From: Lepidodermella squamata
Taxonomy: Eukaryota > Animalia > Gastrotricha
Direction: 5' to 3'
Length of the DNA: 64,000 nt
NCBI GenBank assembly: GCA_047495785.1
Contig: JBLDXI010000031.1
Span: forward strand, 62,001 to 126,000
A program made the position numbers and the translations under genes. Shown here one piece after another: positions 1-64,000 of this stretch (position 1 is its first letter; every line of letters begins with the position of its first letter). The notes under the pieces were generated by a model. The model had not been told where the DNA came from, did not search any database, and was given only the letters and a program-made list of their open reading frames with translations.

Positions 1-105
1 AGAAGAATCAAAACATGTGATAAACATGTGATCACTACGTTCTCTTTGAATCAAAGAATCCCACTATAAACTAATGAACGTTAAGTCAATTTGTCGTTCG
101 ATTCG

Positions 106-565
106 TTACATCTTGGCGAAGTAGATGAGTGCTGTAGCACCCAAGATAAGAGCAGCCAGTGGCGTCGCCATTTCACCTGAGTTGCATTTATCAGTCGTGC
201 AGCAATAAACCTCTGAGCACGCGATCGACAAAGCACAGCCGCTAGCCGGCGTACAGCTCGTTGAACAGCCCTTTGAAATCGAGGTGGTTGTGGCGCCGAA
301 CAATGTTGTTTTCGTAACAGATTTCTTTAGAAATCGGACAATGACAATGGGTTCAACAAAGTAGTTGTGACTTACCGAGCAAGCGGTGTATTGCGTACCA
401 TTGCACGTATTTGTTGTTCCATCGCTACCATCGTAGCATGTTAGGGCATCTACAAGTCAAACGTTAACATTTAGTTTTGAAAAATTGGGGCTCTCTAAAA
501 TTACCTGCGAAGGTGGCCAAGGCGGCCAGAGCGAAAACGACATACATAGCTTGCGTAACGGCCAT
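106..565 (-). CDS. Ly6/uPAR (three-finger) GPI-anchored protein, copy 1; 3 exons (565-505, 449-376, 324-106)
   Basis: Spliced product MAVTQAMYVVFALAALATFA-DALTCYDGSDG...CCTTDKCN-SGEMATPLAALILGATALIYFAKM has a signal peptide, LxCY start, CCxxDxCN end motif and a hydrophobic GPI tail; GT-AG introns of 55 and 51 nt keep frame. Confidence 0.88.
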
Positions 566-644
566 TGCCAGATAGATGATATAAGGTTAGCTGTAATTGC
601 TGGATTCTGATTTGCGGATGATTTCCATGACGATTTCTGGCCGC

Positions 645-650
645 TTTATA
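645..650 (-). promoter_or_regulatory. Possible TATA box of the Ly6 gene (same site at 5071-5076 in copy 2)
   Basis: TATAAA on the minus strand 80 nt upstream of the ATG at 565. Confidence 0.35.
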
Positions 651-913
651 TGCACTGGCGCTGATTCAAGTTGTTCATCTGCTAATTTCTCAGCTACACC
701 TCCACCCATCATTTGACTCAAATACAAATTTCGTTTGCGGATCCGCGAAACATGAATTAATTTGGCTATTTTCTCGGGAATACCTATGCATCGACACAGT
801 TTGAGTAATATGTAGTTATGCTCCCTTGCCGTGTCAATTAACTTGATTGCTCATAGTGGATTAACGTGACTCCATGTTTTAGCACTCCAGTCAGCTATAT
901 GACTTCGTGTAAG

Positions 914-1250
914 CTAGTGGCTAGGTAGTGTTGCAATTTTGCAAAAATAAGAATAGCCGGGATAGCACAGGACTTCAACCTTCAAATCGAGCTTGTAGAT
1001 GAAGAAAGAGGTTCCAAAGCACTGATCTTTGTTGGAGTCATAGCAGGTGTTGTTGCTATAAAAATAATGGAAGCCTTGGCGTTTGGCGTCTTTCAAACAT
1101 GCGTCGCGACATTCAGCAGTGTTCGCCATTGTTTCTTGACCGCTGCGAATAACCAAACTTATTGCTGATCGTTGCGGGTGAAACTTCATACTCAGATCCT
1201 TCCAAATGCTACAACGGCGTTTAGCCCAATCAGACCATCAAACTTCATGC
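914..1250 (-). pseudogene. Degenerate PAN/apple-domain gene fragment (copy at 5340-5676)
   Basis: ECRDACLKDAKRQGFHYFYSNNTCY resembles the PAN core C-x3-C-x5-C-x-x-F-x-Y-x5-C with one Cys changed to Arg; no clear signal-peptide exon. Confidence 0.55.
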
Positions 1251-1384
1251 AGAAATAAGACTGATTGATATTATAACTCACTTCAGTCTCGAATTTCACT
1301 TCAAAATTATTTATTTCACTTTCGAATTTCGCATTCACTTCACAGACATAAACCAAGCTCATCTTGACATACTCCCCGCAAACC

Positions 1385-1470
1385 CGAACTATCGCAGCTC
1401 ACAGCCTCACGTAAGTGAAGCCCTCGACACCGTAACGGCCGGGAATCAATGTCTTGCACTGGTCTTTGTT
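1385..1470 (-). pseudogene. Short duplicate of the 3' end of the PAN pseudogene at 1637-1725 (copy at 5811-5896)
   Basis: cgaactatcgcagctcacagcctcacgtaagtgaagccctc...tgtcttgcactggtctttgtt occurs at both positions. Confidence 0.7.
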
Positions 1471-1651
1471 CTCTATGGATAGAACTTATCAAAAATTAGG
1501 AAATTAGTTTCTGCATTCGATAATAAACCATGACAACAGCTTCAAAAAAAGTTAAATTGAACGACTTTTTGAGGAACGTAGATGCTTCATACCAAGAGCT
1601 ACCTTTTGATACTTGGAGCGATCTTGGATGATTTTAACGAACTATCGCAGC

Positions 1652-2001
1652 TCACAGCCTCACGTAAGTGAAGCCCTCAACACGGTAACGGTCGGGAACC
1701 AATGTCTTGCACTGGTCTTTGTTGGGGACATAGCAGGTATTGTTGTTATAGAAATAACGGAAGCCTTGGCATTTGGCGTCTTTCATCGCCACTTTCGGCA
1801 GTGTTCGCCAGTTTCTTGATCGCTGCGAAGTTGCCGTTGCATTGATTCGCATTAGCCTTGCTGAATTGGGCAATTACTATAGCCATCAGCCAGTCAGCGG
1901 AATAACGAACATTTATGATAGGCTCTGCTTGCAAGAAAATAAAAACACACACGCTGAAATCTTCAACCCACTCTCCGGGCATTTAACAACGGCAACGCAT
2001 G
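1652..2001 (-). pseudogene. Frameshifted PAN/apple-domain gene (copy at 6078-6427)
   Basis: QCNGNFAAIKKLANTAE and KDAKCQGFRYFYNNNTCY lie in different frames; alignment to the paralog at 1080-1130 shows an 8-nt deletion near 1785. Confidence 0.65.
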
Positions 2002-2567
2002 CCATAAACAGCGCAACAAGGCATGTTCAAATGAAAGTTTATCACTGGAAAGTAATAAAGAACTTGGCAAGTTGAGAATAATTCTCTTAGCCGATTTCTC
2101 GCTTCCTTGCCGCCTATTTGCTTCTGTTGAACTAGGAGCGGTTGAATCATGCTGGCTAGAAATATCCGGTTGGTTTGTACGTGAGCAAAATGTTTTCGAA
2201 ATGCCCTGTCTGTTGACTTTACGCGTTCAGTTGAGTATTTTTCATAAAAAATTTAGCGGAGATGGTATTATTCTCAATTTCACGTACATTGGATAAAGTC
2301 CCACAAATATGACAAGTGAGAATTTCTGCTTATCTTTCCCTTTCGTCAAGTTTCGGTTTGCCTTATTTTCAAGATATTAACCTTGTCTTCCTATTATCAA
2401 GTCCGTGATGCTTCTACTTGGCGTACAAGCTCGGCGCTATAACGTACAAGACTTAGTGTCAGCGCCTGTTTCAACAAAGACAACCGAAAAGCCGAGAAGC
2501 TGCGTATAACTTGTCAGGAAGAGCATTCCTTTAATTTTTCTCATTCCAATTCACATCAATTTTAAAC

Positions 2568-3010
2568 ATGTTCGCCAGGAGCGCTGTTTCAGTTCTACTT
2601 CTTGGCTTCGCCTTTCAACCTGAGGCGTTGGGCGTATCACTGATAAAGGATGCAAGAGTCGCTAAAGCCCCACCGACTACGACGATGAGTTCTTGTGAGT
2701 ATTTTGCTTCCATTAAATATTCCTAATCATTGACTTGGCCAACTTTTCAGCGGACTACCTCAAGTTGAGGAAAGATGTCCTTTCCAGATTCGGAACGATG
2801 TCCTTTGACGACTGTGAGGGCTCTTACGCTCAGGAGAGCCAAGCGAATGAGGCGCTATGTGGCCAGGCGTGTTCGAGCACTAAGGACTGTTACGCGTTCC
2901 GTTTCAATCCGAACACCAAGTCGTGCGTCTTTTCAAACAAGTCCAACTGCTTGAAGCGTATTTCCAATCCTCCCCGCTTCACCGGCACCACCTACGTGAA
3001 AAAGCTGTGA
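2568..3010 (+). CDS. Small secreted PAN/apple-domain protein, copy 1; exons 2568-2694 and 2751-3010
   Basis: Signal peptide MFARSAVSVLLLGFAFQPEALG; 56-nt GT-AG intron in frame; CGQACSSTKDCYAFRFNPNTKSC PAN motif. Confidence 0.8.
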
Positions 3011-3114
3011 AAACAATGAATTACGATCAAGCGCCGAGTGAAGAGAGTAGTGGCGAGATGCAGTTGAATGAATTTGCATGCGTAGTGAGGCAGTTGAATG
3101 AGTGATCTGCATCT

Positions 3115-3243
3115 CAGGGCTGAAACAAAATAAAATGCGGGCTTGCATATTTCGACTGTTCGCACTGAAAATGGGCTCCGGTTGCGGATAATTGAAATGT
3201 GCATTTGAAATTGATGAAGTCTCGTACTTCACTCGAATGAATG
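3115..3243 (+). repeat. Segment homologous to 8523-8653
   Basis: cagggctga.acaaaataaaatgcgggc...gtctcgtacttcactcga shared between the two positions. Confidence 0.85.
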
Positions 3244-3900
3244 GGGTATACTCGACTTGCACAAAACGTTTTGCGCAAACAAACTTGCACAAACTTTTTT
3301 GCACAAAATTTTTCTCATTCGTTCGAATCGCCGATGAATTCTAAGCATCGTGTTATTCGACTTTTTTAAGCGATCAGGCCTCGTTGCAAAAATACATAAC
3401 GCTTACGCATTCAGAGTTTGTGAATCGGTCGTATGTTATATGTTTTTCTTAAAACATGCGAGCGAGGCAAAAAAACTTAACGCAAAACTTGTCTACTTAT
3501 TTCATGCAGAGTTTGTGCGGAGACCTTAACATCCATGGTGATCGATGTTGTTCACAAACAATTTAGCGAAGATTGTATTATTCTCAATTTCACGTACATT
3601 GTTGGATTGTGCCACAAATAAGGTGTTCGGTAATACTATTACAACATTAATGTATATAAAATCCCATTTGAAGTGCCATTATGACGATGCTAGGTATTCA
3701 TTTATTGTCATGGAAATACATAAATTCGCTAAATTTTACCTATAGCGGTGTATTTTACCTAATAACATTCAGAAAAACACACAAGATAACTCAGGTTACT
3801 AAAATTTGCTGGTCTTTATTCTGTTCGGTCAACCTGGGACGTTGGATTACTGCCAAATATTTCTCTTCGCGCTCTGGTGGGATATCTTAAAAAGCTGAAG

Positions 3901-4179
3901 TAGTGGCGCCGTCGTTGACCTGAGCAGACGACACGGTTGTATCCGCAGAGGCCGCTTAAGGATGCACACGTGGGCAGCCATGACTCTCAATGGTTGTCTC
4001 GCTCGAGAGGTGGGGAAACCCACGGGTCGATTGACGGTCTTCTGCGAAAAGGCTTAGATAAACTTGAGCGGGGTTCGGCACCACATCCAATGGTGTCAAT
4101 ACCTCATTAGAGTGGGAGGAATCGGGGGCGGGTAGCCAGCTCGCTCTCTCACCTTCTAGTCTGTAATCATCATCATCAT
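3901..4179 (+). mobile_element. SINE-like / non-LTR 3' relic: GC-rich and hairpin-rich with an (ATC)n tail
   Basis: GC-rich island ending in atcatcatcatcatc, flanked by a CTGAAG direct repeat (3895-3900 and 4180-4185); several stem-loops. Confidence 0.45.
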
Positions 4180-4531
4180 CTGAAGAAAACGGGTTTGCTG
4201 ACGTGCTACGTTACCAAAATTGCACGGCAATAGCGTTAACATCTCTTCCTGTTGTTTTCAGTTCTTATGGTAATTAGTAATAGGCAATTTTGAATTGAAA
4301 TTCATGAATCCCGTGGATATCTATGATAAAATTTATTCGGTGAATCGATTCCTGCGCGAAAAATTGGGAAAAAACGCGCCATCACACATTAGTCTAGAAT
4401 AATCATAGGGAACGTAGTGAGAGTCTAGAAGAATCAAAACATGTGATAAACATGTGATCACTACGTTCTCTTTGAATCAAAGAATCCCACTATAAACTAA
4501 TGAACGTTAAGTCAATTTGTCGTTCGATTCG

Positions 4532-4991
4532 TTACATCTTGGCGAAGTAGATGAGTGCTGTAGCACCCAAGATAAGAGCAGCCAGTGGCGTCGCCATTTC
4601 ACCTGAGTTGCATTTATCAGTCGTGCAGCAATAAACCTCTGAGCACGCGATCGACAAAGCACAGCCGCTAGCCGGCGTACAGCTCGTTGAACAGCCCTTT
4701 GAAATCGAGGTGGTTGTGGCGCCGAACAATGTTGTTTTCGTAACAGATTTCTTTAGAAATCGGACAATGACAATGGGTTCAACAAAGTAGTTGTGACTTA
4801 CCGAGCAAGCGGTGTATTGCGTACCATTGCACGTATTTGTTGTTCCATCGCTACCATCGTAGCATGTTAGGGCATCTACAAGTCAAACGTTAACATTTAG
4901 TTTTGAAAAATTGGGGCTCTCTAAAATTACCTGCGAAGGTGGCCAAGGCGGCCAGAGCGAAAACGACATACATAGCTTGCGTAACGGCCAT
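4532..4991 (-). CDS. Ly6/uPAR GPI-anchored protein, copy 2
   Basis: Identical to 106-565 at offset 4426. Confidence 0.88.
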
Positions 4992-6960
4992 TGCCAGATA
5001 GATGATATAAGGTTAGCTGTAATTGCTGGATTCTGATTTGCGGATGATTTCCATGACGATTTCTGGCCGCTTTATATGCACTGGCGCTGATTCAAGTTGT
5101 TCATCTGCTAATTTCTCAGCTACACCTCCACCCATCATTTGACTCAAATACAAATTTCGTTTGCGGATCCGCGAAACATGAATTAATTTGGCTATTTTCT
5201 CGGGAATACCTATGCATCGACACAGTTTGAGTAATATGTAGTTATGCTCCCTTGCCGTGTCAATTAACTTGATTGCTCATAGTGGATTAACGTGACTCCA
5301 TGTTTTAGCACTCCAGTCAGCTATATGACTTCGTGTAAGCTAGTGGCTAGGTAGTGTTGCAATTTTGCAAAAATAAGAATAGCCGGGATAGCACAGGACT
5401 TCAACCTTCAAATCGAGCTTGTAGATGAAGAAAGAGGTTCCAAAGCACTGATCTTTGTTGGAGTCATAGCAGGTGTTGTTGCTATAAAAATAATGGAAGC
5501 CTTGGCGTTTGGCGTCTTTCAAACATGCGTCGCGACATTCAGCAGTGTTCGCCATTGTTTCTTGACCGCTGCGAATAACCAAACTTATTGCTGATCGTTG
5601 CGGGTGAAACTTCATACTCAGATCCTTCCAAATGCTACAACGGCGTTTAGCCCAATCAGACCATCAAACTTCATGCAGAAATAAGACTGATTGATATTAT
5701 AACTCACTTCAGTCTCGAATTTCACTTCAAAATTATTTATTTCACTTTCGAATTTCGCATTCACTTCACAGACATAAACCAAGCTCATCTTGACATACTC
5801 CCCGCAAACCCGAACTATCGCAGCTCACAGCCTCACGTAAGTGAAGCCCTCGACACCGTAACGGCCGGGAATCAATGTCTTGCACTGGTCTTTGTTCTCT
5901 ATGGATAGAACTTATCAAAAATTAGGAAATTAGTTTCTGCATTCGATAATAAACCATGACAACAGCTTCAAAAAAAGTTAAATTGAACGACTTTTTGAGG
6001 AACGTAGATGCTTCATACCAAGAGCTACCTTTTGATACTTGGAGCGATCTTGGATGATTTTAACGAACTATCGCAGCTCACAGCCTCACGTAAGTGAAGC
6101 CCTCAACACGGTAACGGTCGGGAACCAATGTCTTGCACTGGTCTTTGTTGGGGACATAGCAGGTATTGTTGTTATAGAAATAACGGAAGCCTTGGCATTT
6201 GGCGTCTTTCATCGCCACTTTCGGCAGTGTTCGCCAGTTTCTTGATCGCTGCGAAGTTGCCGTTGCATTGATTCGCATTAGCCTTGCTGAATTGGGCAAT
6301 TACTATAGCCATCAGCCAGTCAGCGGAATAACGAACATTTATGATAGGCTCTGCTTGCAAGAAAATAAAAACACACACGCTGAAATCTTCAACCCACTCT
6401 CCGGGCATTTAACAACGGCAACGCATGCCATAAACAGCGCAACAAGGCATGTTCAAATGAAAGTTTATCACTGGAAAGTAATAAAGAACTTGGCAAGTTG
6501 AGAATAATTCTCTTAGCCGATTTCTCGCTTCCTTGCCGCCTATTTGCTTCTGTTGAACTAGGAGCGGTTGAATCATGCTGGCTAGAAATATCCGGTTGGT
6601 TTGTACGTGAGCAAAATGTTTTCGAAATGCACCTGTCTGTTGACTGTACGTGATCTGTTGAGGGTTTTTCACAAAGAAATTAGCGGAGACGGTATTATTC
6701 TCAATTTCACGTACATTGCATGATGTCACCTAAATTTATGTGACAAGTGAGAATTTGTGCTCATCTTTGCCTTATTTTCAAGATATTATCAACCCTGTCT
6801 TGCGATTATCAAGTCCGTGATGCTTCTACTTTCACGTACAAGACTCATCTCAGCGCCTGTTTCAACAAAGATAACCGAAAAGCCGAGAAGCTGCGTAAAA
6901 TTTGTCAGGAAAAGCATTCCTTTAATTTTCTCATTTTAATTCAATTTTTGAGTTTTAAAC

Positions 6961-7403
6961 ATGTTCGCCAAGATCGCTGTTTCCGTTATACTTATTGGCT
7001 TCGCCATTCATCCTGAGGCGTTGGGCGTATCACTGATAAAGGATGCAAGAGTCGCTAAAGCCCCACCGACTACGACGATGAGTTCTTGTGAGTATTTTGC
7101 TTCCATTAAATATTCCTAATCATTGACTTGGCCAACTTTTCAGCGGACTACCTCAAGTTGAGGAAAGATGTCCTTTCCAGATTCGGAACGATGTCCTTTG
7201 ACGACTGTGAGGGCTCTTACGCTCAGGAGAGCCAAGCGAATGAGGCGCTATGTGGCCAGGCGTGTTCGAGCACTAAGGACTGTTACGCGTTCCGTTTCAA
7301 TCCGAACACCAAGTCGTGCGTCTTTTCAAACAAGTCCAACTGCTTGAAGCGTATTTCCAATCCTCCCCGCTTCACCGGCACCACCTACGTGAAAAAGCTG
7401 TGA
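6961..7403 (+). CDS. Small secreted PAN/apple-domain protein, copy 2; exons 6961-7087 and 7144-7403
   Basis: Mature part identical to copy 1; signal peptide MFAKIAVSVILIGFAIHPEALG differs. Confidence 0.8.
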
Positions 7404-7920
7404 AAACATTGAATTACGATCAAGCGCCGAGTGAAGAGAGTAGTGGCGAGATGCAGTTGAATGAATTTGCATGCGTAGTGAGAGTTTTGTCAGGGTTGTG
7501 TTTTTTTATTCAAACCGTGATGATACCCAAACAGTACATACATTACGAAAATCAACCAGCCCTCCCTCAAACGACGACAAAAAAAACCGTGTTATAATAA
7601 AAGAATGCTACAATCTAGCTGCTCTGCAATAAAGCAATGAATTGATGCAATGTAGTAATGAATGAATATAGGCTAATCGAAGAAATCAGAGCAATTAATT
7701 ATTATTTTATCATACACATTTCGATACTTCTTGAATTTGTTGAATTATTCCCGATGTTTTTGATTTTTGCGATGACTGTTGTAAAATTCAGATCAAAATT
7801 GAGCTAAATATATAATTTTTGTTCAATTCAATCGTTGGTTGTCAAAATTTTTCTTATAAATCCGTTAAATTTCAAATAATTTTTTATGAATAAAAAAAAT
7901 CAAATTGCAAAAAATGAAAA

Positions 7921-7966
7921 AACTGCCAGAACTGCCAGAACTGTCAGAACTGTCAGAACTGTCGGA
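7921..7966 (+). repeat. 9-bp minisatellite (AACTGYCAG) x5
   Basis: aactgccag aactgccag aactgtcag aactgtcag aactgtcgg. Confidence 0.85.
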
Positions 7967-10848
7967 ATTGAAAAAATTGGAAACATAAAAAATAAATATC
8001 GCGTGTTCGCGATTTCCACAGCCGGCATCCAACTGGTTAATGTACTTGATGGATGTCGGTTATGTATGGCCGACATTTTTTGATTTTGAGTTTTATTCTG
8101 CTTGCATCAACTGTTTTCGGCATGTATAGCATCATTTTTACTGTTTCCATCAAGCTACCAGATGAATGGTTAATTCCCTTGCTCTTGTAGTCATTGATAA
8201 CTAGAAACCCATCTTTGCATTTAGTTGCTTATGAGTACAGTGATTTAATGAGACGCAGAAAAAAAGCATAAAGCGACTAGCTGCTAATAGCTGCCATAGA
8301 AAGTGCGGTCGAGGGTTTGAACGATTCATCAAATTACTTGATCGAAGCAGTACACATAGCATCTATTAGCTATGTGGTATACTGCTTTCAGAAAAAAATG
8401 CCTGTCCGCTCTACTGTTAAAATCAAGTGCGCAATACTATGTGGTTGTCGTCGTTTGAATAAAAAAACGCCTTGCCAAACCATCGTTTGGTTTGATTGCG
8501 GTTGTAATAAAAAAACACGCCCCAGGGCTGATACAAAATAAAATGCGGGCTCTTGCATATTTCGACTGTTCGCACTGAAAATGGGCTCCGGTTGCGGATA
8601 ATTGAAATCTGCATTTGAAATTGATGAAGTCTCGTACTTCACTCGACTGAATGGACCAGATTCAGTCTTTTCGAATAGCCAATACCATATGTTGCTCGCT
8701 TTCATCTGACCGAAAATAAGTGAAAAATGGGGTTTGGCGAAATTGTTGACATAGTCAGATTTTGATGCCACTTTCAAGATCTACTAACGAGGAGTCGAAC
8801 GGTATAAGAAAGGTATTGATATTCATCAGGGTTGCTGAGAAAATGGGATTCAAAGTATACGAGCAGCGAAAAATGCTAATTTCGTCAAAAAATACGAGCT
8901 TAAAAATTTAGTTTTTATTGCATTTAAAAACTCCCCACGCAATAAATTCTGATGTTATTTTTCTTATGCACAGTTGACATTTTAAAGGGTAATCTCAGGT
9001 GATCTATTCAAAAATTCTGTTGGAATCAAGATAGTGTCTCTACAACAACCTGAATCAATAACACTTTGCAGGGCTGCTCTGGGGTTTTCCGTATTTTAAG
9101 GCGAATGGGAGCCTCCTAGAGGTGTGTGACATTTGAACATTTCAAATCCTCAAGAAAAACTGAGTCAGAAACATTGGAATCCAAGAATTTTCCTGATTCG
9201 AGTGAAAACACTCTTTGCGATTTGCTGGAAAATTCAGAAAATTCGCCAAACCCCACTTTTCACTTATTTTCGGTCATCTATTATTATTCATTCGAAAGGA
9301 CATTATTATCTACATCAACAGAAACCATTCAGTCAGCATTTTTAAAAGCTTGTGTTCAAATTCCATGGACCCAATTTCCGGCACCTGTTAGTTTTTCTCT
9401 ATCAGCTACGTTCGAATCGTCAACCATAGATGTAGCCATATTTTTTAATTTCGTGAAACGATCACGATACATCCGCAATAACTGAAACTAACTAAAAGGC
9501 ATATCAACGCGCTGGGAAATCGTATAAATTCGGTGAAAACAAATAAATATAACCAGCTTCTCGTTGGTTGGTGATGAGCTTATATATGGGACTGTCACCA
9601 AACTGCAACAAAGTGTCACCAAAATCGATTTTGCTCGAGGACATGTGACCAAACCCATTTCTAGGTAGATCTCACGACGCTGATGACCCTTTCCGTGAGA
9701 GCGGCTTCCTAGCTGTCACCGTTCTCGAGATAACCGCTCAGGTGTGACACCAGGTAAAAGGTGACGTGACCAACTTGACACTGGAATTTCTCCGCAACCT
9801 CAAGTGATAAAAATATGGGCTTTTCGAATTCTTCCTCCCCAATGTTTTCTCTATCGAAATAGCGCGTGTCAATAAAACATTCTGAGCCTTTTAATTAAAT
9901 GTATTTTCCTCATGAAAATTAAAAAAAACGCATCATTTGAACCGTTTCAGTTTCGCTTTATTTTCCTTCAGCTTTGACTCTGTTCCATACGTTAATAAGC
10001 CATAAAAATGCCATCACTTTATACCCTCGAATTCATATTATCATTACAGGCATTTCAAGTAAGCCAGAGAGAGAGCGAGATAGAGCGCAAAAAACTAGAA
10101 TAGAGAAGAGAATACACAATTTTTACATATCTCAGCATAGTAGGTTAAACAGAATATTTTTATATTACTATCGACATGAATGATTTTTCACACAATAACG
10201 CAGCCTTCTCGTCATTTCAATTTCGCAACGAATCAGCAATTGAAAGTTCAACACGGCGTTAGATTATTTACACGTCATCTTACAAAATTGACATCATATT
10301 TCCAACGTTTCCAACGAAGAAAAAGACAGAGAAAATCGGCACAAAAAAAGCTGATATAAGATGCCACAAAAAATATCGCCGCCAAGTTATTCAAGCATTG
10401 AGTTGCGCCTATTCAACAAAATTAATTTTTATTCTCCCGAGTAACGCACTTTGATGATAGCAATAATATTAGTGTAATACCCTTCAAAGAAAATTCATAA
10501 TAAATTCAACAGAATTTGGTTTCATATTTTGAGAATTATTTTTCATCAGTTAATTCATCACCCGCACATTATAACATTATTAAGCTGTTCATTTTCATCA
10601 ATTTTCGCCGAAAACTCTCATTTTCTATCACTGAGAAGCAATACGAATCAGAGAAAAATGCGAAATAATAATTGTCTTAAATACCTAAAACAATTTTTGA
10701 ATTAATCAAAAATATTCAAAAAAAATTGAATAAAATTCAGAAAATTTTCTAATTTTTCCAAATTTTTAGGATGATTTTATAATTTTTTCGCGAATTTATT
10801 CCATAATTGATTCGTGCTGCTTTCGCGATGTGACATATGATTTCCTAA

Positions 10849-13800
10849 CTATTGAAAATCTTCCAAATGGTCGTGCTGCTGTAAGGATGACTGTTGCTGG
10901 CCGGGCGACGGCGCCGTCGTCAACAGGCGCTGGTTCAAATCCGCAAACAACGAATGGCTAGTAACGAGTTCCGGGTGCGTCATCGCCACATTCGTCATGC
11001 CCCAGTTGAAGTACTGCATCAAATTTTTGAAATACCCAGCCAGCGAAGAAAATTTCGCATCACGGACCAGGGCATTCGGCGCGAAATGGCGCATGTTAAA
11101 CGCCTCGTCCGCCACTTTGTACAGCGAGTTCAACTCGCGGACTTTGCCCGGCTCTGTCAGCCCGGGCACGTCCGGGTCGAAGAACAACAGGCCGCACAGG
11201 ATGGCGAACTCGGCGACGGACGGCTGCCACGTGGCCACGCCCGTGCCGGCGTCGCGCAGGTGCTTGGCGCACAGGTCCGTCGGGTCGTTGAACAGGTAGC
11301 GCAGCACCTGGCGCGACTGCTCGTCGTGCAGGTTGAAGTAGTTGACGAAGCCGGTGCGCGGGTCGTAGTCGAGCGACATTTGCGCGAGCAGGATCGGGCA
11401 GAACGCGTTGCCGAACAGATTGAGCCGGTCCGGCATGGACAGCTGCTCGAAGCCGGGCATGAAGCGGATGAAACGCGTTATGGCGACGAGGGCCGGCTCA
11501 AAGTTGGTCGACATGAGCAGCTTCCACGCTTCACCCAGCGACATTTCGAAGCTGAGCCGCGCCGACTGCACGAGTCGAATGTCGCCCAGTGCACTGAAAT
11601 AAGAAACGCATGTGTAAATAATAAGTTGCTGTTTTTTAACCTCGAAAAACGCCGAGACGCGCACACACTCGCTTTGCGTTTGCTTTTCTTCTTTTCGTCG
11701 AGTGCGCGTAATAAAAACGCTACGCACTTTTGCTTGCAATAAAACGCAGGACGCGCAGGTCACGCAATAATTAAAAGCAGAAAGCAAGAGCTTTCTTTTC
11801 TACCCGTTCTAATTATGGCTGGTGGTGGAGACAACACCTCAATTTCAAGCGCGAACGAAATTTAGAGATTTCTGAACATCGCGTTAATTTACAATCAATT
11901 TATGCAATGGGAAAATGTTCATTGATCAGGAAAATAGCGGTCAAGCCAATTCTAGAATGGTGAATATTTGAATTTTTGCAGCGATTTTTACCAGATAAAA
12001 TTAACTCGACTTTTAATTTTAAGGTTTTTTGAAAACCAAAATTCTGATTAATAACAAATGAATCGAAAAGGGAGAATGGTAGTGCTAATTAAATAAAAAA
12101 AAATGAAATAAAAAATTAATGAGTAATCAATTCGTTCTAGCTCTCCTCTCCGCCTTCGCAATGGCCTAATATCCCAGATTATTAAAAACACTTAAGAAAA
12201 TAAATTGAAGCTGAATCTACGCTCGAGGGCAATCGCGCTCGCATGAATCTAGGGCGTGTAAATAGTAGTAATAATTAGCCAAGTCTTACTTTGATGCGTC
12301 GATGGATCGCCGAAGCACGTCGTCGATCAAAAACGACTGGCCGTTGGTCCACAACGCGTTGTCGACCCGCAGCGGCTTTTCAGGCGCGGGCACGCGGTGA
12401 GACGACGCCGGCGGCATCGGAAACGCCGGCATCACAAAGTGCTGCTGCGCCTGGTGCTGTTGCAGCGAAATGCCAGGCGGCGGTTGATTTCGAATGTTAT
12501 TCACCTAGAAAAATAAAGAAAAAAAACTATTGAAAAATCCACCTTAATATTTCGCCTAGCAATTTATATTGGGGCGCGCTACAGCAATATAACGCGACCT
12601 GGGCCGGTAATAAAAAGTGACCTATCAAAATAATTTATTACCGGTGCGAAATGTGCCAAATTTCGAAAATCGAGTAAAGGTTGCGAAGAGGTGTTGCTGC
12701 CACTGGCCGAAGTCGACGGCGCGTCACCGCGCGTCGCCGAGCGATTGTGTGCGCTGAACTGTACCAGTTCTTGGATAAAATTCGACACCTGCGAGTAGTT
12801 GGCCGACGACGGATTGCGCGCGTCGTTGCCCGACGCCGCCGCGGCAATGTTGACCAGCAGTGCTGAGGAAGAGGACGACGACGAACCGGGCGAGTTCATC
12901 GGCTCGTTCGACATGGGCGTTCGCACGTTAGCGGCGGCGTGCGACGACGACGACGGCGAATCGGAATTGGAATCGCCGCCGCTGTTCGACGCCTGCGCCA
13001 GATAATTTGAGCACATTGTTTTCACGTAGGACTTGTACGGCGAGTACGGCTGCGAGAAGCCGCTGTTGAGGCCGTCATTCGACGCCGACGACGACGGCTG
13101 CGGCGAGAGTTTTGCACCCGGCCGCATCGCCACCGGTTTAGTCAGGCCTCGGTACATAGTTGGCGAGGGCATCGAAGAGTTCACTACACAAAAATAAATA
13201 ATTAACACTCCTTAATAAAAAGTGCGGTCCTCGCATTTGCAATCCTCAATGAGCGAAACACGCAATGAGGTCATGACCTAGACAGCTAATTTTTATTACC
13301 TTCGTCGAGTAGTGGGTCCATGTTGAAGCCACCGGGCGGTGTTGGCGAGTCAGAGGTCAAGCTGACTTTACTGCTGCGATGCGCGTTACTTCCACTGGTT
13401 TGCATTGGAATTGGCGACGGCGACGTGAAGCCGTGCTCGAATGCATTGCCCATGTCTGCTGTCGCTACTTGACTGTCAGAAAGTGAAAGCCCAACCGATA
13501 ATGAGTCAGAGTTATCCACAACCGCTATTTAAAACAAAAAAAAATTAAAAATCTTGGAAAAATTTTCTTTGCTTACCTTTCGAGGTATCTTCGTTGCTGG
13601 AACTGATTTTTGATGGTTTCCCTTCCTCCAATTCCTTGTTCTTCTTGTTCTTCGTCCAGCCGCAGCGTTGCTGCCGCCGGTAGACTAAACTGGGTAGAAG
13701 GCGGTTTTCAGTCGCCAGCTGCTGCACACGGGCGCAAGTTTCGAGTTTCCGCTGAATCGAATGCCGCCCGGTTCGCACGCCGTCTATCGACATGCCGGCG

Positions 13801-15575
13801 GCGACACAGGCGTCGTAGCGACACCGCTTACACCGCGCCATGTGATTGTTAGTCGACGACGCTGAGCCCGAAGCGGCGGCTTTCTTCGACTTGGCCGACG
13901 AAGCAGCGCCGCTTTTCTCGCCATCAGCGTCTTTTTTGCACTGGTATGTTTTGTGTTTTGAGAGGGACCGGCGGAAAAAGCCTTTACAACCTTCGCAAGA
14001 CATGACACCGAAATGATAGCCGCTACCTATGAAGTAAAATAAGAATTCTCATTAAAAAAGACATGACCCAATTTTTTAATGGTAGTAATAAAATGTGTCG
14101 CAATGACCTAATTTTTAAAAGTGCGGTCCGCGGTTTTACAAAACGCACACGCGTAATAAAAGTAACAATGAGTAATCTACAGGGAAAAGCGGATGAAAAA
14201 GCAAGAAAAAATCTTACTAGAGGCACCACAGACTTGACATGGAATGAGACGAACATCAACAGGTTGATTACCGCCGCTCGACGACGATGCCCTATGCGCG
14301 GCCAAATCGCCGCCGGCGTCGTCGTCCGACTCGCCACCGCTGCCCGTAGTTGCTTCCAGCTTAATGTTGGGCCGATTTGAGTTGGATGTGACGGAACTGA
14401 GACCAGCGTTCTGCCGCTCGACAATCACGTCGTGGCAGCGCTGAAACCGGCAGTGCCAGCATAACGGGGTGACTTTAGACGTTGCGAGGGTGCTTGAGCT
14501 CGACGTCGGCGTGGGTGAAGTTGCTGCACAGGTACATTTAGCACTAGCCGCCGCATCACTTCCTTTCGATTTGCAGCGCAGGTAAAATTTCTACAAAAAA
14601 ACGGACGGACGTCAAATATTTGAATGAAATTTCTATTTCAATCTATCAAATTTTCACGAGTTACTTTCGACAGAAGATTCTGTCGGAAGGTTAATAATCA
14701 GCTTTTGCTTTAAATTTGAACCAAATTTGGCAGCAAGAAACTATTCAATTTCTCTTATTTTTGACAAATTAAAATGCGTTCAGGGAATTTTCCTAAAAGT
14801 TGAGAATTTCTGTGGGAAAATTAAAAAAAAATTAAAATAAGCGAAATTAAAATCGTCGCCTAAAAATAACGGTGTGCCAGACGGTGTGAAAAAAATCAAT
14901 ATAAATTTATTGCACATGTAGAGAGAGACACGGAAAATTGAGTAAATAAGCCTAGGTGAGGATCCTAGTCCGTGACACGATGTGCCACCCTGTAGTCAGC
15001 TGACGAAACATCCATGGATTTAGGACAGTTCGGTTTGGCAATCTCAATAGCACGTCTTTTTTTTTTAATTTTTCAAATTTCTTAAATAATGAAACAAATT
15101 GAAAAAATCGAGAAACGAAAATTCGGTCAATTTTCTGTGAGTTTGCCGAAAAGTTGCGTATTCCTTAGTAAAATCCTAATTTTTAAGGTGGAATTTTAAA
15201 AAAGCAAAATGTTGCGTTTGATCAGTTTCTAGTTTAGTTTTGCCCTCTAAATAGGACAAAATACAGAAAAATGCCAACCTTGCAAGCGCCGCAAATAACC
15301 GGCAGTCGAGTTGCTGATGCACCGCTGCCGCCGACAGTTAAAAAATTCGCCGAGGTCGACAAGTTGAGCGGCGACGACGATGTTTTCACCGGCGTTGTCG
15401 ACACAACGTCCAAATCGTCGTCGCTTTTCTTCGGCGACACCGACTCGGCGCCGTTCGCCTTGTGGTGCTTCGACGCCTTGAAGCCGCTCGGCGTGCTGCT
15501 GTTCGACGTCGGCGACGCCACGACACGATTGCACACCTGGCAAATCATGCTGACTTCAACCGGCGTCGACGCCAT
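10849..15575 (-). CDS. Nuclear receptor with two DNA-binding domains (2DBD-NR), paralog A; exons 15575-15279, 14590-14218, 14026-13577, 13524-13300, 13183-12642, 12504-12290, 11593-10849
   Basis: DBD1 CQVC...CGACK|KFYLR...CTC...CWHCRFQRC; DBD2 [28 protein letters not shown]...[15 protein letters not shown]; LBD signature [20 protein letters not shown] and [18 protein letters not shown]; all junctions GT-AG and in frame. Confidence 0.9.
13268..13279. promoter_or_regulatory. Perfect palindromic nuclear-receptor response element AGGTCATGACCT (IR0) in intron 4 of paralog A
   Basis: Exact 12-mer read from the sequence. Confidence 0.6.
14064..14114 (-). promoter_or_regulatory. Two ROR/Rev-erb-type extended half-sites (AAATTGGGTCA, AAATTAGGTCA) in intron 2 of paralog A
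   Basis: tgacccaattt at 14064 and tgacctaattt at 14104 on the + strand match WAWNTRGGTCA on the minus strand. Confidence 0.5.
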
Positions 15576-17919
15576 TTTTGTTCTTATCGATAGGTACACA
15601 CAAAAATTTGAATTAATGTAATAAAATTCTAACAATCATCGTCCGCGTCAAATGCACCTATAATAAATAAAACGAATTTAATAAGAGGCCAGATTGTTGC
15701 AAAAGTCTGCCACGAGGTTTGCTGGTCGCGTGTGTAAAAGCAGACAAAGCAGAAAAGTGAAAAACGGGGACAAGGCGACGATTCTATCCTCATGATAAAA
15801 ACGAAGATTCCTAGTCATAACTAGCAAGCCACGCTTGTGTGTATGTAAATGGCAGCAGCACAGAAAAAAATCGAGCTGGCTATGCGTATATAGTATATAG
15901 TAATATGCGTACGAAAGAGGAACACGGCTTGTATTGTAATAATAATAATGATACTACTGCAAAAGCGACATGTAATAAAAATGCGAGTATTAAAGCGCAC
16001 ACATCTCATATTATTATACGTTTTTCTATGAAAAGTACGCAGACACACACACAAATACAAACACACGATAAAATAGAGGCTAGTGCAACTAATAATGCTG
16101 CGAACTAGCACCTGAGTTGACGTAAGTTTGAGAGCCACGCCAGTTAGCTGGCTATTGTAAGGTTTCGCTGTATCGAAGTTCAATTGACGCTAATCTAATC
16201 GTATAGATAGGTACTATTCGAAATTGACTATACACATATGAAAGTAGGTAATATTATCCTATATTCTATGCTGCCGAAATGCAAGAAAAATTTGGAGAAT
16301 ATTTCACATTAATCACACGCTTATAACGTCTTGGTCAAAATGAAAGTAAGAAACAACTAAAAATAGCCGGCCAACTGTTCGAGCTTTAGACATGTACGCG
16401 CATCCATCGGCTAATAAATTATTAACATCGAATTAGTACATCATTGCAACACAGACGTCTACTTTCCCCACCTTTCCGTCTTCTTTATAAATCGATTAAA
16501 AAATTGCACGCTACAACAGAATTTATTATTTTATGGTGTAATATTATTAGGTCCATTAAACGCCAAGGCCCGTCAGAAAAAACCGAAAACTCTGCCGGGT
16601 TCAAGGAAAAAACACACATGAAAACAGCTATCTTGTGTTCTGAGTGAATGCCAAGATAACGCTAAAAAAGCTGCTCTGGATTCTGGACGATGGGGGAAAA
16701 TTGAAATTCCTTCAAAATGATGAAAAAACATCTAGACAGCGGTAAATTTCGGTAATTATTTTGAGAATTTTCTGAGCGAAAATAAGAAAAATTGCGGGCT
16801 GAACGTGATCCAGTTATTTGAAAGGCTCTGAAAAATTGGGAGAATTTTTATTGATGATTCATTACAGACGCTTTGAGAAATAGCAATAACGCAAGCGATA
16901 AATGCGCAAATGAGGGTAGTACATGCACTCTAAAATTAATAATACCTAATTCGTCCTTAAGACAAATGGAATTGGAAAAAAATACCGACAATTTTTCAAG
17001 TGGTCGATGTCGATAATTTTAAAAGTCGGACACGGACAGAGCAAGGCTTCGCTTTTCTAACAGGACAAGGCGTGATGTTCTTCCTGGGAAAGCGTGTCAC
17101 AAAAAAAATTGGAGCACATGATGTAATAATGAGCGGCGCGATTGTCACAGAGCAGCTGAATCGACTCGTTATTCAAATAGTCAATAATATTGTTGTTGTT
17201 TTCTAAGATGCTCATTTTGGACTCGGTATTTTCGGACACCCTTTGAACAAGAATTCCTCCGAAACTACTAGGTATAAACAACGTTCGATAAAACAACAAA
17301 AGATAGCCATGAGTTTCTTCTGTCAAATGACATGTAAAACACGATAAATGTATCAGTCTACGAAGAATGGTTCAACTTATTCATCGGGGCGCTCCAATGT
17401 TGAGAATTTCTCATAGATCAAAATTCATAGTCAAGACGCGCTTGAAATTTTTGAAACTTCATAACTTCGTAACAAAAGCATCGAGTCATTGACGATTCAA
17501 ATCACTAGATATGCAATTGTTTTTTCGTCCCATATAATCTGCTCACAGATTGTTTGATCTGTACTGTAAAAAAAAGTTCGCTATTTAACACTTGGCATTT
17601 AGCACGGCCGGTTATTTAGAATAAAAAATAAATTCTAAATAAATTCTCATTGACTACCTATTCCGTTTTTATGACTTTTCAAGTAAAACTGGCAAAACGG
17701 TAACCTGGCTGACGTATCCTAAGAATTCATCCGGATGAATCTATATTCAAAAAACTAAGGTGATTGAAATTTTCAGCGAAATCAGAACCTGATGCGAACT
17801 ATGCGCCCAGGTGTCTAGTTTTGCATACGGTTGTCCAACTAGTTTCTAATTTTCCTGAAAATTCAAAAATTGGATTCGAGAAAAATTCGGCCGTGAAAGG
17901 GATAAAGAGCGCAAGCAAA

Positions 17920-18545
17920 GGAAATGCACGGAAAAGGGTTCAGAAACTCTAAAATGAGAGACGAAGTACCTGAGAATTTTTAGAAAAATCACGAGAGTAG
18001 CAAATAAGTTTGTCACTTGTTAATGTGATTTTTCGGTTAAATCGCGGATAAAAGATGGAATATTCTCTCGATAGGTTCAATTTAAAACAATTAGTTGAAT
18101 TTCCTACGAAAAGCTGCTAAATTAAAAACCAGTTGTACAACTTCTGTGACACTGTAAATCTAGGAAACTGAAAACGTTTTCACCATTACTTCGATTGCAA
18201 TAGTTGTCCATTAAAATTTTATTGCTAATTTATTTGTGCTAAATTGTCTTTGAATTATTCGAAACTTAAGCATAAAACATTCTTACCGATTTCGGCGTTT
18301 TTGTTTTTGATCGATAATGATGTCCTCCCTAAACGTAGGATTTTTTATTTAAGCTACCTGGCGCCCTAAGCTACGTAGAAAAATTATCGATGTTGGGTTC
18401 CAAGACGGCTGACATGGGAAAAATCACTGATTTTTAAAATCGATACTATGAATCGATATCGGCTCTACAGGCTGAAGTATGAGTTGTAAACTGACCGCTT
18501 ATAGCGCAAAATACGCGCAATACGAAGATCTATCGGTTAGGCTTG
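17920..18545 (+). repeat. Dispersed repeat; related copy at ~21930-22410, partial copy at ~27410-27475
   Basis: Collinear shared blocks aaatgcacggaaaagggttcagaaa, gataaaagatgga, aaaatcgatact, tagcgcaaaata, gatctatcggttag. Confidence 0.8.
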
Positions 18546-20063
18546 ATAGCAAATAAATTTAGACTCTAGTGAAGACGTGAAACTCAAAAATCCATATTCA
18601 GTGGAAATCTAGTGCTGGAGTCTCAAAATTAGTTGCCACACCCTTATTTTATCGAAATATTTTTAGCTGGCGTTTGCTCGGATCTCACAACTGAAATATC
18701 GGATTATGCCAAACTATCTCCACACGATGTCCAGATCTCTTCGAACCGGCCGCATTAAAAGTTGGGTGTAAATCTTTCCACCATCAATTTCAGGTTCTCT
18801 ACCATCAAATTTGAGCTTTCGCCAACGAAACAGAAACCGGCCCGAAAACTGATTTAGTCGAAAGCTATTTCATTTTTAGGCTTGATGGCGAATTTAGGTT
18901 TCGATTGGGTTCGAGGTCCCGAAATTTATGGTAAAAGGCCCATATTTTATGGTATGTATAGTATGAAAGCATTTTCCCGTGAAAATTTCGCTAAATCATG
19001 CGAAAAATGTGTTGGACAATCGATAATAGGGCTGAAATCGAATATCTAATTTGTCTTGTAAAGGAGGTTCGAAGGAAGAATACCAGCCGCCACGCGATTC
19101 GAACCAGACATGCGATTCGAACTTTTCCCATAAAAAAAATCGCGGTGTGCAAGTGATCTGATTTTAGCAGCAATTAAGTAAACATGAAACTAGAATTGAT
19201 CTGGCTCGAGCTTTTTACTACGAGCAATGCATTCGATGACGCTCGAGTCATAGCAGTGTTAACCCAGCTAACTGGACACGTGGCGTTTTCAATATTATAG
19301 TAGCAAGCTTACATATAGGTATGCTCTATTATTTTGTTTTATATGCTAATCACACCGCGTGTGTTTTATTGCCACAGGCTATAACATAGCAGCGCTTAGT
19401 TGTGACTGAGAAAGCGTGTTCTAAGCGGAGCTAAAAATACTTGATTGCATTTCACACCCAAATCGGCTGGTGTAACGCCGTGAAATACTCGAGATAATAT
19501 TTTGATCTTCCGCCATAATAAAATAAGAAGAAAAAATAGAGAAAATAAATCGAAAAATTCTCTTATCGAATTTGCAGCTCCAGATTTTAATGGGTTTTTC
19601 TCATTTTTGAATGACATACTGGCAAAAAATCGAGAAGGACGAGGGAACCCATTTTCACTCCTGAATTTGCTCCCTAATTGGATGATAATCTGGTGGCATG
19701 AGTCATCGTGCAAAACCAGCATGCAAAAAAAAATTCTAAGAAATTAAAAAAAAATTGGATGAAAAAAGACGCGGAAAATTTCTCAATATTCTTCTTCATT
19801 TCTTTGTTCTGTTATTTTTTCGTAAGCGCCGAAACAAAAATATATAGATACATAGTATATTTCCAATACACGTGTCTCCAATAAATGAAGTTGATCAATA
19901 ACATAACGTTACATTTTTTTCCACGAATTTTACATTGGAAACAATGATTATTTTTTCATCATTTCTCACAAATATATCAGCAAAAAAAGAGAGACGGCTC
20001 AAAAATACATCTTCAACAATAAGTAAACCGAGTGTTTTCCATCCAGATCAGTCACTTCTACTA

Positions 20064-23000
20064 TTAGCTGTTGTTGATCAATGGCGGGTGAAAATTCGAC
20101 GCCGACGACGATGGGTAATTGTTGTCGTCGATCAACGGCTCGCCTTCGACGCGGAACATGTTCGGGTGATTGCGCAATTTCCGCGTCAAATATTTGTGCA
20201 TTTCCGCCCACAACGGGTGCACGTTGACAAAATCCGGCCTTTCGGCTTCAATCGATTTCATAACCACGCCCAGCCATTGGTACATCGGCTTCATGTACCG
20301 AACGAGTGATGAGAAGCGTTGAGGCGCTGACATTAATTGCTGCGATGAGTTGGACGACGACGACGAAGACGGATCGGACGAGGACGATGATGAGCCTAAA
20401 TTACGCTGCGCGTTGAAAGTTTCGTCCGCCATGCGGTACGCTTCCATGATTTGCCGCACTTTCTCCGGCTCTTGCAGATCAGGCACGGACGGATCGAAAA
20501 ACAGCAGGCCGCAAAACAGCGAAAATTCGAGCTGAAAAACGAAGAAACAATAAATAAAAAGTCCGCCTTAAAATAATAATGTGCGCAATAAAAAAGATGC
20601 GAGAATGCGAGGACCTCAAAACGCACTAGGTCAAAAGATGCGAGAGCAACAGCAAGCAATAAAAACGTAAAAGCGAATTATTATTACCGTGTTCGGCTTC
20701 CACGTTGAGATTGTTAGCCCGGCGTCGTTCATTTGCCGTTCGAGCATGTCGCCGGGGCCACACAGCAGAAATTTGAGCATTTCACGCGCTTCAGGCGTCG
20801 ACTCACAGAAGAAATTTGGCGTGCGTGACGTCATGTCGTAGGACAGCGACAACTGCGCAACCAAGATAGGGAAATACGCCTGCAAGAGAGCAACAATATT
20901 TCTTCAAAAATTCTTGACGAAGAATTGAAAAAAACAAAATTCGGAAAAATTGCAGATAAATTTGAAGAAAAAAAAATAAAATATTACCTGAGTAAATAAA
21001 ACAACGCGATCGGCTTGGCAAAGTTCGCGAAAACCGGGCAGTAGCCGAACAAAGGAGGATACAGAGTTGACGAAAGAATCGAACAGGTGGTGCATCACAG
21101 ACGTCCACGCTTCGAGCGGGTCCATGTCGAAGGTTAGGTGCAACTCGGGCACTTCCGTTATCCTCGTCAGGTACGCGTTCGATTCGAGCAGCCGCTGTGC
21201 AACTGATTGGACAGAATCGACGCGTAGAAATTGCAGAGCCGACGGGGGAGGCATGGCGAGCGGCATTTGGATGCCTGAAACAAAGAAATCAAATATTTTA
21301 GACAAAGAGCACAAAAAAGAACACACAAATTCAGAAAATTTCACGCACCAAAAAATAGAACAAATCTTTATAATTTTAAAAGTTTCAATTGCTGCAACCT
21401 TTATTTTCAGTTTTGAACATCGCCATTCATCAAAATAAGGCTTATTAAGGGAATAAGGCAATTAAGCCGAAGAGTCGAAACTTAGCCTTGTAAATGACTA
21501 AATTTCGAAAATTTCGAGACGAAAATCCAAAAAGCTGCTGTCAATTTATACACTGCCCTAAATTTTCCGATTCAAAACTAAATTTTAGTTAATATTAGCA
21601 GGAGAAGAAAAACGAGAAGAAAACAGATTATTAGTTAAATATGTGGTCTTCTGATTTTAGAAATCGGAAGCGCCCGGAAACTATTTTTTTCTGAGTTTGG
21701 TATTTCATGAAACGGGTCTAAATAGTATTTACACCAAAATCGCACTACATTTTTCTGATTTTTCGCGATTTCGGCGATTTCTTTTCTCCCCCGATATTGA
21801 TGCGCCCATAACCCGGAAATTTTTGCTTCAGCTACCTGGCACCCTGAACAAGGAGGAAATACATATTGATGGCTTTCCAGGCTGATGATATCGGAAATAC
21901 AGCGTGTCCCATAAGTAACGCATGCAAAGAAAATGCACGGAAAAGGGTTCAGAAATTTTAAAATGAGAGACGAAGTCACACCTTGTGGCCAGAAAATATT
22001 TAGAAAAATTCAAAATATCATAAGAATAGTAATTAAGTATGCGTCACTTTCAATGGGATTAAAAAATTCCGGAGAAATTAGGTACAACCCGGTAAAATAC
22101 CGAAAATTACCGAACCAGTTACCATCGGGGTTTTCCGGGATTTCTCCGGTAAATTTGGTATTTCTTCGGTTAAATCGCCGATAAAAGATGGACATTTTCT
22201 CGGTAGGTTTATTTTAATAAAATTAATGAATTTCCTACTAAAATTTGCCAAATTAATAAATAGTTGCGCAAATTCTGGGACACTCTGTATCACTGATTCG
22301 TAAAATCGATACTTGAAATCGATATCGGCTCCGCAGACTAAATTAGAAGTCGTAAACAGACCGCCAATAGCGCAAAATATGCGTAAAAGAGAGATCTATC
22401 GGTTAGACATAACTGTAAAAAATGTTCCTTCTAGGAAAGACGAGAAACTCGAAAATCGAAAAAATCTAGAGCTCGTACTCTAAATTTAAACAAAATTTCA
22501 CAGATTTTTTAAAAATATTACGATTTTTTATTTTTAAAATAAAATGATTGCAAACGCATTGTATTACCTGGATTTTGGTATGGCATGTGGTGAAGCGGAT
22601 GCTGTTGCTGCTGTTGGCTGTGAAGCTGATGGCTCGTACCCGGCTGAGACATCGGGTTGTTGCTACCAGAAGCCGTAGCGGCCTGCAGGTGGTTACTGAA
22701 CGCCGTCGTAAATTGCAACTGCCCACCGAAATTCGCCGTCGACGTCATTGTAGCCGTGCCAATACTGCTACTACTCGTACCCCCACCGCCCATTGTCATC
22801 GACGACCGCCACGGCGCAACCTGTTGATCAACAGGCGCTGTTATTGTTGTCGAGGTCAGTTCTTGCTGTAGAGAATCAGCTTTCAGCCGTTTGCTACTAC
22901 CCCCAAACCCAGCCAACAACTCGGCGCTGTTGTTCGACGGCGAGTCCAACCCGTTGAATGTCAACCCGCCGCGGCCTGACAACGGCGTGCCAAGGGCGCT

Positions 23001-26000
23001 CGGCGACGCCAGGGTGACTACAGACGGCGGTTGCGATATCGTCAGCGACAGCGTCGACGGGCTCGCGTCCTCGCCGTCGTCGTCAACGTCGATCAGCGCG
23101 TCTTCGTCTACCGAATCGTCGTCGTCTGTCTCGGGCGGCACGCTGTGAAGCAGTTGTTGCTGGTGATGCTGTTGGTTCTGCTGGTTTTGCTGCTGGTGGC
23201 TGCTGTTGTAGCTGGATGACGCGCCTTCGGGTGATCGCATTTCTTCCTTGAATGCAGGCGTCGTTCCGTCGTCCTGACTCATCGACATTTCATCCATGTT
23301 GCGCCGGCCTAGAAAAATGAGAAAATTATTAGCATTTTCTATTTCACAACCGAAATTCGGGATATTTTGGGACTAAACTGTATTTGAGAATTTTAAATTA
23401 ATCAGAAATTCAGAAATTTGTATTTCCGATTTATCTGAAAATTTTGGCGGTTTCTACGAATTTTACCTGATTTTTGCGTTAATCAGAATTAATTATGGTT
23501 AATTTAGGACGCTCACTTGCATATTCGAAAAAACGGTACCTACTAATTTTCCGCTTCATCGTTGACTTGTTTTCAGCAAATTAGTCGGAAAGAAATACTG
23601 ATGGGGAAGAAATGTAATCACTGGGATAAATTGTGTTTCTTCACTCTCTGCCCGGGCTCCTCGTGCGATGACCATCCGCAACACAGGAAATGGTCATAAT
23701 CAAATAATGGCTCAAGCTGACCCCCGTCAAGCTTAAGCCCTTCGTAAATCGGGACACGGCTGTAATTAATTTACGACAGTGCCACGCCATCGTTGTTATT
23801 TCTGATTCCGATGTGTTACGATCGTTTTTTAAGCCGAGAATTATTACTTTGATCGATAACAAAATCGCAAAAATCGCAAAAATAGATTTATCAAAATCAT
23901 TAGACTTGGTAAAATTATTTTGAAAAATTCAATATTATCAGCCGTTTAATAGCAATTTTTTCAAATCGAAATAGGAAAATTCAGCCAAATTAAATCATAT
24001 CCAGATAATTCGCAACTTTTTCCGAGTTCCTGGTTCATGTCCATTTCGAATAAATGAGACCATTTTAAGGTTCATAATTCGCAATTTAGAGCTTGAGCTG
24101 TTGAAGGAGTGTCGCCGCATGTCCGGGGATGGGACATTCTGGATTTCTCCAACTCTCTTCAGCCAGGTATACACGTAACACGCCGTTACCGAGGGCGCCC
24201 AGTTCCCTGTTGCTTACGCCCTTCTCCCCTGTAAGGACGGGCCGATCTACGACAAGTTGTTTCACAATCTGCGGCTGTTAGTACCTGACTTGTACTTCGA
24301 TCAAATTACGCTCGACTTCGAGCCAGCCGCAATTGCAGCAATAGCAACAACGTGGCCGAATGCGATGATTTTGGCGTGCTTATTCCATCTTTGTCAGGTT
24401 GTGTAAAAAATTAAAATTAACGCCTGTTGTTAAATGTATTATTATTTTTTAGGCCATTTATCGCCGTGTTGTTGCCTACGGGTTGCAAGGCTTATATTAT
24501 TCCGAAGTAACTTCAAATCATCGGAACAATAATTACTTTCATCGTACCATTTTTATCTGAAACCATCGGAACCATCGGAATTAATATTTTGCTATTAAAA
24601 ATGCATTATTTCATCGGAAAAGTTTCATTTCAATAACAGTATATTCCGACACTTTAAGATACTGATTTCCGACGAATAATTATAAAGCTGTTTCAAAATT
24701 CAAACCCCGGCGCTTATTTCGAGTTGTTAGCCCTCCGTTTTTTCCTACTTCGACAGAAACAGAGCTGGTGAGTTTGCCACGACCTCGACCTCGGCTACAG
24801 ACAGTTTTGTCAACAGATGTCGATGTTAACCGACTACGACCACCACTTGGTTCAGAAACCACAGGTTCAGCTTGGGCTGGAACAAAAGCCGTACTACGAC
24901 CACACCCGCGACCACGCATAGGCTCAGCAACCAACGCTTTCAGAAACCCAGTGATTGATGAGATCGTCGGTTTTCGAGAGAAATGCAGTGAGGGCGGGAC
25001 AGTCCTATCAGTTCCTTCAGCCTTTAGCCGATTACTCAGCGATTCATTTGCACTATTAGTGCGTCATTATTATAAAATCAGAGGCGCCTTCATACCAACC
25101 CGACAGCGGACCATAGATATAAATTGGCTCGAATTACTTAATGAAGTCTTCGTAAACGTAAGGCGTTAGTAGCATTGGGAATAGCCCTAAGCTCATCCTT
25201 CGTCGATAGCCATAACACTAGGTATTGCAAAGAGAAATGAATTAATTATCGTCTGAAACCGTCGGAAATCGCCTCGTTGTAATATTTCGCCTGTTGGACG
25301 ACGGCTTCGTGGACCGCGTACCAAAGCATAATTCCACCCGCTGTACCAGCAAATTACTGACTGAAACCATCGGAAAAACAAATAAAGCACTTACTTCTGA
25401 ACCGTTTTCGGCAGTTAACTCATATGAAAGTAACACATATAGCCTTAAATCTCAAGCACGAAACACGGGATAATAGCCGCTTTGATGTAACCCCCTTGGA
25501 TGACTTTATTGTGGATCGCATCGACTTGAAAGCAATTTGAAAAGAAAATTGCAAGAAATCACCACGGTCCAAAAAGGCTTTTCTCCTTTTTCGCGGCTGC
25601 TCGTCAAATTCATAATTGATCACTTATAAGGCGACTTATCAACGATTTCGAGGTCTTCCTATCCCCATCAGCGGGTTCGAAAAAGAATTGACCGGCTCCT
25701 ACCTTCTGCCTCATCATATCGTTAGCGGCGCGCCAAAACAACCACTTTACTATTTATAGATTTTATATGGATAGTACGATCGAGAGTAGAAAAAAATCAG
25801 TGCTCAAATGGCCTATCGTACTTTATCATTACGTTCGGCGACTTCAAGTACGATCGAATGAATCATCTAAGTGGTTGTTTTGGCGCGCCGCTAACGATAT
25901 GAGGCGTAATTTCGCAAAAATGCCATTTATTATCAATAAAGCAATCTTGAAATATGACCACTAAACCCATAGAACCCCTTTCCGATGAATTAATGGCGTG

Positions 26001-29000
26001 TTCCGATGAAGTAATCGTATATTCCGATAGAATAATGCACGTTTTCGATTCCGATGGTTTAATGCGAAATTTTCTGAAAAATTGTATTTCCGATGGTTTA
26101 ATGAAAAAGAGTACGATGAAAGTTTTTATTGTTCCGATGGAAAGATGTGGGTCCATTATTCCAATGTCGTTGTTAAAAGGTGGTTTAAAATATCTGGCGG
26201 CGCTTGCCTTTTTGCCGTTAGACCGAGTATCGAGCTCCTTCTACGCACTCGACGCGCAAATTGCGAAGATCGCGGCGGAACACGAGGCGTCCGGTTTGAC
26301 CCGCCTATATACGTACTTTCAGGAAACGTACATCGGCGTGTACCATCACGGCGAGCTGACCCATCGGCCGCGCTTCGATCTGGCTATATGGACTTGCTTT
26401 TCCCGCGCTTTGGCTGGCCTGCCCCTCACGGACAACGAGGCCGAAGTGGAGCACAAAGTTTTTTAGGACTTCGTAGAAAAACCCCACCCCTCGCCATACG
26501 AGCTTCTCTCCTTCTTTTTACAAGAACAGGACCTATGTGAGAGCCGTCTTATGGCTCGCGCGGCTGGCGAGAAATATAAGCGGTCCTACCCAGCCAAAGT
26601 GAAAATTTGCTCGTCGCTTGATACTGAATCACTAAATGATTTTAAATCTTTGGAAGCGCACCTTGTGACAATTGTTTTACACTTTGAAATGAAAAAAAGA
26701 CAAAAATCGGAACATTCCCTTAGAATTGTTGACTAATTCATTTATGCTTTGTTTTGTATAAAATTTATGACTCGCTGTTTTGTTGTTTTGCTATTTTGCA
26801 TATTTGCTGTTATGTCGCTAACCCATAATGATATTAATAAATCGTCGCTGTTTTGACGCAATATGGATTAATAGCTATTACGTCGGCTGCTGTTATGCGC
26901 AAATTACATTTTCGCTGTCATGTCGGTTTCGCTGTTTTCGGTATTTGCTGTTCCGGCGGTCTACCCAATTTAGAGCTGTCCAAACCAAAATATTATCAAC
27001 AATCTGCATCTCGGGCACGTCAGAATCGAAGCTCTGACTATTGGTCTTGGGTCGACGCTACAGTCACTGAACCATCAGGTTCAAGATAGGTCCCAATAAG
27101 ATAGACTTAGTTCGATTTTTACCTGAAATTTTCCTAAAAAGAAATCCGATGCCTGGTGATTTTTTTCAAAAATTGAAATCAACTCAGATCACACCTAAAT
27201 TTTCATCCCGAAAGAGTAACAACACATAGTTTTCAATAACGAAATTTTTTCTAAAATTCTTCCTTCAAAGTATTGAATTTCATGTGATTTATCGTTAGCA
27301 AATTAATTCTAAAGTGTGCCCCTTAAGTAACATCTCGTGGCCCAAAAATTCGAAACGCTTCCAAATGCCATCGGAAAATTAAACAATTATGGGAATAAAT
27401 AAATCCGAAGAAATTTGGTCCAACCGGGCAAAATTACCGAAAATTACCGAAATAGTTACCGTTGGGTTTCCGATAAATTGTTGTATTCGATGAAATCACG
27501 GAAGAAAATTGGGTGATGCTCAAATTTTCAATTAAAAAATTATTGTTAAGACTTTTTGCAAAATTAGGAAACAGGGACAGCGATTTTTTCCTGGCAGCAA
27601 TTTTTCTATTTTTTCCAATAATTACCTGGAATAACCGATGATTTAGCACAGCCGCGTAGAATCGGCGACGTCAACAGTTTGTTCTCGGCGGCGAGGCGTT
27701 TCACATAGGCCGACGTTTCAATTTTGCGCTGCATCGAATGCCGCCCCGTCTGCACGGCCGACAGTGACATGCCGGCGGCGATGCACGCGTCGTAGCGGCA
27801 CTTTTTGCACTTCATCTGGTGCTCGCGAGTCGTACGCTCGGTAACACTCGCGTCCGGCTTCACGGCTAACAACTTGCATTTGTACGGCGTTTTTTTAGAT
27901 ATCGACCGGCGGAAAAAGCCCTTACAGCCTTCGCAAGATATCACACCGAAGTGATAGCCACTACCTGGAGAAAAATTAACAACATTTAAATGTTGAAAAA
28001 TTTTAAAAAAAATTTTAAAATCATAATTTAACCGAGTATTCAAAACGCAAAAATTTGAAGTATTTTCCCTGCATTTTTTTGATTTTTTCATGCGGTCATC
28101 TTGGATGAAAAATAAGTTATCAAAGTATGTACAGCCTAAAAATAGGCAATCAAGTACCAACAATTTCGCTAAATTGATACTCGAGACTCGAGTACTTTAG
28201 ATTAGAAATCGAGAAAATGTCCAATGTCCTAAAAGCTTCAGGTTACGAGATAAAAACGAGCCGAAATTCGATCTGTAGGTAACGCGTGGGCAAAACTTTG
28301 CCTCGAAAATAGATGTTGTACTGGTTCGATAGGACACGGATGAAATTTTTCCGAAAAATCAACGAAAAAGCCGGACATTTTTTTGACGGGTTTAAATCTC
28401 AAAGATTAGCACCAAAAATATTTTGAAATTGATCACGATATACGTCAAGCTGGGTATTTGAAATTTTCAATATACTCAATGCAATATTCTCAATGCAATA
28501 TATGAGAATGCAATATACTCAAAGTTTTGGAAAAGAACTTTCGAACAAAAATGTCTCGAATTTTAATTGCCGCTTCACAATTATATTCCGCCTGAATTCG
28601 GAAATTTTTTCGGATTTATTTTACAATTTCACTATTTTATGCTGCGTTTGTTAGGTATTTTTCTTTTTATCTTTCTTAATTTCGCATTTCAAGTTTTCAA
28701 TTTTGGCTGAAATTTCATGGTCCACTTGCTAGCTTCCAGCTGTTTTAAATAACGCTAATAACCGTCTACATCATTATCAAATGTTGTCGCGACACTATAT
28801 TATAATGCCACTCAGTACCTGCGGATGAATTATATTGAAGCATCATCGCTTAACACGGCATTACGAGCAGCTTATCAAACAATGGCGCAAGTTTACAAAC
28901 GCGACTAATGATGACTTGTTGTCCGCGCCGAGAGCGGACAGTTTCAACATGATAGCCATCTTACATTGCGTTGAAATGAAGAGAGCCGAGTGAAAAATTT

Positions 29001-31093
29001 ACTCAAGGCATGATCGATAACAATGAATAAGAGAGACAACAAGAAGAGCCTATTCAGGTTAAAGACAAATTTAGATCTTAAAATCGATGAAATTTTGTTG
29101 AATAATTAAAGGATGAAACAATGAGAAAAGGAATCAGATAATATTACAAATTCCCTTTTATTTTACAGCTATTCCTAAAAATTCATCTGGAGACGCGATT
29201 TTCGAGTGGAAAACGATTCGTAGTTTTTTAGAATATTTCTTTCGAAAGCAGTAATATTAGCGTCACATGACTAAAATCGGAGTCATTCATTTGAAAATAA
29301 TAAAAATTCGCCCTGAGTAGGTAGGATGAGAACGTAAAATAAAATGTTTTCTAGAAGTAAAAATTTTCTAAAAAATTTTAAAAAATTTAAAAATTCTCGC
29401 CTGCAAAATGAAAATAGCTAAAAATTTTAGAGAACCAAAAAAAATCCAAAAATCATTTTTCAATTTCAATTTTCGACTGTAGAAAAAAACTTACTAGAAA
29501 CGCCGCAGATTTCGCACGGAATCATGCGAACGTTGATGCGCTCGCCATTGGGCGCGTGGACGCCCGGCGTCGGCGCCAAATCGCCGCCGTCGTCCTCGCC
29601 ATTCGACGACTCATTATCGTTATTGTTATTATTATTATTATTCGAATTCAACGACATGCGGCCCAATTGCGACGAAGTGTTGTTGTGGCTACTTGCCGCA
29701 GCATTATTACAACTAGTACCAGCCGCCCCGCTATTATCACTGTTTTTATCACCAGCACCGCCGCCTAGCTGCGACACGTCAATGCCCGAGTCATCGAGGC
29801 TCTTCGAGTCGATCATCGCCGCGTGGCAGCGACGCGCCCGGCACGCCCGGCACATGTGTTTCGTCGACAGTTTTCGAGCCCGGCCGTCGGCGTTGCGGTC
29901 CGTCGCCGGGTTCGGCTGCAGCCGCACCTCAGGGCACGAACATTTCTCCGTGAAAATGCTCGAATTCGACGCCTTCGAACGCGAGTAAAATTTCTGAAAA
30001 AAAAACAAAAAATAAATTACCGCAAAAATTGTAATCAAAAACTAAAATGAAAATGTTATGAAAAAAATTATTGCAAGTTTGCATACTTAATAGCAAAAAA
30101 ATGTCCACTTCCAGTAAAAATTGGTTCCGCTAGGGCTGTGACCCATTTTTTTTCTCTCAACAACACGAAACACGGAATTTATGTCAGCCGGATTAAATCC
30201 GTCTCAAAACTTATTGTTAAGGGAGAAATGGCGATTTCTCCTAAATTTGGAGCGACATCAATCACGGAATTGAAACAAGCGTGATTTCGCGGCATCACTT
30301 CAACAATTAAGATTAATTAAATATTGATCTCAACTTCAGATTTCGCCTTCTAGATGCAGGTCTGAAGGCGTTTGCACCAGACGCATATATTGATCGTTTG
30401 TCTCATTAATTAATCAAACGTGCTATTTTTAGCTAGAATTTTTCCCAAACGTATTAAATCGATAGCGACGAATAAAAGGAACGGGCGAGAAAAATACCCG
30501 TGATGATCGATGATTTGAATAACAACGGCTAGAAAGGGACATGGGTCGCCTATTAAATGGCCATCTTTAAGACGCAAAACCCGAGGGAGATTCTAGCGAA
30601 ATTTTGAACTTGGAAAAAAAACAAGAAAGTGTGAAGAAAAAACTTCAGAATTGTCCAATTCCAGGAGAGAAATGAAAAACTATCTCAAAAGCTAATCCTA
30701 AAAAACTGGCTGCTTTTTCTGAATAAAATTCGAATAAAAACTGGAAATTATGAATTGAACTAGATGCTGAAGGTACTTTTTATGCCACCAAGAGACAGAG
30801 AAAAAATATTAAAAATATTCTTTGAATAATCAACACACCTTGCAAGCGCCACAGATAGCATTCTTGCCGCGATTTCGCCGCGCAGAAGCCGACAAGTCGT
30901 CGCTAGTTCCGGTTTCCAGCGTAATCAGCGACTCGCCGCCGACGATTTTTGCAACCGGCGGTAGTTTAAACTCGCGACAGCACACCAAGCAAACGGCTTT
31001 TTCGCCAGAACCGCCGCTGCTCATTTTCCGACCGCTGCTGCTCGAAGTATCGAAAGCACCGCCTTGGTTAGAATCGCCATCGTCAGAATCCAT
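20064..31093 (-). CDS. Nuclear receptor with two DNA-binding domains (2DBD-NR), paralog B; exons 31093-30839, 29993-29495, 27964-27626, 23308-22568, 21275-20988, 20879-20688, 20531-20064
   Basis: DBD1 CLVC...CGACK|KFYSR...CSC...CRACRARRC; DBD2 [28 protein letters not shown]...CKKCRYDACIAAGMS; [41 protein letters not shown] and AF2-like HPLWAEM; first two introns at the same positions as in paralog A. Confidence 0.9.
24504..26154. mobile_element. Nested non-autonomous DNA element with long imperfect TIRs and an ATTATTCC target-site duplication
   Basis: ATTATTCC at 24496-24503 and 26155-26162; subterminal inverted repeats catcggaacaataa..actttcatcgtac with repeated CATCGGAA motifs; removing it rejoins the MULE reading frame. 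Confidence 0.75.
25714..25902. repeat. Perfect 34-bp inverted repeat with a 121-bp spacer
   Basis: tcatatcgttagcggcgcgccaaaacaaccactt (25714-25747) and its reverse complement (25869-25902). Confidence 0.9.
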
Positions 31094-33024
31094 GTTGTTG
31101 TAACGAGAATTTCGTTTGAGAAAACCTCAGCGTGACATGAATGAACCAGCAGATGATATTAAAGCCTACGTATAACACGATTACAAACTTCTTGACATCG
31201 ATTTTTGTTGAAATTTTAGACGACGATGCCACGTTTGGGATAAGCTACAGCTAATTAAATCGCGTTTTACGTGATAAAAATTAACCGAGGTATGATTATT
31301 TCAAACTTGGCCAGTTTATAATAACTACAAGTTCTTACAAAGCTCTTCAGGGTCCCAAAAATAGAGCAGAGTTTTATTGTGAAAAAGCGTGTTTATCACT
31401 CCGTGGCTTGAGCTGTATGTATGTGTGTGTGGCTGGCTGGAGAGAAATAACGCAAAAACGACGAGCGAACGCACGATGAAAATGAAAGGCTTTTGCACCG
31501 CGCAACTTGCCTAGTACTCACAGTCTTATTAATGGCGCATAATAATAGAAAATGTACGTCGCCGTTGGTTATTCGCGTGATAAGCAGCACTGTATTGCTT
31601 ATACTACACGCATACAGTACAAAAACGCACTCGGATTTTATTGAACGTATTTTGCTCGTCAAGTGAAAACGGCTGTCTGTAACTGAGAAATTGCGCTAAA
31701 TTAAGGCGGATTTTTTAATTGATCGCGCAACTGTGTTGAAATTAGGTGTGTATGTGTGCTTGTCGTTAAGATAATAAAAAGCTTGACACTTAGAGCTGGG
31801 TGAAATATTTGGGACAGTTTTAAAAGCGTAGGAAGACGTCACCGCCATTTCACTAATTTTCGGAGAAATGTGTTCAATAGATGTGATTGAAAAATCGGAA
31901 ATGCGTGGAAAAAAACGTGTGCCTAAATTTGTGCCACGTGGATTTTCAGTTTATGACGACCTGAAACACGCCAACTTGTCACTAATGAGATAGGTCACTG
32001 TGATGCGAAGTCTGCTTGAGTGATTGATTATTACGCAATTCCGTCTGATTGTAAAAACAATGGGCGGGCGAACAGAAGTGGTGGTGAACTCAGAAAATGA
32101 GGCCCAATCTGCGTCCCAAAGACAAAAGACTAAGAGAGACACAAATTCTGTATCAAGTGTGCGGCCTAACAAGACTTACGTCTTTATAAAAAAATTCTGC
32201 TGCGCTTTTTAGTTAGCAATTGTAGGACTCCGCCTACTTTAAGACTAAGAACCTTAAAGAGGAACACGTTTGAGGTCATTTTTTTTTAACAGCGATTGTA
32301 TCAGGACGACTTGATCGCGAGCGGAGATTCAAGGAACTGAAGGCGAGAGCTGTCATTTGAAATTATTCTCGCGTCTACTTAACGCTGAATTAACAGAAAA
32401 AAACCACTTCGGTACTTGCAATACTAATTAGTCTGTCAACGCCTTGCTTAGCGGTGAATTAAGCTCCCAAATAGTGGGACAAGTAAAACTTCGTCAATTC
32501 TTCTAAAAAAAATATTCCAAATTCATTAAAACACAAAAAATTGTCTCATTTTCCCGGCGTTAAAAAGACACAAAAGCTAAAACCTAGCTAAATAAATTTT
32601 TCAATGAATTTTCTATATTATAGCTGGTCGACAGAACATATGAAGAGCTGGACGCTATAACGGTGAAAATTCAGCTGCCTCCTTGGCAAACAACAGGATG
32701 AAATGGAGCCAATAGAGCAACTCCAAAAAGCGGCAGTAAATAAGTTTTTATAAAATTGAAAATAATTAAAAAATTGTTGTAAATACACAGGTAAGACCCA
32801 AACTTGACCCCAACAAAATTGAAAAAACTTCTGTGACTGCATTAGTGCCCCGGCTAAGCCCTGCCGCCTCATCACCGACATTTTCCCTAAAAACTAATGT
32901 GAGCCTGTGGTTTCCTGTATTCCTTTAGGTGCCCTTGCGATCCTCGCCCTACTGAGCCCCTCCCGAGCCAGCCCGATTAATATGTAAGCTTACCGTTAAT
33001 GAATTGATCTCTGCCTTGCCTTAC

Positions 33025-33130
33025 AGAGCCCTGAGCCTGAGCCTGAGTCGTCATGAGCCTGACCTTGAGCCTTGAGCCTTTCGGAACCTGAGCCTTGTCT
33101 GATGAGCTGGAATAGCCCTGCCTGTAAGCC
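33025..33130 (+). repeat. Degenerate GAGCCT tandem array, probably subterminal repeats of a MITE
   Basis: gagccctgagcctgagcctgag...gagcctgaccttgagccttgagcct. Confidence 0.55.
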
Positions 33131-33931
33131 CTTAATTATTGCCGTTAACCACCTTCGATAATTTTCAGCCCTACTCAATTTGCGCAACGAGCCCGAACCC
33201 TCGATCGACTTTTCTACCTTTCTACAAAAACGCACAAAAAGCCAACAAAAATCGACAAAAACTAAAATACAAAAATAAAATAATAACATAAAACTCGAAA
33301 TTATGAACTGCCTATGATAATGTTCAATTTATAAATGCTACGAGCCCTAGATAGCATGGGGGCAATATATTTTCATGCTCTGATGTCATTCATATGTGCC
33401 TATAGCGCCGGCCGGCGGAGGGCCTATATAAATAAAACTACGACATGCTAAGTTAGCCAAAGTTCGAATCATGCTTCAAACCATGCTTCAAAATTGGTGT
33501 TTGAAAATAACGTAGAAGTGCAAAATTCCTTCAAGTCGAAAAGATTCTAGGCGCGAATTTTCTATTTTTTCGCCCAGTTTCGCTCAATTTTTAGCTGTTC
33601 ATCCGAAGCTGAGAATCAGATGGAATCTGTAACCGTTTTCAGCCGGAAAGATTTTGCAATTTTCACCCTCGGCCTTCGGGAGGGCAAATCTATAGAATAA
33701 AATATTGCGCTGAGAATAGAATTTGAGAAGCTTCATTTAACCGCCGTTTATTTTCGCTTTCTCAAAGCTATTTTTTCAGCGTTCTGATTTCAAACAAATC
33801 GCGTGGAAAATCAGTGCAGCTGGAGACATTTCAGCTTTTTTCTACCTGTGGGGGCGGTTAATACCAAGATTATCTCTACGCGTAAAAACACCAAAGAAAT
33901 GTAGAGCAACAAAAAAATACTCATTTAAAAA

Positions 33932-35001
33932 ATGAAAATATTTAAATTTTCGCAATTTTTGTGTTTTATTGCTACTTCCCATGTTTCAAGCGTGATTTCA
34001 GGTAAAAATAGGCGATTCTTCATATATAAGTTCGGCAATAAACCAACATTTTTCTAGGCTACACCTGTTACACTGGAACGCGACCAGACGTTTTAGGCTT
34101 CGGCATTCCTTTACCGCTTCAAACTGAGTCAAATTGTCAATATTGCTTGGTATATAATCGATTGTCCCCAACTTTTCCAATAAAATAATTGAAAGCATGA
34201 TTTTTTCAGAAGGTCAAGGTCGAAGTGACGCCGCCTAGAAATTTTTCGATATCAAACACGTTTTTGTCATTTATAAAACCGTCTGTTGGCGTTGTTGTAT
34301 GGTCGTGCCCTAAAGTTGGCTCGACACTATCCCTCAGCCAATTTTCACCGATTTCGAATGGCATTTTGGAGGTTGTGCTCAAGTATCTGGACGATTTCCT
34401 GAGCTGTATCACCACAAGCGTGGAATTGAGACCAAAGGTACACATTTTATCAAAATTTGCATATTTTTGATATTTCACGAATTGTTTGAAAATTTAAATC
34501 CCTGTTTGTACTAAACTTTTTTCAACCCTACCCTAACGCCGTTACCCTAACCCCTAACCAGGAAAACCCCGAAAATTGGCGAAGAAGAAAAGTGAAAAAG
34601 TGCTATATTTTAGCAAGAAATAGTTAAAATATACCACATAATTATGCAAAATAGGCACTTCGTTTCCAATATTTAGATTTTATTTTATTTTTTCAATTTT
34701 TTCAAAGATCGGTGGCCGTATTTCGGTGTGTTCCTGCTGTTCGGATAAATGCAACACCGATGACAACGTTATGTGCCCTATTGTCATCACATCAGCTGAA
34801 TCCTTGGTCGACTCAGCTGTCAACGGATTGGTTAACACCGCAACAGGTGTTGTTGGCCAGGTTGTCGGTCAAGCGGTCAGCCAGGGTGTTCAAGCTATCA
34901 AAAATCCGATTTTGGCTTCATCAGCCAATTCGATTTTTCGTGAAAAATTAACAATACCAGCTGTTATCGCATTATTGAAATTTTGTCAATTTTTATTTTG
35001 A
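33932..35001 (+). CDS. Ly6/quiver(sleepless)-like GPI-anchored protein A; exons 33932-34001, 34058-34149, 34210-34437, 34708-35001
   Basis: Signal peptide, YTCYTG...CQYCLK, WSCP, CSCCSDKCN, hydrophobic C-terminus; junctions in frame. Confidence 0.78.
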
Positions 35002-35311
35002 ATAAAAAATTAAGATCGAATTTCGATTATTTTCATGTTAATTTCAGTAATTTCAGCGTGCCATGTAAATAGCAATTTCCGGTTTCGGCCACCCTCGGAT
35101 TCATTCTAACAGAACCACCCACATCTTTTAAACACCTTCTCATTCTTCTCCTTATTTCCAAGTCGCTGATAGTATAACGCAGGTACATGAGATGGGGTTT
35201 AAACGCCAGCGCAACTGTTAATCCCATTTTTCATAAGGATTTAGCACTGCCGCATAATATGCCCACCTTTTGTGTTATATAACGTTAAAATTCTATGTAA
35301 AACTGTGAAAA

Positions 35312-36591
35312 ATGCTATTAGTTCAATCATTTTTTGCATCTGCAATTATTTCTCTGGTTTCGGCAGCTGGAGGTTAGCTTTCATCATTTCAGTTTGGGAA
35401 AAAGCGTTATAATTTATTGATTAATTAGTTCTTAATTGTTATACTGGAACCTTGTATGACCTTGGTACGAATACTGTAACGTTATCGCAAGATTCACAAT
35501 GCCAATATTGCATGGTAAGTCCACCAATTCTCATGCCAAAATCGAGATATCTCCGTCCTTGGCAACCGAAGCGTCCGTAGTTACCACGAAAGTCAGTTTC
35601 ACTTTTCCCACCCCATCCAAGCGTGAAAGTTACTAATATAGTTGTATCGCAAAAGACATGTAAATCTTCGTGCCTGAGACAACCAAATGGATCCTTTCCC
35701 TTCAGCATATCGCTGTGACAAGCTAATATATTATAAGCGTCCTTAGTCACCAGCAGTACGCGAAGCAGGATTCTGGATCTACGGAGTATTTTCGGGCTCC
35801 ATTTTTATGACAAATGGTCCCCCTGTGGTTTTTGAATTTTTCTGTGCGACCTTGGGGGTTCAATACCCTCCATTCCTTTCGGTACTTCGTGCAGGTTACC
35901 AGTTTCCTTCGTTACTACGGAATCTTTGCTGGTTACCAAGGACGCGCTCCCCCGTGTGTTGCCAAGAATCTCCCAAGTCCCACTTTAAATCACAAGGTCC
36001 CTTTTAATTTATTGGTCAATTCAATTGAAATGTAACTTTTTCCCGCGCAATCTGTAGCGTATCAAAGTGGAGATAACTGCTGGAAAAGCTCAAACTTTGG
36101 TTGCAGCTGGTTTGCCAGGAGTCGGTGTAACATTTTGGATCTGTCCTAAAACATCAGCATTCGGCACCGGCATTCCAGTTGTCGACGGAGTCCTCAACAC
36201 AGTTCAGAACTACTTGGACTACGTCAACAACGAATACACTTGCACAGACGCGACGATAGATCTGAAACCGAAAGCAGGCGGCCGCATAACAATGTGCAGT
36301 TGTTGCACGAACAATTGCAATAACAATGCAACGCTGTGTACAACATCGACGTCGACTTCTCTAACGTCGGTTTTGTCGATTGCAGGCTTGTCAGGCAGCA
36401 ACCAGTACCTGAGCCAGTTTAACGGGCAAAGCTCGACGATTCTTTCAGGATCGCAGTTGCAACAGGGCTTTGGATTCAATAACACTTTGTTGAGCGGATC
36501 TCAACGGACAATCAGATTATCTGCCATTTGGATGGCAGTGCAGTTCGTGCTTATTTTGATTTTCCAAGAATACAGAACTCTGGTGCCTTGA
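35312..36591 (+). CDS. Ly6/quiver-like GPI-anchored protein B; exons 35312-35372, 35429-35514, 36058-36591
   Basis: Signal MLLVQSFFASAIISLVSAAG, LNCYTG...CQYCMR, WICP, CSCCTNNCN, Ser/Thr-rich stalk and hydrophobic tail; clear paralog of A. Confidence 0.82.
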
Positions 36592-37237
36592 AATAAAAAG
36601 ACCGAATATTTCGGAGTTTTGCATTCAGGTTTTGAATTTTGACATGCAGAACTTGAAGTGAGAATTAAATGTACTTTGTGCTTAATTTCGTTGATACATC
36701 AAACCAAAAACACATTCATGTCCTTTCTTTTCTATGCAACCTATGTGGCCCACAGCTCAGTGAAATCCTTGGTGAAGTCCATTGTTTCCGTAGTAAAGAA
36801 AGCCTGGCGTAACAAAGCAGACGCCGAACACATATGGCGCAGCTAGTCTTTATATTTCGTTATTCCTCGCTGTTTTTAACCTCAGATAGCTCCACACCAG
36901 ATTAGTTTTTATCATACAAACCACTTTTACCGCGCTTTCTATCTGTTCGCGGTGCGACAATTTATCGCTTTTCGTGTTTTTCCGGTCCCTGCCCGGTGCT
37001 CGGTTGTTATCTTGGACGCCTAGGTACCTTGACATGGGGCCTTATCACACCAGCATTCAGTATAGAGCCACTCCTCCCGTAAGAGTAGACTTTGGCCTCA
37101 CTTGTTTATTTCAACACCATTGCTTATTTATGGGCGCTTATTGGATATGCGGTTGAATCGATTTCTTCCAATCGATCGCCGGCTACAAGTTAGAAGCATA
37201 CACATGTTATACCTTTTATTTTATAGAAGATTTAGAA

Positions 37238-40200
37238 ATGACCACTGCAAAAGAGTGGTTGCCCTACCACCACAAGCACAGCCATCTGGTGAAACCAGAC
37301 CGGCAAAAATGCTGGCACTGTCTTTTGATTACTGCTCTAGTCCTCGCCTCATTTTTCCTCGGGGCAATCACAACTTCATTTTGGATGACCAGCGATATCG
37401 AAATGAGCTCAATTCTCGATAAGCATCACCACCATGACGAAAAGCCGAAAGAAGACCCATCGCCCTATAACAAGGGATTGCATGACGAGCATTGCCCACC
37501 CCTTTCGACCACTAAAACAAACGTCCATATCATTCCTCATTCTCATGACGATGTTGGCTGGCTGAAAACTGTTGATCAGTACTTCTACGGCGCGAGAAAT
37601 GACATTCAAAACGCTGGAGTTCAATACACGATCGACTCAGCGATTACAGCCCTGTCGATGAACCCTAGCCGAAAATACGTTCAAGTTGAAATGGCGTTTC
37701 TGAAGAGATGGTGGCGTCGCCAGACTGATACCATGAAAGATCTATTCAGAAAGGTCTTGAGAAATGGCCAGCTCGAAATTGTCTGTGCTGGTTGGGCTAT
37801 GGCTGATGAGGCTACAACCGATTACGGGGCTTTGGTAGACTCCCATACCCTGGGTTTCGACTTCATTCGCACGGAAATCGACCCGTTTTACACGCCATTA
37901 ATTGCCTGGCAGATCGACCCTTTCGGCCATTCGAGGGAATTGGCGTCGCTATCAGCTGAGTTCGGCATGAATGGTCTGTTCTTCGCTCGTCTTGACTATC
38001 AAGACCGGCAACTTCGTGAACGGAATAAAACGACTGAGTTGGTTTGGAAGCTGCGCCCATCGACGCCAGATTTGAACCTCAACATCTTCACCAGCGCTTT
38101 CCCTGGTACAACTTACTGCCCACCTGGTGGTTTCAACTGGGATGTTTTCTCGAATGACGACCCAATTATGGATGATCCGAATCTGGAGGACTACAATGTA
38201 CCCGAGAGACTGGGCGTCTTCTCCTTCTGGCTTAAACAACAGCAAGATGTGTACCCCACTCCGAATATTATGGTTACAATGGGCTGCGATTTCAACTACA
38301 TCTCAGCTTCAACTTGGTTCTTGAACATGGATGCTTTGATTCGTAACTTGAATAATCAATCGAATGACTTCTACGCATTCTACTCATCTCCGTCTTGTTA
38401 CACTCGAGCTGTTAACCAACTGGCCCCGAAACCTTTAGCTAGGAAATCGGATGACTTTTTCCCGTATGCTGACGGGGCTGCCTCATTTTGGACGGGTTAC
38501 TTCACCTCTCGGCCAAGTTTGAAGGGGATTGTTAGGGAGTTGAACAATGCCTATGGCACCGTCCGTCAACTACTGACTTTCAGCCCTAAAACCCCGGACG
38601 ATCCGAGAATGGACTATGTCGAAGATACTGTTGGAATCCTAACTCATCACGATGCTGTTTCAGGCACTTCGAAGCAACACGTTACTGATGACGCTAGATT
38701 ACGGGCGTCCAAATCCATTGCAATTGCTCGAAATATCTCAGCAATGACCTATCAATCGATTCTGTGCAAGGAAAAATCAACCTGCGCAATGCCTCAACTA
38801 ACTTTCTGCCCACTTTTGAACGAAACCTACTGCCCAGCCAGTGAAATGATGTCGGATAAGGGTTTCTCAGTCATCGCTTACAATCGATTGGCTGAGAATC
38901 ATATGTATTGGCTCAGGATCCCGGTTGAAGTTCCGAAAGGAATGGGTATGAAGGTTATGGATTCGAATGGCGCCGTTTTGATTAGTGACTTGATCCCGAT
39001 CTTGGACACTGATATCGGATCAATTCCAACCAGAATTAACTCAACTGCTACTCACGAGTTGGTTTTCAAGGGCAACCTACCTGCTCTTGGAGCTAGCACC
39101 TTCTTCATCAAGCCCTCTTCTTCGCTTGGACATTTGCCAAAGGAACCGGTTGCAGGGTTAAAGCAATCAATTAATAACGGCATCCTTCAGTTGATTTTGG
39201 ATGAAAGGGGCAATATTGTTGGTCTACAGAACTCGAATGATAAAGTCTCAATCCAATTCAACCATGCCTTGGCTTACTACACAACCGTCCTACCCCCTGC
39301 TCCAACTTCAGGCGCTTATCGATTCACCCCAGATGCCAACGACCTCCATTGGTTCGATGAAACAGAAGGCGGGGAAACTTTTACAATTGTTGGCAATCAA
39401 GTTATCGAACTTCACAAGAAGCATTCGTCCTGGGCCAAGTCGATCTACCGCTTGTATTCTAATGAGCCAAGTCTCGACGTTCAATGGGTTGTCGGACAAA
39501 TCCCGACCAATCTTGGCGATGTTAGGGACGAAACAACTGTAGGACGAGAAGTTGTGTCGATCTTTTCATCTTCGATCAAAAATCAAGATCTATTCTTGAC
39601 CGACGCGAATGGTCGTGAAATGTTGGAGAGAAAGAAAGATTTCCGACCAACGTGGACCTTACAGCCGACTCAGAATGTCTCCCAAAATTACTACCCAATC
39701 GTTGCGAGAATCAGTACCCGTGACTCAATGGCTCAGTTGACAGCTATTACTGATCGAGCTCAAGGCGCTAGTGGGTTTAGAGAGGGTACTCTTGAACTCA
39801 TGGTCCATCGCCGTTTGACCTACGACGATAACTTCGGAGTTGGCGAGCCACTTCTCGAGACTGAAAACGGAGAGGGCCTAGTAGCCACTGGTCACATTCG
39901 CATCACTTTGAACTCCCCGGCTAATGCTGCTGTCAACTATCGGAAGATAAGTCAAGCAGTTATGAATGGCCCAACACTGGCCTTCACCCCTATCTCGAGC
40001 TTGGAAGAATGGTCAGAAGCTGGCCTTCATCCTATGGTGAGTTTTGAAATTGCGATGAGGTAATGCTTACTTTCATTTTTCCAGGTTTCAATGGGGAAAC
40101 CCGTTTCTCAAATTGCTGATCCACCGATTCTCCCGGCGAACATCCATCTTATGACCTTGGAGAGATACTTCCAGAACTGCACTGCCATGCTGCGGCTTGA

Positions 40201-40498
40201 ACATCTGTTCGAAATCAACGAGGACGCAAAATGGTCTCAAGATACTACAGTCAATCTATTGGCTTTTGTTCAAAGCTTATTAGGAGTTTCCGACCCTAAT
40301 ATGATCACAATCAACGAACTCGCCCTCGGAGCTAACATGCCAATCATTGATTTGGTCCGATTGAACTGGCCATCGCAGGCTGATCCGATGGGTATCAAGC
40401 GGGCTGTTGCAGAGAACCAACACGCCAATGGTAATTGGGATTCAATCACAATGCGGCCGATGCAAATTCGCACGTTTTGCGTCGGTGTGAAGCAGTGA
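37238..40498 (+). CDS. GH38 lysosomal-type (MAN2B1-like) alpha-mannosidase; exons 37238-40036 and 40085-40498
   Basis: HSHDDVGWLKTVDQY (zinc ligands), WQIDPFGHS (nucleophile), MGCDF, DDFFPYA, WTGYFTSRP, HHDAVSGT, ELMVHRR, PMQIRTF; one 48-nt GT-AG intron. Confidence 0.93.
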
Positions 40499-41467
40499 TC
40501 ACTGCTGTAGAACAACTCGTTGACTTTCTTTCAACTACGACTACATTGTATGGATAATGTATTGCTTACAACTTGTGATCCTTTCTTTGAGATTGACCGA
40601 TTTCATTTGTTCTTGATTACTGTTTAAGTTAATAAATAATCAACTTGAATGGCGTGGTGAGATATAAATGACCTTGAAAACGCCAATGATCCAGTGCAAA
40701 TTCCAATAACTTGGGTGTAAATGTTCACACCGGAAAAATACCAAGCCCAAGGTGCTTGAAAATGATGATTACTGATTATACCGGCCAACCTGATCAACGC
40801 AGCGTTTTTCATGAGGCTTGCTCATAACAGCGACGTTATGACATTATCCTCCATATTGCAAAGCACCTGCCCATAAAATACACAGTTTATTAAGAGAATG
40901 TACATCAACACTGTTTTGCTGCTTCAAACATCTTCTCATGCATAGCTTATAGCGTTTTGGCTAAGCGCCATACCGTGCTGGAAGTAGGTGAATTTTTCTT
41001 ATTTTTGCACTAATTATTAATTTCATAAAATGCGAAGTATTTTACTTTATTAAACTATGAGTTACTTATCAGATACTTCAAGTAATCACTTGAAATTTCC
41101 CATCGGTCGATTATTCAAGATTTTTTTCATAATTTTTACCCTGAAGCCAGGATATCATATTTGCAATGGAGGAGCGCAGGGAAATGTTCACGGACTGTCA
41201 TTTATTCTAACGATTTTGAGCGCGTCACATGACAAAAACATCCTACTACTAATCAATTAGCGTAACCCGAATTAGTAACCGTTTATCAATCACGTTCGAT
41301 TTTTTATGACCGTCTAATAATGATTTTGCACTCAAAAACCTCTCTCCAACTAAACAAAAGATCCTCGTGACTCTGCCCAGTTTATAACATTTACGAATAA
41401 ATGACACGTAGTAATAAAAGTTGTTAATTTTACTCAAGATAATCTTTCAGACATTAAATCTGCGAAT

Positions 41468-41975
41468 ATGGCATCAGAAATTTGCGATAAAATGGAGTCG
41501 ATTCACATTCAAGGTAAACGCATATATTTCAAATTGAGAATGCATACTTTATCTAACACTTTTTATAGAAGAAACGAGAGATTTTGACGATCTGGAAAGC
41601 CTATCGAGTTGGTCGAGTGCGTCTTACGCAAGTTCAACGGTTGACCTGCTGGAAATGATTGATTCGGACGACAGCGAATGCCCGGCTGATGATCATCACA
41701 GCTCTGTAAGAAATCCGACTCTTTCTTTCTGGGAAATCGCGCAAATTGTCGTGGAGAAATACCGGCTAGCTGAAAAATTCGGCTCGGATGAAGCTGGTCA
41801 ACAAGTTGCAGCTGAGGCCGTCAAACTGGCGATTAAAGCTCATCAAACGGAAGATCTAGAACTCGTCCTGGACCGGGTTGAGGATTACATATGCCACGCA
41901 TCAGATGCGGTTAAACGGAAACGTGCCTTGATGAGTATGACTCCGAGTTCAGAATCACTTGCTATGACTCAATGA
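41468..41975 (+). CDS. Small acidic orphan protein (~150 aa); exons 41468-41513 and 41569-41975
   Basis: 55-nt GT-AG intron joins MASEICDKMESIHIQ in frame to the 41655 ORF; AATAAA follows the stop; no recognisable domain. Confidence 0.6.
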
Positions 41976-42347
41976 AACATGAAGGCAATAAATAAATCAG
42001 ATATTATCAATAAATAGCTTGAAGTAATGTCTGAAATTTGACAGAATAAGATGGGTACTAATTTCCCACTGATAGTTTTTAAAATGTGTTTAAGCCTCCT
42101 TCAACACGGTAAAATTCGCTTAAAATATCATGAATTTATTTTGATTAATTAATTGGAGGGTCGTATACCTTTAGCTAATTTAAACAGGCTAAAACATATC
42201 TGCAGAAGAAGCAGGAAAATGCGATATTCAGTTAACTATATTTTTCACCGTATTTCGCAAGCGCGAAGCCAACGCAAAATCATGAATCAAAACTTGGTTC
42301 GAATAAATTAGATACAGTTCGATGATGAATGGATCCATATATCCCAA

Positions 42348-45300
42348 TTACAAGTTCGCGTAGCAACTTTCGACAGAAGTGTAGGTCGTGAACGGAAATT
42401 CTTTCTGCTCAACGGGACATGACAAAATTCATTACAAATTATAACGAAATATCTAAACTCGCCTCATTCGCACGGCAGCCTAATGTCGCTGTTTTGCGAC
42501 GACAGTCGATGAAATCATTCAAACCAGCATTAGCATCATTTTTCGCGCAGCGAACGTAAACCTGATAGAGCAACACCAGTTTTCATGCCTATGCCGTCAA
42601 AATGAAGGTTTTAATCATACCCATCCGTCAACATGATTGCAAGCGAGCAAGTTGCGGGCGAAAAACTTGTAGGAGTTGTACATGGGTTTCTAGAATCAAG
42701 AATATGCGTTGGAAACGTGTTTTATCATCGACCTCCCTTGGCTTACAACTGAGTTAAAATTGGCTGGACATCCCATACTGCCAGAAACACAAACGATTGT
42801 CTTGCCATCCGTGCATTTCTTTGCCGACTGCGAAAAGTGAATTAGTCAGGTAATTGGTAAGGAAATTAAATTTTCAACAACAATTATGTCCCAGTATTAG
42901 GACTTTGATATAAATGCAGATCTTTTAAAAAGCGTGGTGGTACTTACACCTTGGCTGCAAGAACTTTGATCTGGCCCTCCCTTCAGGGCAGTTTCGCCGG
43001 GCAGACAGGTTAAGCGGCATCCTCCCAATTCGTTCGTAGTCGGGTTGATGCAACGTTTGAATATAGCTGCAAAACGATTAAAAGGTTCATAGACTTGGTT
43101 GGGAAGGTGAATGACAAGTAAATTCATACAACGTTATTAAAGCCCACCATTAATTGGGACAAATTCGGAATCTAAACCATTCCGGGAAGACTTAACTCAA
43201 ATCTACCAACCGAGGTTGCCGATTTCATGTTGCTTACGTTTCAGCGGGCGTTGGACTGGGCAAGAATGAAGAATTTCGACTCACGTGACAAACAGTTTGA
43301 ACCACTCCATCCTGTTTTACAGGTGCAAGTATTGGGAGCCAAACATTCTTGATATTGATTACATCCAGGGCTGTCGCAAATCGCTTTGGCAGAAATAAAA
43401 AAATTGAGAATAATTTCAAATCAGGACAAATTTACCAATAGCGCAATTAGTTCCAGTCCAGCCAGATTTGCAAGCGCAGGTTTGAGGAGCTGTACATTGC
43501 TGATTGGAGTTGCAAACCGGAGAATCACAAAAGACAGCTTCAGAAAATACAAGGTGTTGTAATGAGATAATTTGCAGATAACTTCACGCCTACGAGCAAG
43601 AGGGATGCTACATGGTGATTTCACCGTTCGAGAGTCATTCGTGTTACAGTAAGGCCCCGTCGGCTCAGAAGTCGGGTTGCGGCAATAATTGCTGGAGTCA
43701 GCGAGTTTACCCCTCGGATACACAAAAGCATCGTACACTCCGCCAGCTGCCGGCCACGTTTTGCATGTAGCCCCCGAATCAGCGGTACTCTTTGTACCTT
43801 CATAGTCATAGCCGGATGGCGTGATTCTTACTTCCTTGTCATCAACTCCTGGACACTTGGCGTAGACGTACAGACGAAAGCCTTTCCCTGGGTTGGAACT
43901 TGTCGACTGGAAGTGCAGCACCCCTGTTGTTCCATTGGTCTCGTAAATGTGCCCGCTGCTGACACCGTAAGAGCAGATGCGATAGTAAGGCAGCGTTCCA
44001 TCAGAGGCATCGCGAAATTCTACGTAATCAGCGCAGAATTCACCGAGATCATGGTAGCGATCCATTTTATCTACATTTGTTCATTTGCGTGAAAAGATCT
44101 TGAAAATGGTTGTTGAAGTTCAACTTACACGAGCCGACTGTTAAATCTGGCTTGCCATCAAACGCGAAAACAAGACCCGGCTATTCAACAAATAATTCGA
44201 GAGTAATTCCAATGATGATCGTTAAAATTCAAACCGTGTCAGAAATAACTCGCCAAGAGCATGTAGTACCAGCAGCATAAGCATTAGGATAATTTGGGGA
44301 GTCAATGTAAGCCTTCTGACAAGCTGTTATCTTGATCACCCCTCCGCAGGTCTCCATGGGAAAAGGCGGCAAGTCGGCGCAAAGAGGGCCCCCAAAACCA
44401 GGTGGGCAGCGACATTGCGTGCAATTCTTTGGATCTTGATAGCCTCCGAACTGGCACCCAGGACTGGTGACGTTTGCGCAGGACGATTCTATTAACATAT
44501 TTAGGATCATATTTTTGTTTTAGAATAACTATTCGATGCATTTGAGACGTATTGATCATTGTCACTGCATGTTTTCTAATTCACACGTACCGATGCATCC
44601 ATATCTCAAGTTGATAACCTTGAAATCGTTGAACGAAAGTTTATGCGAATTCATAGCGCCAATAAATCGCAGGTCACGGGGTTCGATCGTGAAAGCCCTA
44701 GTAGTCTTCCTGAGAAAGCTCGGATGAACCATAAGAGCGGAGGCGAAGTCGAAAGGGACACCCATAGGATCGTACGTCGATTGAGGTACTTTTGGTACAA
44801 TGTTACCAGTGTAGTCGCTGTGGTGGAAAAAAGTATTGCAGACAAACAAACTTGATAAATTGAGTGGCTTACGTATTTTCTGGTCGCACAATCAAGTAGT
44901 CGTCACGGTTGTAACGATCATGCATGAAAATCTGAAAGACATTCAGACGTAACAGTTAGACCGAAACGTGTAATTGTGTCTAGTGACTCCTAACAATTTC
45001 GGAATCGAATACTCAAGTTGATGTTCATCAATCATAACAAATCACAATATGGGGATTTCACGGCATTGATATTCCAGTATCCCTGGTATCCCAATGTTCA
45101 GGCTGTAAGCTGTAAACTCAGTGAACCTCTGTAAAACCACTGATTTACAGTATAACTATAGGTACAGTGGAACCCCGATTCCCCATTTACTACGGTTCCA
45201 CGAAAATCCTGACGGGAAATCCGAATTGACGAGAAATCCCGGTAGTTTTGCACGTAATTGCCCTCTGCGGGTCCAAGTCGTTCCTAAATATTAACATATC

Positions 45301-47153
45301 GCGGGAAATCGGGGTTCCACTGTACTTATTATAGACGATTGAGAACGCGAAACGATTCTTTAAATCAAGACCCGCCAGATTCCATCGCAGCTTACCAGAT
45401 CAACGGCGTTGCCGAGAAGCAGCTCCGCATCCTAGGAAAAACAATGGCGGAAGACATTAGATCAAAACTTGCTACAGGCGCACTTACATCAACAATCCAG
45501 ATGGCCATAGCGTAGTAGTCAGCCGGAACGAACAGCTTAAAAAACCTGTAAAAAATGGTTTGATTAATTGGTCAACACACTTGCTAGCGGGGGTTTTGCA
45601 AATGGTCGATATACTAAGAATTCCGATTCATCACGGTTATATTCTGATATAATCAAGGTTTAGTTGGTTGAAATTTGGCGAAATCGGCTGATTCCTACTC
45701 TTCAAGCTTCCCCTTATGTTTGTAACCAATTTATTTCAATTACGTGGCGAAAAGTAAGTCCTTCATACTCACCCTGAAGAGACGTCCATCCAAGTCCACT
45801 CCCTCTGTTTATCCACCACACTGTGTTGTATAAAAGGAAGACAAGTTTTTTCCCCCATTAGTTTGACCGCATTTTCGAACGCGACTCTTATTTTGCTCGA
45901 GGCTGTAAAAAAAGAAATAAAGCAAACTCAGAAGACAATAGGCTGTGGATGTTCAAGTTCAACGAAGTCAGGCCAAGCTATAAGTCAGCCATTTTGCGTC
46001 GCGATGGAAAACCAACCGGTTCAAAGTGGTCAATGTCGATTTTGCTCATCGTCGACTCAACATTCCTATCGAAGGTCAACTTTGATGGGTTGTATAGTTA
46101 CAGGATATAATATCGGACAAAAAATTGATTAAATTCGAACATTCTGCTTCCTGAGTCCTAAAATTTGATCTCAGCTATCAAAATTGATTGCTTAATTAAT
46201 TTTAAAGATTTTTGACCGACGTTTTGTTGGCCGATGAAGTTAGAGAAACCTTTCAGAAAGGTCGTGAAAATCTCATGATTCAGATATTTCAATAAAATGA
46301 AGCAAATTTAACAATTTCCAACGGCAAGTACGGCTAAGGCCGAATCGCTTCTTTCAACCAAGAAAAGAATGCAGTCTCCAATTTAGACTATTTTGAGCAG
46401 GTTTGAATAATCAGGAGCGAGCCATTTCCACTTCATAAATAACTTACTAGGCCGATAGAACCAATTAAAATTCCAATTAATTGGCAGCGACCAAGCTAAG
46501 TTACTCGCTGCTTGTAGATTCACTTCAGCTCCGTCGTCCAGCTGCTGCTGCTGCGTTCCATCTCCCTCCATCAGCCATTCGCGGTGAGCACGCTTCACAT
46601 CAGCAGCAGATTTGTGAAACGGCAGAACAGGTGAGTATTCATCGATAGCAACCTAATTAATTGTTATAATTACCGCGGGAAATGAAAATCACTCAGATTT
46701 TATTACCGATGGTAATCCAAGACGGCTTCTGATATCGGAATCAAACTCGAAGGTTGCCTGTCTCGATGCCTCCTGAGCTGCTTTCACCTGGGCCTGTATC
46801 TGGGCGCGGAAGAATATAAATTATATTAATTTGCAGAACATCAATCGAATCGCAAATGAGAATTGTGAAAAAAAAATCGTACATAATTATTACCAAAGCG
46901 CCGTAGTTTCTGGTAATTTTGTTAATTATGAGGAATAAATTTCAATTTTGAAAAAATCATGAAAAAAAGCGCACATCCATGTTTTTCAAATTCACCATCT
47001 CTAAATAATTATTATAATTTATCGCCTCAGGTTTGCAAAGATATTCTTCTGAAGCGGATAGATTCAGTTTTCCCATAAACTTTTTCATTCATTATTATTT
47101 TAGACTTACATCAATATTATCTTCATTAAACTGATGCTGGCTAAAGGTTGCTC
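42348..47153 (-). CDS. Multi-exon astacin-like protein (astacin fold, EGF, CUB, kringle, Cys-rich tail), apparently catalytically inactive; first exon not identified
   Basis: AFENAVKLMGEKTCLPF, RYNRDDYLIV, PFDFASALM, LSFNDFKVINLRYGC (astacin); CQFGGYQDPKNCTQCRCPPGFGGPLC (EGF); CGG...IDSPNYPNAY...CSW...DYVEFRD...GF (CUB); YEGTKSTADSGATCKTW...NYCRNP...GPYC (kringle). Exon boundaries at 44930-45620 are uncertain. Confidence 0.8.
45165..45322. mobile_element. Tc1/mariner-pogo-type MITE (158 bp)
   Basis: TIR CAGTGGAACCCCGATT / AATCGGGGTTCCACTG flanked by TA on both sides. Confidence 0.88.
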
Positions 47154-47201
47154 CTGCAAAATTTATTAGAATTACGACGAAAATGAACTCCATACTATTA
47201 A

Positions 47202-47603
47202 CCCTTAGCCGCCGGCGCAATGACGTGTTAACTCGAGCACCTTTCAGAAAATCCCAGAAAATCAAGGAGAGGCGAAAATCAAATTCTGAGTCGGCAGAAA
47301 GTCTTACATTTAGCCTTAGATTGAAAGCCGAACCTCTTTTTCAGAAGAAATTTACCTGGGTTGCCGTTGCTATGACGTGTTAACGCGTTTTCATGACGTG
47401 TTAACAAGTCATTTAAACATTTTCTCACTATTTTCGACCTGGTCAGAATGGCTTTGAAAATTTTGATTTTCGGGGAGTGCTTGTTTCTTGCTATTGATTT
47501 ATCATAATTTATGACGCAACAATGGGTTCGATAGCCCACATCCTCCGACCACGGTGAATTTTCTCCGGAATTAACGCGTGTACACGTCTTCGGCGGCTAA
47601 GGG
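47202..47603. mobile_element. Non-autonomous piggyBac-type element (402 bp)
   Basis: TTAA target duplication; TIR CCCTTAGCCGCCG / CGGCGGCTAAGGG. Confidence 0.9.
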
Positions 47604-48893
47604 TTAAATTCAATTATAATATCTAAAATTGAACGGTAAAATCGGCAGAATACACAGTGAAATTTGGTTGTTAAGGCGAGACAATAACATTGGTTTGTTC
47701 CAATTTTTCAACGATCAGCCATCGCCGCATCTCGATGGATTCGGAATCCTCCTTAAACTTCGCGTCGATTGTCGAGGAAATTTGCTAGACATTTGCATCA
47801 CACGCAGCCCATTAAAAATTCCTTATTTGATTCTGAATAATTTTGTTAAATCAACATATTATACTGAGTTACATAAGCGATGATTCGGATTCATTAGGAA
47901 GATAACGCATAATTTCAGCGTAATTTTCCTATACACAATTTCTGAATTTTTTTAAAATAATTTTTAAAATTCCAGACAATATTAATGAGTAATTTTTCAT
48001 CAAATCTAACATATAGATATTTTAAATTGTGGTTTGGTCGACTTTGGGCCCGCTAAAAGTTAAGACCAAGCATGAACAATTATAATTGAGCAAAATTCTC
48101 TGGCCGACGATTCCAGGCTATATAGGCTACTTGAGTTGAAGCTGAACGGGTGTGATTTGAGAGAAACATAAAAGTAAGACTCAATTTTAGTGTATGGACA
48201 CCTGCGTTTCCTTCAAATACGTGATTCGGGATTTTCGAGGACGCTATGGCAGAAGAGCATTCAAACGCGTGCTCTCAGGAATTTTTTTCAACTCGAGAAT
48301 CAACGCAACACGTGAGTCGTGTTAACCAGTTTTCAACAGAGTGAAATTAACCCCATTAACAGTAGCAACAGTCGGCTCAATTTAGATTCGATAAAAGGGC
48401 GGACAAAGTCGCCAGAACAATTTGAACAATTCGGATTAAGTTCAACTTGCTTCTTATTTTTTTCTCTAATTAGTTGGCACTGATATGAACGTCAAGATAC
48501 ATCATATGAATTAGTAGGTAGACATTCTTCAAACAATCTTACTAACATCCGAGAAAATCGCATTAATCTGGCGTTTTATGAACGAAAATGACGCATCCCC
48601 TCGCATGAAGCGCATACGAGCGTAATAAATGTCCAATCAATTCAACGTTGGTTTGATTGTCACCGTAGGCTGGACCTGGGATGTCGTGTATAGTAGCAGA
48701 AAGACTATTCAATGCTTCAGAGTTTAACAGTTTTTTGAGACCTTCAGTTCCGATTGCAAATTTATTTTCATGGAAAATTCATCCGCCATTTTCGATAATA
48801 TGTACTCGAAATAGGGCAGGAAATTCTTCGTTTTCCGCGAATGTTATATTTACTTTTGATTCTTCAAAAGCCTGGTAAAGAATTTTTTGGATT

Positions 48894-49373
48894 TTATTTT
48901 GCCGCTCGAGACACCATGACTATCGAAAGTAGCAGTTGGACATCAGCGCCTGCTGTCGAAATACAAAATGTCGACTCAGTGTTTCGTGCGAAAGTCCACG
49001 ATTCCCTCCGATTTGTGTAACCGGCAGATCGGCCTGGAATTGAATGATGGAGGTCTAGTTTTACTGGATCAAAGTGCGCGTGCCCACGTGTCATGAAAAA
49101 ATAGCTAAGGATAAGCAACTGTTGAGAAGATGATGACTCGGCAACGTATGAGTGGATTGCCAAGGGAAAAGCCAGCATGGCTGTTTCGAGGAAATTTCGA
49201 AATTTTTGTTTATTTTTGTTAAAACTTCGGTGCCAGGCTGTCAGCTCACGATCTCCATTTGGATAGGCAATTTTCCAGCGGTAACCTACTCTTAGGATCT
49301 TTACTCTATCATATTCGATTTTTGATATGCCCAAGTCACCCCCGAGTTGAAATGACTTTTGAAAAATAAACAA
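48894..49373 (-). CDS. Possible exon or unknown ORF downstream of RPAP1
   Basis: 159-codon open frame beginning at a pyrimidine-rich acceptor-like site; no recognisable homology. Confidence 0.25.
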   Translation of the reverse strand: MFIFQKSFQLGGDLGISKIEYDRVKILRVGYRWKIAYPNGDRELTAWHRSFNKNKQKFRNFLETAMLAFPLAIHSYVAESSSSQQLLILSYFFMTRGHAHFDPVKLDLHHSIPGRSAGYTNRRESWTFARNTESTFCISTAGADVQLLLSIVMVSRAAK

Positions 49374-49569
49374 AAATTAGGAATCGAGCCCAAGTTGAGG
49401 CGCAAGTTGAGGCCCTTTATTGGAGCTCAGTGATGGTAGTTGCTAGGCATGGGCAAATATATATTCGTTCTGGCATCCGGCTCACTGCCATGGGTAGCTT
49501 GAGTGGAATCTTCTCGAAGCTCAAAGAAGAAGAAACAAAAATCAGTTTTATTTTCAATATTCGAGAAAA

Positions 49570-52500
49570 TTATTTCTGCATAAGAGTCATTAAAAACGAT
49601 TGAAATTTCGCCTCATCACCGATGAGAGATTTCAAAAACACCAAACGGTTCTGGGGCAATGTTTCATATAACAGAATGTGATCACTTGATATCGAATATC
49701 GGTAAAACACAAGCTGGGCGATTTTCGCGCGTTTCGCCGCTAAATTCTCGGATTTTCGGTCGTCGATCTGCTCAACTAGCGCTTGCCACATTGATTTCCG
49801 CAGCAGCTGACCGGACGAGTGGCCCGATGAGTCGAATAGGAATGAATTCAGGTGATTGATGGCGACAATCCACAGAACCGAGTCGCCCGTCACGGTCGAG
49901 TGGGCGTTCAGCAATTCACTAAAAGTGAACTCAGCGAGCTGTTTAACTACATGGATGTTGCTTTCGAATGGCTGCAGCAATTTGTCGAGATCGAACAGCA
50001 GTTGGTCACGCTTGATGTGCCGCAGAAATGTGAGCACTTCACGGTGGTCGCCCCAGAGAAGGCGGCGGAAGACGACCGGCTGCATAGCGCCAGAGAAAAG
50101 TAGTAAAATGTTGCCGAAAACGGCGTCCCCATAAGACGACGCTTTGAACTGTTCCAGAAGTGCGATGTAACTAGGAAATGAAAATGAAATATAGTTTATA
50201 GCGAGAAATCCGTGTTGGATTGAGCGGAATGAAGCGAAAAAGAAGGTGTCTACAAAGAAATTAGCTACAATTTTTCATTAAATCGATCGCTATTTCTTTG
50301 CAAAATCCTACGATTAGTGCTTAGTGCTACTAGTAAATGCTAGTAAAATTATATAAAAAATCTCGAGTAACTTTGTTCAACTTACAAATCAGGAAGCGTG
50401 CAGTCGAGACCGGGTACTTTTTCGGCGAAATTCAACGCATTGGCACTGCTTTTGAGGACGAGCGTCAAACAATCGGCCAACATGCCGCGAACGCCCTCCA
50501 ACTCGCCCGCCGCCCCGCCGAACACGTCGTCGTTCAGGTACAACGCCGCCAGCCGCACAAAATGCGTTATTGGCGTCAATTCCTGAAATAAAACCGTCGC
50601 GTTTTTGCGCAACATGAAACGCACAAATCGCAGCACGGCAACTACAACGCGATGCCGAACAGCCGGCATCGTTAAATCAGGCTCATTTTCCGGGCCTTGA
50701 CCAGGGCTGGGCGGTTGTAGCGAGATCGTGATGCCAGCGGCTGCTAACGGGAAGTACAGCCAATCTTTGCACAACGCTGGGCAGGAAAACGCGGTTGAAC
50801 CAGGATTTTGGAGTAAAACCGACAAAGCATCGCGATAGACGCTACGAATTGATTGGAAGCCATGCAAATCCGAGCCGATGATTTTCGGGTTGAACAAAAA
50901 TCCGTCGAAAATCACGTCCCAAACCAAGTTCGAGAATAAACTCGGAATTAGCGGCAAAATTTTGACTAAAGCTCCGAAAATCGATTTTTCTTCGATTTTT
51001 TCCATAAAATTCGTAACAGCTGAGATGAAATTGACGAAAAATTTGGCCTCCAAAACCAAATGAAAATAGGAATTCGCAAATCCAGCCGGCGATTTTTTCG
51101 TCGCAATCGAATTGAGATACTTCACGATATCAGTACTTGTCAAATTTTCGACTAAAATCGATTTCACTCTATCATTTTGAGCCGAGGCTAAAAACTCGAA
51201 TATCGACCCTGCCAGTGCCCAATATGAACATGGCACATTTTCTGAGAGCAAATTCAAGTATTGCAGAGAATTGGGGCTTTCATTTTTCGAATTTTTGAAT
51301 TCGAAAGATCGCAAAATTATCGATCGATCGGAATGACTAACCGATTCCTCGATCGATTTTTTCATCACGAACTCTGTTAATTCGATAAATTTTACCGATA
51401 TCGGTAATTTTTCGGCGATTTTCGATTTCGACCCAGCTAGATGGTAGGCTGACGAAAGGAAATTGACCAAAGAGTCGATTGAATGGTTTTTCAGCCAATC
51501 AATAAATTTAGCTGGGAATATGACGAAAATCGGCTCGAGGAGGCCGAAAATTGGCCCTTCAAAATCGAACGACTCATCGTCCATTTTCAACGATGAGAAA
51601 AGTTGTAAAATTGATGAGTAAAATGCGAAAATCTCCGGCGGTGGAATCGATTCAGACCTCGATAAAACAACCGTTTCCAGCTCGACAAAATGCTGACTCA
51701 GTGCTAAAATCGCATCTTTCGCTCCTTTTACATTTCCAAGGCAATAACTGGTTAAAAGTCGAATGTAACCGCTTGCCACATTAAATTCACTCGAATTCGG
51801 CCTCAATTCGGACAAAAATCCATGAATTCTGTTCAGTTCGAAATTCGATGAAATCGCATTCGGCGATGAAATGGCGATTGTCGCTAACAATTCAAGACTT
51901 TTCGGCTCAAGTTTAACGAAATCCGGCGATGAAATTTTCGCCAAAATTCGTTGATTATTCGTAATTTGGGCCGCGCAACTCGGCGAATGACGGGCGACCC
52001 TCAGCAGAATTTCCAAGATTTTTTCACGAATTTCCTCCTGGCCCAACGGAATCGGCCAATCACACAGGATATACCTCAACCTCGCGATTAAATTCGTACG
52101 AAAAACTAGCGCTAAAATGACGTCTTTCGCCATAAAATCGCCGTCATTCAGCTTTTTCAGCGATTCATCACTCGTCGGATTCGGAATTATTTGACTGGAA
52201 AGATATGGAAAATTCGCCCAGGAGTTATTGGAGAAATAATTTTCCAACAACAAATCATCCGATTTTTCGATTAAAAAGCTGTGAAGTGCGGTTAGAGCTG
52301 CTAAGGCGTTGTTTTCTGAATTAGAATCGTCCAAGGCTACTCGTATCACGAAGCCTAGACCCGCCTCTAGCAAACACGGAATTATTGGCTTATCAAGCCC
52401 TGCCGCTACGTAGTGGCCTCGCCTCGCTTTTTCACAAATTTCACTCAAAGTCCGCAGGGCTAAAACGCGTTGTTGGACATTGGTCGATCTCGCGAGTTCC

Positions 52501-55057
52501 AACAGTTCGGACAGCGTGTAGCCAGGCCGGTCTGGCTCTTCGCCGTGGTGGTACAGACCGGATGAGGTGGGCGGCAGTTCGATAGGCGGCACGTCAGGGT
52601 CGTTGTTGGTTAGAATAGCAGCTGGGATTGGCGCGATTTCACCCGCAAAATCGAACCGCGTTTCGAAGGCTTGCAACTCCTTGTTTGCTGAAGCTACAAT
52701 AAAAGAGGAAACATCATCGATTATAATAAAAATAATTGTAAATATTTTCATAATTAAAATTGGGGTTCAAGAATTCTTCATTTTCCGATGCTTGATGAAA
52801 TTCAAAAATCACCTTCAAATTGATGTCGCAATTTTTCAATTTGTTTGCTAAACTGAGAATTCAACAACAAATAGGCCAAATAAATTTACCATTTATTGGC
52901 ACATCTCTCGTCCACTCGAGCTTGTCCGCCTCGACATTGTCCATATGCACCCATTTCGGATCAGGTTTCACCGGCAAGTCATCAGGCACTGCTGATTTTG
53001 ATCCATTTTTATCGTTCGATTGCGACTCATTGTCTGTCGAAGCAGTTGTCGCTACTGTATTTGGCTTTTTCCGATTTTTCAAGAATTCAACCAGATTTTT
53101 CGGTAGAACTTGCGACAACTCCTCGCGATCTGCTTCGATTTCATCGCGGCTCATTTTCGCCAATTTTTCACGATTTTCTCGATCGATTTCCGACAGCAAT
53201 TTCGGCGAAATTTTAGCTTCTTCCACCTTTTTATCTTCAACAATATCTGAGATATTTTCGTCATTTTTAGGCTCTTCGACTGCTGGTTTATTTTTTGCCA
53301 GCATCTGCCTTGCGAATAAACTCATGCCTCGAACCGGTTTCGCGTTCATTTCAGTTTTACTCAACTGGACTATTTCAGGTAATGGAAAGCCGCTTGTCGC
53401 TTGAAAACTTGGCAAAGTGACTTTAGACGGGTCGAATGGCCGTTCGACGATTTCGCCTAGAACGCCCGTTATTCCTGATTTGGCGGCTGAAAGAGGGAAC
53501 CACGCTGGATCGCTGCTATCATCGTCTTCCTCTTTATCGCTCTCTTGATCGACAGGTCGGCTTGAACTCGCAGCTATAAAAATGAGAAAGAAAATTACAT
53601 TTCGAAATAAATTTCAATTACAGAAACTCGAATGACTTTCTTTGTAGCTGATTGAAAACCTTTTCGAAATTTCCGAGATTTTAGTGATTTTTAGTACTCC
53701 TCGGGTCTATGCGAATTTGTGGCTTTTTAGAAACCATCCTCTAACCGAATCCAGATGTTAACTTCATGTTAGCTTTGGTCTTCTCGCCACTCTGGTGTCA
53801 GAAGTGAAGTATTAGGGTTTTTCGAACGACAGAGTGTTACTATTTCGTCTTAAGGGCATTGGTGCTCGGTTTTGGCACCGACGCCCGACGTAAGATGGTG
53901 ACGGTTGTCCTGGCGGATGAATGGGCCCTGGGACTGTCAGCTGTTTGCAACGTTGGTTCGAGTAGAATTATCCGAATTAACGAGAAAAATCAGTCTGAGA
54001 TGAAAGCCTTGCTACGGGTTCCTATCTCGCGTTATACAATTAATAATTCTTGTCGCTACCATTGCGGATCTATTCATAAAAATCCATGTTCACTTGTGCT
54101 GCTTTGTTCAACTTCGAAACGAAATAGGCGGAAAACCAGTTGAAAATCATTATATCAGCAATAGGCCGAATTTTGAAGTACGATGCCTCACAAATGGCGT
54201 TGTACTTCGAATGCCTAGCGGAAAACCAGCTATTAGGAATCGGATGCCAGCCAGAAATCGCACGAACCAGGTCGGGACTTTCACCCTTTGAACCCCCAGA
54301 CAAATCTACGTCCCCGACAAGGGTTTATCCAGCCACCCTCAACCCACCCCAACCCACCCCCAAATTTCGAGCTTTTTGGCTATTTTTGAGCTTTGAAGGC
54401 CTATTTTTACCCCATTTTGTGACTACCAACCCCCAATTTCAAAAGGCTAGATAAACCCTTGGTCCCCGATATTAATGAAAACTCGCATTCGATTATTAGA
54501 GCTTGCTGGCATGTGCAAAGCATTAAAGCAGCGATACCTAGATAGTATTCTCAATTAGGCTCTTCGAAATGAGGTTAACAAATGCATCCCGAAATTGGAC
54601 TATAAGGTCAACGGTCGTTTTTGTCTATTCGTACTTTCCAATCGAAGGGTTGCGGATTATTGAAAAAAGTTTGCTCAATCAGCACATACATGTAAAATAC
54701 ATGCAAAACTAGTAAAACTCTTGCTTCACTTGGCTGGCAAAAGCGATTCGAGCGGAATAATTTTTAGGTGATGAAGTGAGTGGAACCTTTCAGAAAGGTC
54801 AAAATCAGAAATCAGAAATCAGACAGCAAATAAGATTAGACCGGATTGTTTTTCCAACCAGCCTTACTCAGTTTCAATCGTTAACCACGCATAAAATATC
54901 GCGTCTTACCATTCGCTTTTTTGAACACAGTCGCCGCTGGTTCGCCCTTAACGACTCGTTTCGACTGGTCAGGTTTCTTGCCAATACTCGCCAGATATTC
55001 TTCTTGAAACCGCAACAAATCTTCCTCGGTATCTTTTGCCGAGGGCCTTTTTATCAT
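49570..55057 (-). CDS. RPAP1: RNA polymerase II-associated protein 1; approximate exons 55057-54910, 53574-52890, 52694-50386, 50171-49570
   Basis: N-terminal MIKRPSAKDTEEDLLRFQEEYLA; RPAP1_N EIDRENREKLAKMSRDEIEADREEL; RPAP1_C GLYHHGEEPDRPGYTLSELLELARSTNVQQR; C-terminal SSYGDAVF...RRLLWGD...VAINHLNSFLF. Confidence 0.9.
54318..54461. mobile_element. 144-bp MITE with an 8-bp TSD (hAT or P superfamily) in RPAP1 intron 1
   Basis: GTCCCCGA at 54310-54317 and 54462-54469; TIR CAAGGGTTTATCYAGCC. Confidence 0.88.
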
Positions 55058-55187
55058 TTTTATCGAAAATGCCTAATAAAATCGAGACAAAAATTGGATA
55101 TTTAGTACGAATAAAATCACATAGCAACTTATTTGAAAAAAATGAGCAATAAAACACGACGCAAAACATGAGACAAACAAAAATTGG

Positions 55188-58100
55188 TCATTGACGTTTC
55201 AGAAAATTTAAAATGCTTTTCTGAGCGTTGTTCGACTTCCCAGGCGGTGAATTCGATTTTCGATTATTGCTATTCGAAATTTTGCGCTGAATTTTCGAAG
55301 AGGGCCCAGCTTGACTTTCAACGCCTCGAATTAGCTCATCTTCTTCTTTGAGAGATCGTATCGCAGACCGATTCAGACACTCATCGATGTGCTGGTTAAA
55401 TTTTACCAACGTAATTTTCGGCAATTTCGCATTGCAAATCGGGCAAACGTAAGACTCGGAATTTTCTTCAACATTCGACGAAGAATTTTCGTCGAAAATC
55501 ACATCGTCAATCAGGGAAATTTCTTCAACGCATTCAGGTTCAGAACTCAATTTTTTCGATTTTTTCGAATTTTCCTGAACTTCCTCACTTTTGCGTTTAT
55601 TTTTCGTTAAAAGCGTCGAAATCGAATTCGATTCTTCGATTTCTTCGATTTCTTTCAAATTCGATAATCGAACACCGAGAAGGCGGATCCATAATTTCCC
55701 ACCATTGTCCGCAAATTCTTTTTCCAACAACTGTTTCGCGACTTGAAACATATCTTGGCCCTTTGAATCCGGTCGAAAATACGCATTTTTACCCGGACAA
55801 GAGCCGGCGCGGGTGAAATTTTTAAAATCAGCAGTTTTAATTTTCAACGTTAAAGTCCGGCCTAGCAATTGTTCCTCCTCAATCGATTCCGCAACTTCCT
55901 CACATAATTCTTTGATAATTGGCAATAATTTTGCCATATCGCACGTTTTTTCAAAGGTGGTCTCAGTTCCTAAAGATTTTCTCGGCCCTCCGTGTTCCAA
56001 ATGGGTCGAACCCATGCCGAGACAAGCGTGGAGTAGGAATGAAAAGTGAAGATCGGAAAATAGCTGCAAAATATCGCCGAGTCGTTCCAGCAAATCGCCG
56101 CACGTTTTGATATCGAGACCAGCCAATTCGCCCTGGCTCACCGGGCCAACGCCAGGGATTTTCGAGACAGCCATGCTTTTCATCAGGTTCAGAATTTCGT
56201 CCCGTTCCGGTCGGATCATGAACTGGCCGTTTGGTTTGCGCAGATCTGAGGCGATTTTTGCGATCATTGTGTTTGGCGCGATTCCGGCTGAACTCGTCAG
56301 CCGGGTTGAGAGCAGGATTTTGAAGCGGATTTCTTCGACTACTGCCCAGGCCGTTGTTCCGAACGTAATTTCGTCGCCAACTTCACATCTAAAATAAAAA
56401 TAATTTGATTATTCGATAAAAATGTGCAACACTAAATTTGATAATTCATAAAAATAGCTCTCCAGCTAGATTCCACCAACTATTCACGATGCATGTTTAC
56501 GTAGAAACCTTTCAAAATGGCGAGCGGCCATTCCGGCTATTTATTGCCCTCTCCCGAACGGGCGTAACGAAACTCATCTTCTGTTTTTTCAACAATATTT
56601 TGCTGGTCTATGACCTGAGAGTCTAATCGCTGATTTCGAGCAAGCATGGCGAAGGGCATTTTGTGAGGTGACCAAGTCACGATTCGAGGTTGTCTGTTCC
56701 ACTTAATGCAAAGCCAATTTTCAGGATGATTGCTTCTCAGTGCATGAATTATATCAAAAATTTCAATCTATGGGGCTACTAGCAACAAAATGAAAGAATT
56801 CAACAAGCCATCCGGCAGCAGGGCACGCTGGCATTCGTTCATACTTAGCATGTTGGCCAGCTAATCGTTCGCGTTGCTCGACCACTATTCACGTGGTTCC
56901 CTGTCTTCAACAATAAACTCACGAAATATGGCGCATTTGTCGAATCTGGTTCCGAAATTCTCGCCAATAAAACGTCGACTACAGCTGCCTTGGAAAATTC
57001 GATCAAGTACAAAGGGAAGGTCACGAACAAGGAGCTGAGAGAAGCCTATGAACAGCAAGACAAGGCTCGGATGATCACGCCCATATAAAGACGATATGTA
57101 GGATGAAAGGCTGCGAAAGACACAACACAAAGCGGATTTCGATTCAATTACATTCGCAAAATCCTCCGGGCGCCCCAGGACTCTACCCGACTCTATTCTA
57201 AGTGCTGCGAAGCAACGCATTTACCGACGATTTCGGTGTCAAGGGAACTAAGATGGCGATCCTATCGGCCCTAGACTCACGCTTCTCGGAGTTAATGCTG
57301 ACGATTTCGTGCGAATCGCCTGCCTATTGGACCCGCGCTTCAAGGGGTCTTACCTGGTTTAACAGGGGTCTTAGTTTAACAGTTTGAATTTTAAACACCC
57401 AACGAGAAATTTTTAAACACCAAAAAGGGCAAAATTTGCCCGAAATCGAAAGAAAAACGGTCTCACCCCCCAAAATTACACTCCGAAACCGCAAATTTAA
57501 ACACCAAATCGATCCTTAAAAACACGCTGCATAAACATTGGTTTCCCGACGAGTTAGTGTATAAAATAAAGTGGAATAGGCAACCGTGAATCGTGGCCTC
57601 ACGAAGTACCAAATAAAATTGCGTCTTGTTCCCATGTCTAGGTGAATCGTTTTTAATTGTCAGAGATCCAGCTCAAGCTCTCTGGGAAAAAACATTCCAA
57701 AGAAATTTCCGATATGAGTTCTCAGTTTAGAGATTCTACAATTTTAAATACAGGGAATACAAGTTCTCTGAAGATAGATATGTTTTCTCTTTAACCCTCC
57801 AGCGCCTACGGAAGCGCGTGTCTATGTGCGCGTATACACGCAAAGGCGTTTTTCGGTGATTTTGCGTGTTTACACGTCGACTTGCACGCGTATACCCGCT
57901 TTTTCAAAAACTCGACGTCTATACCCGCAAGTTGTGAAAAAAATTACTAAGACGTCTCGACACGCTAATGAGGCGTCTTCACACGCAGAAATTGAGGCAT
58001 CTTAACACGCCCATATGCTAATTTTATTCATGATTTTGACCATTTTTATTCGGAAATCGCAGGAATTTCAACGATCTTCGCTAAAATCAACAATAATCAA

Positions 58101-60767
58101 TCACTCAGCTTGCCAATTATAAAAATTAAATTATAAATTATAAAAATAAATAGTTCAGGCTTTCATTGACTAGTGATTGAATTGGCAAGGTAGCGCGCGA
58201 TTTCGAAATCAGGCCGCTTGCGCAATCAATTTGATTGTTTTCGGTAGTGATACCCAGCGCGGTATTCAGCAGGTTCACAATGTGCCCTTGCGCCAGAAGC
58301 CGTGGAGATGCCAGTTGAATTGCCAGAAAAAGATCAGAATATCTCAAAAACTAAGAATCGATGAAACTCTGATTTTTTTCAATGCATTCAGCTCGCGTTT
58401 TATAGCTATTTTTGCCCTAGTTAATGTCTTTGGCGTCTTGCGACGCAACATTGTTCGCGTGTGAACACGCCCTAGCTGTGTGACCATTGTGGCGTGTTAA
58501 GACGCCAACTTTGCGTGTTAAGACGCACCATAAGCGTGTAAACCAGCGATTAGGCACTTGCCAACTTTGCGTCGACAGAGGGCACAGGTGTTTCAGCAAA
58601 ATATTTTCGAGGTCGATATTTTGTATCGCAATCATAGTGAAATAAATTATCAGGTGGAAAGAAAAGGCTGATTGATAAAATCTGAATTTGTCGGGTATTA
58701 AAAGTGAAAAACGCGTGTATACACGTCGTAGGCGTTGGAGGGTTAAATTGAACCCTGCTCGGGTGTTTATATCAACAATATTAGTATGTCAAGTTTCATC
58801 ACGGAATTTCGGTTGGAAATTTTGTCATTCATCAGTTTTTTAATTCGGAGCGCCTTTGAATTCCCGACGTGATTAATGAATAGGTGCAGTTAGCAAAACG
58901 CAGTTTCATTTTTTGCTAGGATTTTGCTTGCGACGCGGGAAGGCAGGATGGAAAAATTAGCCTTAAAAAATTGAGGGTGACGAGAGAACGAAATTTTGCC
59001 GAATGGTGAAAGATGCTCATCTATGTGCACTTCGAACGGCTGCTCAAATATCGCTTAGCTGCCAACTTTTCTGGTCGCACCGGCGCAGCAAAAAAGATCG
59101 GCGAGCTTGTAATGGTAGAATTTAACCTACCTAACATTTGACAACTGAAAAGTGGGGTTTAGAGAATTTTTCAGAAATTGCTAGCAAAACACGAAAAAAT
59201 GCATTGACTCGAAAGGGAACGATTCGCAGCTTTCATTATGCCCCGATTAATTCTTCCGTATTCATTGTGGATTTTGAATTTTCAAAATATCTAGGATGCT
59301 ACTTATAAGACTTGTGAGCTTGTAAGTTCTCACTTTTCCAGTTTTTAAGACTTGGAGGGACGCTAGCATGATTATTAGAAAAATAGCGCCAAGCTCTACT
59401 AGAAATGGATTTTTTGGCTATTCCCATCTAAATGTGTAAGACTGCAATTTTTATGCTTGACATAATGTGATCTGGGTGATATAAAAGAGACAGAACGGCC
59501 AAGGCTCCCGTCCCTCTTCAGGATTGTGGGCTCTCAAATTTTCTACAATTAATCTAGGTTGCTGAGAATATTGGCAACAAATTGCCTATTAGACTACGAC
59601 AGATGCATTTTTGAGGGCGGGTGCTTTTAAATGAAAGTAGGGCTAATTTTTTGCAGCAATCACTTTGATTTATTTGTCTTGCGAATTTTCATTAAACCCC
59701 ACTTTTCATCTGTTAACCGCCATATTCATATTTCAGTTTTATGCAGCATTGTTTTGGAAGGCGAATTACAAAGCGAGCGAAAATCAATATTTGTGCAGCT
59801 GTTAGAAGTCATCTTCGAGATGAGCAGTTAGTTCATTTTCATTCGTCAATTTTTCGTTCTCAAATTACTTTCGTTTTATTCTCATCCTTCTAACCATGCT
59901 GAAACTTGCAGTTGTTTTCGTTTTACTGGTAGGTTCTTTTTTCTTTAGCTTTTCTTTAGCATCATTGATATTTCGTATTTTTTCAGGTATCGTCCGCCAT
60001 TTTCGCGAATGGTGAAGTCGAGAGCGAAGTAGCTGAAGCTCAGCCGAGCAGCCGCGACGCTGAGCAGCCACAGGAGCAAGCGCGTCATTGCTACGTTCGC
60101 GTTAATGGTAAATGTGTCCTTGACGGGTGATCGTGTGTTCCTAAATAGTGATTCCACTCGGAATGACCAATCGGGAGTGAAGATGAGATGACGTGCATGT
60201 AATAGATCTTCAGAATAAATTTGGCCGAGTCGTGAAAAAACATGAGTATTGGAAGAAACTTGATTTACTTTGGTTGGAACTTTTGGCGGCCATTTGAAAC
60301 CATTCGTCTAATTCTCGCCTACAGGTCGCCCAATTGCGAAGCTTGGCTTACCTGAGTAACTTGCATTTCGGACAGTATTTGAAGTCCGACTTCTCCACCG
60401 GTTGTGACGACTCAATTTCCGCCTCGTCGCATTTGCAACCAACACGACTTGATAGTTCATCCGAAATTTTGAAATCGGCGATTTGGTTACTCGTTTTGCC
60501 AGTCAGCCGAGATTCTAGGTATTCAGTCAAGTCAAGGTAAGCCTCGTCCAGCCCGCCGGTTACGTACTCAGGGCAGTACTCGGCGAAAACCTCGCGGACT
60601 TGCTTCGCAACAGCCGAGTATTTGCGGAAATCCGGTCGAATGATGACCAGATGCGGGCACAGCTTCTTAGCGACGAATCCCGGCATTGCACTGCGACAGC
60701 CGTAACTTCGAGCGATGTAATTCGTCGTCGATAGCATCGAATTGCCGCCCACCGCGACAGGCTTATC
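55188..60767 (-). CDS. POLK: DNA polymerase kappa (Y family); last two exons (~60767-60352, ~56388-55188), 5' exons not seen in the window
   Basis: KPVAVGGNSMLSTTNYIARSYG.RSAMPGF.AKKLCP, LDEAYLDLT, LTSSAGIAPNTMIAKIASDLRKPNGQF, KIPGVG, RKSLGTETTF, UBZ CPIC...FNQHIDECL, C-terminal PIP box QKSILNFL. Confidence 0.93.
56640..57350 (+). mobile_element. Degenerate hAT transposase fragment in a POLK intron
   Basis: ACLLDPRFKG (57318-57347) is the hAT A..LDPRFK motif, preceded by AILSALDSRF; stops and frameshifts. Confidence 0.55.
57795..58742. mobile_element. Non-autonomous piggyBac-type element (948 bp)
   Basis: TTAA TSD; TIR CCCTCCARCGCCTACG / CGTAGGCGTTGGAGGG; many subterminal ACGCGTGT/ACACGC motifs as in the 47202 element. 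Confidence 0.9.
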
Positions 60768-61199
60768 TATGAAAATGGGTAATAATTTCAGTTTGTTTGA
60801 TCGATCAATATTAGTTTAAATAAATTCAGTAGCACTATTCTGTTGAAGATGTGCAAAATAAAGAAAAAGCTGCATCGGAGGCCAATAAGACAGCGGCCAA
60901 AATAGTTGGCGACGCTGGCTCAGTTCTGATTGAGCTCTGCAAGAAAGAAATCAATCGTTGAGATGCTACAATACAAGAAGTTGTCTCAGCTCCAATGCTT
61001 ATGAGTCATTTTGATATTTACGAATGGCTCTCTTAAAAGAAATCGAGTTTTTCGAGTTTACTCTGATGAACTCGCCAAACGAGTTTTACCAATAAAACTA
61101 TCAAGGTAATAAACTTGGAATCCATCGAAAAACAGGTTGCAAAGCAGTTATGATATCAGCCGTAGTCTCAAACTTGAAACATCATATTGCACTACACAG

Positions 61200-61370
61200 T
61201 TTCTCTGAGGCTGACGACCTGGCTCAGGAAGCTTTTCAAAGATTCCAGGAATTGTTAGCATTATTGATGGTACGCATATCCGAATAAGAAAGAAAGGCAG
61301 TTGCGTGCCAGATCCGGGTTCGTTTTGGTGCAGCAGATACAGTATGTTAAATTATCAGGGGATTGTCTTC
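61200..61370 (+). mobile_element. PIF/Harbinger transposase fragment
   Basis: KIPGIVSIIDGTHIRI...MLNYQGIV matches the Harbinger/HARBI1 P.V.G.IDGTHI.I...N.Q.V motif. Confidence 0.7.
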
Positions 61371-62187
61371 ATCTTCTTTGTTAACTTCAGTTCACGAAGT
61401 ATAATACAAGCGATAACGGACACGGAAGTTTCCAAGATCTTGGCAACTTCCGATTCAACTTCGAAATGGCCAATGGCGAGTCAATGTGAAGCGTGACCAC
61501 CGACGCCACCGAAAACGCACCGGCGCTGAAGGCGGCCCTTCTACAAAAATGAAGGCCTACGTGCTCAAACTTTATGACCACAGCCTAGGGCAAGACTATT
61601 CTTCGATTTAAATATCATTTCATACCTATGATTTCTTGGACGTTTCCGTTACAAAGCTTTTCGCTGAATTCTTTTGCTGAAAGCGGGCAAAAAGAAGAGG
61701 CTCAACTTCGGACAACAAACAAAGAAGAAAAAAGCTTCTGGGTCATCTAGTAGCAAGGTGCGGTACGCGGATCGGGTTCGGAGGGTCTGCTTACGAGACA
61801 AACATCATCCTTTCAAGCCAAGGAGGAAAGAGGAAGGCTGATTAAAGTGCGCCGTCTTCGACACAGAGCGCGTCTCAGTCCAAACAGAAATTGATCGCCG
61901 AGGATGCGAACAAAGAAACAAGCAACGGGCGGGAACAAGCTCAGCGGAAAAAATACTTAGAAAACTTCTCGAAATCGTTAGCTGAAATAACCATTGTATT
62001 TGATATGTAATAATTCGATTTTTCTCGAAGAGTAATTCAAACCTATCCTTTTTGCCCAAAATGGTTTGAAGAATACAGCTTGCTACGAGAGTAGGGCAAA
62101 GAACGGATGCCAAACTCGCGGTAAGATTAATTCTTCTAGGTGAGGCCTTTTCATCAACTTTTTTCATTTTAGAAATTCTTGATCGGA

Positions 62188-63988
62188 ACTGCGCTCAGAA
62201 AATCCAATGAAGCATTGGATTTCTCCCCCTTCGCCGAACCCGATGCGATAGACCCGCTTTCCCCTTTCCCTCCGGCCATCCAGCCGAAATCTAGAATTGA
62301 GCGGCATACTGGCCCCGAATTTCTGCTACCTTCGTGCCACCTCAGCCATACTGCGTGCCGCAAGCAGTTCTGCATCTGCTGTTCCGTCTCCGCCTGTTGA
62401 AGCTGCTGAACAAGCTGATCAATTGAACCGGGAGAATGTCCCGATGGCGCCCGAAGATGATGATTGAGTGACGCGTAGATTTTTTACTGAATTTTCGGAC
62501 GTGAAAAGGGTAGCGCGAGCTAAGTTAAATAGCATTGCTTGATACGCAGATGAAATACGTAACGCAAATTTACTCGCAGACGTTACTGAATTCAAAGATT
62601 CGAAAATCCGTCCCATTATTAATAGAATATCGCGTTACGAATCACTTCGCAAAATGAACGTTACTCACATCTCGAAGTGAACGGCGCTATTGCATAGCCA
62701 GTTGGTTACTTTCAATGCTTTAGTGCAAAGCAATGATGAAGCCCAAGCCTCATTAAAAGAAATGTACCAAGTGGGGAATCCCTTTTGCACATACAATGTG
62801 GGTAGTCCAGATGGCAAGATTTTGGAAGTTGCTCATATCAGCTTATAGACCTGATCGAATTCAAGACTATACGGTTCCGGATTGCCGGATTGGATTAACT
62901 AACTGCCTGCCTCGGAGAAAACAAATCGCCCGATTTGATCACGATTTTTAGAGTTCAGAAACAATAATATGGTATTAGCTTAATAATGACCGCCAAGAAC
63001 AAATTACACCTCTGTAATAAGTACAAGACAATGCCCCAAATAGTGGCAATATGACCCGAAAAATCACCAGATAGCAAATAATAAAAATCCACTGCGCTCA
63101 GAAAATCCAATGAAGCATTGGATTTCTCCCCCTTCGCCGAACCCGATGCGATAGACCCGCTTTCCCCTTTCCCTCCGGCCATCCAGCCGAAATCTAGAAT
63201 TGAGCGGCATACTGGCCCCGAATTTCTGCTACCTTCGTGCCACCTCAGCCATACTGCGTGCCGCAAGCAGTTCTGCATCTGCTGTTCCGTCTCCGCCTGT
63301 TGAAGCTGCTGAACAAGCTGATCAATTGAACCGGGAGAATGTCCCGATGGCGCCCGAAGATGATGATTGAGTGACGCGTAGATTTTTTACTGAATTTTCG
63401 GACGTGAAAAGGGTAGCGCGAGCTAAGTTAAATAGCATTGCTTGATACGCAGATGAAATACGTAACGCAAATTTACTCGCAGACGTTACTGAATTCAAAG
63501 ATTCGAAAATCCGTCCCATTATTAATAGAATATCGCGTTACGAATCACTTCGCAAAATGAACGTTACTCACATCTCGAAGTGAACGGCGCTATTGCATAG
63601 CCAGTTGGTTACTTTCAATGCTTTAGTGCAAAGCAATGATGAAGCCCAAGCCTCATTAAAAGAAATGTACCAAGTGGGGAATCCCTTTTGCACATACAAT
63701 GTGGGTAGTCCAGATGGCAAGATTTTGGAAGTTGCTCATATCAGCTTATAGACCTGATCGAATTCAAGACTATACGGTTCCGGATTGCCGGATTGGATTA
63801 ACTAACTGCCTGCCTCGGAGAAAACAAATCGCCCGATTTGATCACGATTTTTAGAGTTCAGAAACAATAATATGGTATTAGCTTAATAATGACCGCCAAG
63901 AACAAATTACACCTCTGTAATAAGTACAAGACAATGCCCCAAATAGTGGCAATATGACCCGAAAAATCACCAGATAGCAAATAATAAA
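62188..63988 (+). repeat. Perfect tandem duplication, 898-bp unit (62188-63085 = 63091-63988)
   Basis: Identical ORFs at offset 903; 5-nt junction AATCC. Confidence 0.95.
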
Positions 63989-64000
63989 TATTTGCCTAAC

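Follow-up and report, generated by a model that had tools for sequence, protein, structure and literature searches.

The nuclear receptor (NR) DNA-binding domain (DBD) is among the most rigidly spaced animal domains, and receptors that carry two of them (2DBD-NRs, NR7) are a rare class whose function is almost unstudied. The closest described group is 2DBD-NRA (NR7A), with the Schistosoma mansoni receptors, in which an A/B region is followed by DBD1, DBD2, a hinge, and then the ligand-binding domain (LBD) (Wu et al. 2007, PMC1810520; PMC10497141). Sm2DBD-alpha homodimerises through its LBD and forms no heterodimer with RXR (PMC1810520), and in the 2DBD-NR catalogue the linker between the DBDs measures 17-22 aa (Wu & LoVerde 2023, PMC10497141).

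Here, we describe two genes, A and B, in a window of 64,000 nucleotides of Lepidodermella squamata (Gastrotricha) DNA. Their proteins share with NR7A the order of domains, a DBD1 that begins with CQVC and has the helix x-A-C-K-K-F-F/Y-x-R, and a DBD2 with SSG-x-HFG and a further ten-residue motif. They differ from it in the finger-1 loop of DBD1 (42-79 aa vs 13), the P-box (GACKK vs EACKK), the D-box (C-x-C vs C-x5-C), the spacer that follows (22-27 aa vs 9), the inter-DBD linker (65-103 aa vs 17-22), and a DBD2 that lacks Cys6. Neither a GACKK P-box nor a C-x-C D-box nor a long finger-1 loop occurs in the 2023 catalogue or its alignment tables (PMC10497141), and a 65-103 aa linker, a 22-27 aa spacer, and a DBD2 without Cys6 are likewise absent from those tables. 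The class itself is known; the layout of the remodelled DBD1 is new relative to this catalogue.

Gene Models and Read Evidence

Both genes lie on the minus strand and have seven exons, complete open frames with no stops or frameshifts, and introns that are all GT-AG; the spliced proteins are of 948 aa (A) and 926 aa (B). The features are as follows.

30839..31093, minus strand, gene B exon 1: start codon, CLVC knuckle, 42-aa finger-1 loop, and C-G-A-C-K, the start of the DBD1 P-box helix
29495..29993, minus strand, gene B exon 2: K-F-Y-S-R, CSC, 27-aa spacer, and CRAC-RARRC (finger 2 of DBD1); a low-complexity linker of 103 aa and then the CEIC knuckle of DBD2
27626..27964, minus strand, gene B exon 3: remaining DBD2 (including a 16-residue stretch), finger 2 without Cys6, and C-terminal extension
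23308-22568, 21274-20988, 20879-20688, and 20531-20064, minus strand, gene B exons 4-7: hinge, LBD, and stop codon
15279..15575, minus strand, gene A exon 1: start codon, CQVC knuckle, 79-aa Ser/Thr/Pro-rich finger-1 loop, and C-G-A-C-K
14218..14590, minus strand, gene A exon 2: K-F-Y-L-R-C, CTC, 22-aa spacer, CWHC-RFQRC, 65-aa linker, and CQVC knuckle of DBD2
13577..14026, minus strand, gene A exon 3: remaining DBD2 (including a ten-residue stretch), 35-aa Cys5-Cys7 stretch without Cys6, and C-terminal extension
13524-13300, 13183-12642, 12504-12290, and 11593-10849, minus strand, gene A exons 4-7: hinge, LBD, and stop codon

The junction of exons 1 and 2 is in phase 0 with GT..AG borders (15279/14590 in A, 30839/29993 in B) and joins C-G-A-C-K to K-F-Y. 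A preliminary description of this DNA had proposed that this splice generates, in both paralogs, an extra DBD with its core cysteines; the open, canonically spliced models bear this out, and for gene B the joints were found in reads. The reads compared at this gene came from a public run that is RNA-like and may be RNA (X1), and from a DNA-like run (X2). Contigs of X1 joined 30839 to 29993 (exons 1-2) and 29495 to 27964 (exons 2-3) exactly, another spanned 30857-31154 at exon 1, and a loose contig end at 27625 corresponded to the start of exon 4. The X1 depth was far higher in exons than in introns and was similar across exons 1-3. In X2, the introns were evenly covered and exon-exon joints like those of X1 were absent at gene B. 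Exon 1 of gene B is thus joined to exon 2 in the RNA-like contigs; the gene A model comes from sequence.

When the window was compared with the two runs, all 13 differences listed in gene B exons were synonymous, six of them in exons 1-2 (five in exon 1) and seven in exon 3; the list stops 17 read differences short of the full set. On the basis of these listed differences, the lineage bearing DBD1 appears to be under purifying selection. Downstream of DBD1, Pfam zf-C4 matched exon 3 of gene B (5e-17) and of gene A (1.3e-13, with the match split over two stretches), the last exon of gene A gave a weak Hormone_recep match (0.0026), and the gene A LBD, as a tblastn query, matched the region of gene B exons 4-7 (4.5e-32).

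Geometry and Homology of the First DBD

In the spliced protein of gene A, DBD1 reads CQVC, x79, CGAC, x19, CTC, x22, CWHC-RFQRC, and after a 65-aa linker comes DBD2 (with a stretch of 13 residues). The gene B protein reads CLVC, x42, CGAC, x18, CSC, x27, CRAC-RARRC, and here a linker of 103 aa precedes a DBD2 of gene A's type. The loop lengths, CGACKK, CTC/CSC, and spacers reported beforehand were therefore reproduced exactly on re-measurement. DBD1 thus departs from the C-X2-C-X13-C-X2-C / C-X5-C-X9-C-X2-C spacing of the domain at x79/x42, C-x-C, and x22/x27. The finger-1 hairpin SG-H-Y/C-G, which contacts the DNA backbone in solved DBDs, is gone from DBD1. The DBD2 of both genes has a normal finger 1 and a CEGCKG P-box; Cys6 is absent, and 35 aa (A) or 22 aa (B) lie between Cys5 and Cys7.

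Relatives were found on ENA metagenome contigs (P0001/L001, P0006/L002-4, and P0018/L005). All eight predicted zinc-ligand cysteines of DBD1 are conserved in the family alignment, and so is the trailing ninth. From C3 to C9, 12 of the 49 ungapped columns were invariant among five sequences, seven being the expected cysteines and the others A, K, F, and R of the recognition helix plus the R after Cys8, so that chance does not account for the pattern. Outside these motifs, DBD1 of A and of B could not be aligned, and tblastn with the gene A DBD1 segment did not find the gene B segment at E ≤ 10. Retention of the cysteines between unalignable loops, noted earlier for the two paralogs, hence extends to the relatives. 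One extra cysteine was observed in gene B (CLVCC), and another in KFY-x-R-C of gene A and its ortholog.

Profile comparison by hhalign aligned the family DBD1 with the canonical DBD1 of 2DBD receptors (97.4%, E 1.5e-11, 35% identity) and also with the canonical DBD2 (96.2%, E 2.5e-9). Pfam zf-C4 (PF00105, gathering cut-off of 21.1 bits), run on separate exon pieces, matched neither the exon 1 piece nor the exon 2 piece of A or B at E ≤ 10. On DBD1 of the relative P0006, it scored 14.8-15.6 bits, below the cut-off and in register with profile positions 16-68; the forecast that this profile would miss the module was correct. Spliced DBD1 sequences were scored, in place of Pfam, with our own canonical DBD HMM, and the values were 23 bits for L005 (full length), 14 for L001, 7.6 for A, 7.4 for P0006, and -0.9 for B, all in register. 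An AlphaFold (AF2) model of a relative's DBD1 had helices at the P-box and after Cys8 (pLDDT 67-80 there) and loops with pLDDT <50 that are predicted to be disordered, for a mean pLDDT of 54.5. Fold searches with this model returned mainly NR DBDs, below significance (Foldseek E ≥ 0.3; VIA Z ≤ 3.3), and these matches are consistent with the homology and not independent of it, because the alignment supplied for the model included rows of canonical DBD1. When PDB sequences were searched by profile with DBD1, the SF-1 DBD alone came up, at a marginal E of 0.033, and a word-indexed search with P0006 residues 45-200 (DBD1) gave the self-match alone. By the hhalign comparison, the DBD1 module is a homolog of the NR DBD.

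Relatives and Phylogenetic Placement

The C-x-C motif and the nine DBD1 cysteines are common to all three metagenome relatives, and the phase-0 intron after C-x-A-C-K/R is common to A, B, L001, and L005. At the L001 locus, the ortholog of gene A, the exon 2 start and motifs are the same as in that gene. A, B, and L001 have CGACKK as their DBD1 P-box, P0006 has CEACKK, and L005 has CEACRK. The finger-1 loop varies between 19 and 79 aa across the lineage and has no conserved sequence; L005 has the 19-aa loop and a 12-aa spacer, both far shorter than in A and B. The inter-DBD linker of the relatives is of 25-58 aa, DBD2 of P0006 and L005 retains Cys6, and P0006 encodes both DBD modules in one open frame.

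Public annotation treats these relatives either as proteins with one DBD or as an ORF without splicing: the P0001 call begins at a Met located after DBD1, as would be expected from the earlier suggestion that such genes pass for ordinary receptors, and the P0018 call also starts downstream of DBD1. With P0001 as the search query, no named family member was retrieved, and the matches beyond P0006 were generic NR1 or canonical 2DBD receptors reached via DBD2. A further candidate, P0003, was rejected as a two-DBD member, as DBD1 motifs were missing within 2.6 kb upstream; this locus suggests that the module can be lost. The P0017 contig is too short to judge membership.

Next, a tree was built from DBD2 plus LBD, with 12 canonical 2DBD-NRs beside the family and NR1-type groups. 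The family formed a 100/100 group within a 98/93 clade of flatworm, rotifer, acanthocephalan, bivalve, and hemichordate 2DBD-NRs, and ROR/HR3, Rev-erb/E75, and EcR/FXR/PXR (PXR/CAR) fell outside; the placement is resolved to the level of the 2DBD-NR clade. By this placement, the family belongs to the 2DBD-NRs (NR7), as the preliminary description had anticipated, and not to NR1 (ROR/Rev-erb/E75-type). In agreement with the definition of NR7, A and B have tandem NR-type DBDs and one LBD in one protein. NR1 receptors carry only one DBD, which has a ten-residue motif; A and B share the DBD2 P-box, yet have two DBD modules. The CEACKK/CEGCKG P-box pair (P-P module) that defines 2DBD-NRA is replaced in DBD1 by CGACKK, and the linkers of 65 aa (A) and 103 aa (B) lie outside the 17-22 aa given for 2DBD-NRA/B.

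Gene A was sister to L001 and gene B fell outside that pair, from which it follows that the A/B duplication is old. The two genes would therefore be old tandem paralogs rather than recent duplicates; with this qualification, the proposed locally duplicated, divergent 2DBD-NR subfamily stands. On the three points on which that proposal had been staked, the exon 1-exon 2 joint was found in gene B, DBD2 plus LBD group with 2DBD-NRs and the DBD1 cysteines are conserved in relatives from other organisms, and the 2023 catalogue does not contain this architecture.

A second finger of similar form occurs in a cluster of bivalve receptors (P0134), including a Ruditapes philippinarum 'oxysterols receptor LXR-alpha-like' protein, which reads C-x-C-x17-C-x2-C. 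These receptors have the shortened D-box and lengthened spacer, but their finger 1 is normal, their P-box is CEACKG, and they possess only one DBD. In the tree, the cluster has a long branch and does not join the 2DBD clade, so the likeness looks convergent.

Discussion

We lean, by a modest degree, towards the reading that in a divergent NR7 lineage, to which A and B belong as old tandem paralogs, DBD1 is a folded, accessory, and loosely tethered DNA-contact module. The upstream module would descend from a canonical first DBD of the form CQVC-x13-CEACKKFF-x-R ... C-x5-C-x9-C-x2-C-R-x2-K-C, keeping both zinc sites (four plus four cysteines and the trailing one), the DNA-reading helix C-G/E-A-C-K-K-F-Y-x-R, and the Arg after Cys8, and would still fold around two zinc ions. 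The changes would fall on the regions that in an ordinary DBD contact the DNA backbone and a partner DBD: the finger-1 hairpin became a presumably disordered loop of 42-79 aa, the D-box became C-x-C with a 22-27 aa spacer, and the tether to DBD2 was lengthened from 17-22 to 65-103 aa. Half-site preference and dimer geometry of DBD1 would be altered, the former through the exchange of the P-box Glu for Gly, a residue that steroid receptors also have there. For NR1-type half-site recognition, the receptor would depend mainly on DBD2 with its CEGCKG, and for dimerisation on the LBD. Steroid receptors function with Gly as the first P-box residue, and the steroid receptor P-box work of Umesono and Evans, Mader, and Danielsen, from 1989, reportedly dealt with Gly instead of Glu at this position. 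GR, AR, PR, and MR (C-G-S-C-K-V) share this Gly with DBD1 of A and B but differ in the rest of the P-box (S-C-K-V vs A-C-K-K); there is no phylogenetic relation, and beyond the P-box the two domains do not correspond in detail.

It is possible, at rather lower probability, that DBD1 is stabilised by zinc but no longer reads DNA, and instead has a regulatory role or binds other proteins (or RNA), with its long, disordered, Ser/Thr-rich loops displayed for partners or modification. Loops of 19-79 aa without conserved sequence have replaced the finger-1 hairpin and are predicted to be disordered, the linker is long and of low complexity, both DBDs have a rebuilt D-box, and the P-box Glu is missing in the clade of A, B, and L001. 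However, the invariant residues other than cysteine are K, F, and R of the DNA-reading helix and the Arg after Cys8, a pattern hard to explain if DNA contact had been dropped before A and B separated, and the steroid receptors work with a P-box Gly. We regard as speculative the stronger proposal that DBD1 is a new kind of module, a zinc core that tolerates and shows long disordered loops in both fingers and that, with the Gly P-box and the 65-103 aa tether, acts as a second, independently placed DNA, RNA, or protein contact whose specificity resembles that of no described NR. Equally conjectural is the further step that such a contact, taken with the D-boxes rebuilt in each DBD, would recognise DNA in a geometry new to the superfamily.

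That DBD1 is a decaying relic without function of its own, its cysteines kept by shared ancestry or by some general structural requirement at the N-terminus, seems unlikely to us. The blindness of the Pfam profile, the failure of A and B to align beyond the motifs, and the P0003 locus would fit such decay; against it, nine cysteines, helix-1 residues, and the intron position persist on both sides of an old duplication and at three or more further loci, and the differences listed in gene B exons 1-2 are synonymous without exception in a frame free of stops and frameshifts. We give very little credence to the idea that the two-DBD reading is an annotation artefact, with exon 1 belonging to another transcript or being non-coding and the proteins having a single DBD. 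The public calls for P0001 and P0018, which begin after DBD1, point that way, but the exact GT-AG joints of exons 1-2 and 2-3 in X1, with similar depth over exons 1-3, already contradict it for gene B, and the exon 1/2 architecture is kept in L001 and L005 and both modules share one frame in P0006.

In this lineage, a first DBD can take 6 to 66 additional residues in finger 1, move a putative zinc ligand of finger 2, and lose the P-box Glu, all while under selection. Domain profiles and gene callers miss DBD1, so that the count of two-DBD receptors is probably too low for phyla with sparse sampling. With their graded loops, L005, P0006, and finally A and B offer natural constructs for testing loop tolerance. 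The lineage would thus bear on the purpose of the extra DBD, and on which parts of the NR DBD are needed for zinc-dependent folding and which for DNA and dimer contacts.

Gene models of the two receptors

Genes A and B, two neighbouring two-DBD nuclear receptors (2DBD-NRs), are co-oriented on the minus strand and hold the only nuclear-receptor sequence found by tblastn in the 64-kb window. Reading of the DNA and scripted exon assembly gave for each a complete seven-exon frame, with all introns bounded by GT..AG:

Gene B, minus strand, exons 1 to 7: 31093-30839, 29993-29495, 27964-27626, 23308-22568, 21274-20988, 20879-20688, 20531-20064; 926 aa
Gene A, minus strand, exons 1 to 7: 15575-15279, 14590-14218, 14026-13577, 13524-13300, 13183-12642, 12504-12290, 11593-10849; 948 aa

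Exon 3 matched the Pfam zf-C4 profile in both genes (5e-17 in B and 1.3e-13 in A), and the last exon of gene A gave a weak match to Hormone_recep. In both genes, the junction between exons 1 and 2 is in phase 0 and joins C-G-A-C-K to K-F-Y. Intron 3 of gene B (23309-27625, 4.3 kb) is by far the longest of either gene, and it carries plus-strand ORFs of 133-170 aa (24768-25169 and 25954-26540), with no Pfam match, that are possibly a degraded mobile element. Elsewhere in the window, the following genes were recognized:

37238-40063: intronless gene for a 941-aa lysosomal alpha-mannosidase
43421-44065: gene for a kringle-domain protein
49570-52751: RPAP1-like gene
55188-56267 and 60348-60752: gene for a Y-family (IMS) DNA polymerase, at least two exons

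The alpha-mannosidase showed at most about 42% identity to its best full-length named homologues, so the lineage of the animal is poorly sampled.

Splicing and selection on gene B

One search retrieved two public sequencing runs containing the gene B stretch, X1 and X2, and their contigs were placed on 27500-31500. An X1 contig showed a joint at 29993-30839, skipping 845 bases, with 45 letters on the shorter side and borders reading CT..AC on the plus strand, that is, GT..AG on the minus strand. A second X1 contig, of 2273 letters, contained a joint equivalent to 27964/29495 and had a loose end at 27625, which fits the start of exon 4; depth in this run was 31-70 over exons and 0-46, mostly below 20, over introns. 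X2 was DNA-like, covered introns and exons evenly, and contained neither joint. The splices from exon 1 to 2, as proposed in the preliminary description, and from exon 2 to 3 are thus supported for gene B by assembled contigs from one study, in which the assignment of X1 to RNA is a guess. Two odd joints in X2 (27966-29575 and 27986-28082, short sides of 24 and 40 letters) lay off the splice sites and were probably assembly or paralog artefacts.

Comparison of the window with both runs listed 13 exon differences, every one of them synonymous; five lay in exon 1, two of these inside the 42-aa loop, and one in exon 2, while the introns showed many substitutions and indels. This indicates purifying selection on the reading frame of exons 1 and 2, as far as the listed differences go; 17 more lay beyond the end of the list.

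Layout of the first DNA-binding domain and its relatives

The dimensions of the remodelled upstream domain (DBD1) in the preliminary description all proved right when measured on the spliced proteins.

Layout of DBD1 in the spliced proteins
Finger-1 knuckle: A, CQVC; B, CLVC
Finger-1 loop: A, 79 aa; B, 42 aa
P-box start: A, CGAC; B, CGAC
Cys4 to C-x-C: A, 19 aa; B, 18 aa
C-x-C motif: A, CTC; B, CSC
Spacer to Cys7: A, 22 aa; B, 27 aa
End of finger 2: A, CWHC-RFQRC; B, CRAC-RARRC
Linker to DBD2: A, 65 aa; B, 103 aa

After the linker, both proteins continue alike with a standard stretch (13 protein letters, not shown). With the DBD2 exon as the query, an exhaustive profile search returned a single close protein, P0001 (E 1e-33); a few others scored 1e-18 to 1e-21. 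All the family members came from ENA metagenome assemblies, and searches of named proteins returned nothing nearer than generic NR1 or canonical 2DBD receptors. At the P0001 locus (L001, 5540-7336), the public gene call begins at a Met directly after DBD1. Upstream of it are an exon ending in L-L-C-G-A-C-K and another opening with K-F-Y-T-R-C-K and carrying C-T-C; C-W-Y-C-R-Y-Q-R-C abuts the annotated start, and the position of the first knuckle is a run of N. In P0006 (L002-4), both DBD modules lie in one open frame, with CQVC, 45 residues, CEACKK, then CAC, 25 residues and CRWC-RFRRC. An in-frame 48-nt GT..AG intron between C-Q and V-C of the first knuckle (L002 2660-2710) is left in this frame and adds 16 spurious residues to the stored protein. 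The P0018 locus (L005, 2957-4822) encodes CQVC, 19 residues, C-E-A-C-R, an intron, K-F-Y, then CKC, 12 residues and CRFC-RFQQC. A, B, L001 and L005, the four spliced genes, all have an intron directly after C-x-A-C-K/R, and the layouts of L005, B, P0006 and A form a graded series, with finger-1 loops of 19, 42, 45 and 79 aa, respectively, and spacers of 12-27 aa around fixed ligands. For P0003, a close relative of the family by DBD2, no DBD1-type motif was found within 2.6 kb upstream (L006 1-2600), which suggests that a related metagenome organism may have one-DBD derivatives of the two-DBD lineage, and that DBD1 can be lost.

In the second finger of DBD2, the canonical Cys6 is missing from A (13800-13945), B (27790-27880) and L001 (about 5790-5860), and each of them carries a His at the position five residues ahead of Cys7 (H-M-A-R-C, H-Q-M-K-C and H-Q-S-K-C, respectively). 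This Cys6 is still present in P0006 and L005, the outgroup relatives, whose D-box is 9-10 residues long.

Homology of DBD1

Exons 1 and 2 of A and B shared 35-37% identity with many gaps, and the finger-2 segment of A failed to detect its B counterpart by tblastn. When this segment was aligned in five sequences, 12 of 49 ungapped columns were invariant: the seven expected cysteines, four recognition-helix residues (A, K, F and R) and the Arg that follows Cys8. Since these residues persist despite such low and gappy similarity, the pattern is far from chance. In alignments with canonical DBDs, the second Cys of C-x-C falls on Cys5 and the first on a conserved aromatic, two residues earlier. Based on the spacing in L005 (15 aa from Cys4 to the first Cys; 14 versus 15 from Cys5 to Cys7), it would be just as good to read Cys6 as shifted four residues towards Cys5; finger 2 would retain four cysteines in either case.

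Pfam zf-C4 had been expected to miss DBD1, and it indeed gave no match on the exon 1 and exon 2 pieces of A and B; P0006 DBD1 scored 15 bits, below the 21.1 cut-off, albeit in register with profile positions 16-68, and a canonical 2DBD DBD1 used as control scored 76 bits. A custom HMM from 184 canonical DBDs aligned with DBD1 in register in each of the five family proteins (L005 23.4 bits, L001 14.3, A 7.6, P0006 7.4 and B -0.9). Profile-profile comparison matched family DBD1 to canonical 2DBD-NR DBD1 with 97.4% probability (E 1.5e-11, 35% identity over 55 columns), to canonical DBD2 with 96.2% (E 2.5e-9), and to all DBDs with 97.0%; at this level of sequence comparison, homology to canonical DBDs appears clear.

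Phylogeny and comparison with known receptors

A tree from DBD2 to the C-terminus (35 proteins, 389 columns, IQ-TREE, site mixture model) recovered the family with 100/100 support, nested in a 98/93 clade whose internal branching order it does not settle. The other members of that clade are canonical 2DBD receptors from flatworms, rotifers, acanthocephalans, a bivalve and a hemichordate. Outside it fell ROR/HR3, Rev-erb/E75, EcR/FXR and PXR/CAR, so that DBD2 and the ligand-binding domain (LBD) group, as anticipated, with 2DBD-NRs and not with NR1-type single-DBD receptors; A and B are very probably members of this lineage. Gene A paired with the L001 gene as its sister (98/93), and B branched outside that pair (100/97). 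The suggested local duplication is therefore older than the split of the two organisms.

The 2DBD receptors were defined in Schistosoma, where DBD1 has CEACKK and DBD2 has CEGCKG; one member homodimerizes through its LBD (PMC1810520). In a 2023 catalogue, most members have C-X2-C-X13-C-X2-C and C-X5-C-X9-C-X2-C in both DBDs, with 17-22 aa between them (PMC10497141). Compared with this literature, A and B fall within the class by architecture and phylogeny, but outside it by motifs and spacing. GACKK is absent from the P-box variants given in the catalogue (PMC10497141), and a search of the available literature found no later paper describing such a DBD1 layout. Bivalve single-DBD proteins (P0054, P0090, P0110 and P0134; the cluster includes Ruditapes philippinarum XP_060590430.1) have a CEACKG P-box and a C-x-C-x17-C-x2-C second finger. 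They share the short D-box and long spacer with family DBD1, but lie outside the 2DBD clade, so the C-x-C finger looks like a recurrent solution, apparently convergent in bivalves.

Predicted fold and function of DBD1

An AlphaFold model of P0006 residues 40-200, built with an 11-row alignment, had a mean pLDDT of 54.5, with loops below 50; values of 67-80 were reached in the stretches near the P-box helix and behind Cys8, which were helical at the positions of NR DBD helices 1 and 3. With this model, Foldseek returned NR DBDs in 36 of 37 top rows, all with E of at least 0.3; VIA-align gave Z of at most 3.3, with NR DBDs mixed with unrelated helical proteins. A profile search of PDB sequences hit the SF-1 DBD (E 0.033). 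Dependent on the alignment supplied, these structural results are compatible with the NR DBD fold but weak.

The ligands, helix-1 residues and intron have been kept across an old duplication and in other organisms, and the listed polymorphism is only synonymous, which makes it likely that DBD1 is folded and still binds zinc. Whether this predicted domain would still contact DNA is evenly balanced on sequence grounds. The main alternative is that DBD1 is a zinc-scaffolded interaction module bearing disordered loops; the loss of the backbone-contacting hairpin and of the P-box Glu speaks for it and against DNA contact, whereas the conserved non-Cys residues are the DNA-reading ones, which argues the other way.

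The public gene calls for P0001 and P0018 begin after or inside DBD1, so the database proteins of these relatives resemble single-DBD receptors; counts of two-DBD receptors from public data of this kind are probably too low.
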